A stretch of DNA of 64,000 bases from Balanoglossus misakiensis. Lineage: Eukaryota > Animalia > Hemichordata. A program made the translations under genes and the position numbers. Below, piece by piece: positions 1 through 64,000 of the stretch (position 1 is the stretch's first letter; each line of letters begins with the position of its first letter). The notes below the pieces were generated by a model. The model made no database searches, was not told where the DNA came from, and saw nothing but the letters and a program-made list of their open reading frames with translations. The DNA lies in the NCBI GenBank assembly GCA_040954595.2, contig CM082584.2, positions 2,821,344 through 2,885,343 on the forward strand. Direction: 5' to 3'.

Positions 1-544
1 CAGCTGGCGTGTAATTTATGATGAGGCTTATCACACCAACAGTATTCGATCCGAGATTAATAGTAAGGTATTTATCGAAGGAGTGGAAAGTCTAAAATGT
101 TGTCCAACATATGCATGCAGGATAGAGGTGCATAAAATGGACAATTGGAATAAGTAGACAAGGACAGTCTTAAATCACACACACAATGCATTGCAGGTTG
201 TGATTTTTGTTCATCATGATACATATCAACACATGTACAGCACATTTTAAGCCTTTTTTACTTTGTATTTGAAGGTTTAAACCAAAATATGTGAGCAGTC
301 CTTTCTTTTCAATACATAAAAACGTTCTTTTTTATACTCCTCCCATTTGGAAGAGCGTAGGGTTATTGTTAGTCAGTTTATACATGGGACTTCTTATATT
401 TTATTGTATTGTACGTTTTCACTATATAATATCAATCCTAGCAATATTTTCTGTATAAGTATTTAAAGTATATACAGTATAAGTGATAGTGTAACAGATT
501 GAGGAAAGACAATTATTTTTTAAGTCCCAAATTCTTCTTCTTAC

Positions 545-1399
545 CTGTATCATTTTCAGGAAGCAAAATCTGACCAGATCTTTATCAAGATAATCACCAC
601 TGAAGACTCCATCATCCTTTAGTTTGTAGAAAAGATCCAACCAAAACTGTCCACAGTGTTGGCGAAATGTACCCCACCATCGTTCTATGCGTTGGTTGAG
701 TTGACTGCTGCCATAATAAAAGCAGTTGTCATCATTTGTTAGAAACTTCTGGAACTGTTCAACATGTCCATTTTCTGTGCCTCTATCCGCTCGCATGTTT
801 TGGGGGCAAGATTTCAGACTTTCAACTTCTTTGATGAAGTACCCTGCTATAATCTTCGGATCACTGTTGGTGTGATAAGCTTGAGCCCAAATTACACGCC
901 TGGAAAACCCGTCTATACACCCATTGATTGCTATTCCGTAAGGGGAAAGTTTGTCATACGAATCTAGGTGCCACATATAGTTCGGCCCAGGAGACCCATA
1001 CTGGCGACGGCGTAGACGACGTCTCTTTCTTAATTCCACACCTATGGGGTCAATGATCTGGAGTAACAACCGCACACTCTCCCTGTCGATAACCAATCCT
1101 CTCTGGACACACTTTAAATGCATCCACCGATAGCCGTGGAGTCTTCCAGATTTGTCAACCTCTTCTCTCAGAAATGTTATTACCTCATTGATGTCTGAAT
1201 GGTACTTCCGTCTGAAAAGTCCGAGTTTCTTCAGTAATCTTTTAAGATGACGCATACTAATGACAACGTTATGATTGACAGCTAAAGTAGCCAGGATTTC
1301 ACTGTAGTTGAAGCCCATGTTGAAATAGATACGGATTATATCATCTCTTTCCATGGTGACGTTATCTGTTCGATAGAGGAGGAATGTTAATTGTCGCAT
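545..1399 (-). CDS. Exon 1 of an integrase-core (rve-like) DDE transposase, IS3EU/IS481-like; 3' exons lie left of or near the window edge
   Basis: N-terminal HTH/Clr5-like region (YFNMGFNYSEILATL), then GPNYMWHLDSYDKL...GCIDGFSR, RADRGTEN and NQRIERWW, giving a D-D-E triad. A CAG|GTAAG donor at 544 ends the exon; the ORF track reads on into the intron. Confidence 0.85.
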
Positions 1400-1793
1400 T
1401 AGATAAAAGGAATTATCGTATAATGATAATGAATAATGTATAATATTGAAACCAATTGTTTAGTAACTTTACCACTGAGTCAGTTTTCTTGCCAACTTGG
1501 AAAGTAATCTCAGGCCAAGACTTCGGTAATTTGTCCCAGTACGTATAACTAGTAATTATAAATATTACGAAGTTGAAATGTCAACTAATTACCAAGACTC
1601 ATGCACTCAGTCTGATGATACGATGCAGCATGCAGCTCTGAAACCGACGATCACTCCTACCATTGAATACACTGAGTGCTTGCTTGCCAATTCTCCGTAC
1701 CGATATCGATGCATGTCCCTCTCTGGACCGATATCGATGCATGGTCCTCTCTGGACAGTCTCCCTACCAACACACCGCCCTCTTTCGAGAGAA

Positions 1794-2286
1794 TTATCTC
1801 GAGATCTCGAGATAAAAAAATAAAAAGTCGGGAAAACGAATAGCATTATCTCGAGATCTCGAGATAAAAAAATAAAAAGTCAGGAAAACGAACTTGAATT
1901 ATCTCGAGATCTCGAGATAAAAAAATAAAAAGTCGGGAAAACGAATAGCATTATCTCGAGATCTCGAGATAAAAAAATAAAAAGTCAGGAAAACGAACTT
2001 GAATTATCTCGAGATCTCGAGATAAAAAAATAAAAAGTCGGGAAAACAAATAGCATTATCTCGAGATCTCGAGATAAAAAAATAAAAAGTCAGGAAAACT
2101 AACTTGAATTATCTCGAGATCTCGAGATAAAAAAATAAAAGTCGGGAAAACGAATGGAATTATCTCGAGATCTCGAGATATAAAAATAAAAAGTCAGGAA
2201 AACGAACTTGAATTATCTCGAGATCTCGAGATAAAAAAATAAAAAGTCAGGAAAACGAATGGAATTATCTCGAGATCTCGAGATAA
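1794..2286. repeat. Tandem array of 10 units (51-53 bp), each with the 22-bp palindrome TTATCTCGAGATCTCGAGATAA
   Basis: Palindromes start at 1794, 1846, 1899, 1951, 2004, 2056, 2109, 2160, 2213 and 2265. Linkers largely alternate between ...GTCGGGAAAACGAATAGCA and ...GTCAGGAAAACGAACTTGAA. Confidence 0.95.
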
Positions 2287-3474
2287 TTTTTTATTTATTG
2301 CGTATGTACATGTCCCCAAATGGCTTTCATAGTTTTAAACCGATGAACATGAAAACAACACAGCTGCAAAATGAAGGTATTGTTCTACTGATACATTAAA
2401 CGCACAACTTAGAATATGTGCCGTTTTAGCCACATGCAGATTGCAGGCACCATGTAGCTCTGCTTGGCATAGTAAAACACGTGTCACGTGTTGATCACAT
2501 GACTTAAATGAAGGCGAACGTCCATGTTTGTATGGGAGGGTCACCAGTTTTACGGCGCTGCATTAACGACGTTTACGATTCGGCGACAAACACGTCAAGT
2601 AGGTTCCCATTTGTGAAATTTTCGTTCGATCTTTATTTCTGACAACATTATGTACATGTTCATGTAGTTAATTGTTTGAAAATCGGTGCGTATCATTTTG
2701 CTCCGCACCCAACGGATTTTCCTATGGATGGCTCCATAGCTGTGGGGACGGAGAGCAGCGTAGACCCAAACAGCGTATAAGTCCAGAGCTATGCTGGGCA
2801 GAGCTGTGTGTCTTTACGACGTCACTCCTGTATATGAGAGAGACGCTGGGCGATCTCTTTTACAGTTATTTTCAAAATATTGTTTTTAAAAAAATAATAT
2901 TTATTATCATCATCATCATCATCATGATTCCAGCTATTAATTTGCAGTACACGTTGTTGTCTTTTGCCAGAAAGGAATGTATTTCTCATATCACCTTACA
3001 AACTGCCAGAAATCCAAACAACACCTTTATGATAAAGCCTACAATGAAATGGTGGATGGTACAAATCAAAGATTATGTGACTGCATGATCCTCTCCACAT
3101 GATACTTCTCAAAGGATATTAATTTGCTTGGAGGGTGAATGTCTGTTGCTAAGCAACCAATGATGTGGGAGTGATGTAGAAATCTTTGTGATTTCTCAAA
3201 ATATAACCATTATTCTAAATTAATATTTCCGTCAATTGGTTTTCAAGCATAATATATACACAACACAACAAATTATATTGATATACCATGCCTAAAATAT
3301 GAAATGGAAAAAATGCAATCAAATGAGTGGCCAAGCAAATTTTTTCAAAATTTTCCATTTAATTAACATTTTGTAATAGTTTATATATTTTAGGCTGACT
3401 GTGGGTTGATTCTGTCTGTCTTAAACATTCAAGAAAAATTTGTTTGTAAAGTCATTTCAATGCCTGTCTATTAA

Positions 3475-3801
3475 AGCCTGTATAGCTGCCAAATTTCACA
3501 TTTTTCAACAATAAAATACTTCAAATATATTCCCTATCCTCTAAATCCTCAACTTAAGCCATATTACTTGCATTTGCATCAGTTTGTCATCTTTTGGCGA
3601 CGCAAACCACGATAGCTGCGTACTGTTTGTATGGAGGCTGATGAAATGGGTGCGGCACCGTTTTAATACAAAAGTGTTCAAATTGCAACATGCAGTCATA
3701 ATCGGGCATCGATAAGGTGTTCATGTATACCTAAGTAAGCTTATATAGATGGACTAATTTAAGTTGGAAATTAATGCTAAAAAGTGGCAGCTCTAGAGAC
3801 T
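3475..3801. mobile_element. Non-autonomous TTAA-target MITE (Kolobok-like); related copy at 59752-60071
   Basis: TTAA|AGCCTGTATAGCTGCCAAATTT at the left end and degenerate GCAGCTCTAGAGACT at the right. Internal TTGCATCAGTTTGTCATC...GACGCAAACCACGATAGCTGCGTAC is also found, diverged, near 59800. Confidence 0.55.
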
Positions 3802-4913
3802 TTCAATTCCACATTTTCCTGACAATTGTTGGATGTAAATGTATTTGAAATATGTGCTTTGATTGGATTATATGACATAGATTTATTTGAAGGGTGTGTT
3901 TGGATTAGATTATGTGACCATTGGATTTTGGATTTGTGTTCAAGAAGTGTTTGGAAATATAGAAGGGATCTGATGAAAAATGTTCAGGCAATTATTTTAC
4001 CTTGGTCTAGAGTTTTAAAAAAGGGTGCGTGATTTTCATGTTGTTTGGGTATTGATACTATGTTCACTTCCAGTTCTATATTTGCAAATTGAGATATGCT
4101 TAAATGTCCAGTATTCAGCTTATCAACTCTACCAGTATTTTCATTAATAGCAATAAAATTTATGCGTTTATTAAGTCAAATGAGGGACAGTTCTTAATGT
4201 ACACCTTGGAATGAATCAATCAACAACATAATAGATAGGTGAATATTTTTCCTCTATTTTGATGTGAACTTTGCTAAATCCTTTTTATCATTTAAACAAT
4301 GACCTTTGGCTTTTCAGAGACGCGGTCAAGATGTCTCTCCAAATCCGTTTGAGCTCGCGCTCTGATTCGATAGTATCATGCGGATGTTGCTTCATGTGAT
4401 TGGCTAACGTCCTTGTCACGTGACGTGGCATACGTGTGGAACATACGTTCGGAACAACAAACGACACTTGTACGTGTAAATTATGATTACGTATAAAATA
4501 ATTCGGATTATCTCAATTTTTGGCGATCGATCTATAAAAATGAAATTTTGAAGTAAGTAGGCAACCATGGTGATACTTCCGGTGGAACGCCATTCTCGTG
4601 TACGTTAAGGCGTGGGCCCACACAAGGGCGCCCTCTATCGACAGACTGAATACGTTAATCGAGCATAATAAACAATTGTAACCACACCAGCCAATCAGTT
4701 GATGTAATTCATGTTCAAGACAAGCAAATAAAATGAGACATTTCCGAGAAAACCTCCAAAACTATTATCATGTGACAAATAGTGGCATTTTTGGGGTCGA
4801 AAATGATATTCTTAAAAGAAGGCCAAAAATCCACCGCTAGATGCTCACAATCCCATTATTATTTTTTAGTTTCACCTTATGACCCGTCAACTTTCTCTGA
4901 TAGGACTCATACT

Positions 4914-5575
4914 ATAAGGTTATTCACAAAATACCGGGATTTATGTCCGAGTACATCGTGCAGCGCAGGTATTGTCCGAGACGCGCAGCGTCGAGGACAA
5001 TTTGAAGCGTACGATGTACGAGGACATAAATCCCGGTATTTTGTGAATAACCTTATTATTATACACCTTTTCCGGACGTCCTTGATGGACGATAAAGAAT
5101 AAATAGGCCGCTATCGGACTTTCTAGTTTTCAGACGCCGCCATGATGTAATTTGCATATCGAACGCGCCTTCACCTCGCGCATCAGGTGATGCTAGTGTC
5201 GAACTGCCTGTCTCGCGCGCGACGTTCTACGCTGCTGCTTGCGCTGAGCTCGTTCTGGAACTTGAAATGAACGCGCTCGCCTGTTCGTTCACAGATTCCT
5301 TCGACTGAAATTTCAGCGTGGATTTTGACTTATTTCGCATCTTCGGTCACCAATAATTTTGTTTAATAACGGCTGTGTACTTTTTACATAAATTTTCGTC
5401 AGAGTAGGGTTAATATCATCATTGTTTACATTGATCACCAGTCCGAGGACGCGGAGTCCCATAACCCTGTGGGTTATGGGACTTCGCGTCCTCATTTGAA
5501 TAATTATTGTACGGTGATACCGCGAATTATTGTATTACGGAACTCCATAGGTTACAGCAGTAGGTGTATAATAAT
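4914..5575. mobile_element. Double-hairpin non-autonomous element (Crypton-like architecture)
   Basis: 35-bp inverted repeat 4914-4948/5022-5056, directly followed by a second pair TATTATACACCT (5057-5068) / AGGTGTATAATA (5562-5573). Inner hairpin at 5445-5493. No TSD evident. Confidence 0.55.
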
Positions 5576-8314
5576 GTAGTGTATTTCGCTGCCATAATAT
5601 TTTGACGATGTAGATTATCGACTACCCATTGACCGGCAGCCAAAATTCCAACATTTATAGGGTTATGCTGAATCATTAACTTCGTTTTCAAACACAGTAT
5701 CGTAATCTTGAAATGGGCGAACATGTTAACCTTCGATTACGACCTGAGGTGTCAGAAAATAAAGCTGTTTAGCGGTGGATTTTTCATATTTTCCGCCTCG
5801 TAAATTATCCTTACCCTGGGACGCTCGTCCAGGGGCGCCATTACGTAATGCCTTATTTGGCGTGATGCATTGTGGGTAAAATCAGCTGATCGTATACGCG
5901 TATCCTAGCAACTGACATGGACGCTACCATTAGCGCCCGCCCGCGTTCACGATCATTTTAGTGTCGCTACAGTTCAGAAAATCGTGAACATACATAATTC
6001 CCAATCAGTTTGGGATGATTTTTAGTCACAAGTAGTAATTACTGTCACTCATTCATTTATTTAACAAGCCATGACAACATCATATGAGGGAAATAAACCT
6101 TTATTTCAACTTCAATCTGGTGAGTACATGGTTTTCATTTTACCCCATCAAAATAGTGCGTCTTGAAAGGTCAAAGTTCAACTTTTCCTTCGTTCATGTA
6201 AAATTGGCGCCATATTCAAATTGCAGCAGATGATCCCTTCAGCTGTTATTTGGAGGTATGCACTTGTTCAGTTGGCATGTCATCATGGCATTTTGTGGTT
6301 ATTTTATGGCCATAGCTGCAAGAGCAACAAAAGAGCTTTCTAATTCCGAAAAGTCTACTCAGGAAAAGGCTGAAAATACATCAAGATTTATGCCTGTTTA
6401 CAACATATCCATTGGACAAAGGTATGCCAAATATCAGGATATCATGGCTAACAGCAGAAATATGCAAGTTACCAGTTTAAATTTAAACTGCCACGATTTG
6501 AGAAAACACTAAGTGCTTCAGTTCAATGGTTGAATTCCAGGAAAAATGTCAGTATTTCTCCAGCATTTGTCTGCAACTAGTTGGCAAAAACTGCCTTTAT
6601 CAAGGCAAATCCTACACACAGCACTTGACTGTCAAGAGTGCCAAAGTAGCAATGTTGATGTTCTGCTTTTGAACAAGTACTATCAGAAACATATCAAAAG
6701 TCTTCCCTTCTCGACTGTTGAGGTAATTGAAGATGCAATGGGAGAGATGCAACAACTACAAAATCCACATGAGACAAAGCTGACTGTCCCTCTTAAATCT
6801 GCCGTAAGAACTGCCGGACAGCTATATCAGCGAGTAGAGGAGTCATACAATAAAGTGTACTCAACACCTTTCAGTGAAGCGCTTCTCAAAGTTCCGGGGT
6901 TCAAGCTACAGACAAAAATCAGCAAAGAACAGAAAGACAGACGAGCACTTTATACTAATGTCAAGCAAAGCATCGAAAAATCCCACGCTAAAAATGACGG
7001 AGATTTAAAAACAATCCTAGGATCCGGTCAGTCATTTGCTTGCTACGAATCATGTTGACGGTCTGTTGACTTTGAGTCTACCGATTCTGCCAAGAAGCGA
7101 GTAAATCGCCGTCTACAACTAGAATCCCTCAACAAGCTGACACCAAAAGACCATGTTGAAAAAACAGAGTCTGTTGAATGGGACAAAAGCTCATTTGTAA
7201 GTGAACTTTCCAATTATGATGCTGGCAAGGAGGTCAACTGGAGTAGCCTTGCGAGAAAGTACGGGCTAACAGCTGCAAATGGTGGCCAAATACTGAAAGA
7301 GTACGCAACCTCAGCTGGCATCGACACTGACAAGTTCAATATCAATAAGAAGGTTCAAGGTCGAGATTTTGTCAGAAGAGTACACCGTAAAACATTGAAA
7401 GGTCTTGGGGGGAGGTGTCACTTCCTCAACACCGACCAGCAAGAGCCCTGCAAGAAATATTGAAAACAAAAATAAGAAGTGGCGAAATCGACATCGGTGA
7501 ATTAATAGCACCAAAAAAGTTCCAAAAGATGACCATTGGAAAAGATGGCAAATTAAAAGAAGAAACTTATACAATCTACGCTAGAAAAATAAACTTACAG
7601 ACAATCCGAAAACGAGAGCTTGACAGACAAATTAAGCTTGGTGTTCTGAGAAGCCATGTTTATGGGTATGACGACGGTCATTACCAAAACCTAGAAGAAA
7701 AAGAAATAAGGGATGAGCTACAAAGAATACACGAGTTGAAAGAAGGAGAAACCATCGATGAAATGCGCAGTAAATTAAAAAGACTACATCACTCACGGCA
7801 CTTCAAAATATGGCATGACCACAGTACTGTAGGCAACCATTCCCACATTGTCTTCATGGTGAGCTGGATATACGACGCGGCAACATATCTGACAAATGAG
7901 GAGTACTTGGAGAAACACGGAAAAAAAGTAAACGTTGACTCGCTTGTTGAGAAGCCACATCTATATATAATGGGACGATCCAACTCCAATGACGTTGATC
8001 AGCTGTCATATGTTGAAACCAGAGTAGAAGATCTAAAATGTGCAACAGGACCAATAACATCCGACGAAGGTTCCAGGGAATACACAGATGTCCACCGATT
8101 TTTTCATGGCGATGGACCGGCACAGGAGTTTGAGGATTGGCACCAGAAAGGAGGTCACTACCAGTGCATCTGTGGAATAGAGTCAAGAAGACATGATGAT
8201 CTGTCTGCATGTTACCATCTGAAATATCTGTCAATAGATGAGAAACGTAACTTGTTAATCAAGGGCAGCCCAATATGGAGAGAAAAGTCACGGCAAACTC
8301 CCCATCTAGTCCAG

Positions 8315-11300
8315 GAGCTAGCTGCCGTTAATCAGAATTTTTGGTAAGGAAGGTTTGAGAAGTCCATTCTATGTAAAAAATGGTGCTGATTCCAAAAATG
8401 TCAGTCTTATTGACCTCACTCAAGACAAAATTGCCATTTTGGCCATTTTTAACCCAAAATGGTCTTTTTTAGAAAACACTAAAAACACACTGTTTTCGTT
8501 ACATTCTGAGATCTGATGACATATGATATGCTTATTCTATGTAAAATTTGGTGAATATTACGAAAAAAGTAGTCCGATTGACCCAAACAACACAAAATTG
8601 CCTTTTTGACCATTTTTTGCCCAAAAAACGTCATTTTTAGAAAAAATTTAAAACACATGGTTTTCTTCATAATGATTGATCTGGTGATATATGGAAAGTC
8701 AATTCTATGTTAAAAATGGTGACTTTAAAAAATAAAGCAGTCTTTTTGACCTCAATCAATACAAAAATGCCATTTTTGGCCACTTTTTGAGGTCAAAAAA
8801 TGTCATTTTTACAAAAAAACTAAAAACAAATTGTGTTCTTCATATTCAGAGATCATTGGATATATGAAATGTCCATTCTATGTAAAAAAAAATGGTGCTG
8901 ATTCCAGAAATAGCAGTCCTATTGACCCTACTCAAGAAAAAATGTCATTTTTGCCACTTTTTGCCCCAAAAACGTCATTTTCAGAAAACACTCAAAATTT
9001 ATATATTTTCTTCACTTTCGGAGATCTGATAATGTATTATATGCCCAGCCTATGTAAAATTTGGTGATTATTCCAAAAAAAGCAGATTTATTGACCCAAC
9101 CCAATGCAAAAATGCCCTTTTGGAAAGTTTTTGCCCAAAAAGGCCATTTTTAGAAAAAAAAATTAAAAACAAACTTTTCTTCATAAAGCTCAGAGATCAT
9201 GTGATATATGAAATGTTCATCCTATGTAAAAAATGGTGCTGATTCCAGAAATAGCAGTCTTATTGATCCTACTCAAGAAAAAATGTCATTTTTGCCACTT
9301 TTTGCACCAAAAACGTCATTTTCAGAAAACACTCAAAATTTATATATTTTCTTCACTTTCGGAGATCTGATAATGTATTATATGCCCACTATATGTGAAA
9401 AATTTCCAAAAAAAGCAGTTTTATTGATGCCACTCAAGATAAAAGTGCCTTTTTGGCAAGTTTTTGCCCCAAAAGTGTCATTTCTAGAAAACACCCAAAA
9501 ATTGTATATTTTCTTCACTTTCGGAGATGATGATGTATTATATACCCACTCTATGTGAAAAAAATTCCCAAAAAAAGTTTTACTGGCGACACTCAAGAAA
9601 ACAGTGCCCAAAAAGCCACTTTTCGAAAATCATTAAAAACAAACTGTTTTCTTATTATTTGGAGATTCTATGGTGTGTGAAAAGTACATTTATTGTAAAA
9701 TAGGTGTTGTTTCCAGAAATGCAGTCTTAATGACTTCAACCATGATGAAATCGCCTTTTTGGCTAAGTTTTGCACAAAATTGTTATTTTAAAGAATATAT
9801 TAATAGCATTCTCTTTTCTTCACTTTCGGTGATCTTATTATAAATAAAAGCCCATTCTATATTGAAACGTGGTTACTGTTCCAAAAACGGAAGTCTTACT
9901 TACCCTATTCAATTGAAATTTCGGCCACTTTTTTGGTCAAAAATGTTCATTAAAAACGAGCAAACTAAAGATTGTTTTCTTCATATTCAGAGATCTGATC
10001 ATGTATGAAAAGTCCATTCTGTGTAAAATTTGGTGACTATCCCAAAAACGGCAGTCTGGTTGGCCCCACTCTAGTCAAAATTGCCTTTTTGGCTATTTGT
10101 AGCCAAAAAAAGATCTACTCAAGAAAAATTTATCCTTTTAGCCATTTTATACCGAAAAAATGTTTGTATTTGGAGTTTTTGCAAAATTAGCCCAAGTTGA
10201 ACTCATAATGATGATGAAACAGTGTCGAGAGGAAAAGAAGTTACGAATTGAACAAAACTCGCGTCGATGAATGTAAACACGCCGCCCGGGACCAAGCTCC
10301 AAACATGATACAGATGACAAAAGACAGGCATTGCATTGCACAATGCCTAAATATTCCCATACAGCAGTTCCAAATTAAAACGTCAAGGAATTTAAGTGTT
10401 TTTATTATGTTTATTTGGTTTAAGCCCACATTTTTCCTGCTGCGTGCTAGTTCAGGGGCCAGTTTTAGCAGTGCTCTATTGAGTATTCTAGCATCGTTGG
10501 GTTGCACTCCTGTCCAATCAGTATGACGGAGGTATCATGATATAAATTATAATATAATTTCTGATTTTGTATTCAGATTGAAGAGAATAAATTTCAACAA
10601 TCTCTCCCGAGCTGGCATATCTGAACCTAAATATTTCACACCACGCATAATCGACTTATAGTAGACAGTGCGTGTACATGGATCGTCTTATTGTTGAGTT
10701 CAGTTTTGCGCTAAATGTGCCAAATTGTGGCAACTCTGTCTTTCAATATCATCAATTTAATTGATATATGGTTATGACATGCATATACAACATCAGAACT
10801 CAAAAGGCAGACACATCAATTATATTCGTTTTCTGAAAATGACTATTGTTGACCAAAAGATGGCTAAATGGCAATTTTGTACTGAGCGGGGTGTCTCAAT
10901 AAGACCGTTGTGCTGGTATCAGCATATTTTTTGCACACACAAAAAACAAAACAAAAACGAATTTACATACAACACAAGGGCTCTGAATATGAAGGAATAA
11001 GTTTGTATTTATTTTTTCTAACAGTTACCCAAAGAGGCCAAAATGGTATTTTTTCCCTCTGTGGGGTCAGTAAGAGTGGTTATTTTTAATGTCACTACTT
11101 TTATATATCATTAGATCACCAATGGGAAGAAAATGGCATATTTTCGTATTTTCTAGAAATGACACTTTTTGGGCAAAAACTTTCCAAAAAGGCACTTTTA
11201 TCTTGAGTGGCATCAATAAAACTGCTTTTTGGAAATTTTTCACATATAGTGGGCATATAATACATTATCAGATCTCCGAAAGTGAAGAAAATATATACAT

Positions 11301-12319
11301 TTTGAGTGTTTTCTGAAAATGACGTTTTTGGGGCAAAAAGTGGCAAAATGGCATTTTTTTCTTGAGTAGGATCAATAAGACTGCTATTTCTGGAATCAGC
11401 ACCATTTTTACATAGGATGAACATTTCATATATCACATGATCTCTGAGCTTTATGAAGAAAAGTTTGTTTTTATTTTTTTTCTAAAAATGGCCTTTTTGG
11501 GCAAAAACTTTCCAAAAGGGCATTTTTGCATTAGGATGGGTCAATAAATCTGCTTTTTTGGAATAATCACCAAATTTTACATAGGGTGGGCATATAATAC
11601 ATTATCAGATCTCCGAAAAAAGAAGAAAATATATAAATTTTGAGCGTTTTCTGAAAATGACGTTTTTGGGGCAAATAGTGGCAAAAATGGCATTTTTTCT
11701 TGAGTAGGATCAATAAGACTGCTTTTTCTGGAATCAGCACCATTTTTTACATAGAATGGACATTTCATATATCCAATGATCTCTGAATATGAAGAACACA
11801 ATTTGTTTTTAGTTTTTTTGTAAAAATGACCTTTTTTGACCTCAAAAAGTGGCCAAAAATGGCATTTTTGTATTGATTGAGGTCAAAAAGACTGCTTTAT
11901 TTTTTAAAGTCACCATTTTTAACATAGAATTGACTTTCCATATATCACCAGATCAATCATTATGAAGAAAACCATGTGTTTTAATTTTTTTCTAAAAATG
12001 ACGTTTTTGGGGCAAAAAATTGTCAAAAAGGCAATTTTGTGTTGTTTTGGGTCAATCGGACTACTTTTTTCGTAATATTCACCATTTTTTACATAGAATA
12101 AGCATATCATATGTCATCAGATCTCAGAATGTGACGAAAACAGTGTGTTTTTAGTGTTTTCTAAAAAAGACCATTTTTGGGTTAAAAATGGCCAAAATGG
12201 CAATTTTGTCTTGAGTGGGGTCAATAAGACTGACATTTTTGGAATCAGCACCATTTTTTACATATAATGGACTTCTCAAACCTTTCTTACCAAAAATTCT
12301 GATTAACGGCACCTAGCTC
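8315..12319. mobile_element. 4-kb foldback non-autonomous DNA transposon with ~1.2-kb TIRs built of ~125-bp subrepeats (Sola2-like termini GAG...CTC)
   Basis: GAGCTAGCTGCCGTTAATCAGAATTTTTGGTAAG at 8315 matches CTTACCAAAAATTCTGATTAACGGCACCTAGCTC ending at 12319. Arms match to ~9495/~11145. Flanks CCAG/CTAG form a near-identical 4-bp TSD. It splits the host transposase ORF. Confidence 0.85.
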
Positions 12320-13470
12320 CTAGGGTAATCCATTTGCCAACTTAACAGTGGCCGACCTTAGGAGAGAGCTTGATGCTAGGGGTGATGAAACCGAAGGATT
12401 AAAGAAGCCAGACTTACAATCTAAACTCTCTGAAATTTTACATTGTATGCAGAGAGTACCAGCACTGCTCCATCTCACTCCAGAATGTAATCTTGCTGAA
12501 ATAAACTGCTCTGCATATGAAATTTTGCCATCAGAGCCACTCCATGACCTGAAGGGACACATCCACAATGTGTTAGAAGAAATTTCAGCACAAACCAAGG
12601 ATAAATAAGAAGCAGTAAAGTTACAGAACTTTATTCAGGCAACATATGGTGGTAAAGACGAAATTCGGGGATGCGATGCACACAAAGCTATCCTTCTGGT
12701 GTCCCAGTATCTTCACGAGAACAACATAAATACTGAGCATGGTCAGCTTATTGACACGCTTGCTGAAATAAGCGAAACTGCTTATAAACATGACAATGAC
12801 AGATGCCCACGACTGATTCTGCGATTGTATAACACTGTATTTTTGCATGGAATATTGTGCAAAAGGGTATTTGAGAAGCCAAAGAAACTTACCAAACGAA
12901 ACATGTTCGGGCGGTATTTCCATAACATCACCGTCCATCTACCTGATCAACTGAGATTGGTTTCTCTGAGGTCAACAAATGCTGAAAACCAGGAGCGAGT
13001 TTTCAATCGAATACGGAGAGTGACGAAAACAACTTCCTCCAAGCGTCCAGGTGGTATCATAGGTAATGCCATGATACGTCTAGGTGCAGAAGAAGAGATG
13101 ACAAAAGAAAGAGATCCATCACAAATTATAGAATCTGAAATTAGCAAAATTGGAAAGCAGCTCCCAAAACGTCAGAATACAGTAATCCCTGAGGACGAAA
13201 TACTGCGACGACCAACACTACTGCAAAGCCACTATGAAAGGATTGCAGATTTCTTGCTGCCAGGAGAAGGTGTATTGTGGCAGAGACATGAGGAAGCAAT
13301 AGAGTTTTTAACTCTGATACCCAGGATGATTTCAAGGTATCTGCAGTGCAATTTAGTCCCAAATATTTTAACTCACACTTTTATTTCTTTTCAATAACAA
13401 TTACTGTTGATTATATGCAGACATAATACAACAGATTGCATGGTGTTTTGGGACAGGAAAAACTAATCTA

Positions 13471-16400
13471 AATTAAAGCTGCAAGCAGCGTTGGTGGGGC
13501 ACAAGCGGTTCCCATGGTAACCAGCAAATGCCAAGGCTGTATCTGCTGTGGATACCAAGATATGGGAAAGTAGGGCAAAGGTCACCTGAGGTCACCCCAA
13601 ATTTGGGCAAAAAAAATCGGACCCCATACTAGTCTAGGTCCAACAAAAACCAGACCCCTAGCTCCATTGGTTCGCCTAGAAATAGGTATGTGCATAATTA
13701 ATGAGGTCTTGTGTAAGACTCCATTATGTGCTCCACTGGCTGCCCAAAAGCCAGGACTCTAACTGCTGCGGATGCTGAGATATGGGAAAGTAGATCAAAG
13801 GTCATCCAAGGTCATCCAAAATTTGGGTATAAAATTTTGAGCCCAGAGTGGGCCATGTCCAACTAAAACCAGACCTCTAGCCCTATTGGTTAGCCTGGAA
13901 TTAGATATGCAGAAAAATGATGTTTCAGAAATAGGTCAAGGGTCATTGCCATGGGAAAGTAGATCAAAGGTCATCCAAGGTCACCCAAAATTTGGGCATA
14001 AAATTTTGACCCCAGAGTGGGCCATGTCCAACTAAAACCAGACCTCTAGCCCTATTGGTTAGCCTGGAATTAGATATGCAGAAAAATGATGTTTCAGAAA
14101 TAGGTCAAGGGTCATTGCCAAAATTACCAAAAGATTTGTGTCATGTCCTGGCAGCATTGGTACCCATGTCCACAAAATTCATGACTGTGGTGCTTTGACA
14201 AGAGGAGGTATGGGGAATACGCATATATAATTAGTTGTTTTAAAACTGGGTCAAAGGTCATGTGCAAATTGCCCCGAAAAATTGTAACAACTTCCGGTCA
14301 TATGACGACTCATATCCAAAAAAAGAATTTCCGTGCTGTCAACATTTTGGCTACAAAACGGAATTTTCACTTTTCAATGGTTTTCCGAAAATCCAACATG
14401 GCCGCCATAATGATCGACCAATCACAGTGCGCTTCGCAAACTTGATAGACATAGGTTAGGTGACCACATCCCCCGATATCCCGTGACTCGGCAATCGCTG
14501 GTTCTGGAGAAGAAGATTTTTAAAGTTTTAAGCAGTTTTTCAGAAAAACAATTGTAGCAAAAAAACTGTATGTGTGACGTCATGATTTCAATGGGGTAAA
14601 ATGATGGACAGAAGATAGGCTACCTGCACACCAAATTTAAACTCGATCAGCCCAGTGGTTTTTGAGAAGGACTCGTTTAACGATTTTCAGGAAATCCAAT
14701 ATGGCCGCCAGGTCACGTGACTAATTAAATATTCATGAGCCACTGCACGTCTACTCATTGGCCCCTATCACCCTACCAAGTTTCAGGCCCCTAGGTGCTG
14801 CCGTTTTCCAGATCTACCTGGCCGAATTTTGGAGAAGAAGAAGAAGAATAAGAAGAATTAAAGCTGCAAGCAGCATTGTCCGGGCCCAAGCTCTATTATC
14901 TGATCAGATTATTAGATATGCACATAATTAATGAGTAGAAACATAATGCTGTGTTTTATCCCATGAAATATCAACGTTATATCTATGTTTGGTGCTGATA
15001 TAGTGTTAAGTAGGTCAAAGGTCATCTGAGGTCACCCAAAATTTGGGCAGAAAATTTTGACCCATAGTGGTCCATGTCCAACAAAAACCAGACCTCTAGC
15101 CCTTTTGGTTAGCCCGGAATTAGGTATGCACATAAATAATGAGTTAAGCAGGTGTCACAGGTGACCCAAAACTTTGGCTTTTCATTATGGCCCCATACCT
15201 CCAAACGCCAAGGCTGTATCTGCTGTGGATGTCGAGATATGCAAAAGTAGGTCAAAGGTCACCCGAGGTCACCCAACATTTGGGCAAAATTTTTTGACCC
15301 AATACTGGTCCATGTCCAACAGAAACCAAACCTCTAGGTCTATTGGTTCATCTATAATTATGTATGCACATATTTAATGAGGTCAGCAGAGGTCAAAGGG
15401 GTCATGAAAAGTAGCGAAATTTTTTGATCACATACAAATCCACATACATCAAAAACCAAAATGATAGCCCTATAGGTTAGCCTGGAATTAGATATGCAGA
15501 AAAAACGATGTGTCAAAAGTAGGTCAAAGGTCATTGCCAAAATTACCAAAATATTTGGGGTAGGTCCTGGCAGGGGTGATACCAATGTGCACAAAAATCA
15601 GAACTCTGGTACATTTAGAACAGGTAGTATGAGCTATATATGCATATATGCAGGTTCTTAAAAAAGTAGGTCAAAGGTCATGTGAAAATTGCCAAAAAAT
15701 TTGCAACATATTCTAGTCATATGACGACTCATATCCACAAAAAGAATTTGTATGCTATCTATTTTTAGACTAGAAATATGATTTCTTAATTTTCGCTGGA
15801 TTTTACAAAATCCAATATGGCCGCCATAATCTTCGACCAATCACAACGCTCTTCGCAAACTTGATAGACATCAGTTAGGTGATGTCATACCCTAAATCCC
15901 ATGACTCGGTTATTGCCGGTTCTGGAGAAGAAGATTTTTGAAGATTTTACTGTACTTTTTCGAAAATCCAATATGGCGGCCAAAGTCACGTGACCGCTCA
16001 GGATTTTATTGTCAAACTTTGAAGGGCAGAGGACATGTGTACCATACACCAAATTTGAACTTGATTGGCCCTGTGGTTTTTGAGAAGAAGCCATTTAAAG
16101 ATTTTCAGAAAATCCAATATGGCCGCCAGGTCACGTGACTAATTAAATATTCACAAGCCACTGCACATCTACTCATTGACCTTGACCACTGTAGCAAGTT
16201 TGAGAAGTGTACCTGTAGCCGTTTCAGAGATCTAGGAGAGCAAAGATTGACATAAGAATAAAGAAAGAAAAATTCCAACGAAACCAATACGGGCCCAAGC
16301 CTGGCTTGGCTTGGGCCCGTAATTAAAGCTGCAAGCAGCATTGTGGGGCCCAAGCGCTGATCCGGTATTATATATGCACAGTATGAATGAGAAGAAACAG

Positions 16401-19400
16401 AATGCTCTATCAGGTGTTTTATCTCATGACATAACAAGGACGTATGTATTTTTCCTGCTGAAATAGTGTAAAGTAGGTCAAAGGTCACCTGAGGTCACCC
16501 AACATTTGGGCAATATTTATTGACCCATACTGTTCCATGTCCAACAAAAACCAAAACTCTAGCTCTATTGGTTCGCCTGAAATTAGGTATGTGCATATTT
16601 AATGAGGTCAGCAGATGTTACAGGTGACCCAAAAATGTGGCTTTACATTTTGGTCCCATCCTACCAAATGCCATGGCTGTATCTGCTCTGGATGCTGAGA
16701 TATGCGAAAGTAGGTCAAAGGTCACCAGAGGTCACCCAACATTTGGGCAAAAATTTTTGACCCCATACTGGTCTATGTTCAACAAAAAACAAACCTCTAG
16801 CTCTATTGGTTCGCCTGTAATTAACTATGCACATAATTAATGAGGTCAGCAGAGGTCAAAGGGGTCATGAAAAGTAGCAAAATATTTTGATCACACACTA
16901 ATCCACATGCATCAAAAACCAAACGTCTAGCCCTATAGGTTAGCCTGGAATTAGATATGCAGAAATAATAATGTGTGAAAAGTAGGTCAAAGGTCATGTA
17001 AAAAATCGCCAAAAATTTGTAACATATTGTAGTCATATGACGATTGATATCCATAAAAATAATTTGTATGCTATCAATTTTTATACTAGAAAAAGTAATT
17101 TTAATTTTTCACTGCTTTTTACAAAATCCAATATGGCCGCCATAATCTTCGACCAATCACAATGCTCTTTGCAAACTTGATAGACATCAGTGTAGTGACC
17201 ATACTCCCCGAATCTTGCGACTCAGTCATCGCCCGTTCTGGAGAAGAAGATTTTTGGAGTTTAACTATGGTTTTTCGAAAATCCAATATGGCCGCCATAA
17301 TCTTCGACCAATCGCAATGATCTTCGCAAACTTGATAGACATCAGTTAGGTGACCACATACCCCAAACTCCGTGTCTCATTTATCACCGGTTCTGGAGAA
17401 GAAGATTTTTGAAATTTAAGCCAGATTTCAGAAAAAAAATTGTAGCAAAAAAACTGCAACATTGACAGCAAAATTTCCAATTACAAAAATGATAGGTAGA
17501 AGGTAGTCTACCTGCATGCCAAATTTGAAGTCGATCTGACTTGTAGTTTCTGAGATCTGAGATTTGCATTTTTTCAGAAAATCCAATATGGCCGCCAGGT
17601 CACGTGACTAATTAAGTATTCACAAGTCACTGCACATCTACTCATAGACCTTGACCACTGTAGCAAGTTTGAGCAGTGTACCTGCAGTAGTTTCAGAGAT
17701 TTAGTTGGCCGAAGAATTGACACAAGAAAAAAGAAAGAAAGAAAGAAAGAAAGAATTAAAGCTGCGAGCAGCATTGTCGGGCCCAAGCGCTGATCTTGAA
17801 TTATATATGCACAGTATGAATGAGAAGAAACAGAATTTTCTATCGGATGTATTATCTCATGACATAACAAGGATGTGGGTATTTTTGCTGCTGAAATAGG
17901 GTGAAGTAGGTCAAAGGTCACCTGAGGTCACCCAACATTTGGGCAATTTTTTTTACCCATACTGGTCCATGTCCAACAAAAACCAAAACTCTAGCTCTAT
18001 TGGTTCACCTGTAATTAGGTATGTGCATATTTAATGAGGTCAGCAGGTGTCACAGGTGACCCAAAAATTTGGCTTTACATTTTGGTCCCATCCTACCAAA
18101 TGCAATGGCTGTATCTGCTCTGGATGCTGAGATATGAGAAAGTAGGTCAAAGGTCACCAGAGGTCACCCAACATTTGGGCAAAAAAATTTGATCCCATAC
18201 TGGTCCATGTCCAACAAAAACAAAACCTCTAGCTCTATTGGTTCGCCTGTAATTAGCTATGTACATAATTAATGAGGTCAGCTGAGGTCAAAGGGGTCAT
18301 GGAAAGTAGCAAAATATTTTGATCACACACTAATTCACATTCATCAAAAACCAAACATCTAGCCCTATAGGTTAGCCTGGAATTAGATATGCAGAAATAA
18401 TAACGCGTGATAAGTAGGTCAAAGGTCATGTGAAAAATCGCAAAAAAATTGTAACATATTTTAGTCACATGACGATTGATATCCATAAAAACAATTTGTA
18501 TGCTATCAAATTTTAGACTAGAAAAAGGAATTTCAAATTTTCACTGCTTTTTACAAAATCCAATATGGCCGCCATAATCTTCGACCAATCACAATGCTCT
18601 TTGCAAACTTGATAGACATCAGTGTAGTGACCATACTCCCCGAATCTTGCAACTAAGTCATCGCCCGTTCTGGAGAAGAAGATTTTTGGAGTTTAACTAT
18701 GGTTTTTCGTAAATCCAATATGGCCGCCATAATCTTCGACCAATCACAATGATCTTCGCAAACTTGATAGACATCAGTTAGGTGACCACATACCCCAAAC
18801 CCCGTGTCTCGGTTATCACCGGTTCTGGAGAAGAAGATTTTTGAAATTTTGACCAGATTTCAGAAAAACAACTGTAGCAAAAAAACTGCAACATTGACAA
18901 CAAAATATCCAATTACAAAAATGATGGGCAGAAGGTACACTACCTGCACACCAAATCTGAAGTCGATCTGACTTGTAGTTTCTGAGATCTGAGATTTGCA
19001 TTTTTTCAGAAAATCCAATATGGCCGCCAGGTCACGTGACTAATTACGTATTCACAAGTCACTGCACATCTACTCATTGACCTTGACCACTGTAGCAAGT
19101 TTGAGCAGTGTACCTGCAGTAGTTTCTGAGATTTAGTTGGCCGAAGAATTGACACAAGAAAAAAGAAAGAAAGAAAGAATTAAAGCTGCAAGCAGCATTG
19201 TCCGGGCCCAAGCTCTATTATCTGATCTGATGCTAATATAGTGTTAAGTAGGTCAAAGGTCACCCGAGGTCACCCAACATTTGGGCAAAATATTTTGACC
19301 CCATACTGGTCCATGTATAACAAAAACAAAACCTCTAGGTCTATTGGTTCATCATTAATTAGGTATGCGCATATTTAATGAGGTCACCAGAGGTCAAAGG

Positions 19401-20497
19401 GGTCATGAAAAGTAGCAAAATGTTTTGATCACATACAAATCCACATACATCGAAAACCAAACTTATAGCCCTATTGGTTAGCCTGGAATTAGATATGCAG
19501 AAAAATGATTCGTCAAAAGTAGGTCAAAGGTCATTGCCAAAATTACAAAAATATTTATAGCTTATTCTTGTCATATGATGATTCATATCCATAAAAAGAA
19601 TTTCTGTGCTATCAATTTTTAGGCTAGAAAAGGAATTTTTACTTTTTAATCGTTTTTCACAAAATCCAATATGGCCGCCATAATCTTCAACCAATCACAT
19701 TCCCCTTCGCAAACTTGATAGACATCCGTTTAATGACCACACACACCAAATCTTGTGACTCGGTTATCGCCCGTTCTGGAGGAGAAGATTTTTGAAGTTT
19801 TACTATGGTTTTTCGAAAATTCAATATGGCCGCCATAATCTTTGACCAATCACAATGATCTTCGCAAACTTGATAGACATCAGTTAGGTGACCACATAAC
19901 CCAAACGGCGTGACTCGGTTATCGCCGGTTCTGGAGAAGAAGATTTTTGAAATTTTGACCAGATTTCAGAAAAACAACTGTAGCAAAAAAACTGCAACAT
20001 TGACAGCAAAATATCCAATTACAAAAATGATGGGCAGAGGGTATACTACCAGCACGCCAAATCTGAAGTCGATCTGACTTGTAGTTTCTGAGATCTGAGA
20101 TTTGCATTTTTTCAGAAAATCCAATATGGCCGCCATGTCACGTGACTAATTAAGTATTCACAAGTCACTGCACATCTACTCATTGACCTTGACCACTGTA
20201 GCAAGTTTGAGAACTGTACCTGCAGCGGTGTCTGAGATCTAGAGCGCGAAAGAAATGAACCAAGAATAAAGAAAGAAAGAAAAACCCCAACGAAACCAAT
20301 ACGGGCCCAAGCCTGGCTTGGCTTGGGCCCGTAAAAACCCCAACGAAACCAATAGGGCCCAAGCGCAAGCAAGCGCTTGGGCCCTAAAAACCCCAACGAA
20401 ACCAATAGGGCCCAAGCGCAAGCAAGCGCTTGGGCCCTAAATATTCCAACAATAACAATGGGGGCACAAGCCGCCTGAGGGCGCTTGTGCCCCCAAA
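13471..20497 (-). mobile_element. Cluster of five nested Helentron-type non-autonomous elements (HINE-like) with internal satellite-like repeats
   Basis: 3' hairpins GCTGCAAGCAGC at ~13478, 14863, 16328, 17761 and 19184. 5' subTIR palindromes at ~16290-16320 and stacked at 20300-20495. (GAAA)n/(GAA)n microsatellites lie next to the 5' ends; internal GGTTCTGGAGAAGAAGATTTTT repeats. Confidence 0.8.
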
Positions 20498-20656
20498 TAT
20501 AGTATCAAAGCATCAAAAATTACATCTATACATGCCCTGTCTTTTTCATGGAACTTTTCTGTCAAGCAGGTTCTGTTATTTTTTGTGACGAGCAACCTCC
20601 ATTTTTACAAATAATAGAACTATTCTCGGATATCCCACATTTTTTATGGTTTCTAA

Positions 20657-20997
20657 AAAGGTCTCTCACTCGCTGCCCTTTTTCTTTTTGTGTTTGATAC
20701 AAAACACCATTTATGTTAATGTACATGTGTATATGTAGTGAATGAACGTTCAACCACACACAAGTTCCACCATGCTTGTATATAAGAGTAAAATCTCGCC
20801 CAAAATGAATAAATGGTAGAGACCGATTGTTCATTTTGGCAAGGTTTTTCACTCTCGTGTCTACAAGCGGGATGGAAGGTGTGTGTGGTTGAATGTTCAT
20901 TCAGTATATATCCACATGTACATTAACATAAACAGTGTCTTGAATGAAACATAATATTAATGGGAAAAGGGCAGCGAGAGAGAGAGACTTTGTCCCT
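20657..20997. mobile_element. Kolobok-like palindromic MITE (TTAA target), left end degraded
   Basis: Ends GAGAGACTTTGTCCCT|TTAA; same family as 38869, 41860 and 52778. Confidence 0.75.
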
Positions 20998-22329
20998 TTA
21001 ACAGCATGCAAATCCTTATTTATTTTGGAAAATTATATTGTAAAAATTGTCCAAGATTATAGTACTTACATTAGCCATTGGTGTTGTGTGTAAACTGTTA
21101 TATAAAGAATGTTTGATCAATCTCCTTACCTGTTTATTTCTATAGGAACCAGGACCTCATCTGCATCATTTCCGGTCATAATCTCTGCAAAAGGTACAAT
21201 GTGATATCAACAGGTGTTGGTAAGATTGTGTGGACAGAGTAAGAAGTGAAGCAATTGCTTTACCAATCCACAAGATAAAGCTCTATGACAGCAATGGTGA
21301 AAGAAGTGGTAGCCTCACTGTCACAGGCTTTCAAGATGATAGCAGACGTAAGAGCATATTACATCACAGTCAAACCAAATAAGTGACTTCATCTGTATGC
21401 ATATAATTTTGGGGGAAACATTACTTTCAAAAATATGAATTTCTTTCACTTCAGCCTGTCAAAATTAATTGACCTATATATACCCAGCCATGTTCAACTT
21501 TCAATACCACATGAATTCAATGAAAGTATATCTAATGGGCGAAATGTGTTGCTTCTCGCCTGATTTAGCAAAATTGAGTGACATAAATACTGGCTGGAAC
21601 GGCTTAGTTAAATGAACTTTTGAAAGTATTTTTGAATTATGATTAGTCTATCACAGTAATAAATTTTGAAATAACACTATATAATTCAAGCACTACAAAA
21701 AAATGTCAATATTTAATACTACCTTATAGAATCCGAGGAAATTCCAGAGCATCCAATTGGTGTAGATGATGATGACCATGACTTGTTGATTGATCCTGGT
21801 TCCCATGAACACATCCTCTCAGTAGAAGATGATATACTTGCCCCTGATATCACCATGGACATGAATGACATCGAGCCGACAAGTGTACCTGAAAGGAACA
21901 TAACATTACATGGTAGCAATGCTGAGGAGACCCGTTGCAGTATACCAATAGAAGATACAAGACAGACACAGCATAGTACAGGGGAAGACATCAACATGAC
22001 AGACTGTGATTTGGAAACAGAGCACACTGAGGAGACAGTTGAAGCAGAAAGGATGGAAGTCAATGGTATGGAAAATTGCTGCACTCAAGAAGGTAACTAT
22101 TACTATAGTGAAGTTACCATGTATGGGATTGTTCATTTCAAGGTTCCACTCATTCTTATTTCCTCCCCCCCCACCATCCCCAAATAAATCTGCAAGCCCA
22201 CATTCCAAACACTTAGTTATGTCACAGTGCAGGAGATAGTCATTTCAATTTTATTTTAGAAAGGAAAGATAAATGTGTGTGAGCGGGAAAAGATATGAAA
22301 CATGACACACCCACATATATGTACATTTA

Positions 22330-22761
22330 TAATATACCTCATGCTAATACTGTGCCGTGATTCGCCAGAATCCGTCACGTGATAGGAAAATAGAATCGAC
22401 TATGAACCGCTAGGGAAATAGCAGAAAAAATATAAACCGGTCACGTGACCCGCGTGAGTGCGCAGACTCGGTCACGTCAATCAGCGTCGCGTCGTCTGAC
22501 ACAATGGCCACCACTGAAGATGTCGTCTGCCAGCCTCAAGAAAAAATTGCAAGATTTTCCCGGCTGTTAGCATGAGGTTTATTATAAAACACCTATAGCC
22601 TGGCCTATATTCGGGCCATAGCAGCCGTTTTTACCCCCTCGTGACTGTGAGTTACCAGAATCATATGCTATTTCCCTCGGCCGCATATGATTCTGGTAAC
22701 TCACAGCCCCTCGGGTGTAATAAACGGCCGCTATGGCCCTCATGGCCAGGCAATAGGTGTT
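22330..22761. mobile_element. Double-hairpin non-autonomous element (Crypton-like)
   Basis: ATAATATACCTCATGCTAA / TTAGCATGAGGTTTATTAT (22330-22585), followed by AACACCTATAGCCTGGCC / GGCCAGGCAATAGGTGTT (22588-22761). Confidence 0.55.
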
Positions 22762-24583
22762 CAATATTTCATGTTGACCTTGTGGAACCCCAGGTCAGTT
22801 TAAGTGGCCCAAAAGGAAATCACTTTAAGAAAAACTCATTATTATTGCTGTTAAACCTTAATGTTGTTTTCTTGTTTGCATTCAGGCAAGTCAAGTATCA
22901 AAGAAGTTGCCAAATCAACAGCAAAGATAACAGCCACACATGAACAGTCATCAATCTCAGAGTAAAGTTAGTGATACTTCTTCAACCACGATGGACAGTC
23001 TGATATTTGTCCTTTGGAGAGACAAAAGAAGTCAAATAATTTGATAAATCACGAAATTCTTTGAAGGCCCTTCCCAATGATAAGAAGTTAATAAATGAAT
23101 ATATAGAAGCTAAGGTGAAAGTAGGAACAAAGCTGATGAAATCATACAGAATAGCCAAGCTGTCAATCAAAGAGTGGGAACAAGAATATTGCATAAATCA
23201 TTGGGGTGGTGCACCAAATTTGGAAGATTACAAGAGAAATAAACGTATATCGAAATTGTACAAACAAACAAAAATGGCAACACATTTTTTGAAACGCTGG
23301 AATATTGATTATAACTGAGAGGTGAAGTATTTCCAAGTGTATGTGCATGCAATTTGATTACTCAGTGTGGACATATTTTGTACACTACACGTACATTCAG
23401 AAATATGGCATATTTTTCTAATGACATGGAGATTTTTGTGACTTCTGATGCAGAGTAAATATACAAGATATTGTTAACTTTGGTGAATTTAAGTTCATTT
23501 TGTTGTGGTTTAAATTACTGTAAATAATTTTTCCAAATGTTTGCATTGTATAATTTACTTCCAAATCAGATGTTCTTTCCTTGTCATTTGCTACCAACAT
23601 TTAGTACCAAATGCATGGCATTTGTATGTCTGTGTTCAGGCTGTGGCCACAACCAATCTTGTAGCTGTGGCTGAGACTTTCAATTTTCTGCTTGATGTTA
23701 ATAAACAATAACTTTGTAGTTTTGAATTTTGATGGAAAGGCAATCATCTATATTTGTCACTCATAAAAATGCACATTTCTTGACAATGTTGTTGAACCAC
23801 TTCTCCCAAAATAATGGGACCCTTTGGTTTCAACCCCCAACCTGGCAGTGTTCAAATCTCACATTGTAAACACCACCTGCACTTTGTTAATACAAGGAGA
23901 CTGGAAACAGTGTGCTACACAATAAATTGAGACAAAGGAGTGTTACAAGACTTAACAAACAAGTAATTAACATATGGCCTAGTTGCACAGGAAAATGCTA
24001 CAAACAAGTTTTTCCCGCCCAAGTCAGACTGTGCGTGGCGTGGGTCCATAGCTGCAGCTGTGGTGTTTTCTGGCTAATTGTTTTCCTTTTTACGGGCTCT
24101 TTTTCCGTGTCGATCAGAAAATTGCCCGCAAAATGTCAGACAAAAATTGCCAGAAAACACCACTGCTATGACCCAGAATGAGATTATACTTAGGCCGTCC
24201 TCTGCATGCCATACTATCGATCGCACGTACCGAACGAAACTCGCATCACATGCAATCCGAAAATAGCTGATAAGAACTAACCTTCATTGTACAGTTTACC
24301 GTAAAAAGCAGTCTTACACCGACGATTACGTTGGCAGGAAATGAAGGCATCGACTAAAACAACATGAATCGGATGTACCGCGTACCGCCCACACGATGCA
24401 CATGTCTGTCGCGATACAATACCATAGACTATTTTACTTCTGTCCATTCGCTCGCAAACATCGTTTTCTGAATGTGTTATGAGCTTTGGGCACATTTAAG
24501 GACCGAAACGGGGAGATTTTTGACATTTTTTTGCCGAATTTTCGTCAAAACCTCGCCATTTCGGTCCACGCCCGCCCACACAT

Positions 24584-25297
24584 CATGGAGGTACTAGAGA
24601 GAAGTAGCGAGGACGCTATTGTTTCCTATAAACCCCATGTGCGTCTTAATCTGTTTGCAGATATCATTAGGATCTCATCCTTTCATCACCTGATAGGCGT
24701 TCATAAAAGCTGTGCGCTTGCGTAGATAAACAAATTATAGCTGGCGGCGTGTCTCCATGATTTACATTTAGCATATTCAACCAGACCAAACTGCTGTGCC
24801 GAAAGTCTCTGCACTAGCAATTACAATGGTGACTATCGGGCATCCCACACCATCCCACGCGAACAAAAATACTTGCATCGGGAAGATTGGTTTTCAAAGA
24901 AAACCTAAGAACTTATTGTTTTTTGCGGAAATTTGCGAAAAACTCAAAATATACATTTCAAAATCATGCTTTTTGGTTGTACAAAGAAGAAAAATAATGC
25001 CACAAGTCTTCCAAGACGTCCGCCTGACACGTTTCCGGTAGTGGTGATGTAAATAAAAGTCACCACGCATATGTAGTACGCTCGTCCGCGATGTGCGCAT
25101 AGTGTTTTTAATATCATAGAAATATTACCCCGTAGATCTTGCAAACCTAACTGTAAAATCGGCGGTAACGCACAGTGGGTTCAAAGGACGCTTTCAACAC
25201 AGAAACACAAAGACTTAAGAAGCTTATCACTCTTCAGAAGAAAGGGAGTTAATCCGCTTAAAATCCGTCCTCGCTCCTTCTCTCTAGTACCTCCATG
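24584..25297. mobile_element. P-element-like MITE
   Basis: TIRs CATGGAGGTACTAGAGAGAAG(T/G)AGCGAGGACG at both ends; 7-bp TSD CACACAT at 24577-24583 and 25298-25304. Confidence 0.85.
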
Positions 25298-25551
25298 CAC
25301 ACATGAAACCACGCAACCACGAGGCTGAAGCCTTGGAAACCACCTAAGCTCGGCAATGCGTGTGTGCTCATGAATATGTAATATCTAATTCGCATATTCA
25401 TGAAAAAGTAACCAAAAAACAGGAAAACATTTTTAAAATACCAATAAAAAATTAAAAAAACTAAACATTTGCAGTTTTTCTTTATTTACAATTTGATATA
25501 TTTTTAGATTTTCAGTCAACATTTTTTTAATTTTTCGAGTTTTTTTTAAAC

Positions 25552-28500
25552 ATGCCGGGTTCAGAGATTTGTCCTTCCATGACTAGGGAAGCAATCAGGG
25601 ATCGTAACATACGTCGGGTGCGGGATAACACTGTCCGCGGAAATGTTGATTTTGTTGCCCCAACTACTGAAGATAAGACAGCAATTCAACGTAAAATTTC
25701 AAAGCTTCGAACTCTGATGAAGGAGGGTAGGGCAACAAATTTTGACGTGTTATCAACGGTACTTGATTTCTTCCTGACGAGTCCCGAAACGAACGGCAAT
25801 GGTGGTATGCGTGACGAACCAGAAGAAGGTGCTTTCCACGAACCCGTGTACCAGAGGTGTCCAATAGAACGGACTGATGACCAGATGTATTTGACAACGA
25901 CCCTCTCTGTCCAGAACCTCGTAAAAACTGTCGAATCACACTCCGGAGCATGTCGAGGAACTCTTGCCTCAAAGCGCACGACTATGATGGGCCACGCGGG
26001 GAGGGTCAGTTTCAAGTGCGAGGAAGGTCACGGATTCAATTGGAATTCTTCGCCGTATTTACCGAACGGGGGACTACTCGTCAACTACAGGTAAATGTAA
26101 ATACAGTGACATTGTACGATACGGACTTATATTGTTTTTAGGGGCACAAGCCTATCGGGCTTGTGCCCCTATTGGTATTGTTGGAATATTTCTTCTTTAT
26201 TGGGGGCACAAGCGCCCTCAGGCGGCTTGTGCCCCCATTGTTATTGTTGGAATATTTCTTTATTACGGGCCCAAGCCAAGCCAGGCTTGGGCCCGTATTG
26301 GTTTCGCTGGGGTTTTTCTGTCTTTCTTTCTTTCTTTATTCTTGGTTCCATTCTTTATCGCTCTAGATCTCAAACACCGCTGCAGGTACAGTTCTCAAAC
26401 TTGCTACAGTGGTCAAGGTCAATGAGTAGATGTGCAGTGACTTGTGAATACTTAATTAGTCACGTGACATGGCGGCCATCTTGGATTTTCTGAAAAAATG
26501 CAAATCTCAGATCTCAGAAACTGCAAGTCAGATCGACTTCAAATTTGGCATGCTGGTAGACTACCTTCTGCCCATCATTTTTGTAATTGGAAATTATGCT
26601 GACAAAGTTGCCGTTTTTTTGCTACAATTTTTTTTCTGAAATCTGGCCTAAATTTCAAAAATCTTCTTCTCCAGAACCGGTGATAACCGAGACACGGGGT
26701 TTGGGGTATGTGGTCACCTAACTGATGTCTATCAAGTTTGCGAAGATCATAGTGATTGGTCCAAGATTATGGCGGCCATATTGGATTTTCGAAAAACCCT
26801 AGTAAAATTTGAAAAATCTTCTACTCAAGAACCGGTGATAATCGAGTCACAAGATTTGGTGTGTGTGGTCATTAAACAGATGTCTATCAAGTTTGCGAAG
26901 ATGAATGTGATTGGTCGAAGATTATGGCGGCCATATTGGATTTTGTGAAAAACGATTAAAAAGTAAAAATTCCCTTTCTAGCCTAATAATTGATAGCACA
27001 GAAATTCTTTTTATGGATATGAATCATCATATGACAAGAATAAGCTATAAATATTTTGGTAATTTTGGCAATGACCTTTGACCTACTTTTGACGCATCAT
27101 TTTTCTGCATATCTAATTCCAGGCTAACCAATAGGGCTATAAGTTTGGTTTTTGATGTATGTGGATTTGTATGTGATCAAAAAATTTTGCTACTTCTCAT
27201 GACCCCTTTGACCTCTGCTGACCTCATTAAATATGCACATACCTAATTAATGATGAACCAATAGACCTTGAGGTTTTGTTTTTGTTATACAGTATGGGGT
27301 CAAAATATTTTACCCAAATGTTGGGTGACCTTGGGTGACCTTTGACCTACTTTTGCATATCTCGACATCCACAGCAGATACAGCCTTGGCGTCTGGAGGT
27401 ATGGGGCCATAATGAAAAGCCAAAGTTTTGGGTCACCTGTGACACCTGCTTAACTCATTATTTATGTGCATACCTAATTCCAGGCTAACCAAAAGGGCTA
27501 GAGGTCTGGTTTTTGTTGGACATGGACCACTATGGGTCAAAATTTTCTGCCCAAATTGTGGGTGACCCCTGGGAGACCTTTGACCTACTTTACACTATAT
27601 CAACACCAAACATAGATATAACCTTGATATTTCATGGGATAAAACAGAGCATTATGTTTCTACTCATTAATTATGTGCATATCTAATATCAGATCAGATA
27701 ATAGAGCTTGGGCCCGGACAATGCTGCTTGCAGCTTTAATTATTCTTCTTCTTCTTCTTCTTCTTCCCCAAAATTCGGCCAGGTAGATCTGGAAAACCGC
27801 AGCACCTAGGGGGCTGAAACTTGGTAGGGTGATAGGGGCCAATGAGTAGACGTGCAGTGGCCCGTGAATATTTAATTAGTCACGTGACCTGGCGGCCATA
27901 TTGGATTTCCTGAAAATCGTTAAATGAGTCCTTCTCAAAAACTACTGGGCCGATCGAGTTCACATTTGGTGTGCAGGTAGCCTACCTTCTGTCCATCATT
28001 TTACCCCATTGAAATCATGACGTCATACATAAAGTTTTTTTGCTACAATTGTTTTTTCTGAAAAACTACTTAAAACTTTAAAAATCTTCTTCTCCAGAAC
28101 CAGCGGTTACCGAGTCTCGGGATTTGGGATATGTGGTCACCTAACCTATGTCTATCAAGTTTGCGAAGCGCACTGTGATTGGTCGATCATTATGGCGGCC
28201 ATGTTGGATTTTCGGAAAACCATTGAAAAGTGATAATTCCGTTTTGTAGCCAAAATGTTGACAGCATGGACATTCTTTTTTTGGATATGAGTCATCATCT
28301 GACCGGAAGTTGTCACAATTTTTCAGGGCAATTTTCACATGACCTTTGACCCAGTTTTAAAACAACTAATTATATATGCATATTCCCCATACCTCCTCTT
28401 GTCAAAGCACCACAGTCATGAATTTTGTGGACATGGGTACCAATGCTGCCAGGACATGACACAAATATTTTGGTAATTTTGACAATGACCTTTGACCTAT

Positions 28501-31500
28501 TTCTGAAACATCATTTTTCTGCATATCTAATTCCATGCTACCCAATAGGGCTAGAGGTCTGGTATTGGTTGGACATGGCCCACTCTGGGGTCAAAATTTT
28601 ATGCCCTAATTTTGGGTGACCTTGGGTGACCTTTGATCTACTTTCCCATATCTCAGCATCCAGAGCAGTTAGAGCCCTGGCTTTTATGGGGATTGAGCAC
28701 ATAATGGAGTCTTACACAAGACCTCATTAATTATGTGCATAACTAATTGCAGGCGAACCAATAGGGCTAGGGGTCTGGTTTTTTGTTGGATCTAGACTAG
28801 TATGGGGTGCAATTTCTTTGCCCAAATTTGGGGTGACCTCAGTTGACCTCTGACCTACTTTCCCATATCTTGGTATCCTCAGCAGATACAGCCGTGGCAT
28901 TTGCTGGTCACCATGGGAACCGCTTGTGCTCCCCCAACGCTGCTTGCAGCTTTAATTATTATTATTATTATTCTTCTTCTTCCGAGAAATTCGGCCAGGT
29001 AGATCTGGAAAACCGCAGCACCTAGGGGGCTGAAACTTGGTAGGGTGATAGGGGCCAATGAGTAGACGTGCAGTGGCTCGTGAATATTTAATTAGTCACG
29101 TGACCTGGCGGCCATATTGGATTTCCTGAAAATCGTTAAACGAGTCCTTCTCAAAAACTACTGGGCCGATCGAGTTCAAATTTGGTGTGCAGGTAGCCTA
29201 CCTTCTGTCCATCATTTTACCCCATTGAAATCGTGACGTCACACATAAAGTTTTTTTGCTACAATTGTTTTTCTGAAAAAGTACTTAAAACTTTAAAAAT
29301 CTTCTTCTCCAGAACCAGCGATTGCCGAGTCACGGGATTTGGGGCATGTGGTCACCTAACCTATGTCTATCAAGTTTGCGAAGCGCACTGTGATTGGTCG
29401 ATCATTATGGCGGCCATGTTGGATTTTCGGAAAACCATTGAAAAATATAAATTCCTTTTTGTAGCCAAAATATTGACAGCACGGAAATTCTTTTTTTGGA
29501 TATGAGTCATCATATGACCGGAAGTTGTCACAATTTTTCGGGGCAATTTTCACATGACCTTTGACCCAGTTTTAAAACAACTAATTATATATGCATATTC
29601 CCCATACCTCCTCTTGTAAAAGCACCACAGTCATGAATTTTGTGGACATGGGTACCAATGCTGCCAGGACATGACACAAATATTTTGGTAATTTTGGCAA
29701 TGACCTTTGACCTATTTCTGAAACATCATTTTTCTGCATATCTAATTCCATGCTACCCAATAGGGCTAGAGGTCTGGTATTGGTTGGACATGGCCCAGTC
29801 TGGGGTCAAAATTTTATGCCCTAATTTTGGGTGACCTTGGGTGACCTTTGATCTACTTTCCCATATCTCAGCCTCCAGAGCAGTTAGAGCCCTGGCTTTT
29901 ATGGGTATTGAGCACATAATGGAGTCTTACACAAGACCTCATTAATTATGTGCATACCTAATTGCAGGCGAACCAATAGGGCTAGGGGTCTGGTTTTTTG
30001 TTGGATCTAGACTAGTATGGGGTCCAATTTTTTGCCCAAATTTGGGGTGACCTCAGGTGACCTTTGACCTACTTTCCCATATCTTGGTATCCCCAGCAGA
30101 TACAGCCGTGGCATTTGCTGGTCACCATGGGAACCGCTTGTGCCCCGCCAACGCTGCTTGCAGCTTTAATTTTCATCTTTTATTTACCCAGAATACGTCA
30201 ATGTAATATGCTCTCGCGTCGTAACTTTGAAATGCTATGAACATTATCCAACAGATTGTTACACGGGTTGTTGTCAGCTGGCGTACGGACGCGGACTTAT
30301 GACACTGTAACCAGCGGTGCAAATATGGGGTCGTTGAAGGACAAGTATAGAACGAAATGTAAGCTTACACTTTTTTTATAGCTGAAACTATCTAGTTTTA
30401 TATTTATTTGTGATCAGTCCTACTTTTAGTGTGGTCAACTTACATTGATTCTCAGACTGTTTCAATATATTGTATGACCATGGAGTTACAGACATGACTG
30501 CAGCATATAAAGACATGTCAAGACATTTTTTTTTCCAAATGTATTAACTGTCGACCATCATCACAGTCACCCCATGACTGTGCTGGCATATAAAGTAGGC
30601 AAATCATCACTAATATTTCTCGTCTGTCTGTTTTTTTTTATTCAGTTTTTGAGAAGTACCGACAAACTATCCACAATGAAGCGGTCAAATCCATGGATGA
30701 TGCATTAAACGAGGTATGACATTTCACCACCCAAATACAACTAAATAAATGTTATTTGATATTTTTATCATGCCACATTTTATCCGCATGTTAATATAGG
30801 CCTAATACATTTTGTTTTTGAATCCAATTTCAGGAAATCGCATCGGAAGACCGCACCATTAAGCTGGGGATTGAAAATATGAGCGATGCACGACACGGTA
30901 CACGAAAGAATGCACAAAACTCTGACATAGTTGTACTTGGTGACATGTATGTAACAACTTTTCGTTAGAAATAACATTTTTCATCTCTATGGCAATGATG
31001 GTTATATGTATGGTAATGTGTTACCCTTACACGCACTCAATCGCATCGCTATTTCTGTTGACAATGAGTATTGTGTTTGGCATCGACACTACTTCTCCGA
31101 ACTGACATGCCACATGCTTTGACGTATACTGTTATTGTAATATATGGCAATTTTGGATTAAATTCGACTAACTTTATTTGTAACTATTTGTCTTTGTTTT
31201 AGAACCCATAAGTGCATCCATAAGAAGTTGGTCAGGAAGCACGATGACCCGTGTTCCCAAAGACACGAGATGATTGGGATCAGGTGATTTTATAACTGGG
31301 CTGATGAAAAAGGTAAAACATAGTATTAACACGGTGCTTTCCCATCGGTATCAGTAAAATCCTTGCTAAATGTTTTTACAATACTTTAGGCATGTACATG
31401 GACCACATATAAAACGATAATTATAATTCTATGCAAGAAAATATGTCACACTGACAACCGGCTATTGCAAATGATTACATTTACAGGGGTTCCAATTTTA

Positions 31501-33358
31501 GTTCATGGCCACGACAACAACGCGTCTGTAAACAAATTCCTGCGAGAGGAAAGGCCAGATACAATTAGCAGCAACGACACATGGCATGGTAAGGCTTCAT
31601 TCTTACTTGACAGGGGAAGGTGTAGCAGCAAAAACACTCCAATTTAGTACATGTACATAAGGACGTCACATACATTTTTAGCTGACGACTTTTGATCATC
31701 TGTAAACTTATAATTTGAAAGTGAATATGTGTATTCAGGTTTGTTTTCAAGGCAGAGTTGCATCAATCCAGGCACCATTAATTGATTCTGTTTCATCGTG
31801 TACACGTGGGCGAGGCGCTGTAACATCAATGCTTGTTTTTATTTTACAGTTACCAAGGCAATAGGCCGAGAGATGAAACGAGTAACCACGGGGACACAAC
31901 GAAACATGAACGTAACCTGGCACCCTGAACTTGCAGATAAAGGTAAAATCACACACATTTTATGTTTTCTCAATCGCAATGTTAAGTTTTCACTTTTGGT
32001 CAGGTATCTGTGGTTACGAGTTTCTGTTTCATGTTCAGTTTTATGCGTTGAATATTTTTTTTCTCTTATGCAGCTTTGAAAATGGAGATATTAAACGTAA
32101 AGCCATTTCGTTTGTGATAACAATTATTACAAATTCAAATATGTGTTCACCTCTCCACAGGGGCCAATGTAAAGACACATTGCTACTGGGCCATGACACG
32201 GGCAAAACAACACCTTCTGGACAATGGCAACACAACCCGGGCACGAACCGAAGCAGCGGCGCTAATCCGAAAAAAATTAGACAATATTGTCGCTCATTAT
32301 CAGGTAATTACCTTTGAATGAAACAAAAATAACTTTTTTGATTAAATAAAATAGTTGAAAATGTAACCATCGCCATCACACATTCTTTTAAAGTTATCTG
32401 TGGATGCCAACATCAGGACAAAACCGTGACTGTGCTTCTTAATTTCCATCAAATAGACGGTACATGTTATCTTTTCTATCTGTAGGATAATCACGCTGGG
32501 TGTGACCCAAAATCGAGGTGTCGGAATAGCGCGAATTACGAAGCATCGTTCCGCCCAATCAGGCAATCGAAAGCAGCTGACCTCCTGAGGCATGATGTTA
32601 GAAAGACGCAGCTGTACAAGAAGCCAGAGAATTATGTTGATGTGAGTTTTTTAAGTATTACATAGCATGAGGTAAATGTAGGTGTGCTTAGCTATGTGTA
32701 TTGAATGACAATGTTTAGCTTGAAACACGATTTCAGAATACAGGTACATGTAGTTACAATGTGCAGTGTTTGAACACCACCATGCAGCAGATAGAGCATA
32801 GCAGTATTTCTCTCAGGCTTTCTTGTACCGAGATTATGCTGTAGTTTTTGTCAGCTATATGCAGACACGATTATGGAATACCAAAGTCTCTACTCTTTGT
32901 AAAGATTTTATTTTATTTTCCATTCTAGTGTAAAGACACACACTATGTTGAGAGCTTCAACAATGTTGCGCATCCCATTAAAAAAAAACTCCTATAAATT
33001 TAGGAGTGATCTCACCTGTCTGGACTGGGTAAGTTTTATTTTATTTCCGAGTGTGTTCATGTTTTCCCCATGATAATTTACAATGTTTCTGTGCAAGCTT
33101 ATCACTGACAAAACAATAAAATATGACGCAGAAGCGAAAGTGGTGTTAGTTTCGCAGTTTATTGAAACTGTTACTTGAACACTGTCTAATTTCCAGAATG
33201 AGAATGTAGACCGGCCGTCAACCAATACCAGGAGGAGTCGGCGAGGAAGGCAGTACAGGAGGAGGTCTGAGCGCAGGGTATTGACGGAAAAAACAAGTCG
33301 TTGGAGGACCAATGTGTGGAGGCGTTTTGTCAAAGACGTTTTTAGTGCCTCTCTGTAG
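25552..33358 (+). pseudogene. Kolobok-type DDE transposase, ~11 exons, disabled
   Basis: GT-AG exons at 25552-26090, 30255-30358, 30646-30713, 30834-30946, 31203-31311, ~31487-31588, ~31850-31942, 32161-32302, ~32486-32641, 32929-~33000 and ~33198-33358. Motifs SDARHGTRKNA (D), HDNNASVNK (D), NDTWH (D-x2-H), WHPELADK, HCYWAM and CKDTHYVESFNN (E). In-frame TGA at 31285-31287 and a lesion after VESFNNV. Confidence 0.85.
26137..30171 (+). mobile_element. Three nested HINE-like elements in intron 1 of the Kolobok transposase
   Basis: Three stacked 5' subTIR palindromes (26140-26295) and three 3' ends GCTGCTTGCAGCTTTAATT (~27741, 28957, 30171). Same families as 13471-20497, in opposite orientation. 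Confidence 0.85.
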
Positions 33359-34959
33359 AAACCCAGAGACGTATGCTCTAGTGCATACACATACCAAACG
33401 GCCCTTATCAGGGCAACCACATCCTTCAAAAAGAGAACTACCGTAATCACCAAAACACTTCGTAATAAAAAATTAAAAAGAAATGCACAAATCATTACAC
33501 AGGCACACATACTCACATATAAAAGTGAATAAAGAAGTACACTACACACCCGAGGATATGACTTTGGTGTCATTTTAATGTACCATTCATTTTTGTCTAA
33601 AACAATCACCACTCAAAGAAAACTGCCAAAAATAAAGATGTATCGCATTATAATATGTACAATAATGTCGTCTCTTAAAAAAACCTTAAACGGACTCTTG
33701 ACTTCAGTGATGCCCGGATTTGATGAAATATCGAAACGTACGGAAACGCAGAAAGTCAGTCAAAGAATTGTTTTACTATCAATCACGTGATCTGGCCATG
33801 TGACCCACGGCGTTGTCATTTCCAAGTGACGGGCAAGCAATATTTCGCCATTCAGTAAAAGATTTTTCCGAGTATGTTTTTATTTTAAAAACCGCCAGAC
33901 ACGTACCATGTATCAGGTATAATGCCTCCACGCTATTGAAGTTGCCCGTCATCTGGATTTTTGAATGCTAACGTAACTGTGCCTGAGCGTGCGTGCTGCT
34001 GTACACGGGCGCGACAGCTTCACGAGTGCATATAGCCGCGCCTATAGGCCCATGTCGCAATAGCAATAGATAGGACTTTCTACCTGCAAATCATGACGCA
34101 CCAAGTATCAAGACATGCTGCCAATCATTTATAGTTTTGGTAATTCGACTTGTATTCCTTTCATGTGGAATTTTCGACAAGCATCTGAGCTCCCTTCAAA
34201 AATTACCGACGCCACGATCGCAATTGTCAGCAATTAAAACAATGCGGACATTTTCGCATCGTTCATTTCCGGGGATCAGTCTAGCTTGAACTGGGTTTGT
34301 ATCGATGTCGATCTATAAACTTGATGATCGCGAATTCAGACATTTCAACGCCTATTTTGAGTAGCGATCCGCTCTCAAGTTGATAGGAAAATTATAGACA
34401 GGCCTGTGCCGAGCCGCCCCAGCCGTGCGCAAGTGGATTGACCGACGCGTGGTACGGTAGCCGGTCATGCATGCAGGATGACTGTTTTGCATGCTGCCGG
34501 CTGCGCCTCCAATCACAATTGCTTGAGGTCAAAGTCGTCATCAAGACGGTCCTGCCTCGCAGGACAAATGAAGTAAGAATCAATACACGCTGATTTCAGA
34601 TCATAGTGAGGTGAATACAGCTTCTTTGTGCGAGATTGCGTTGTAGGGTTTACTTTACAGAGCATTGTCCGAAGTTTCGCGATCGCATTCCAGAGCTTGC
34701 ACCTGTGCGCGCTTGGGAGAATTGAGCGTCGAAGTGGTTAGAGCGATCGGCCTCTTGCTTTCCAGTTGACCGTAAACAGTCTCTACTGTACTCGTGTGCA
34801 GCTAGACCATGGCACGGCCGTTATCGTTATCTGTAATACCTAGCACCCTTTATAGGATTAGCTAAGGTGGTAAACTGTTGTGATTGGAGTGTGTTTTTAA
34901 CGTACTGTAAGTTAAACATCGCAACTAGCCTAATGTTTGACTAGGAAGAGCACCTACTA

Positions 34960-34990
34960 ATGCGAAAACCAGGGATTGAAAATTGCCCCT
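34960..34990. mobile_element. Candidate right terminus of the Kolobok element
   Basis: ...GAAAATTGCCCCT|TTAA fits the Kolobok RR...YY termini with TTAA target; no matching left TIR was found. Confidence 0.4.
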
Positions 34991-36752
34991 TTAAACATCG
35001 ACAGACAAATGACACATTTTTTCCCCTTTATTTTGTAGAACAGAAGTAAAATGTTCTTGGAGAAGCAAATTTAAATTGTTTTGTGTTCTTTTCACAATTT
35101 TAGAAAAATGAAATATGACGACAAGTTGACTGTAAAACGGAAGGTTAGGGGTACTTTAGGCACATCACAGATAAATAAACACGAAACGCATTAATTTTTC
35201 AGCTGGAAAACTAAAGCCCTAGGCCTGCCCATCTGTTTCCTCCCATAGACAACCTTCACAATGGGACACCATCCCTGGTTCGTTCAGGAATCTCCCTGGG
35301 TTACCTCCAGGGGACGTATAGAATGCATTAGTGACAATTAAAACGCCATCGACTTTATCCTGTATTATTTTGTAATATTTTCACGGAATCTGAGATTGAA
35401 AATTAAGTATTCCAACCATCAGCAAGAATTTACTTTCAAAAAATCTAACCGTTGAGAGCTATTTATAGAATAGAGTAATTTTGACATTAAGGCCGAACCC
35501 TGTTGTTGAGTATTAAGATTTAATTTTAATTTTTCGATTAGTGATCTATTTCTTATGCATGAATGAAAAAAAATAATTGACAGATCTCAGTCTTACAGAT
35601 GTTTATTTTATCACCATGGTAACAACTTCTTATCGGTATATAGAGGGTTGTTTGTCTCGTATCGCGCTACTGATATTGAAAAGTAACCTTCCTAATTTCA
35701 ACAAGCTGTAAATTTTATAGACGTGTAACTCGTGCTCATTTTCTTCTTCTTCTTCTTCTTTTTAATTTTTGTGCCGACGGCTTCAGTGCCCAACGTTCGA
35801 TTCTGGCAGGTGGTTTCGAAATTGGATTGTTGTATATGTGGACCAACGGCTTGTGGTCTGTCACAATGGTGAATTTCTGACCATATACATACAAGTGGAA
35901 TCGTTCGCATGCCCATACAACGGCAAGGGCCTCTCTTTGTGTTTGAAAATATCGTTGTTCGACTGGTGTGAGTGATCTGCTTCCGTAGCAAAGAACTCGT
36001 GGTGCGTCGTCGACGCGTCGCTTTTGCTTTTCTGGGTTAACATGGCTGCTATAAACCTACTGGGCTGGCATCTACAACTATTTCGGTTTCTTTCTTCGGA
36101 TCGAAGTATGCCATGATTGTATCACTCATTAGTCAGTTCTTGATGGTGATAAACACTTCTTCTTGTCAATCCGTCCACTCCCAAGGTGGGTCTTTTATGG
36201 TGAGTTGTTTGAAATAGTCCGCAGAATTACTGCTGCAAATGGTGAAAGAATTTTCTGTTGAATTGAAGTCTCTGAAAGTTTTAAGGAGGCGAGCAAGAAG
36301 ACAAATCAAAAGAGCCCAGAAAAGGATTGAGTATGAACTACTTTTTACAAACCAAACATTACCGTATTCCTTGTATGTAAAAAGTTTGGCTGTTTAAACA
36401 GTACTTTCAAGTAGTTTGAATACTGGGTTCGCTCTTATGTATAGGTCAATGTGCCTGTGCATGCGCTGATTAAGGGAGGTGTTGTCATAGCAACACACAG
36501 CCTTCCCTAGCCATACAGGAATGCTGTCTGTCACCTTTACATGATGGACCGTCCCCAACTTCCCCCAACCCACGGCTGTAATTACTGAAGCCTCCCTTAA
36601 AAGCATCAATTTGGGATTTTGAGAACCATAGTCTGTTTGGACAGTGTTCATGTATACAAAATTTGGGTGTATTCCTGAGAACTTCAAAACTATATTTTTC
36701 TTCGTTAATTCATGAAAACGTTGCTAATATCAGTTGCTACAAAAACCAAGTT

Positions 36753-37268
36753 AATTAAGCAATAAAACATCGTTCGTGCGTATAAGGAGTTGAACTGGTC
36801 AAAATCGAGTGGTATACCATGGCTGGGGTGTTTTATTGCTATCATATTATATCAACAATTGTTTTTGTGGCATATCAGTGTCATTTTCTTACCGAAACGG
36901 CGTCATAAAGAGAAATTACGATCGTGAACCAACATGGCGACGATGAATGTAAACACGAGCGGCCGGGATCCAGACGGGATCGAGCATTAAACATGAAGCA
37001 GACGGCAAAAAGTGACAAGACGGGCATCGCGCGTGGCAGAGTGAAAAATATTTCCACAGAGCAATTCCAAAATAAAACGTCTGTTAATTCAACAGTATTG
37101 TTGTTTTATTTATTTGGTTTAAACACGCGCGACTGTGGTTTTTGCTGCCATATGCTAGTTCAGCAGGGGCCCGTTTTAGCTCTGCCAGCAGTGCATTATG
37201 AGTATTTTAGCATCGCTGGATTGAGCTCTCGTCCAATCAGAATTGCGGACGGTAGCATGATATAATAT
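36753..37268. mobile_element. Double-hairpin non-autonomous element (Crypton-like); shares sequence with 60333-60602 (inverted) and ~10190-10550
   Basis: AAGCAATAAAACA...TGTTTTATTGCTA hairpin containing GAACTGGTCAAAATCGAGTGGTATACCATGGCTGGGG, the reverse complement of ~60514-60552. The body GATGAATGTAAACACG...GTCCAATCAG...CATGATATAA matches ~10266-10545. Confidence 0.6.
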
Positions 37269-38868
37269 AATACTGTATATATACCATTTATATATTTGCG
37301 ACAAAATTATTGTCATATATTGCCAAAGAAAACAATGGATTTCAAATAGAATTGTTTTATCAAATTCTGGATATATTTATTATTTAGCAGCATTCAAAAA
37401 TGGCTAACGATGCAGTTTTTTATTTATTAAATTCATCCATATCAAACACAGAAATGTCGTCTACCTAGGATAGGATGACTAGAACAATCATCTATACAAA
37501 GTCAGTCCCCCCAGATCAATGAGAATAAAAAGTGCCTTGCTCAAGGGCACAAAATCATTGAAGTTTATGCCATTTCCACTCAAGTTGGACTGGAAGTCAA
37601 ATATGAAGACATTTGTTGGAATTTCTCTTATCTCATATACTTATCTGCATTCTGATTGTGAGCTGATATGTTATGAGGGATTTTATTCTGAAATTGTTCT
37701 TTTTGGTGCTATGGTCTATTTATTTCCTAAGTGTCACATTCCACTGGAATGAATTGTCTCTCCCCCCAGAAAACAGCATCTAGACCCCCCCCTGGGGATA
37801 CCAAATGATGACTCCCTGAGTACTTAACTCACTCCAAATTAAATCAACCCAGTGCCAATTCTTCAAACATTTCAAGTAAAATTTGCCTGATAGAAGTTTC
37901 TCTTGATGAAAATCACTTGTGACTCTGAAGTTTTGCACAGAAAAGAACTTGTTTCTTTTTTTCTTTCTTCAAAGGGTGGAAAGTGTACCAGTCACAAATC
38001 AACGTCGTAACCAGGGTAACTACCAATTTCATGTCAAAGTTCATACATGCTATCCTCTGCTCGCATTAATAGCGATGTTTTGGGCGATTTCTGAGGGAGA
38101 CTACACTTTCTACATGCTCAATCATGAAGGTAGCTGTGTTGTGATTGGTTATCTACACATTTGTCTCAGTCAGCAACCAATCAAAGCACAGCTTACTTTC
38201 CAGTAGTTGAGTGAAAAAAAATTCATTAAGTTGGTTATTTTCACAAAGATCAGTCCTCCAAACTCTTCCATGTTTTTGTATTAAAGTGTATATGAAGTCC
38301 ATTTGAAAAAAAAAAGATTTTCATCACCTTTGTTTCATAAAAAAATAAACAATGTTCACCATGGAGTTATAGCGGCCATTTTGAATTTCAAATTTGAGAC
38401 AATTTTTGTCATTCAAATTTTTACGGTGAATAATTAATCTGTATTCTTTGTTTTAAGCAAGAATAATCTAAAGTTGTATTGAGGAGAATATGACTGATTT
38501 TGAAGGTGCACATTAAAACCAAACATGAGAAGCAAGTAGGAATAGTTCATGTCTTGTATTGCAATAATTTGGCAGCCCGTGTTCAACTCGGGGGGTGGGG
38601 GTGGGGGGGGGGGGGTGGGGGGTGAATGCTAACAATGGACACACATATACACAAAAGATTGCAAAAGTAAAAGATTTATTTTGAACACATCAAGGATTTT
38701 AAAAACCTATAAAGAATCTTTCTGGCTGTGAAGAAGCAGTAAATAATTCATTTCTCAAGTCCTCATGAAAAAGAGCTGTAAAACTGCAGTTATGGAAACT
38801 GCATTGCAAGGATTGGTAACAGATAATATTCATATCCAAGATGAGGTCATACATGGAATAACATTTAA

Positions 38869-39064
38869 AGGGACAAAATCTCTCTCTCGCTGCCATTTTT
38901 CTGTTAATTATGATTGATACAAGACTGTGGATATATAGTGAATCAACGTTCGACCACCCACAACTTCCATCCCACTTGTAGACACGAGAGTAAAACACTC
39001 GTCAAAATGAATAATCGTTCTCTACCGTTTATTCATTTTGGCGAGATTTTTACTCTTATATCCT
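38869..39064. mobile_element. Internally deleted Kolobok-like MITE
   Basis: TTAA|AGGGACAAAATCTCTCTCTCGCTGCC...ATCCT|TTAA; homologous to 41860-42210. Confidence 0.7.
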
Positions 39065-41859
39065 TTAAACAGGCATAATTTTGAATGGTAAAGCCAAACT
39101 GATTCAAATTTTAAAATCAAGATGGCCACCATTCAATGTGTATTGAGAAAATTTGAAGTATTTTTATTTTTGAGAAAGCAATTTTTTTTCTGTTTTCAAA
39201 GTGACTCTTCCCACATTTTAATACTAAAAATATAAAGATATGTCGACCACCTAAATAGCATGTCTGCAAAATGTGAATGGTGATGTCTGTATTAGTTTAT
39301 AATTCAAAATTAAGAAAATAGTTTCTCAATCCTAATATGAATGATCTTGAAGTGACAACTTGTGTACATAGAAAAAAGATGTTGAGAGTGTGTTCAATGT
39401 AATTGAAAGCAAGAAGTGTATGACAACCTCTCTTAAATTGCATATTCTTGGTTAGTCATTTGCTTTTGGGAAATAGTACACATCAAAACTGAAGTCCAGA
39501 ACATTACACAAAATCATTGTGAACATGTTCTTAACAAGTGTTTCAGATTTCTGCTTAAACTTATTGGAATTATTGTTAGTGCAATTTGAAACAAACTAAC
39601 TCTTTACAAACTAATTTGGCTTTACAAATCAGAGACATTGTATACTGACAGGATATGTATGTTTCAGCTTTTTTGGCTCAAAATGAACATCTGCAAAACA
39701 TAAAGTGAATTTCCTAAATCTGTCAACAAACAAAAGTAATGTTTCTACTGAAGATATTGATGATCAGGATTAAAAATATTACTGTACAGCTTTTTGGTGA
39801 AAACAATAATTTGAATAAAAAATGTTGCAACAAATCACAAAAATCACTAGAATTTAAAAAAAAATCAACTTTATTTTGCTATAATGGTCATTGATGTCAT
39901 TAGCTGCAGTTTGCAAACTCAACATGACAATTTCTTAGTTGTCACTTTCTCATAATTGTAATTGACTCACTTTATTTGCATGTGTCTCCATCCTGTGAAG
40001 CTGACATGACATCATGTTCCTTAGAGTGATTTAATTTGTAATTAACCATTACATACACTTCAAATAGGTCAGTATCTGCAGGATGGTCTTGTACTGTATT
40101 TGGGTAATTAACTTTCTGTTATCTCATGCTAGATCTATGTCACAGATTCCATTCATTTATCTTTAGTTGTGCCACCTGTTGGTAGCTGTTTCTGCAATCA
40201 CCATCTCCTCGTTGTACAGCCTGGTTATTGAGAAGACAGTAATGGTGGAGGGTGGTTTGGTGTATTGGCTTTGATTTCTCTGCAGGGCTTATAACAGTAT
40301 GTGTGTACGGAACCTTTTCCTTGCACACACACATTACGTTACTCAGTTAAATTTCTCAGACATTGCAACAAGTTCCATGGAAATACTGCCATCGTTTGCC
40401 ATACTAATCAGAAATTGATATACTGACGTCACAATGGTCTGCTTCAGAGATGTTGATGTCATCATCTTAAGATGACATCATGATGATCAGCTGACACACC
40501 AAGTTTTCGGAACATCTCATGTATTTCTTCTCTGGCAGCGAAGACATCACAACTTTCTTGCTCAAGAATTTTAACCAGGTTGGAAAAATTGCTCTTACAG
40601 AATTTCTTATCTGCAGTTGGCTGTTGGCCTGCACGTTGTTGTCATCCACAGCCCTTGGACCAAACAGATAAAGCATGTTGTGTGGGGGATTGAATCAATG
40701 CACTGTATTGCCATGAATCCACCTCCATGCGAGGGATCCCCATCAAGTCTGCCATAGCCCTGTAGTCATTGCCGGATAAACGGATGATATCCATGATATT
40801 AGAAAATATCTTGAGGGCATCCTTCAGCATCCACTTGACATCACTTTCATATCCACTGTGTCGGAGGATGGTTGTATCATACCCAGCACAAAGCAAGTCA
40901 GTAGCTGCTTCTGAAATCACCATCTCCTCGTTGTACACCTTCTCATTCCTCTCTTCTGCTTCCCGAATTTGCTTCAATGTATAGAATGTGACATCTTCAA
41001 GGTTGCGATGGTTTCGAAGAGAATCTGAACTCAACACGTGGATGTCAAGTCTTGTACCAGGACAGCAGATCTCTAACACTTCATAGACAATATCAGTTAT
41101 TGTCTCTAATAATTTCTAGCATTCGCCGATTTCCTCTTCTTTCTCTGCTCTAACACAAACATGGATAGCTCTCCAACTTTTTGTCATATACACCAAGCCT
41201 TCTGCATTGTGACACACTTTGATGCCATTTTTCCATATACCACTTGTCCGTCGGTTGATCTTTCGGAAATGGCGTTCTATTCGGGCGTGAAGTCAGGGGA
41301 AAAATCCTGGCGAGAAACTATCAGCATCATCTCTGCATTGGAACCGTCTACCATAGTAAATCTTCTTAGTAGCATCCTGTTTCCACTGATTTGCAGGCAT
41401 ATCTGTGTCCAACAACCCAGGTATTACATACCCAGTTACAGTATTGGATTCAGAAATGACCTCGTAGAGAAGGTCAAACTCTTTGAGAAGATTTATCAGC
41501 AAATCAATATCTGCCAGACCATGGAAAACTTCCTCAATTTCGCTTCTCATATGTAAGGACTTCCGCGGCAAGCGGTTTGCAAACTGCTCAAATACTTCAG
41601 GAGCCAGCATGGGACCGAATATTCTAGAACATAACCATTGGGGATCAAGAACAATGACGACATCTGAATCTGGTAGGGTACTCTCGATTTGGAGCATCTG
41701 TGAATAAACAATGGGGAAAAATACTTATGTTTTGAGACATTTATTCAAATGAAATTGTGCATATACATATACCACACACACACGACACTGCTGCAACAGT
41801 GCACGCCAAGCAAGGAATGATGCTGCCCGGGAAACTTTCCCTCCGGCGCGCTTACTTAA

Positions 41860-42210
41860 AGGGACAAAGTCTCTCTCACTGCCCTTTTTCCACTAATTAT
41901 GTTTGATACAAGACACTGTTTATGTTAATGTACATGTGGATATATAGTAAATCTACATTCGACCACACACAACTTCCATCCCACTTGTAAGATATGAGAG
42001 TAAAAATTCGCCCAAAATGAATAAATGGTAAAGAACGATTATTCATTTTGGCGAGTTTTTTCACTCTCCTGTCTATAAGAGGGATGGAAGTTGTGTGTGG
42101 TTGAACGTTGATTCACTATACATGTATATCCACATGTAGAATAACAAACGGTGTCTTGTATCAAACATAATTAATGGAAAAAAAGGCAGCTAGAGAGAGA
42201 CTTTGTCCCT
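41860..42210. mobile_element. Kolobok-like palindromic MITE
   Basis: TTAA|AGGGACAAAGTCTCTCTC...GAGAGACTTTGTCCCT|TTAA; almost wholly self-complementary. Confidence 0.9.
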
Positions 42211-42849
42211 TTAAGGTCTACGATGACGTCTGGACACCTACTGTCCCATCATTGCGCCAAAAATCATGTCCAATCAGAGCTCTCAGCAAGAAAATTACGA
42301 AATTGGACCGGGACATAATGATCTAAAATAGCTTGCCACAGTCGCGCATTCGCTACTTCCGGGTATGGATTCCTTCCGCCGCCATGTTAGAACACGGTAC
42401 ATACACACACTCAGTAAACAGGCGTTCGCAATTTTTCCGGACCTTGAGCAGACTAAAAATACGCAAATTTCGATAAAACAATAATCAACTCAACGATTTA
42501 TGTCTATTTTCGATTTTTAAAAACCGGCACTTAGACGCGGGGCAGTGTTGAAAATCACGGAAAAATCGTGAAAGTCCGTACGGGCACACCACTCGAAACG
42601 CATATAACCTAATTCTTTGGACTAACAATGGCGTGAAATATGATAGAAACAGCAACTTACCGGGTATACGTCAGTTTCGGGATGAGAATTATTCTTCTAA
42701 CGCAGTATTAAGCTGGAAAAGTGAGATTATCGGTACCTCGGGAAAAAATCCTAACGGACACATACTTTAGCACGGGGGCGCTGTTCATTTGAAATGATTT
42801 TATGCAAATGCATGTAAATTAGGTACCCTGAAATCAGACTGTACACCAG

Positions 42850-43967
42850 CAATGGAGGACCAGTGTTTACTTGTTTTCTGGATGCTTCAAAAGCTTTTGA
42901 CAGAGTTAATCACTTTAAACTGGTTAACAAGCTCATCGACAGGAATGTTCCCTTGTATGCTGTTCGAATTTTATATTACTGGTACAGAAATCAATTGTTT
43001 ACTGTGTTGTGGGGTAATGAAACCTCAGAGTTGTTTTCTGTTTCTAACGGTGTAAGACAAAGGGGAGTACTCTCTCCCTAACTTTTTAATGTCTACATTG
43101 ATGATCTTATCACTGCACTCTGTAAAGCCAAAGTTGGCTGTACCATGTGTGGTGTCAGCGCTAACACTTTAGGTTACGCTGAGGACATGACTCTACTCAG
43201 TCCAAGTGTTAAGGGTCTACGTCGTCTTCTTAGAATTTGTGAAATTTATGGCAAGGATTATGATATCATTTATAATTCTAGTAAAACTGTGTGCATGCTT
43301 TTTAATGGGAAGAATATGAGAGTTCAAAGAATTCCTTCGGTTAAACTTAATGACATCACTTTGAAGTTTGTACCTGTACACACCTATCTGGGCCATGTAA
43401 TATCTTGTGATGGTTGTGATAATGAAGATATTGAACGACAGAGAAAAGCATTTTGCGTTAGAGCAAACATGCTATTGAGACATTTTCAACATTGTAGTCA
43501 AGATGTGAAGAAAGTTTTATTTTTGGCATATTGTAGTAATATTTACTGTTGCAGTTTGTGGGCATCCTTTAAAGTTAAACCGATGAAAAAATTTAAAACT
43601 ATGTACAATAATGTTTGGAGAAGACTTCTCGGTCTTCCGCCATTTTGCAGTGCATCGGGTATGTTTGCTACAAACCATGTATTGTCACTTGGTGAAGTTT
43701 TTAGACACAATATGTACAGTTTTAAGCGTAGACTCGAAAATTCTTCTAATGTTTTACTTGATGCGATCAGAGCAACTGACAGCATATTTTTCAAACATTG
43801 GCGAAAGCAATTGTATATCATGTAATTTTGCAGAGTTTTTTTTTGTGTGTGTGTCTCAGTTTCAGATTATCCAGAGTATTTTCATTAGTGCTTTTTTTTC
43901 TTCTCTCTTTTGGGTATATGGACTTTTTTTAAAGTCTGAAATAAAGTATTATTATTATTATTATTAA
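42850..43967 (+). mobile_element. 5'-truncated, degraded non-LTR retrotransposon (RT and C-terminus; RTEX/L2-like, clade unresolved)
   Basis: FLDASKAFDRVNH, GVRQRGVLSP* (stop at 43079), YAED (mutated YADD), YLGH; 3' end AATAAA followed by a (TAT)n tail. Confidence 0.9.
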
Positions 43968-44306
43968 GGGTTAAATTTGAATGACACTTATCATGATCAA
44001 ACAAAGAGTGCACATAACGGTTGACACAAGCACACCCCCTGTCAACAAATTTTCCAGCGTTATTTCTGGTTTCTGTATTAGTACTTGCTTTTCATATCCC
44101 ATGGTTTATATGTTCAAGTCAATGATGCCCTCTATTTTTGATGAACCCTGGCATTGAGAGGTTTTAAAGAATTTCTAGAAAACTTTCAGAACTCCTGTTG
44201 GTCTTTGGAAAGGTTTCATCAGTAATTGTTCTGTGATAAACATAATTGCAGTACTGTACTTTCTCCCAAACTTTGCGAGAACATTTTCTTGTAGTATGAC
44301 TTCATA

Positions 44307-44517
44307 CTGTAAAACGGGTTCTTTTCGCGACAGGAAATTTTCGCGATATCAAAAGAAGCAACTGTTATGCATGGATTAATTTTGGCTTTCTCGTATTTCA
44401 CTAACTGCATTGTTATCTAAGAAAAAAAAAATTATGAGACTTTTGTATTTTCACATTTTTGGGGGCTCTCGCATATTTCATGAAAATTTATTGCTCGCGA
44501 AATAACCTGTTTTACAG
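44307..44517. mobile_element. Tc1/mariner-type MITE
   Basis: TA|CTGTAAAACGGGTT...AACCTGTTTTACAG|TA, with a TA TSD. Confidence 0.8.
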
Positions 44518-45699
44518 TATCCTCCATGGATTTCTTAACCTACTGATCAAGTGGGGTAATGTCTTCAGCAATGATTTCTGTAATAAACTTACCTCCCCAA
44601 GGTAGTGAAGGTATCTCGTAGCTTTCTTTAGAAACTCTTCATCAATGAAACGATCCAACTCTTTCACTCTTTCTATATATGTTTTCCATTTGATGACCGG
44701 GAAACTGCTCACAATCCATTTGCTTCTTCCATCAAGTATCTTAGCACACAACTTTGGTATGTATTCTTTTCTCTGTAACATTAACACAGCGACATATACC
44801 AGGTTCATGTGCAGACAGGGTAAAATTCAAAACATTTCATAGACACTTTTTGCCAATAGTAAACACAGAGCATTAATCCTTTCAGTTGCATTGTGTCCAC
44901 ACACACACAGTTTATGTATAGGCGCTGAGGCTCGGCCCCATAGAGAATGGGTTGCGGAGAGGTGTTAATCCTTACACTGGCTCAGGTCTGACCAAAGCCG
45001 TCTCAAATCTGAGACGTTTCAGGACCACTTAAACCATTCACACATGATAATTTACGCCAGTATTTCATCTGAGATGTTTCAAAAACGTCTTAACGATGAC
45101 CCCCATAATACTGTTGTTTGGTGAAATGAACATTCAGAAAAGCAACTTGAACAATACTGGCAACAGTGATATTCACCCTTTACAGACAGAGCCCATTATT
45201 TAAAGTCTTGTTCTCACTAAAAGTTTGGACACCGGTGTTATGCCAGTGCTTACTCTCTGCAAACACAGGGGATTTGTGTATATTTTTTTCCAGACGGAAA
45301 TGTACTTGCCTGCTCACTAAATACATGTAATCAGTTTGTTTCAATGTGGCTCGCTCGCTCGGCCACGGTATGCAAACTTCTCGGTGATGCTGGATTGGAC
45401 AGAAGTCGTAAGATCTGACTAAACAGTTAACCCTTTTCGGACGTATTTAAAAAGAGCCCTAATTACTATCGATTTATTTTCCGGTCTTATGTTTGAATAT
45501 CGATGCTAAAAATGTGCACTTCCTGATTGATCGATCCACTGTGTTATTGTTTACGCTACACCGAGCCGGTTACGACTTGTCCATGTCCGAGCCTAGTTTA
45601 TAGCTATGTACATGTACATGGACATGTACTCACAGTATTTTGAGCTATATGGTCACCTATGCCTAAATTAACCACTGTTACCATGGACAAATCAAACGA

Positions 45700-47643
45700 A
45701 TCCAATACCAGATTTTTGGGTGGTTGGCAAATGCGAAAAGTGCGCCACCACATGGTAATAGGATGGGATATGGATTGGATAAAGCTGTCAAGAACAGGTT
45801 GTATGTGTATCGTCAGATTGTGAATTGTATTGACATGTAACTTGTTTTTTAATGTGTAGATGACATATTTAGGCTAGTTATACTTTGCGAAACAACGAAA
45901 CGGCGAAACAGCGAAACGACGAAACCATTATTAAAATAGGGGCCAGTCATCAAGACGGTGGCGTATGATTTTTTTAAAAGTTTCCAAATTAAAACGTAAG
46001 CGAGCCAAGAAAACTACAGGTCAGATAAATTGTTTTCTCGGAAATTCAACATTAGAAACAAATTTGGCGTTGGAAACAAATGGCGGGTCGCCAGTTCCTG
46101 GACTGCGGCCTGGTACGAGTGGTAGAGTCTTGTGCGCGCAAACGATTCATGCCAAACTACTACATATTACACAGTGAATACGCGCGCGCACAACGAAACC
46201 ACAAAAGATCGAAACCTCAAAATGCGGCAGCAAGGCGGGGAGGCATGAATTGCAATTAAGATAATAAAGAAATTGCGACAATGATACTGTGTTGTGTTGT
46301 GTGAGTTACATGTGTTTCTATATATAACTACTACTTTTTGTCTTACCCCCCAATGCCCCATCAGTGTTTGACCCTCGAAAGCTTACGGACACTACTGCTT
46401 TGTTTCAACTAATCCTTCGCCCTGTGAATATCATCGTCGTAAAACCACGACCTGTTTACGGCAACTGCTACGCGCTACCGCCAACAGGCCGTGGTGGATT
46501 TGGAAGGTTTTCGCGGATCCCAGCGTCAGTTCCAGCAGCCAGACAAAGGAACCAATCAGAGAGCCCGTCTCATAAAACTGCATAACTTATTTAAATGACA
46601 GTGCAAAATGGCGGATTTAAAGCTGACAGCAGCCGAAGAGCTCGCGATATCCAGACTACTGATTGGCTAATTCCAATGTCGTTTCTCATGAATAATTCAT
46701 TAGTCTACGTCCTAAATTCCGGGGTTCCCTACTGTAATCTGCCAGAGCCCGTTTTTTGCGTAGCTCCGCGGAGCGGAAACACGGTCGGCTCTGGCTTGCG
46801 AGAATGTGTGAATATACTTGTACATTGACCTTTTGGGGCTATATAGAAGGTTATATATAGAAACACATGTAACTCACACAACACAGTATCATTGTCGAAA
46901 TTTCTTTATTATCTTAATTGCAATTCATGCCTCCCCCGCCTTTTGGTATTTAAGGAAATAGTGTCAGTTGCTGCCGCATTTTGAGGTTTCGATCTTTTGT
47001 GGTTTCGTTGTGCGCGCGCGTATATTCACTGTGTGTATGTAGCAGTTTGGCATGAATCGTTTGCGCGCACACGACGTCGACTCTACCACTACACAGTACC
47101 AGGCCGCAGACCAGGAACTGGCGACCCGCCGTTTGTTTCCAACGCCAAATTTGATTCTAATGTTGAATTTCCGAGAAAACAATTTATCTGACCTGTTGTT
47201 TTCTTGGCTCGCTTACGTTTTAATTTGGAAACTTTAAAAAAAATCATACGCCACCGTCTTGATGACTGGCCCCTATTTTAATAATGGTTTCGTCGTTTTG
47301 CTGTTTCGCCGTTTCGTTGTTTCGCAAAGTATAACTAGCCCATATTTATGATATTTTCTTGTCTTTCAGTGATGATGGTTCTTGCAAACATGTGATCTGT
47401 TTGATGTTTGCTGTGGCAGACTTTAATGATAGGAGAGTAGATAGGCATACGTCTGTTGGAACTGACAACATGTGTGAATGGTCAAGGCCAAGGAAGGAAT
47501 CTGAGCAAGTTGTAGTCACACACCTTGACTACCGCAAAGACAAAAAGACACCCAAAAAGCCAGGACCTACACCTGAAAACTACAGACCACTAAAGTCATT
47601 GGAGAACACAGATGTAATGAGGATCCGGCAACACATGTGTCTG
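45700..47643 (+). pseudogene. SWIM zinc-finger exons of the ISL2EU accessory (YqaJ-exonuclease-type) gene
   Basis: ...QMRKVRHHMVIGWDMDWIKLSRTGCMCIV (~45730-45816) joins via AG|T to DDGSCKHVICLMF...GTDNMCEWSRPRK (47370-47643), giving CxC-x7-CxH. The donor appears mutated (AT instead of GT). The YqaJ domain itself was not seen. Confidence 0.6.
45872..47340. mobile_element. Non-autonomous DNA transposon with ~460-bp TIRs and 8-bp TSD (MuDR/hAT-like)
   Basis: GGCTAGTTATACTTTGCGAAAC... / ...GTTTCGCAAAGTATAACTAGCC. TSD CATATTTA at 45864-45871 and 47341-47348. Arms at 45872-~46330 and ~46850-47340. Confidence 0.92.
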
Positions 47644-47786
47644 GTATGTTTTCTTGCAATAGTTGTAGATCAATCACTCTGTTTTTTATGGTAACTAATC
47701 ACTTGGACAGAAGTTCGGCACATGATATGATTTATTAACATACAATAAGGCCACAGGCCCATAGAGTAAATAATTTACATGTGAAG

Positions 47787-50700
47787 TCAGCTGAGAGAGA
47801 GGAACTCCTCTCGTGTTTTCATTGCACAATAAATAAAGGATGCTAAATTATTTAAATATGTCACATTTTTGGTTCTCAACAGATATGTAAACTTATCAAA
47901 TGAAGGATTTACATAAAGCCAGTTTGGCAGCATTTCCTTTCGAATGTTAAGATACATTGGACAAATGGAAATAAAATAAAATTCATCTTCAATACAATGA
48001 TTGTTGTTCTTCAAACAAAATTTACAGAGCCTTTCATCTGGGGGAATATTTTCGTGGCGACCTTTCTCGATTTCCAGGGCATGTGAAGAGCAGCGGAATC
48101 TGGATAAAGCATTTCTGAATTTAAGAATATTGATACTACTGAGATATGTTTCTGGTTCGAGCATCGATTTGAATGTGTGATACGTGCGTAACTTTGGAGA
48201 TGAATGTATCCCTTCATACCAGTTCTGCCTGGCGCAATCTTCAAGTCTCTGTGTAAAGACAGATAAAAACAAACTTGTGGAACCGACACCCTGGTTTAAC
48301 CAAACATGGCCAAATCCAAATTGACAAAGTAGGGTTTTGATATTAAAGGCCCAGTTAATTGATGTTATACCACGTTCTTCGGATAATCTACACAACATTA
48401 CATAGCATTTATAAGGATATCTGCTAGAGTCCATCTGCAAAATCTTTAACCAATACTTCACACATCTTTTAAAATACATTACACTTAGTGGAAATCTACC
48501 GCATTCACCAATTGCAGCTAAATCATTTGTTTTTCTGCTTACATTTAAAAGAAATTTACAAAACTGATAATGAACTTGTTCGACCTGAGGAGAGTGCTCC
48601 CAGCCCCAAATTTCGCTGCCATACAAGAGAATTGGAGTGACATAAGTGTCAAAAAGTTTAAAAGAATCGGACAATGACAGTCCACCCAGCCTTCTCAATA
48701 CAGTGTTCAATTGAAACATAGCTTTTCTTCCTTGTGAGGCTTGATTTCTCTTAGTTGGGCTCCAACTAAGTCTGGACGAGAAAACCAAACCTAAATATTT
48801 GTAATATGGAACAACTTCAATTTGTCTGTTACCCAGGAACCATTTTTCGTTATTTTTAAGGGGACCTCCTCTACGGAACACTATAATTTGAGTCTTATTT
48901 AAGTTAACACTTAACCCCCAATGAGAACAAAAACGCTTAAGCTGAACAATTTGTCTCTGGGTGCGAATGGCAACATCCGAACCTTCAGAAATATCGTCTG
49001 CGTACATCAGAATATTGAGGTTCTTGGCTTCCTCATCTATATACACACCTTCGCAACCAAACTTATTTGAATACTCAACAAGATCATTAATGAATAAGGT
49101 GAACAATGTAGGGCTTAGCATACATCCTTGACGTGTTCCAATGGTACACTCAAAATAATCGGTTAAACCGACTGAAGTATTTACACAAGATTGTAAGTTA
49201 CTATACATTGATCTTAAAACAGAAAGAAAATTTCCATGAATGCCATATCTAATCAATTTATCCCACAGTAAGTCATGCTGAATAGAATCAAAGGCCTTTG
49301 AAAAGTCTATGAAAATACAATAAAATCTTCCTTTTCGCACAGTCAAATGTTTTGCTACAATAGCTTGGAGGGTGAAAATATTATCGATGGTACTATAGCC
49401 ATGCCGAAAGCCGGCCTGGGCTTCTGAAATAATTTTATTTTGTTGGCACCATTTTTGCAGACGAAAGTTCAAAGTTTTGGTAAAAACTTTACTAAGTACA
49501 GAAAGCAGGGAAATGCCTCTATAATTATTTACATCACTTAAACTTCCCTTTTTGTGAAGTGGTGCAATAATGGCTTTACTCCAACTGATTGGGAAGCTAC
49601 CATTAGAGAAAATGTTGTTGAATAAGAGATGTAAAACACTGCTTAAACGTGGCCAGCTATACTTAAGTAATTCAATGACAAGACCGTCATGACCAGGTGA
49701 TTTTCCATTTGGCATGCAGCTGATAGCTTTCTCAATTTCCCTCACAGAAATAACTGCATTAAGGTCATGGGGAACATTTTCAAGACAGTCTATACAATGC
49801 TGATCATGAATTTCCATTCTGTCAGCGACTGCTTCATGGAAAGCAGTGTCTGTATTAGCGCAATTTGAACTGTTAAGCAGTGAGCGAAAATGGTTGTGCC
49901 ACTGATCTGTTGAAATAACAACATTAGACGAAACAGTACGTCTCAGATTGCGTAAATACCCCCAAAACTTGATTGGGTCGTTCCTCGCCCCCAACAGTTC
50001 ACGTTTTTGTTTCTGCTGAAACAACAATTTCTTCTGCTTGCAAATGGCTTTAAATTTGTTCTTTGCGATATGATATAAACACAAATCATTATTACTATTC
50101 GTAAGTCTGAATATATTAAGGAGTCTATACTTTTCATTTTTGGCGCGTCCACAGTCTGCATCCCACCAATCTGATTGTGCACGATGACGAGTGCCAGATT
50201 TGTTCTTGACTTTCATTTCTGAGGCCCCATAATCGAAGATGTCACTTATGGTCTGAATAGCTAGATCAGAACTGTCATTTGCAATATGGTCGCACACACT
50301 TGTAAGAAGTTGACACACATGGCGATCTTCCATTTTCAGCTGGAACACGTCTGAGTACGTAGGATTCCATTTGAAGCGTTGCCTAGGTTGAGTATTGCAC
50401 ACAAAATCAATTTTTTCTGGTACAGTGTACTGAATGTCAGTAAATTTACAACAAATAGGAAAATGGTCAGATATATCAATGGGTACACTTGAGAAATCTT
50501 CAACAAGTGAAAACATTTCTGAAGACAAGATTACATAATCTATAACGCTAGCCCCATTGTTTGAAATACAGGTGTAATTGCCTTCTCTGTCACCAGGGAA
50601 GCGTCCATTCACAATATGCAAATCAACTTGTTTACATAGTTCTAACAGCTGCCTTCCAAATAAATTGACACGTTTATCCTTCGAACTACGTGGTAAATCA

Positions 50701-51284
50701 AAGATGTCAGGTTCATAGCCCAGTTGTAAATACACGTCATTGTCTTGTACTATATAATCATGTAAATCACCAGTGCGGGCGTTAAAATCGCCAGCTACTA
50801 TTAAATAAAAATTATTGAACTTGGCATATGCTTCGGCGATGATATGCTCAATGTTTTCAATGCCATCCAGCGAATCATGTAAATATATTGATGAGCTTTC
50901 TGGAGGCACGTATACTGCACACAACAAAACATCTCTATCCAGACCAAAAACAGTTTTATCAAAGATAACCAAAACAGCATTTTTAGAGTGCTTAAGCACT
51001 CTTTTAACGTATGGAGCTAAGTGATCAATAATGAAAATTGATACGCCACCGGAGTGTCTCCCAAAACGACTATGTTTAGCATTAAATGTAGAAAAACATT
51101 TATACCCAACAACTGCATTATCAAATTCACTTTCAAATTTTGCCCAGGTTTCATTTAGACATATTACAGGGTATTTATTTAAAAGTTCTATGAAGTCTGT
51201 ATTCTTCAAGTGTTTGCGTAAGCCTTGAACATTCCATGAGAGAATAGCTAGCGATTTTTTGTGATGGTGGGCCCGGCCAAATTC
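47787..51284 (-). CDS. LINE ORF2: apurinic-like endonuclease + reverse transcriptase + C-terminal Cys motif
   Basis: SWNVQGL, CLNETW, GDFNAR, SVIDY and SDHFP (APE); KSPGHDG, NYRGISLL, FIDFSKAFD, GTRQGCMLSP, YADD and YKYLG (RT); CKFC...EDEFYF..C. Open from directly after the ORF1 TAG with no start ATG. Confidence 0.95.
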   Translation of the reverse strand, partial: EFGRAHHHKKSLAILSWNVQGLRKHLKNTDFIELLNKYPVICLNETWAKFESEFDNAVVGYKCFSTFNAKHSRFGRHSGGVSIFIIDHLAPYVKRVLKHSKNAVLVIFDKTVFGLDRDVLLCAVYVPPESSSIYLHDSLDGIENIEHIIAEAYAKFNNFYLIVAGDFNARTGDLHDYIVQDNDVYLQLGYEPDIFDLPRSSKDKRVNLFGRQLLELCKQVDLHIVNGRFPGDREGNYTCISNNGASVIDYVILSSEMFSLVEDFSSVPIDISDHFPICCKFTDIQYTVPEKIDFVCNTQPRQRFKWNPTYSDVFQLKMEDRHVCQLLTSVCDHIANDSSDLAIQTISDIFDYGASEMKVKNKSGTRHRAQSDWWDADCGRAKNEKYRLLNIFRLTNSNNDLCLYHIAKNKFKAICKQKKLLFQQKQKRELLGARNDPIKFWGYLRNLRRTVSSNVVISTDQWHNHFRSLLNSSNCANTDTAFHEAVADRMEIHDQHCIDCLENVPHDLNAVISVREIEKAISCMPNGKSPGHDGLVIELLKYSWPRLSSVLHLLFNNIFSNGSFPISWSKAIIAPLHKKGSLSDVNNYRGISLLSVLSKVFTKTLNFRLQKWCQQNKIISEAQAGFRHGYSTIDNIFTLQAIVAKHLTVRKGRFYCIFIDFSKAFDSIQHDLLWDKLIRYGIHGNFLSVLRSMYSNLQSCVNTSVGLTDYFECTIGTRQGCMLSPTLFTLFINDLVEYSNKFGCEGVYIDEEAKNLNILMYADDISEGSDVAIRTQRQIVQLKRFCSHWGLSVNLNKTQIIVFRRGGPLKNNEKWFLGNRQIEVVPYYKYLGLVFSSRLSWSPTKRNQASQGRKAMFQLNTVLRRLGGLSLSDSFKLFDTYVTPILLYGSEIWGWEHSPQVEQVHYQFCKFLLNVSRKTNDLAAIGECGRFPLSVMYFKRCVKYWLKILQMDSSRYPYKCYVMLCRLSEERGITSINWAFNIKTLLCQFGFGHVWLNQGVGSTSLFLSVFTQRLEDCARQNWYEGIHSSPKLRTYHTFKSMLEPETYLSSINILKFRNALSRFRCSSHALEIEKGRHENIPPDERLCKFCLKNNNHCIEDEFYFISICPMYLNIRKEMLPNWLYVNPSFDKFTYLLRTKNVTYLNNLASFIYCAMKTREEFLSLS

Positions 51285-52223
51285 CTATGCTCGGTGGCTT
51301 TCTTCAGAAATGTCTCTATGCGCGCGACTGTCTTCGTCGTAGGTGTATACATTCTTACCATGTTCGGTGGTGACAATAAGTTTGTCATAACTCAATCTTG
51401 CTTTCGCCGTCCCGTCCAGAGTGAGAACTTCTCGCCTCTTGACCAACAACTTGTTCCGGATTGTCCTCATTCTTGGTGAGAAGTCTTCGTCTATACTGAT
51501 CGACGTCCCTTTCAGTTTGTAGGCACTGCGTAGTACAAGATCCTTGTCTTTAAAGAACGAGAACATGGCAACAATCAAGGGTGCTCCACGGACTGAGGTA
51601 CCTGCAATTCTATGCACTCGTTCGAATATTATGTCCTTGGCTATGCCTAGTTTGTCTTTGATCAGATCTTTCACAATATTCTCGGAGGTCTCCCAATCTT
51701 CGCGGGTGTCTTCTTGAGCAATGCCTCGGAATACAAGATTACATCTCCGGCTTCTATTGTCTCTGTCATCTCCTTGCTTTCGTAGTGTTTTTACTTCCTT
51801 CTTTAGTTCTTTAAACTCGTCCGTACATTCCTTAATTCCATCCAGTGAGTGTTCAACAGCATCAATTCGCTGCGCATTTGCAACTGTGGTCTCACGTATG
51901 GCATGTAGCGTGTCTTCAATATTATCCATGCGAGTTTCTAAGGCAGCGAAACGGCGTTTCAGTTCTTTGGAGTCGTTTTTTAGTTCAGATAATGAACTTA
52001 TAATTGTATCTACGTCACTTCTTGTAATTTGTGACCGAGTATCAGGTCCGGGGTTTAGTTCTACGTTGCCACTCATGAACAATAGCATAAGAATGAGCCG
52101 GAGAGACGTGGCCGGTCCTGCGTAATTAGTATGCAGAAGTAAGACAAAAGGACTCCATGTTGTTTTCTGAGCACCAGTAAAGCCACCAATTCTTGCTCGA
52201 TAAGCCTCCAACGAGATGCCCAT
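51285..52223 (-). CDS. LINE ORF1 (2A-like peptide, coiled coil, L1/Transposase_22-like RRM region)
   Basis: MGISLEAYRARIG..., LLFMSGNVELNPGP, heptad-rich segment, RSRRCNLVFRGI, FERVHRI, IDEDFS. Confidence 0.88.
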   Translation of the reverse strand: MGISLEAYRARIGGFTGAQKTTWSPFVLLLHTNYAGPATSLRLILMLLFMSGNVELNPGPDTRSQITRSDVDTIISSLSELKNDSKELKRRFAALETRMDNIEDTLHAIRETTVANAQRIDAVEHSLDGIKECTDEFKELKKEVKTLRKQGDDRDNRSRRCNLVFRGIAQEDTREDWETSENIVKDLIKDKLGIAKDIIFERVHRIAGTSVRGAPLIVAMFSFFKDKDLVLRSAYKLKGTSISIDEDFSPRMRTIRNKLLVKRREVLTLDGTAKARLSYDKLIVTTEHGKNVYTYDEDSRAHRDISEESHRA

Positions 52224-52777
52224 GATTGAGGCAGTTCCGTGAGACGTATGACAAAGTACTTACAAAAGTCCAGAAGAAGTTTGGGTGGTAAAGACTGTTT
52301 TCAACCGGACAAAAACTTCGTGCAGAACAGGATCTAATTTACTAAGTTGTCCACTATCAAAAAGATATGAAATTTTACCCAAGTAAACTGATATGCAAAT
52401 TAAACAGGAATACCGGGGGTAGTACTCTTGATTAGTGCCCAGGATCTAGTCCAACTTCAGTTCATTCAGTTCATTAGAATGGTTGAAATTCATATTAACT
52501 GAAGATTAAAATTGAAACCTTTAAAAAAATTGACTTTGACAATGGTGGTAAACTATTTTGTGGTCCTAGTTAACATTCTTATATATTACAGACAGGAAAA
52601 AAGATTGTGGACACAACCCTTCCTGATACACTCACTGTTATGAACTATGATGCAAGTGTAGTCAATTTATACATGCATTTCATATTAGGGGACACATGAA
52701 TGGATGTGGTACTCTGTATTAAACATGAAAATTGTAACACACATGTCAGATATTCCATCTATTACGGGCAGTATTAA

Positions 52778-53126
52778 AGGTACACAGTCTCTCTCACACT
52801 GCCCTTTTTCCATTAATTATGTTTGATACAAGACACTGTTCATGTTATTCTACATGTGGATATATAGTGAATCAACATGCAATGACACACAACTTCCATC
52901 CCGTTTGTAGGATATGAGAGTAAAAATCCTGCCAAAATGAATAAATGGTAAACACCGATAATTCATTTTGGCGAGTTTTCACTATTGTGTCTACAAGTTG
53001 GATGAAAGGTGTGTGTGGTCAAACGTTGATTTTTGACTATATATCCACATGTAGAATAACATAAACGGTGTCTTGTATCAAATATAATTAATGGAAAAAG
53101 GGTAGCGAGAGAAAGACTTTGTCCCT
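52778..53126. mobile_element. Kolobok-like palindromic MITE
   Basis: TTAA|AGGTACACAGTCTCTC...GAAAGACTTTGTCCCT|TTAA. The right TTAA supplies the transposase stop codon on the minus strand. Confidence 0.9.
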
Positions 53127-54800
53127 TTAATTATGCATTGAAACAAGCGGAGTGTATTTAACAGGTCTTTTCCGCTTTGACTTGTATTTTCGGAGACGCC
53201 TGTCATCCTTACTGTAAAACAATGGCCCTTTCAAATTACACAAAGCTGCAACCAGTTGTACTATCATTGATGAAACATTTTGAAGACTACAGGGAATGTG
53301 ATGTTTAAGGATACGCCAACATTTGACTCGCTGGATCGCACGTTCAACGTGAATGCGTAAAGAAGCAATCTTTCTTGTTCTTTTTATCTCTTTAACATTT
53401 AACCTTTTCTTTTTTCCATTATACCACTTTCTTGTGAAAGGGGGTGCAATCAAAACAGCGTCACGCTTTAAAAGCAGATCCTCAATTTGAAAACCCCTGT
53501 CCGCCATTACTGCATCTTCAGCATCAATTTTTTCAATCAATCCACTATGTTCAGTTATATATTTATCTGAAACATTACCTGACCATAAATCACTTACAAA
53601 GGTAAAAGCTCCAAATGGTGCAATCCCAAACAAACATTTGTATGTATTGTGGCTCTTATACTGTGAATAAGTTTTGTATTGTTCTTTCTTATTCCTGGGT
53701 CTATCTACAAAAAATTCAGCGCAGTCCAATATCACTCGTGTGTGTGTGGAAAATCCTTTCTAAAATCTAATGGCATCCAACCACGAGTCTGTTCCTGAGA
53801 TGGCCATATCAAGAGTGCTGGAACAAGGTTTGGTGCAAGTAAGATATCCATGTTATTGTCACTTTGGATACAGTTGAAGTGCTAACATGAAACAAATCAG
53901 CCAAAATGAGCAGAGGCAGGTTTAATCTAATACGCATCAAACACATGATGAACTGGAAGAATGGCTGCAATTCTTGCCGCCGACCTGGACGCCGACCACC
54001 AGTTTTTTCATACTTCTTTTCTTTTGCACTGTCTGAGGTACTCCAAAACTTCATACGGTCAACACCAAATTTGACTGAGTTGTAAATACCTGCAGCAGTA
54101 TAAAAAAACAGAAACACACATATTCAACAACATATCCACAGCAGTACTTATAGTTATACCTGTATATTGAATTCATCCAATAAAAGTATATGTTGATTTG
54201 TTTGTTTGTTTACACAGATGAAGTATTACTGAGCAGTACATTTTGCATTGTCTATGATTGTTACATGTTACAGGGGAAGTGCCATAATCATGTGCATTTC
54301 CAAGATAGGGATAACACTAGTAAGTACTAAATCAAGTGGGTAGAAATAGTTCCCTTTAAAATAAGAACACTGAAGGCATAAGTTATACATACCATCAAGA
54401 ACACATCTTGACTGGATTCCAGTATAGAAGTTGACTCTCTCATCAGTTTTTGTAATGACATCAACAATGCGCTTTCCTGGTGGTATTGGTTTAACAAAAC
54501 ATTCCATTTCACGGATGTCTTCCATAGTCAGATCGGTCTGGGTGGCCATGTCGGAAAGGTTTGGAGAAGCAGTATGTATATAATCATGATCAGTGGGCTG
54601 AGGCATACCAATCCAGCACTGAACCAAAGGCTCCATATCTGTAAAGAAAATTTTAATGTCAAAAATATTTCATCACATTTATCACCATCCTTGGACAAAG
54701 GCTGAGCTAACTGTAAAAACCATTCTAGTTTTACCTACTTTCCCATCAAAGCAGGGGAATTTCAAAAAATGCATGTGCATTTGCCAATTCTGTTCAGTGC

Positions 54801-57444
54801 TAGCCTGGTATCCATACCCCAGTGTGTTTTAGATCAGTCAGATCGCACGGTGCTCATTTGCATATGAAAGTTCGTCAAGCCAGCGACCGTTAATTTTCAA
54901 ACAGACGGCAATAGGCCAGTTTTCAAGGTGATTTTCAACTTGATTTTTACACTCCGTGGTACAATAAAATACCATGCTAGCTCGATAAATTTCGAAAGTG
55001 ATTCCTATTTTGCACTGCAGACGTAAATTTTATGAGAATCTGTCGGTAATAGTAGTAGTTTTTAGCGTGTTTTCGGTGGTATGTTGGTGACCTCGGAAGA
55101 GACGTCCACAAACGTGCCAAAAATCATTTGAAGACGACCTCGGAAGTTAACCAAGTTTTCGTGACAGATAGGTCTAATATCGGTCCCAACATCCGTGAAA
55201 AGAAATTAACTCGAAATGCGGTCAGCTTAAAAATAATCGATGTAGTTCGACGATATGACCCGGAAGTCCTTCAATGTTTCTAAATGTTCATCTATGCACA
55301 TAGGCTACAATACCCTGCTCATACATATAATATGAATAACACTCCACTCAAGCACTCCAGTGAAGAAAAGGACCTTGGTGTTATAATCCACTCAAGTTTA
55401 AAGCCATCACAACAATGTCTTCAAGCTGCAAAGAAAGCCAATAGCATGTTGGGACTAATCAAGAGAACAATGACTCTTAAATCAAAAGAAATCATCTTGC
55501 GTTTATATAAACAACTCGTTAGACCACGCTTGGAATATTCCATCCAAGCATGGTCCCCCTGGCTCCAAAAAGACATTATTCATCTTGAAAAAATCCAATG
55601 TCGTGCCACCAAACTGATCCCAGAACTGCGGAACTTAAACTATCACCAGAGATTAAACCAGTTAGGACTGACAACTTTAACTGAGAGAAGAACCAGAGGC
55701 GACATGATAGAGATTTTTAAAATAATGAACAGCTACGACAACATCAACTTATCACTCAAACTAGCCATCTCATCGGTAACACGTGGACACAACTTCAAGC
55801 TTATTAAGCCAACTGTCAAATTAGATACCAGGAAATACTTCTTTGTATCCAGGATTGTGGACAAATGGAATAGCCTGCCTGCCACCGTTGTTAATGCCAA
55901 TTCAGTGAATGCCTTCAAACATCAATACGACCGCCTACACAATGGTCCTAAAGGGATGTAATTATCCTAACCGGATATCTTATCCCTCAATCAAACTGAA
56001 CTGAACTGAACTATAGGCCCTACGTTGACCTCTCCATGTTAGGCTTGTAAATACGGAAGTGTTGCGTTGCTCGTGAAACGACACGTTTATTGTGGGGAAA
56101 ACAGTTTCTAAAAGACATTTGTCAAGTAAAAGTTACTGGATAGTGTATAACACTCTAAGGTAACATATCAGCCAAGTTTTAACTTAATTACTGGCCTGAT
56201 TTCGACACAACATCGATCAATCGCACGAGTGCCGCGCCCGGGTGCTCCACGCCGTTCGCCTACATTGGGCTACAAACAAATATTTGATTACCCATGCACA
56301 GAATGCCAGGTTTACCGTACGTGAGGAGCTCAGCTGACGTATTTTGTATATATTTTTTTCTCCGCATCGTGGGATATAAGTAAACTTTTCGAAAATGCCA
56401 AGTGTAACTTCGAAACCACTTCCCTATATTCGCCGATGATATATGCAATAAATACAACATTTGTGTCTGAAGGCGAGCGATTTGTCATCATTGCATTGGG
56501 TCGATAAATAATAATAATAGTAATTTATTTATTAAACAGTGTTCAAAATACTACTACAAAATACAGGATAAAGAGTTAAAAATACAACAAAATACGGAAT
56601 AAATTGTCAACTCAGACAGCTAAAATAAAACAGTCAACTGCAACACCACCACCACAAAAATCAGTCTTCATCAATCTGAGAGAACAATAAAATTAAAAAA
56701 GTGAGTTTCCTTGACGGGCAAACCTTCATAAAATAATTGTTAGGGTTTAGTAAAACTCGGGATTACATATCAGCAATCAAAATTTCTTCGCACGAGAGAG
56801 GAGGGAAAACTACGCAGCTGGTACAACCCAGGATCAAGCCTGCGCCAGCGTGTATACGTACACATGCATGCTGTCTTCTCCCGCCATTTTGCAGAAGAAG
56901 TGGCGCTCACGGGTTGAAAAGTAAACAAAATGGCGCTCACAGGTTGAAACGTAAACAAAATTGAACTGGTCATATTGTCACTATCAAAGCTTGGAAGTGA
57001 ATGAAAACTCAAAGAGAGGGAGTTTGATGTCTATATTTTGATAAAAGTTTGAAATTTCGTGGTAAAATCCATGTGTAACGGTCAGCTTAAAAATAATCGA
57101 GAGGATGTCAACGCTATGTGTTTTTTCACAGTCGTCAGAAATTTCGTGATTACAAAGAAACTACTCGACAGAAGTTGCCAAAAAATCATTCAGTAACAAT
57201 CCAGTATACCTACCTTCAAGTGAATCCACGGTTTTGTCTTAAAATAATCCACATCGCCTGAAAACAGCCCTATAATATCGAGTAAAAAAAATGGCCTATT
57301 TCGCGACCCGTCAGCGGGGCCCACTCTAACGGCTACATAGTTTGAAGTACTTTCCTCATTTACATATGTTAATGAGTACCGTGCGATCTGACTGAGATAG
57401 TAGTGTGTGAATCTAAAACACACAGTGGTCTAGATACCAGGCTA
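54801..57444. mobile_element. Non-autonomous TIR element with TAG...CTA termini (Academ-like)
   Basis: TAGCCTGGTATC..AGTGTGTTTTAGAT.CAGTCAGATCGCACGGTGCTCATT at the left matches AATGAGTACCGTGCGATCTGACTG...ATCTAAAACACACAG...GATACCAGGCTA at the right. It sits in a transposase intron. Confidence 0.75.
55306..56013 (+). mobile_element. 5'-truncated CR1-clade LINE 3' fragment
   Basis: EEKDLGV, AAKKANSMLGLIKR, RPRLEY..QAWSP, RTRGDMIE and TRGHNFKL; (AACTG)n tail at 55994-56013; possible ATAGGC TSD (55300 and 56014). Confidence 0.85.
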
Positions 57445-59751
57445 CATTGTATTTGCAAGCACTGGAGGAAAAAACTCGTCTAATAATATGCATATAGGTT
57501 TCAGCTTTCAATACCTCTGTGCGATTGAAGCTTGATTCTTTCATGTATATACATGTTAGCAACAGATTAAAGAACAATTCTTTCATTGAAACTCGTAATG
57601 TCTCTCTCTCTGAGTCTGGTACGATCTCTGGCGGCTCCGCTGCTCCATGATCAGATGACCTCGCCTTGTCGAGTTTTTTTCAGGGTCGATGACGAGCGTG
57701 TATTCTTCACTTTCCCCCAGTTGTTCCACTCAAAATATTTAGGATCGCCTTGCGCAAACCCACTTTCATCAAGTTGAAAATTGTCGAAATGTCTGGAGCA
57801 CAGTCGCGATCGCTTGGTGATTTTTAACACGTCCTGTATCTTGTTGCAGCAGTCTTTCCCTTCCCTCCGCACCAGTCTCTTCCATCGAGCTTTTGCATAG
57901 CGATTACGGGGCCATTTGACCCAACGAACTGTCGACATCCATGGATGTCTGTTTAAGTGTTTCAATTTCCTGGAATCCGATCCACATTCTGCCGATTCAC
58001 ACTTGAATACCATCTCTGTCAGACGACAGTCGAAATAACAGCATACAAAACACTAAAATTCAAGATGGCCGCCAAAAAAGTGTCGACCAATCTCCCATGA
58101 TGCATTTCAACTTCCCGTGAATTTGACCGCCTAGCAACAAGTGAAAACCTATTTAAGGCAGCGAGAATTGTGTGAATACCCTCGTTCTTGTCACCTTTTA
58201 TCTAAACATGTACTGAACATACCTTCTTTCTTGTGTTCAGCTTTCAACAAATCAGCCTTGCTTCCAATCAATATCACTTTTGGTTTACTCCCACCCTCAT
58301 CCATATCCTGTGGTATGATTGCCTTAAGGAATGCAAGCCATGATGTCACCTATTAAAGAAAGACATGAAGAAGAATATAAAGTCATCAATCATATTATAT
58401 TCAATCAGTCCCTAAATCTGGATAAAAACAAAAAGAGATAAATGTTTCACAAATATATATACTGTGCCATTCATCTTTACTTTAATTTCATTCACAATAT
58501 TGCACCACCTAATTCACTGATGCACTGCTTAGTAATAAAAAAAATATTGTAATATATGCACTGTGCCCTTTCTGAGTTTCATCTTTACCTTAATTCCATA
58601 ATTGCCCAAAATATTAATATCACTTATCATCAGTAACAAAAAAACAACGACCCACCTCTTGTCTCTGCTGTTGCATAAGTTTTCTTGGTGTCCAAACTAC
58701 ATCCTGCTTGTCCTCAGCCATTTTGAAGACCAATAAAACCACTGCATTCTCGACTCTTAGGAACATATTATGTGTGACATAGTATTCTGTTTGTCCTGCA
58801 AAGTCCCACACACTGAACTTGCCAATCTTGGGTATGGATAATGTGGCTACATCTATGCCGGGTGTTGGTGTGTACTGCATGTTCCCTGGTAAAGGTGCTT
58901 TCTCTTCTGACCGTCGAGTCAATTTTGCTTGCACAAAGTTCTGCATTGTAATATATGAACATAAGTGATGATTTTCTCACAATTTAGAGGTTGTAAACTT
59001 ATAAACGGCAAGCGAGAGTATTTGGTTCCGGATATAAGACCTCCCAGGTGAAACTTAGCATATTTGGCGGGAAATAATCACTGAGCGAGGTGAGGCGTTC
59101 TGTTCTATGTGTCCCATTTCGGTTATTTTTTAGTTATTCACTGTTCAGGGTTCAGGTCTTCTCGTTGAGGATATAAACCACGACTCGGGCCAATCAGCAA
59201 GCTGGATTAATGCCAATCATATTGTAATAATATAAAATATTTGGAGAATTGGTTGGTCAACAAAATATTTACCCTGATTTCCACTGAAATGTAGTCTTCA
59301 TGAAAACTTTAATATTTGCACAAATCCTTCACTCCTTAAAAACAGCAATAATTGGCATTCATAATCAAAGATTTCTACACACCCGCTGCAATGATTCTTT
59401 GAGTGTAGTTTTGCCATTCCCACCGTATCCAGCTAACACAATCTTTGTAGTATTACGTTTGACACCAGGTTGTCTTATGAGTGCTATGAATTCTTTTTGG
59501 CGGGAAAACACCTGTCAGAATTTGAACAGATATGTTATGTGTTATATATATGGGGAATTTTTACACTCAATTTACATGCCTTTCAATTAAACACCATGTC
59601 TTCAAAGAAGTCACATGACATTTTGCTTCAGAAAAGATACTGATAAAAATGCTAGTATCAAAAAATATAATTTACATTGTTAACTACACTATTATGATGT
59701 GCTTATGATGTGGAAGCTATCATTAACACTATAGAAATAATGCATAGTTAA

Positions 59752-60071
59752 AGCCTCATGAGCTGCCAAATTTAACATATTTTTTCCATAACTTCTATTT
59801 GCATAAGTTTGTCATCTCTTTGTGACGCATACCTCGATAGTTGTGTACTCTTTGTGTATATTCAACATTGTTATTTTGCAAAATTTGAATTGAAGTCCGG
59901 ACTAGAATTCATGAGTCAACAATAACAATGGTTGTTACAGAGACAGGCAATATACACAAGTTGAGTATTGGGCATATTAGCATGCAGTTTGGAGAAGAAC
60001 ATGAAATTGCATTTTGTACACAAAAGGAAAAAAATCTGGAAATAAAGCCAAAAGTTATAGGTAATGTCCCT
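59752..60071. mobile_element. TTAA-target MITE (Kolobok-like)
   Basis: TTAA|AGCCTCATGAGCTGCC...GTAATGTCCCT|TTAA; homologous to 3475-3801. Confidence 0.6.
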
Positions 60072-60332
60072 TTAATGCCTTCCTAGCTGGCACAATAGAA
60101 TAAGTATGTAGTTAAAAAATTTATATGACAGTCTGGTTTTATGTTTTCCATGTTATAAATATAGAAGATAAATTCAAATACACTAGTGATATGATATGTT
60201 TTCATAGCCATTTATTATCAACATTACGACGTACCTTATGATGGTTGATCAGGTCTCTTTTGTCATCTCTGTCATACACTGAGTTTATAACTGCCTGTAT
60301 TTTCATTGATGAAAACAGAACATATATGATTG

Positions 60333-60602
60333 ATTATATTATACCAGTATATTGATGGTGTAAATCACGCTATTTTATTGGTCGAGACATGACACGTGAC
60401 TGTGATATATTAGCCATATACCACAGTCATATATCATAGTCAAAGAAAATGCCTTTTTTAAATGTTTTATGCAAAGTTTCAATATACTGGCATAATATAA
60501 TAGCAATAAAACACCCCCAGCCATGGTATACCACTCGATTTTGACCAGTTCACGACATATACGCAGGAGCGGGGGTGGCTGGGGGTGTTTTATTGCTTAA
60601 AT
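60333..60602. mobile_element. Double-hairpin non-autonomous element (Crypton-like)
   Basis: ATTATACCAGTATATTG / CAATATACTGGCATAAT, then AGCAATAAAACACCCCCAGCCA / TGGCTGGGGGTGTTTTATTGCT. Confidence 0.6.
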
Positions 60603-60661
60603 GAACTAGCTGTAAAGTACAGGATTATGACAATTATACCACACCATGCACATTATGGACA

Positions 60662-61642
60662 CTATTTAGAGAATAATGAACACCCCAAAGACCCATAATG
60701 GACGAAAGCACACATTGTGCGTCATAATATACGAGGCGAAGCCGAGTATATTATGGAGCACAATGTGTGCTTAAGTCCATTATGGGTCTTTGGGGCGTTC
60801 ATTATTCTCATTATTTTATAGTTTTGTCAATGCCAGTAAATTTGCAGACTTCAAAAAGTATAGGTGCGAACAATTCAGACTCGGACACGGAGATCGAGAA
60901 CAGAGCAATGGCGTACGCGTAAACAAAAGGTCACCTGATCTCGGTGTATCAGTGTACTGTACATTTCTAGTATCATATTCAAACATCAGGAAATAAATAA
61001 TGAAGGTTTATTAACGCATGTGAAAATTCATTTAAGGGTTCTGCTGAAATATATCTGAAAAAGTTTCGATTTTTGTGTAATCTTGGGGAGGACTCGGGGA
61101 ATATTTGAATTTGTTTGCGTTCTCAGGAAAGTTCACGTATACGGGCGCTCGGAAGGATACAATACATAAACAAACTCGCCCTCGATCGACCCTTCGTACC
61201 GCATAGACAACATGACAGTGACACTTGCGGCATAATTTTTTTTACGTATAGCTTCGTTGACATGACTGCTTGGTACATGGTACACGGTATGTATGGTGAA
61301 CGAATGTCAAATCCAGCATCATCGAGAGGTTTGCTTGCCATGTTGACTGCGCGTGATTCAAGAACAGACGACATGTACTGCAGCCGTGGGAAGACAAAAT
61401 AAACAAAACGCCAGTCGAGGACAGATTTGGAAATTATTAAATAACGCCGTATTTATTCTGTGTACGTTTGCATTTCTTTTTTTAGCCCTCTAAATGTTCG
61501 CATTGTCTGAAAACTTCCGTTATTCAGTCGGAAATTGTACACGTCCACTGGTTCTTGGGTGCGAATAACACGATACATTATCAGTAATAATGTATAGCTA
61601 TGACGTCACAAAATTCACTGGTATTGATAAAGCTATAATATA
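60662..61642. mobile_element. Double-hairpin non-autonomous element (Crypton-like)
   Basis: ~145-bp hairpin at 60668-60810 (GAGAATAATGAAC...GTTCATTATTCTC), followed by TTATAGTTTTGTCAATGCCAGTAAATTT / AAATTCACTGGTATTGATAAAGCTATAA (to ~61638). Confidence 0.6.
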
Positions 61643-63245
61643 ATGTTAAATAATTTTGGTGAAAAATAAATGGATTTAAATATACATGTGTCAGGTGTGA
61701 GTTGCCGGTAAGCTTTATAAAACTGGTCAATGAGCATCTTTTAGAACAACAGAAAGAGCTAATTAGTAAATAACTGAAATACAGCCAAATCTCACAGTCC
61801 AAATTGGCCAGTCAGAGTGACTTTCCTAAATTGGCCTTAATAGACAGGTGGCCTGTATATACAAGTCAATAATTGCCCATGTTAACTGCACAGGGACTGT
61901 AACAAAGTGGCCACTATATAGAGGTGGTCGGTAACTGACACAATTTCACTGTTTTATCAAAAGTGAGTAACCTTGCCCTTTTAAATCTAACTCAATACTT
62001 GCCTGATATACTTTCTCATTGTCAAAATGATATTCCACAAAGGCTCTTGCAATATTGGTGCCTGCACCCCGCCCAGCCTTCTATCCTGCCTCTTGACAAG
62101 GAGTCACTCCGTTCTGAAAATGGATCACAAATTTTCATGCATCAGATGATTGAGGCACGCACACCTATAAGTCAAATTTTAGGTCCTCCCAAACACTGAG
62201 ATAATTTGCTTTTGAGTTCATAAAAATGCAACTTTGAGCTACATATTTTACAAAATTTTCTTATGTGGTAGGGTGACACCCCCTCGCACACCCCTCCCCC
62301 TCCATTCTTCGCCACATATCATTTATTCGCTGGTTTGTCTAGTGTACCACGGCAGACTTCTACCCACCCTACCCCCGATGTTTACTTTGAGTGGAGTGGC
62401 AAAATTAAAATTTGTCCTGCCTAACATTGAGTTAATTTGCTTTAGAGTTCATTCGAATGCAACTTTGAGCACCGTATTTTACAAAATTTTCTTAAATTTT
62501 CTATTGTATTGACTTGTCATTTTATTTTGTTCATATATTTTTTTTTGCAACGATATACTATTATATATACTTCAATTACTTTAAGAAATTTATAATTGAG
62601 GTGTGAGCCTCATTCCCTTTATTGCATACAGTGTACAAAGGATCAGCACGGCGAATGTTTTCAGCAGGGGGGGGGTCATCATATTTTGGGTCTGTCAAAG
62701 GGGGGGGGTCATCATTTGTTGGTCCTGGGTGAAGGGGGGTCGGCCTGATTTTGAAAATCGATGACCCAAACTTGCCCCCCCCCCAGCCGTAAAAACAGTC
62801 CCTAACGTGTGTATTCGATGCGAGCTGGAAGTCAAATGAACGGTTACTCCCGTTGGAACACCCATTCAAAATATGCAAATTAGGAAAAGACGCATATGCA
62901 TTCTTTTCATCCCCAGAGACACACGCAGGAAATCAAGCAAGTGCGGCCACTAGCTGGAAGAGCTGAATTCAATGCATTGCCTTGTGATGTTCATGATACA
63001 GGGGGTGATGATCAATGAATAGAACAACAATTGATTGATTAACAAAGAAAGAAAGAAAGGAATGCAAATCGTTTCCACACCTGTATAACACCTGACCCGA
63101 CAGAGTGAGCAGTTTTGATTCAAAGGAAAATGACAAAATTATATGACATATGCTGCAAAATGCAAAGGGGTCTCTTTTCTGTAAGTCATGAAGGAAGAGC
63201 ATGAGAACAATGTCACAAAAATTGAAATGAAATGTGTTTTTTTAT

Positions 63246-63295
63246 ACAAACAAACAAACAAACAAACAAACAAACAAACAAACAAACAAACAAAT
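63246..63295. repeat. (AAAC)n microsatellite
   Basis: About 12 tandem AAAC units. Confidence 0.95.
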
Positions 63296-64000
63296 AAATG
63301 AATAAATATATCTGCATTGATAGAATAAACCTGCAGAAGTCAGGTTGGTATTTACCTTGTTTTGTATGTTAGCATCAGCTTTGTGTTCCAATAACAATCT
63401 GACAAGGCCTTCACCATCATCCCTCCTTGCTGCATCATGCGAAGGGGTGTCTCCATTCTGTAAGTAATGAAGGAGGAGCATGAGAATAATGTCACAAAAA
63501 TTGAAATCTAATGTGAAATTTCCTTAAAGCCTCAGTATTTCTCGTAGGGGCAAAATTTTGTTCGAAATGGCATCTATAATTTCTAAAAGTACATGATAAT
63601 TGATACTGAATCGAACAGTCATCATCCCCAGCTCTGCTCATAAACTCATACAATTTACAATATAACGAGTGAAGAATGACTTTCTGTCCGGACAGAAAGT
63701 CAGGCTTTGTTGACACACGTGACTAGTGCGCATGCGCACTCAAATGTGAATATATGCGGAAGAGGTTTGGTCGCCCCAAATCAAGCGACTCAGCGAAGAA
63801 ATGAGCACTAATTCGGCGAAATTTTGGGAAGATAACTTTATGGGAGAAATCAGTCGATGGAACCAGATCAAATCCGAAAATGGTCTGACCATCAAATGTC
63901 AAAGTGGCACGTTTGCTGATCGACATGTACAACATTTCCGTTGTAAACAAACCCGCGCATCATTTCAAGTGTTACGGGCAATATTTACAGCTTGCACATA

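Follow-up and report, generated by a model that had tools for sequence, protein, structure and literature searches.

An inactivated DDE transposase copy with a predicted RAG1/Transib fold and an internal SAP domain in Balanoglossus misakiensis

The 64,000-nucleotide stretch of Balanoglossus misakiensis DNA analysed here (the window) holds a DDE transposase copy that has been inactivated; the enzyme has a predicted RAG1/Transib fold, likely represents its own cut-and-paste lineage in the CMCT clade and carries a SAP domain within its zinc-binding domain. We put the probability of this reading at about 85%. The copy belongs to a family of 1,468 sequence clusters at E≤1e-30, hosted by marine invertebrates (sponges, corals, shellfish, lancelets and acorn worms) and apparently unnamed. 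The family profile matches the window at E values of 5e-128, 2e-109 and 5e-54, far beyond chance, and the features of the copy are as follows.

4913–5574 (unstranded): 662-bp insertion upstream of the transposase, missing from the contigs of all four sequencing runs compared
6285–7400 (+): N-terminal third of the transposase, matched by the profile, with a stop at 7056 and frameshifts
6615–6641 (+): putative zinc site C...H-x4-C-x2-C (HTALDCQEC), within the N-terminal third
7233–7304 (+): inserted HTH (VNWSSLARKY...NGGQ) of a DDBD-like region that follows a predicted Myb/trihelix-like HTH
7400–8306 (+): pre-RNase H and RNase H region with both catalytic aspartates and the C-x-C zinc pair
7805–7825 (+): KIWHDHS, catalytic D codon at 7817
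8099–8119 (+): FFHGDGP, catalytic D codon at 8111
8150–8176 (+): GGHYQCICG, C-x-C zinc pair at 8165–8173
8307–12327 (unstranded): nested non-autonomous DNA element of the fold-back type, its long inverted arms built from ~170-bp subrepeats
12339–12428 (+): SAP motif (helix pair), located in the zinc-binding insertion domain after the Cys pair and before the LH motif
12429–13337 (+): rest of the insertion domain, catalytic E, CTD and start of the tail, with a stop at 12606 and a frameshift near 13305
12534–12560 (+): EPLHDLKGH, LH motif
12912–12938 (+): RYFHNITVH, H-x4-H at 12921–12938
12975–13010 (+): TNAENQERVFNR, catalytic E codon at 12993
13338–21145 (+): GT-AG intron holding a 7-kb repeat insertion and a MITE
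~13473–20494: the 7-kb repeat insertion in the intron
20662–21001: the MITE in the intron
21146–21346 (+): conserved exon, GPHLHHFRS...W..C...P, interrupted by stops at 21179 and 21221
21717–22187 (+): acidic low-complexity ORF, likely an unconserved linker exon; relatives have low-complexity linkers here
22995–23318 (+): conserved helical C-terminal domain, function unassigned, with a frameshift near 23013 and the TGA end at 23316

The motifs D7817, D8111, E12993, LH-D, H-x4-H and SAP were all found in order at the positions given by the initial annotation. Its start at 6071 lacks support, since homology begins at ~6282–6285 (MAFCGYF). It had also proposed a spliced acidic C-terminal tail, which we correct: the acidic ORF at 21717–22187 has no match with the family profile, but the exons at 21146–21340 and ~23004–23318 are conserved (E 3e-10 by profile; E 2e-17 to family member P0332). 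The copy is dead, as had been claimed: it contains stop codons at 7056, 12606, 21179 and 21221, frameshifts near 6470/6545, 7400, 13305 and 23013, and two nested insertions. The insertion in the catalytic core, first placed at 8315–12319, is here corrected to 8307–12327; it has TAG...GTA termini and a 3-bp duplication (ATC), and contigs from sequencing runs X1 and X2 join 8303 to 12328, skipping it. Contig depth had raised the idea of an active multi-copy family in the host, which we rejected as unshown because the contigs keep the window's stop codons.

The catalytic and zinc-binding residues are highly conserved in the family (residue numbering follows member P0001). D508, D606 and E889 occur in 105/107, 118/121 and 105/106 aligned rows, respectively, and all three are present in 69 of the 70 rows spanning the three catalytic columns. 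Conservation of D/D/E in homologues had been set beforehand as a point on which the assignment could fail, and the triad is kept at 98–99%. The four zinc ligands are equally conserved (98–99%; C624 in 121/122, C626 in 123/124, H868 in 109/110 and H873 in 104/106 rows), as is H738 (128/129 rows). The spacing of the Cys pair is C-x2-C in 88, C-x-C in 20 and C-x3-C in 11 of 124 rows, the window copy having C-x-C. Under a strict pattern, all motifs appear in order in 39 of the 48 members of at least 1,000 aa, and full-length members with every motif are known from oyster, coral, sponge and lancelet.

The fold was predicted with AlphaFold for an oyster relative, ~39% identical to the window copy, rather than for the window copy itself (pLDDT 90.6, pTM 0.77). 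The model suggests that D/D/E sits in an RNase H fold, that the ligands of a C2H2 zinc site are distributed over the insertion domain, and that the N-terminal part contains HTH modules. In this model, the first strand carries D508, D606 comes just past a later strand, and E889 begins the helix after the insertion. A RAG1-like RNase H fold was another point set beforehand, and the model matches RAG1 best, with a Foldseek E value of 4e-10, followed by ProtoRAG (4e-5) and HzTransib (8e-5). VIA-align matched it to RAG1 with a Z score of 17.2 and an rmsd of 4.8 Å over 455 residues, and gave Z scores of 14.5 for HzTransib, 13.7 for ProtoRAG and 10.7 for the P element; a Foldseek-free structure search returned the same ranking, RAG1 > HzTransib > ProtoRAG > P element. 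Identity in the structural alignments is 9–14% and the rmsd is high (4.8–5.5 Å). Model residues 200–350 match the DDBD, at RAG1 459–510 and HzTransib 21–74, with an rmsd of 2.2 Å over 52 residues. The N-terminal HTH matches are weak (VIA Z 4–6, at most 6.0), and the N-terminal fold had no Foldseek match at E≤0.001. Atlas feature scores, which serve as leads only, placed EnSpm (Transposase_21) and Plavaka (0.88–0.89) level with or above RAG1 (0.86–0.88). Given that few CMCT-type structures exist, the closeness to RAG1 may reflect which structures are solved; the RAG1/Transib types among the solved structures matched were only three (RAG1, ProtoRAG and HzTransib).

The RAG1 core of mouse and zebrafish (PDB 6XNY, 4WWX and 6DBI) is matched from the DDBD to the CTD (Z 15–17, ~455–465 residues) and shares with the family the order D, D, Cys pair, LH, H-x4-H and E-x-x-E. 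However, identity is 12–13% with no sequence-level match, and the family differs by its SAP insert, an extra HTH in the DDBD-like region and extra C-terminal domains, and by the absence of a RING; no RAG2 was seen near the window copy. The Cys-to-LH distance is 114 in the family and 65 in mouse RAG1. HzTransib (PDB 6PQX and 6PQN) is likewise encoded by a single gene and shares the fold (Z 14.5), a DDBD-like module and the zinc site, whereas the family protein is about twice as long and bears the SAP insert, and the heptamer ends and 5-bp duplication of Transib were not found at the decayed window copy. ProtoRAG, of the RAGL group (BbeRAG1L; PDB 6B40), shares the fold (Z 13.7) and overlapping hosts (acorn worm, lancelet, oyster and coral), but identity is 9–10% and no convergent kelch gene accompanies the window copy: beside this one dead copy, 23320–25550 contains no ORF of at least 100 aa. 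The neighbouring Mutator-like gene was rejected as a RAG2-like partner, because it is a separate transposase type in the same orientation. Five ORFs in the short flanks of the window had no Pfam match, and these short flanks have no coding similarity to those of other loci.

The initial annotation had placed a SAP domain inside the catalytic insertion domain, and the family upholds this. All 116 rows that span both the Cys pair and the LH motif have the SAP segment, judged by aligned length, between them. The family consensus fits the SAP (PF02037) helix-loop-helix pattern L..xxL+xEL..RG...G.K..L...L, and the family profile matches the solved SAP domain 1zrj at E 7e-5. In the window, the piece at 12324–12605 matches Pfam SAP at E 2e-4 with 21.3 bits, just below the 23.9 cut-off, which 5 of 32 relatives pass; 13 of 22 relatives match at E≤1, the best at 8e-10. 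No SAP module placed within a zinc domain was found in the literature searched. Zisupton/KDZ transposases also combine a DDE transposase with a SAP domain; theirs is located outside the core, and they have SWIM/CxC and protease domains as well. These last domains are not seen here, and no Pfam KDZ match was found in the family.

The CMCT clade is defined, in the accessible text of a 2025 overview, by C(2)C and H(3-4)H motifs (PMC12730594). The family has a DDE triad with a large insertion in an RNase H fold predicted for the relative, the C(2)C motif after the second D (C-x2-C in those 88 of 124 rows, C-x-C in the window copy) and the H(3-4)H motif before E (12921–12938 in the window). Only four N-terminal Cys/His residues (C4, H127, C132 and C135) are conserved, so the family lacks the two-zinc N-terminal Chapa domain described for Chapaev in the accessible text; it also lacks a RING. 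By protein criteria the family fits CMCT and does not fit Transib, RAGL or Chapaev. The fold match, the conserved triad and the zinc ligands support the RAG1/Transib/CMC-clade identity proposed initially. The accompanying claim that no named superfamily fits holds with respect to the Pfam transposase families and the literature searched. No Pfam transposase family, Transposase_21, Plavaka, DUF1280, KDZ and Academ (DUF6589) included, was matched by any of 32 relatives with a threshold of E≤0.01 or of 22 with E≤1, Academ being compared also with its description in the accessible text of PMC10045372. Judged by Pfam profiles and published descriptions, the family likely constitutes a new lineage of the CMCT clade that carries its SAP domain internally. 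In limited searches, no relative was found in viral and prokaryotic genome contigs by pattern, nor any match to viral folds at E≤0.001.

In the tree, members cluster according to host phylum; this pattern is consistent with old vertical residence and by itself does not prove mobility. However, single species hold pairs 97–100% identical together with sub-families 37–61% identical. In Oculina and in Ptychodera, one 90% cluster has copies on three different large contigs each, and in Crassostrea virginica one has copies on two. Near-identical copies on different large contigs of a single species indicate, at the sequence level, that the family is mobile. Neither a terminal inverted repeat nor a target duplication was found in the decayed window copy: exact and ungapped inverted repeats between 2300–6300 and 23300–26300, and between 1–6100 and 30170–64000, gave nothing convincing. 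CMCT termini are 5'-CA..TG-3' with target duplications of 2–5 bp, according to the accessible text of PMC12730594. Searching for such ends flanked by duplications, we obtained 31 pairs where crude shuffles yield 13±4; since the top score of 13/16 is also the highest reached by the shuffles, we claim no end pair. None of 12 metagenome loci spans both ends, and the five scanned for inverted repeats yielded no candidate.

These observations bear on three alternatives. That the family belongs to Transib or RAG1L proper, only highly diverged, would accord with the top rank of RAG1, ProtoRAG and HzTransib in the fold searches, where the match takes in the DDBD, but we consider it unlikely. Transib and RAG1L cores share a mean identity of 26% across groups (PMC9435367), as against 9–14% in our structural alignments, and no RAG1 or Transib chain was reached at E≤10 by two family profiles, one of them built from 144 sequences; nor did sequence profiles link the family to any Pfam transposase family. 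The D2–E spacing has a median of 280 over 69 rows, compared with 206–214 aa in Transib and 253 in RAG1 (PMC1131882), part of the excess over Transib being the SAP insert. Neither the CTT* motif CxxCxxxGHxxxxC nor the RING pattern occurs in any of 341 family proteins, 48 of them at least 1,000 aa long.

Prior cataloguing in Repbase or Dfam, as EnSpm, Chapaev, Transib, Academ or unclassified DNA, is a substantial possibility, though short of an even chance, and would leave only the SAP and fold observations new. Members occur in the Pacific oyster and in lancelets, whose genomes are heavily curated by Repbase, and Repbase Reports was the only place of publication for new CMCT lineages such as Lanisha. 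Against this stand the lack of any Pfam transposase match in the relatives and the literature, which yielded nothing on SAP with transposase terms and no description of the family. In addition, the 2025 overview recognizes seven lineages without the word SAP in its main text, and its accessible text mentions no SAP insert for EnSpm, Mirage, Chapaev, Plavaka, ESTA or Lanisha (PMC12730594). Domestication, by which the window locus would be a pseudogene of a host gene family rather than a transposon, could account for the undetected ends, the clustering by phylum and the introns in some members, but is very improbable in view of the many near-identical dispersed copies and fragments per genome, the long branches and the catalytic triad intact across the family.

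If the locus derives from a transposase of its own CMCT lineage, the analogy of RAG1 and HzTransib suggests that a homodimer would bind the ends of the element by means of its N-terminal HTH and DDBD-like modules, nick at the element end, form a hairpin on the flank, and join the ends to target DNA. The SAP domain would likely add a sequence-independent grip on flanking or target DNA and likely help the enzyme to hold DNA without a RAG2 partner. A bolder version, which we regard as rather doubtful, is that the family forms a superfamily-level lineage of animal DNA transposons not described before, comprising more than 1,000 clusters from sponges to lancelets, and is the nearest structural relative of RAG1/Transib. 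The SAP domain, in the zinc-domain segment that binds RAG2 in RAG1, would then do RAG2's job in one chain, holding and bending the flanking DNA.

The RAG1/Transib enzyme family is the origin of antibody-gene recombination. The window copy is only a fossil, and the interest lies in the family, which widens the RAG1/Transib group by a widespread animal lineage missed by all the Pfam transposase profiles tried. With the same predicted fold at ~12% identity, it offers an outgroup for the RAG1/Transib family, and its full-length members make hairpin chemistry, target choice and the part played by the SAP domain directly testable. If the bolder version were true, the family, of which intact members exist, would serve as a natural outgroup without RAG2 for tracing how the V(D)J recombinase acquired its partner.

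The predicted structure of the oyster relative P0001 is closest to RAG1, in line with the RAG1/Transib-like catalytic core that the initial annotation had proposed. The AlphaFold2 model of P0001 (mean pLDDT 90.6) gave 46 Foldseek matches at E≤0.001, which were RAG1, ProtoRAG or HzTransib throughout among the matches listed. In VIA-align, residues 229-930 of the model aligned with residues 459-1004 of RAG1 (Z 17.2, rmsd 4.8, 455 residues), followed by HzTransib (14.5), ProtoRAG (13.7), the P element (10.7), ISCth4 (8.3) and Hermes (6.8), and a Foldseek-free search of 48,161 chains returned an identical ranking. The equivalence of single residues to RAG1 is putative, being based on motif order and secondary structure. 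E962 of RAG1 appears in PDB titles among the fold matches; the RAG1 numbers used other than H795 and E962 are presumed ones or follow the initial annotation. In a model of the first 406 residues, residues 1-80 weakly match Myb/trihelix-type domains, residues 257-317 weakly match HTH domains, and the helices around the latter weakly match the RAG1/Transib DDBD (Z 4-6 in each case).

The catalytic triad is conserved in the homologues. Among 144 aligned sequences (P0001 numbering), D508 is conserved in 105/107 rows, D606 in 118/121 and E889 in 105/106, with D-D and D-E spacings of 97 and 280 residues, and C624, C626, H868 and H873 are kept in 98-99%. A second, N-terminal Cys/His set (C4, H127, C132 and C135) is 98-100% conserved, and 39 of the 48 long members retain all motifs. 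A word-indexed search found 32 relatives at 30-42% identity. The full HMMER search returned 1,468 clusters (50% identity) at E≤1e-30, 4,747 at 1e-10 and 7,858 at 1e-3, of which the best 150 were inspected individually and the weak tiers may be inflated by SAP-only matches. Named members were found in the sponge Ephydatia muelleri, the coral Oculina patagonica, the bivalves Crassostrea virginica, Magallana gigas, Mytilus and Argopecten, three lancelets and Ptychodera flava. All except one carry the label uncharacterised or hypothetical, and the word transposase appears in no name; a further set of ten proteins had no names. In two members, P0093 and P0065, GDVEKNPGP or NDIETNPGP, which we take to be a 2A-like motif, lies immediately upstream of the transposase N-terminus.

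In 13 of 22 members, the part of the insertion domain that runs from the Cys pair to the LH motif has a Pfam SAP match at E≤1, and 5 of 32 relatives pass the curated cut-off. The top matches of the family profile among PDB sequences are three solved SAP domains. A SAP-length segment is present in all 116 rows spanning this region, and L674, E682, L683, R686, K695 and L698 are 77-93% conserved. Given these matches and this conservation, the SAP motif is a fixed part of the family and not one copy's add-on.

The CMCT clade, as defined in PMC12730594, combines DDE, C(2)C and H(3-4)H, and the family has all three. The family differs from Transib, RAGL and Chapaev on every point compared: profile searches gave no sequence-level link to Transib/RAG1; the D-E spacing differs from that in the Transib description (PMC1131882); the CTT* motif of RAGL (PMC7204232) and the RING pattern are absent from the 341 proteins scanned; the alignment shows no Chapa-type ligand set (10.64898/2026.01.24.700457 and PMC4411706); and no RAG2-like gene was found beside the window copy. 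No Pfam transposase family matched the window copy or the relatives searched, and Atlas feature matches, which are leads only, were divided among EnSpm, Plavaka and RAG1 clusters (0.86-0.89). The initial observation is real and its interpretation correct overall: the family is likely a new lineage inside a known clade, unusual in having a SAP domain internally. In the full-text literature, a scope outside which lie Repbase Reports, most subscription journals, bioRxiv supplements and the full CMCT tree, where members may be listed, we found no published description of the family, no paper under SAP plus transposase terms, and no hit for the terms searched in PMC8355894. An existing entry in Repbase or Dfam has somewhat less than even odds.

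In the window, which is AT-rich animal DNA with many repeats, the complete motif set was recovered in the claimed order (D 7817, D 8111 and E 12993), and the closest protein relatives are those of P. flava (77% identity for P0116), which points to a hemichordate host. A profile built on 46 long relatives places the gene in five collinear pieces; homology starts at about 6285, leaving the proposed start at 6071 without support.

Layout of the transposase gene
6282-7397, gene piece 1, profile match
7400-8323, gene piece 2, profile match
12321-13310, gene piece 3, profile match
13338-21145, GT-AG intron containing a second insertion of 7 kb
21146-21310, gene piece 4, profile match
23004-23309, gene piece 5, profile match

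Stops at 7056, 12606, 21179 and 21221, together with several frameshifts, bear out that this copy is dead. A fold-back element (8307-12327; 3-bp duplication ATC) interrupts its core. In contigs of the sequencing runs X1 and X2 (one sample), 8303 is joined to 12328, the element being absent, and the junction restores the reading QTPHPFA (QTIHPFA in P0116). The 3-bp duplication and the TAG...GTA termini resemble those of non-autonomous Academ elements, a likeness that we presume for the termini. Academ elements duplicate 3-4 bp (PMC10045372).

X1 contigs cover 3822-26138 at an even depth of ~1,290-1,530 per contig (27 for a diverged copy of the inserted repeat), without the nested insertions, with the stops at 21179 and 21221 kept and no change listed at 7056. 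Contig depth does not equal copy number, and these values may reflect amplification, by a factor of some tens, of a large block that includes both the dead gene and its neighbour, or else a very deep run in which the contigs are alleles. The surroundings hold further elements.

Neighbouring and nested elements
422-1459 (-), integrase-core ORF, Pfam rva_4 match (E 2e-25)
1791-2286, tandem array of 52/105-bp units with a palindromic TCTCGAGATCTCGAGA core, adjoining the integrase-core ORF
13473-20494 and ~26129-30171, pair of related, oppositely oriented repeat elements, each in an intron, with modules of 1.2-1.4 kb, subrepeats of 155-169 bp and no long ORF
20662-21001, 38865-39061, 41856-42214 and 52774-53130, four copies of a palindromic MITE of ~340 bp, 70-82% alike
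22326-22766, small element bounded by 22-bp inverted repeats
24584-25297, small element bounded by 32-bp inverted repeats
25549-33700 (+), gene with many introns that belongs to a second type of transposase (DARHG, HGHD, NDTWH, VESFNN), with a 4-kb insertion inside its first intron
47787-52259 (-), LINE with an open endonuclease/reverse-transcriptase frame of 1,165 aa and an ORF upstream
53127-53759 (-), Harbinger-type DDE_Tnp_4 fragment

The P. flava protein P0342, which matches the Mutator-like Pfam family PF20700, is a relative of the 25549-33700 gene (68% identical).

A search for transposon ends at the window copy and at metagenome loci found none. One 90% cluster has members on three separate large contigs in Oculina, and likewise in Ptychodera, and within-species pairs range from 97-100% down to 37-61% identity. 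The dispersed cluster members and near-identical pairs are good indirect evidence that the family is mobile. In a quick 25-row tree, members group by host phylum, the window copy stands beside P0116 (support 99%), and there is no sign of horizontal transfer; the grouping would fit old residence with repeated local bursts.

RAG1 and HzTransib cleave by a nick and then a hairpin (PMC10629977). By analogy with both, an intact member would dimerise and bind the element ends through its N-terminal modules, and its insertion domain would fold around one zinc. Catalysis would be carried out by D/D/E with two metals. Helices 11-12 of RAG1 presumably occupy the stretch from the Cys pair to H795, the position of the SAP in this family. 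These helices bind RAG2 and are located in the zinc domain (PMC9435367). That the SAP stands in for RAG2 is possible, though less likely than not. Since SAP motifs show little sequence preference in the DNA they bind, the SAP of this family likely holds flank or target DNA.
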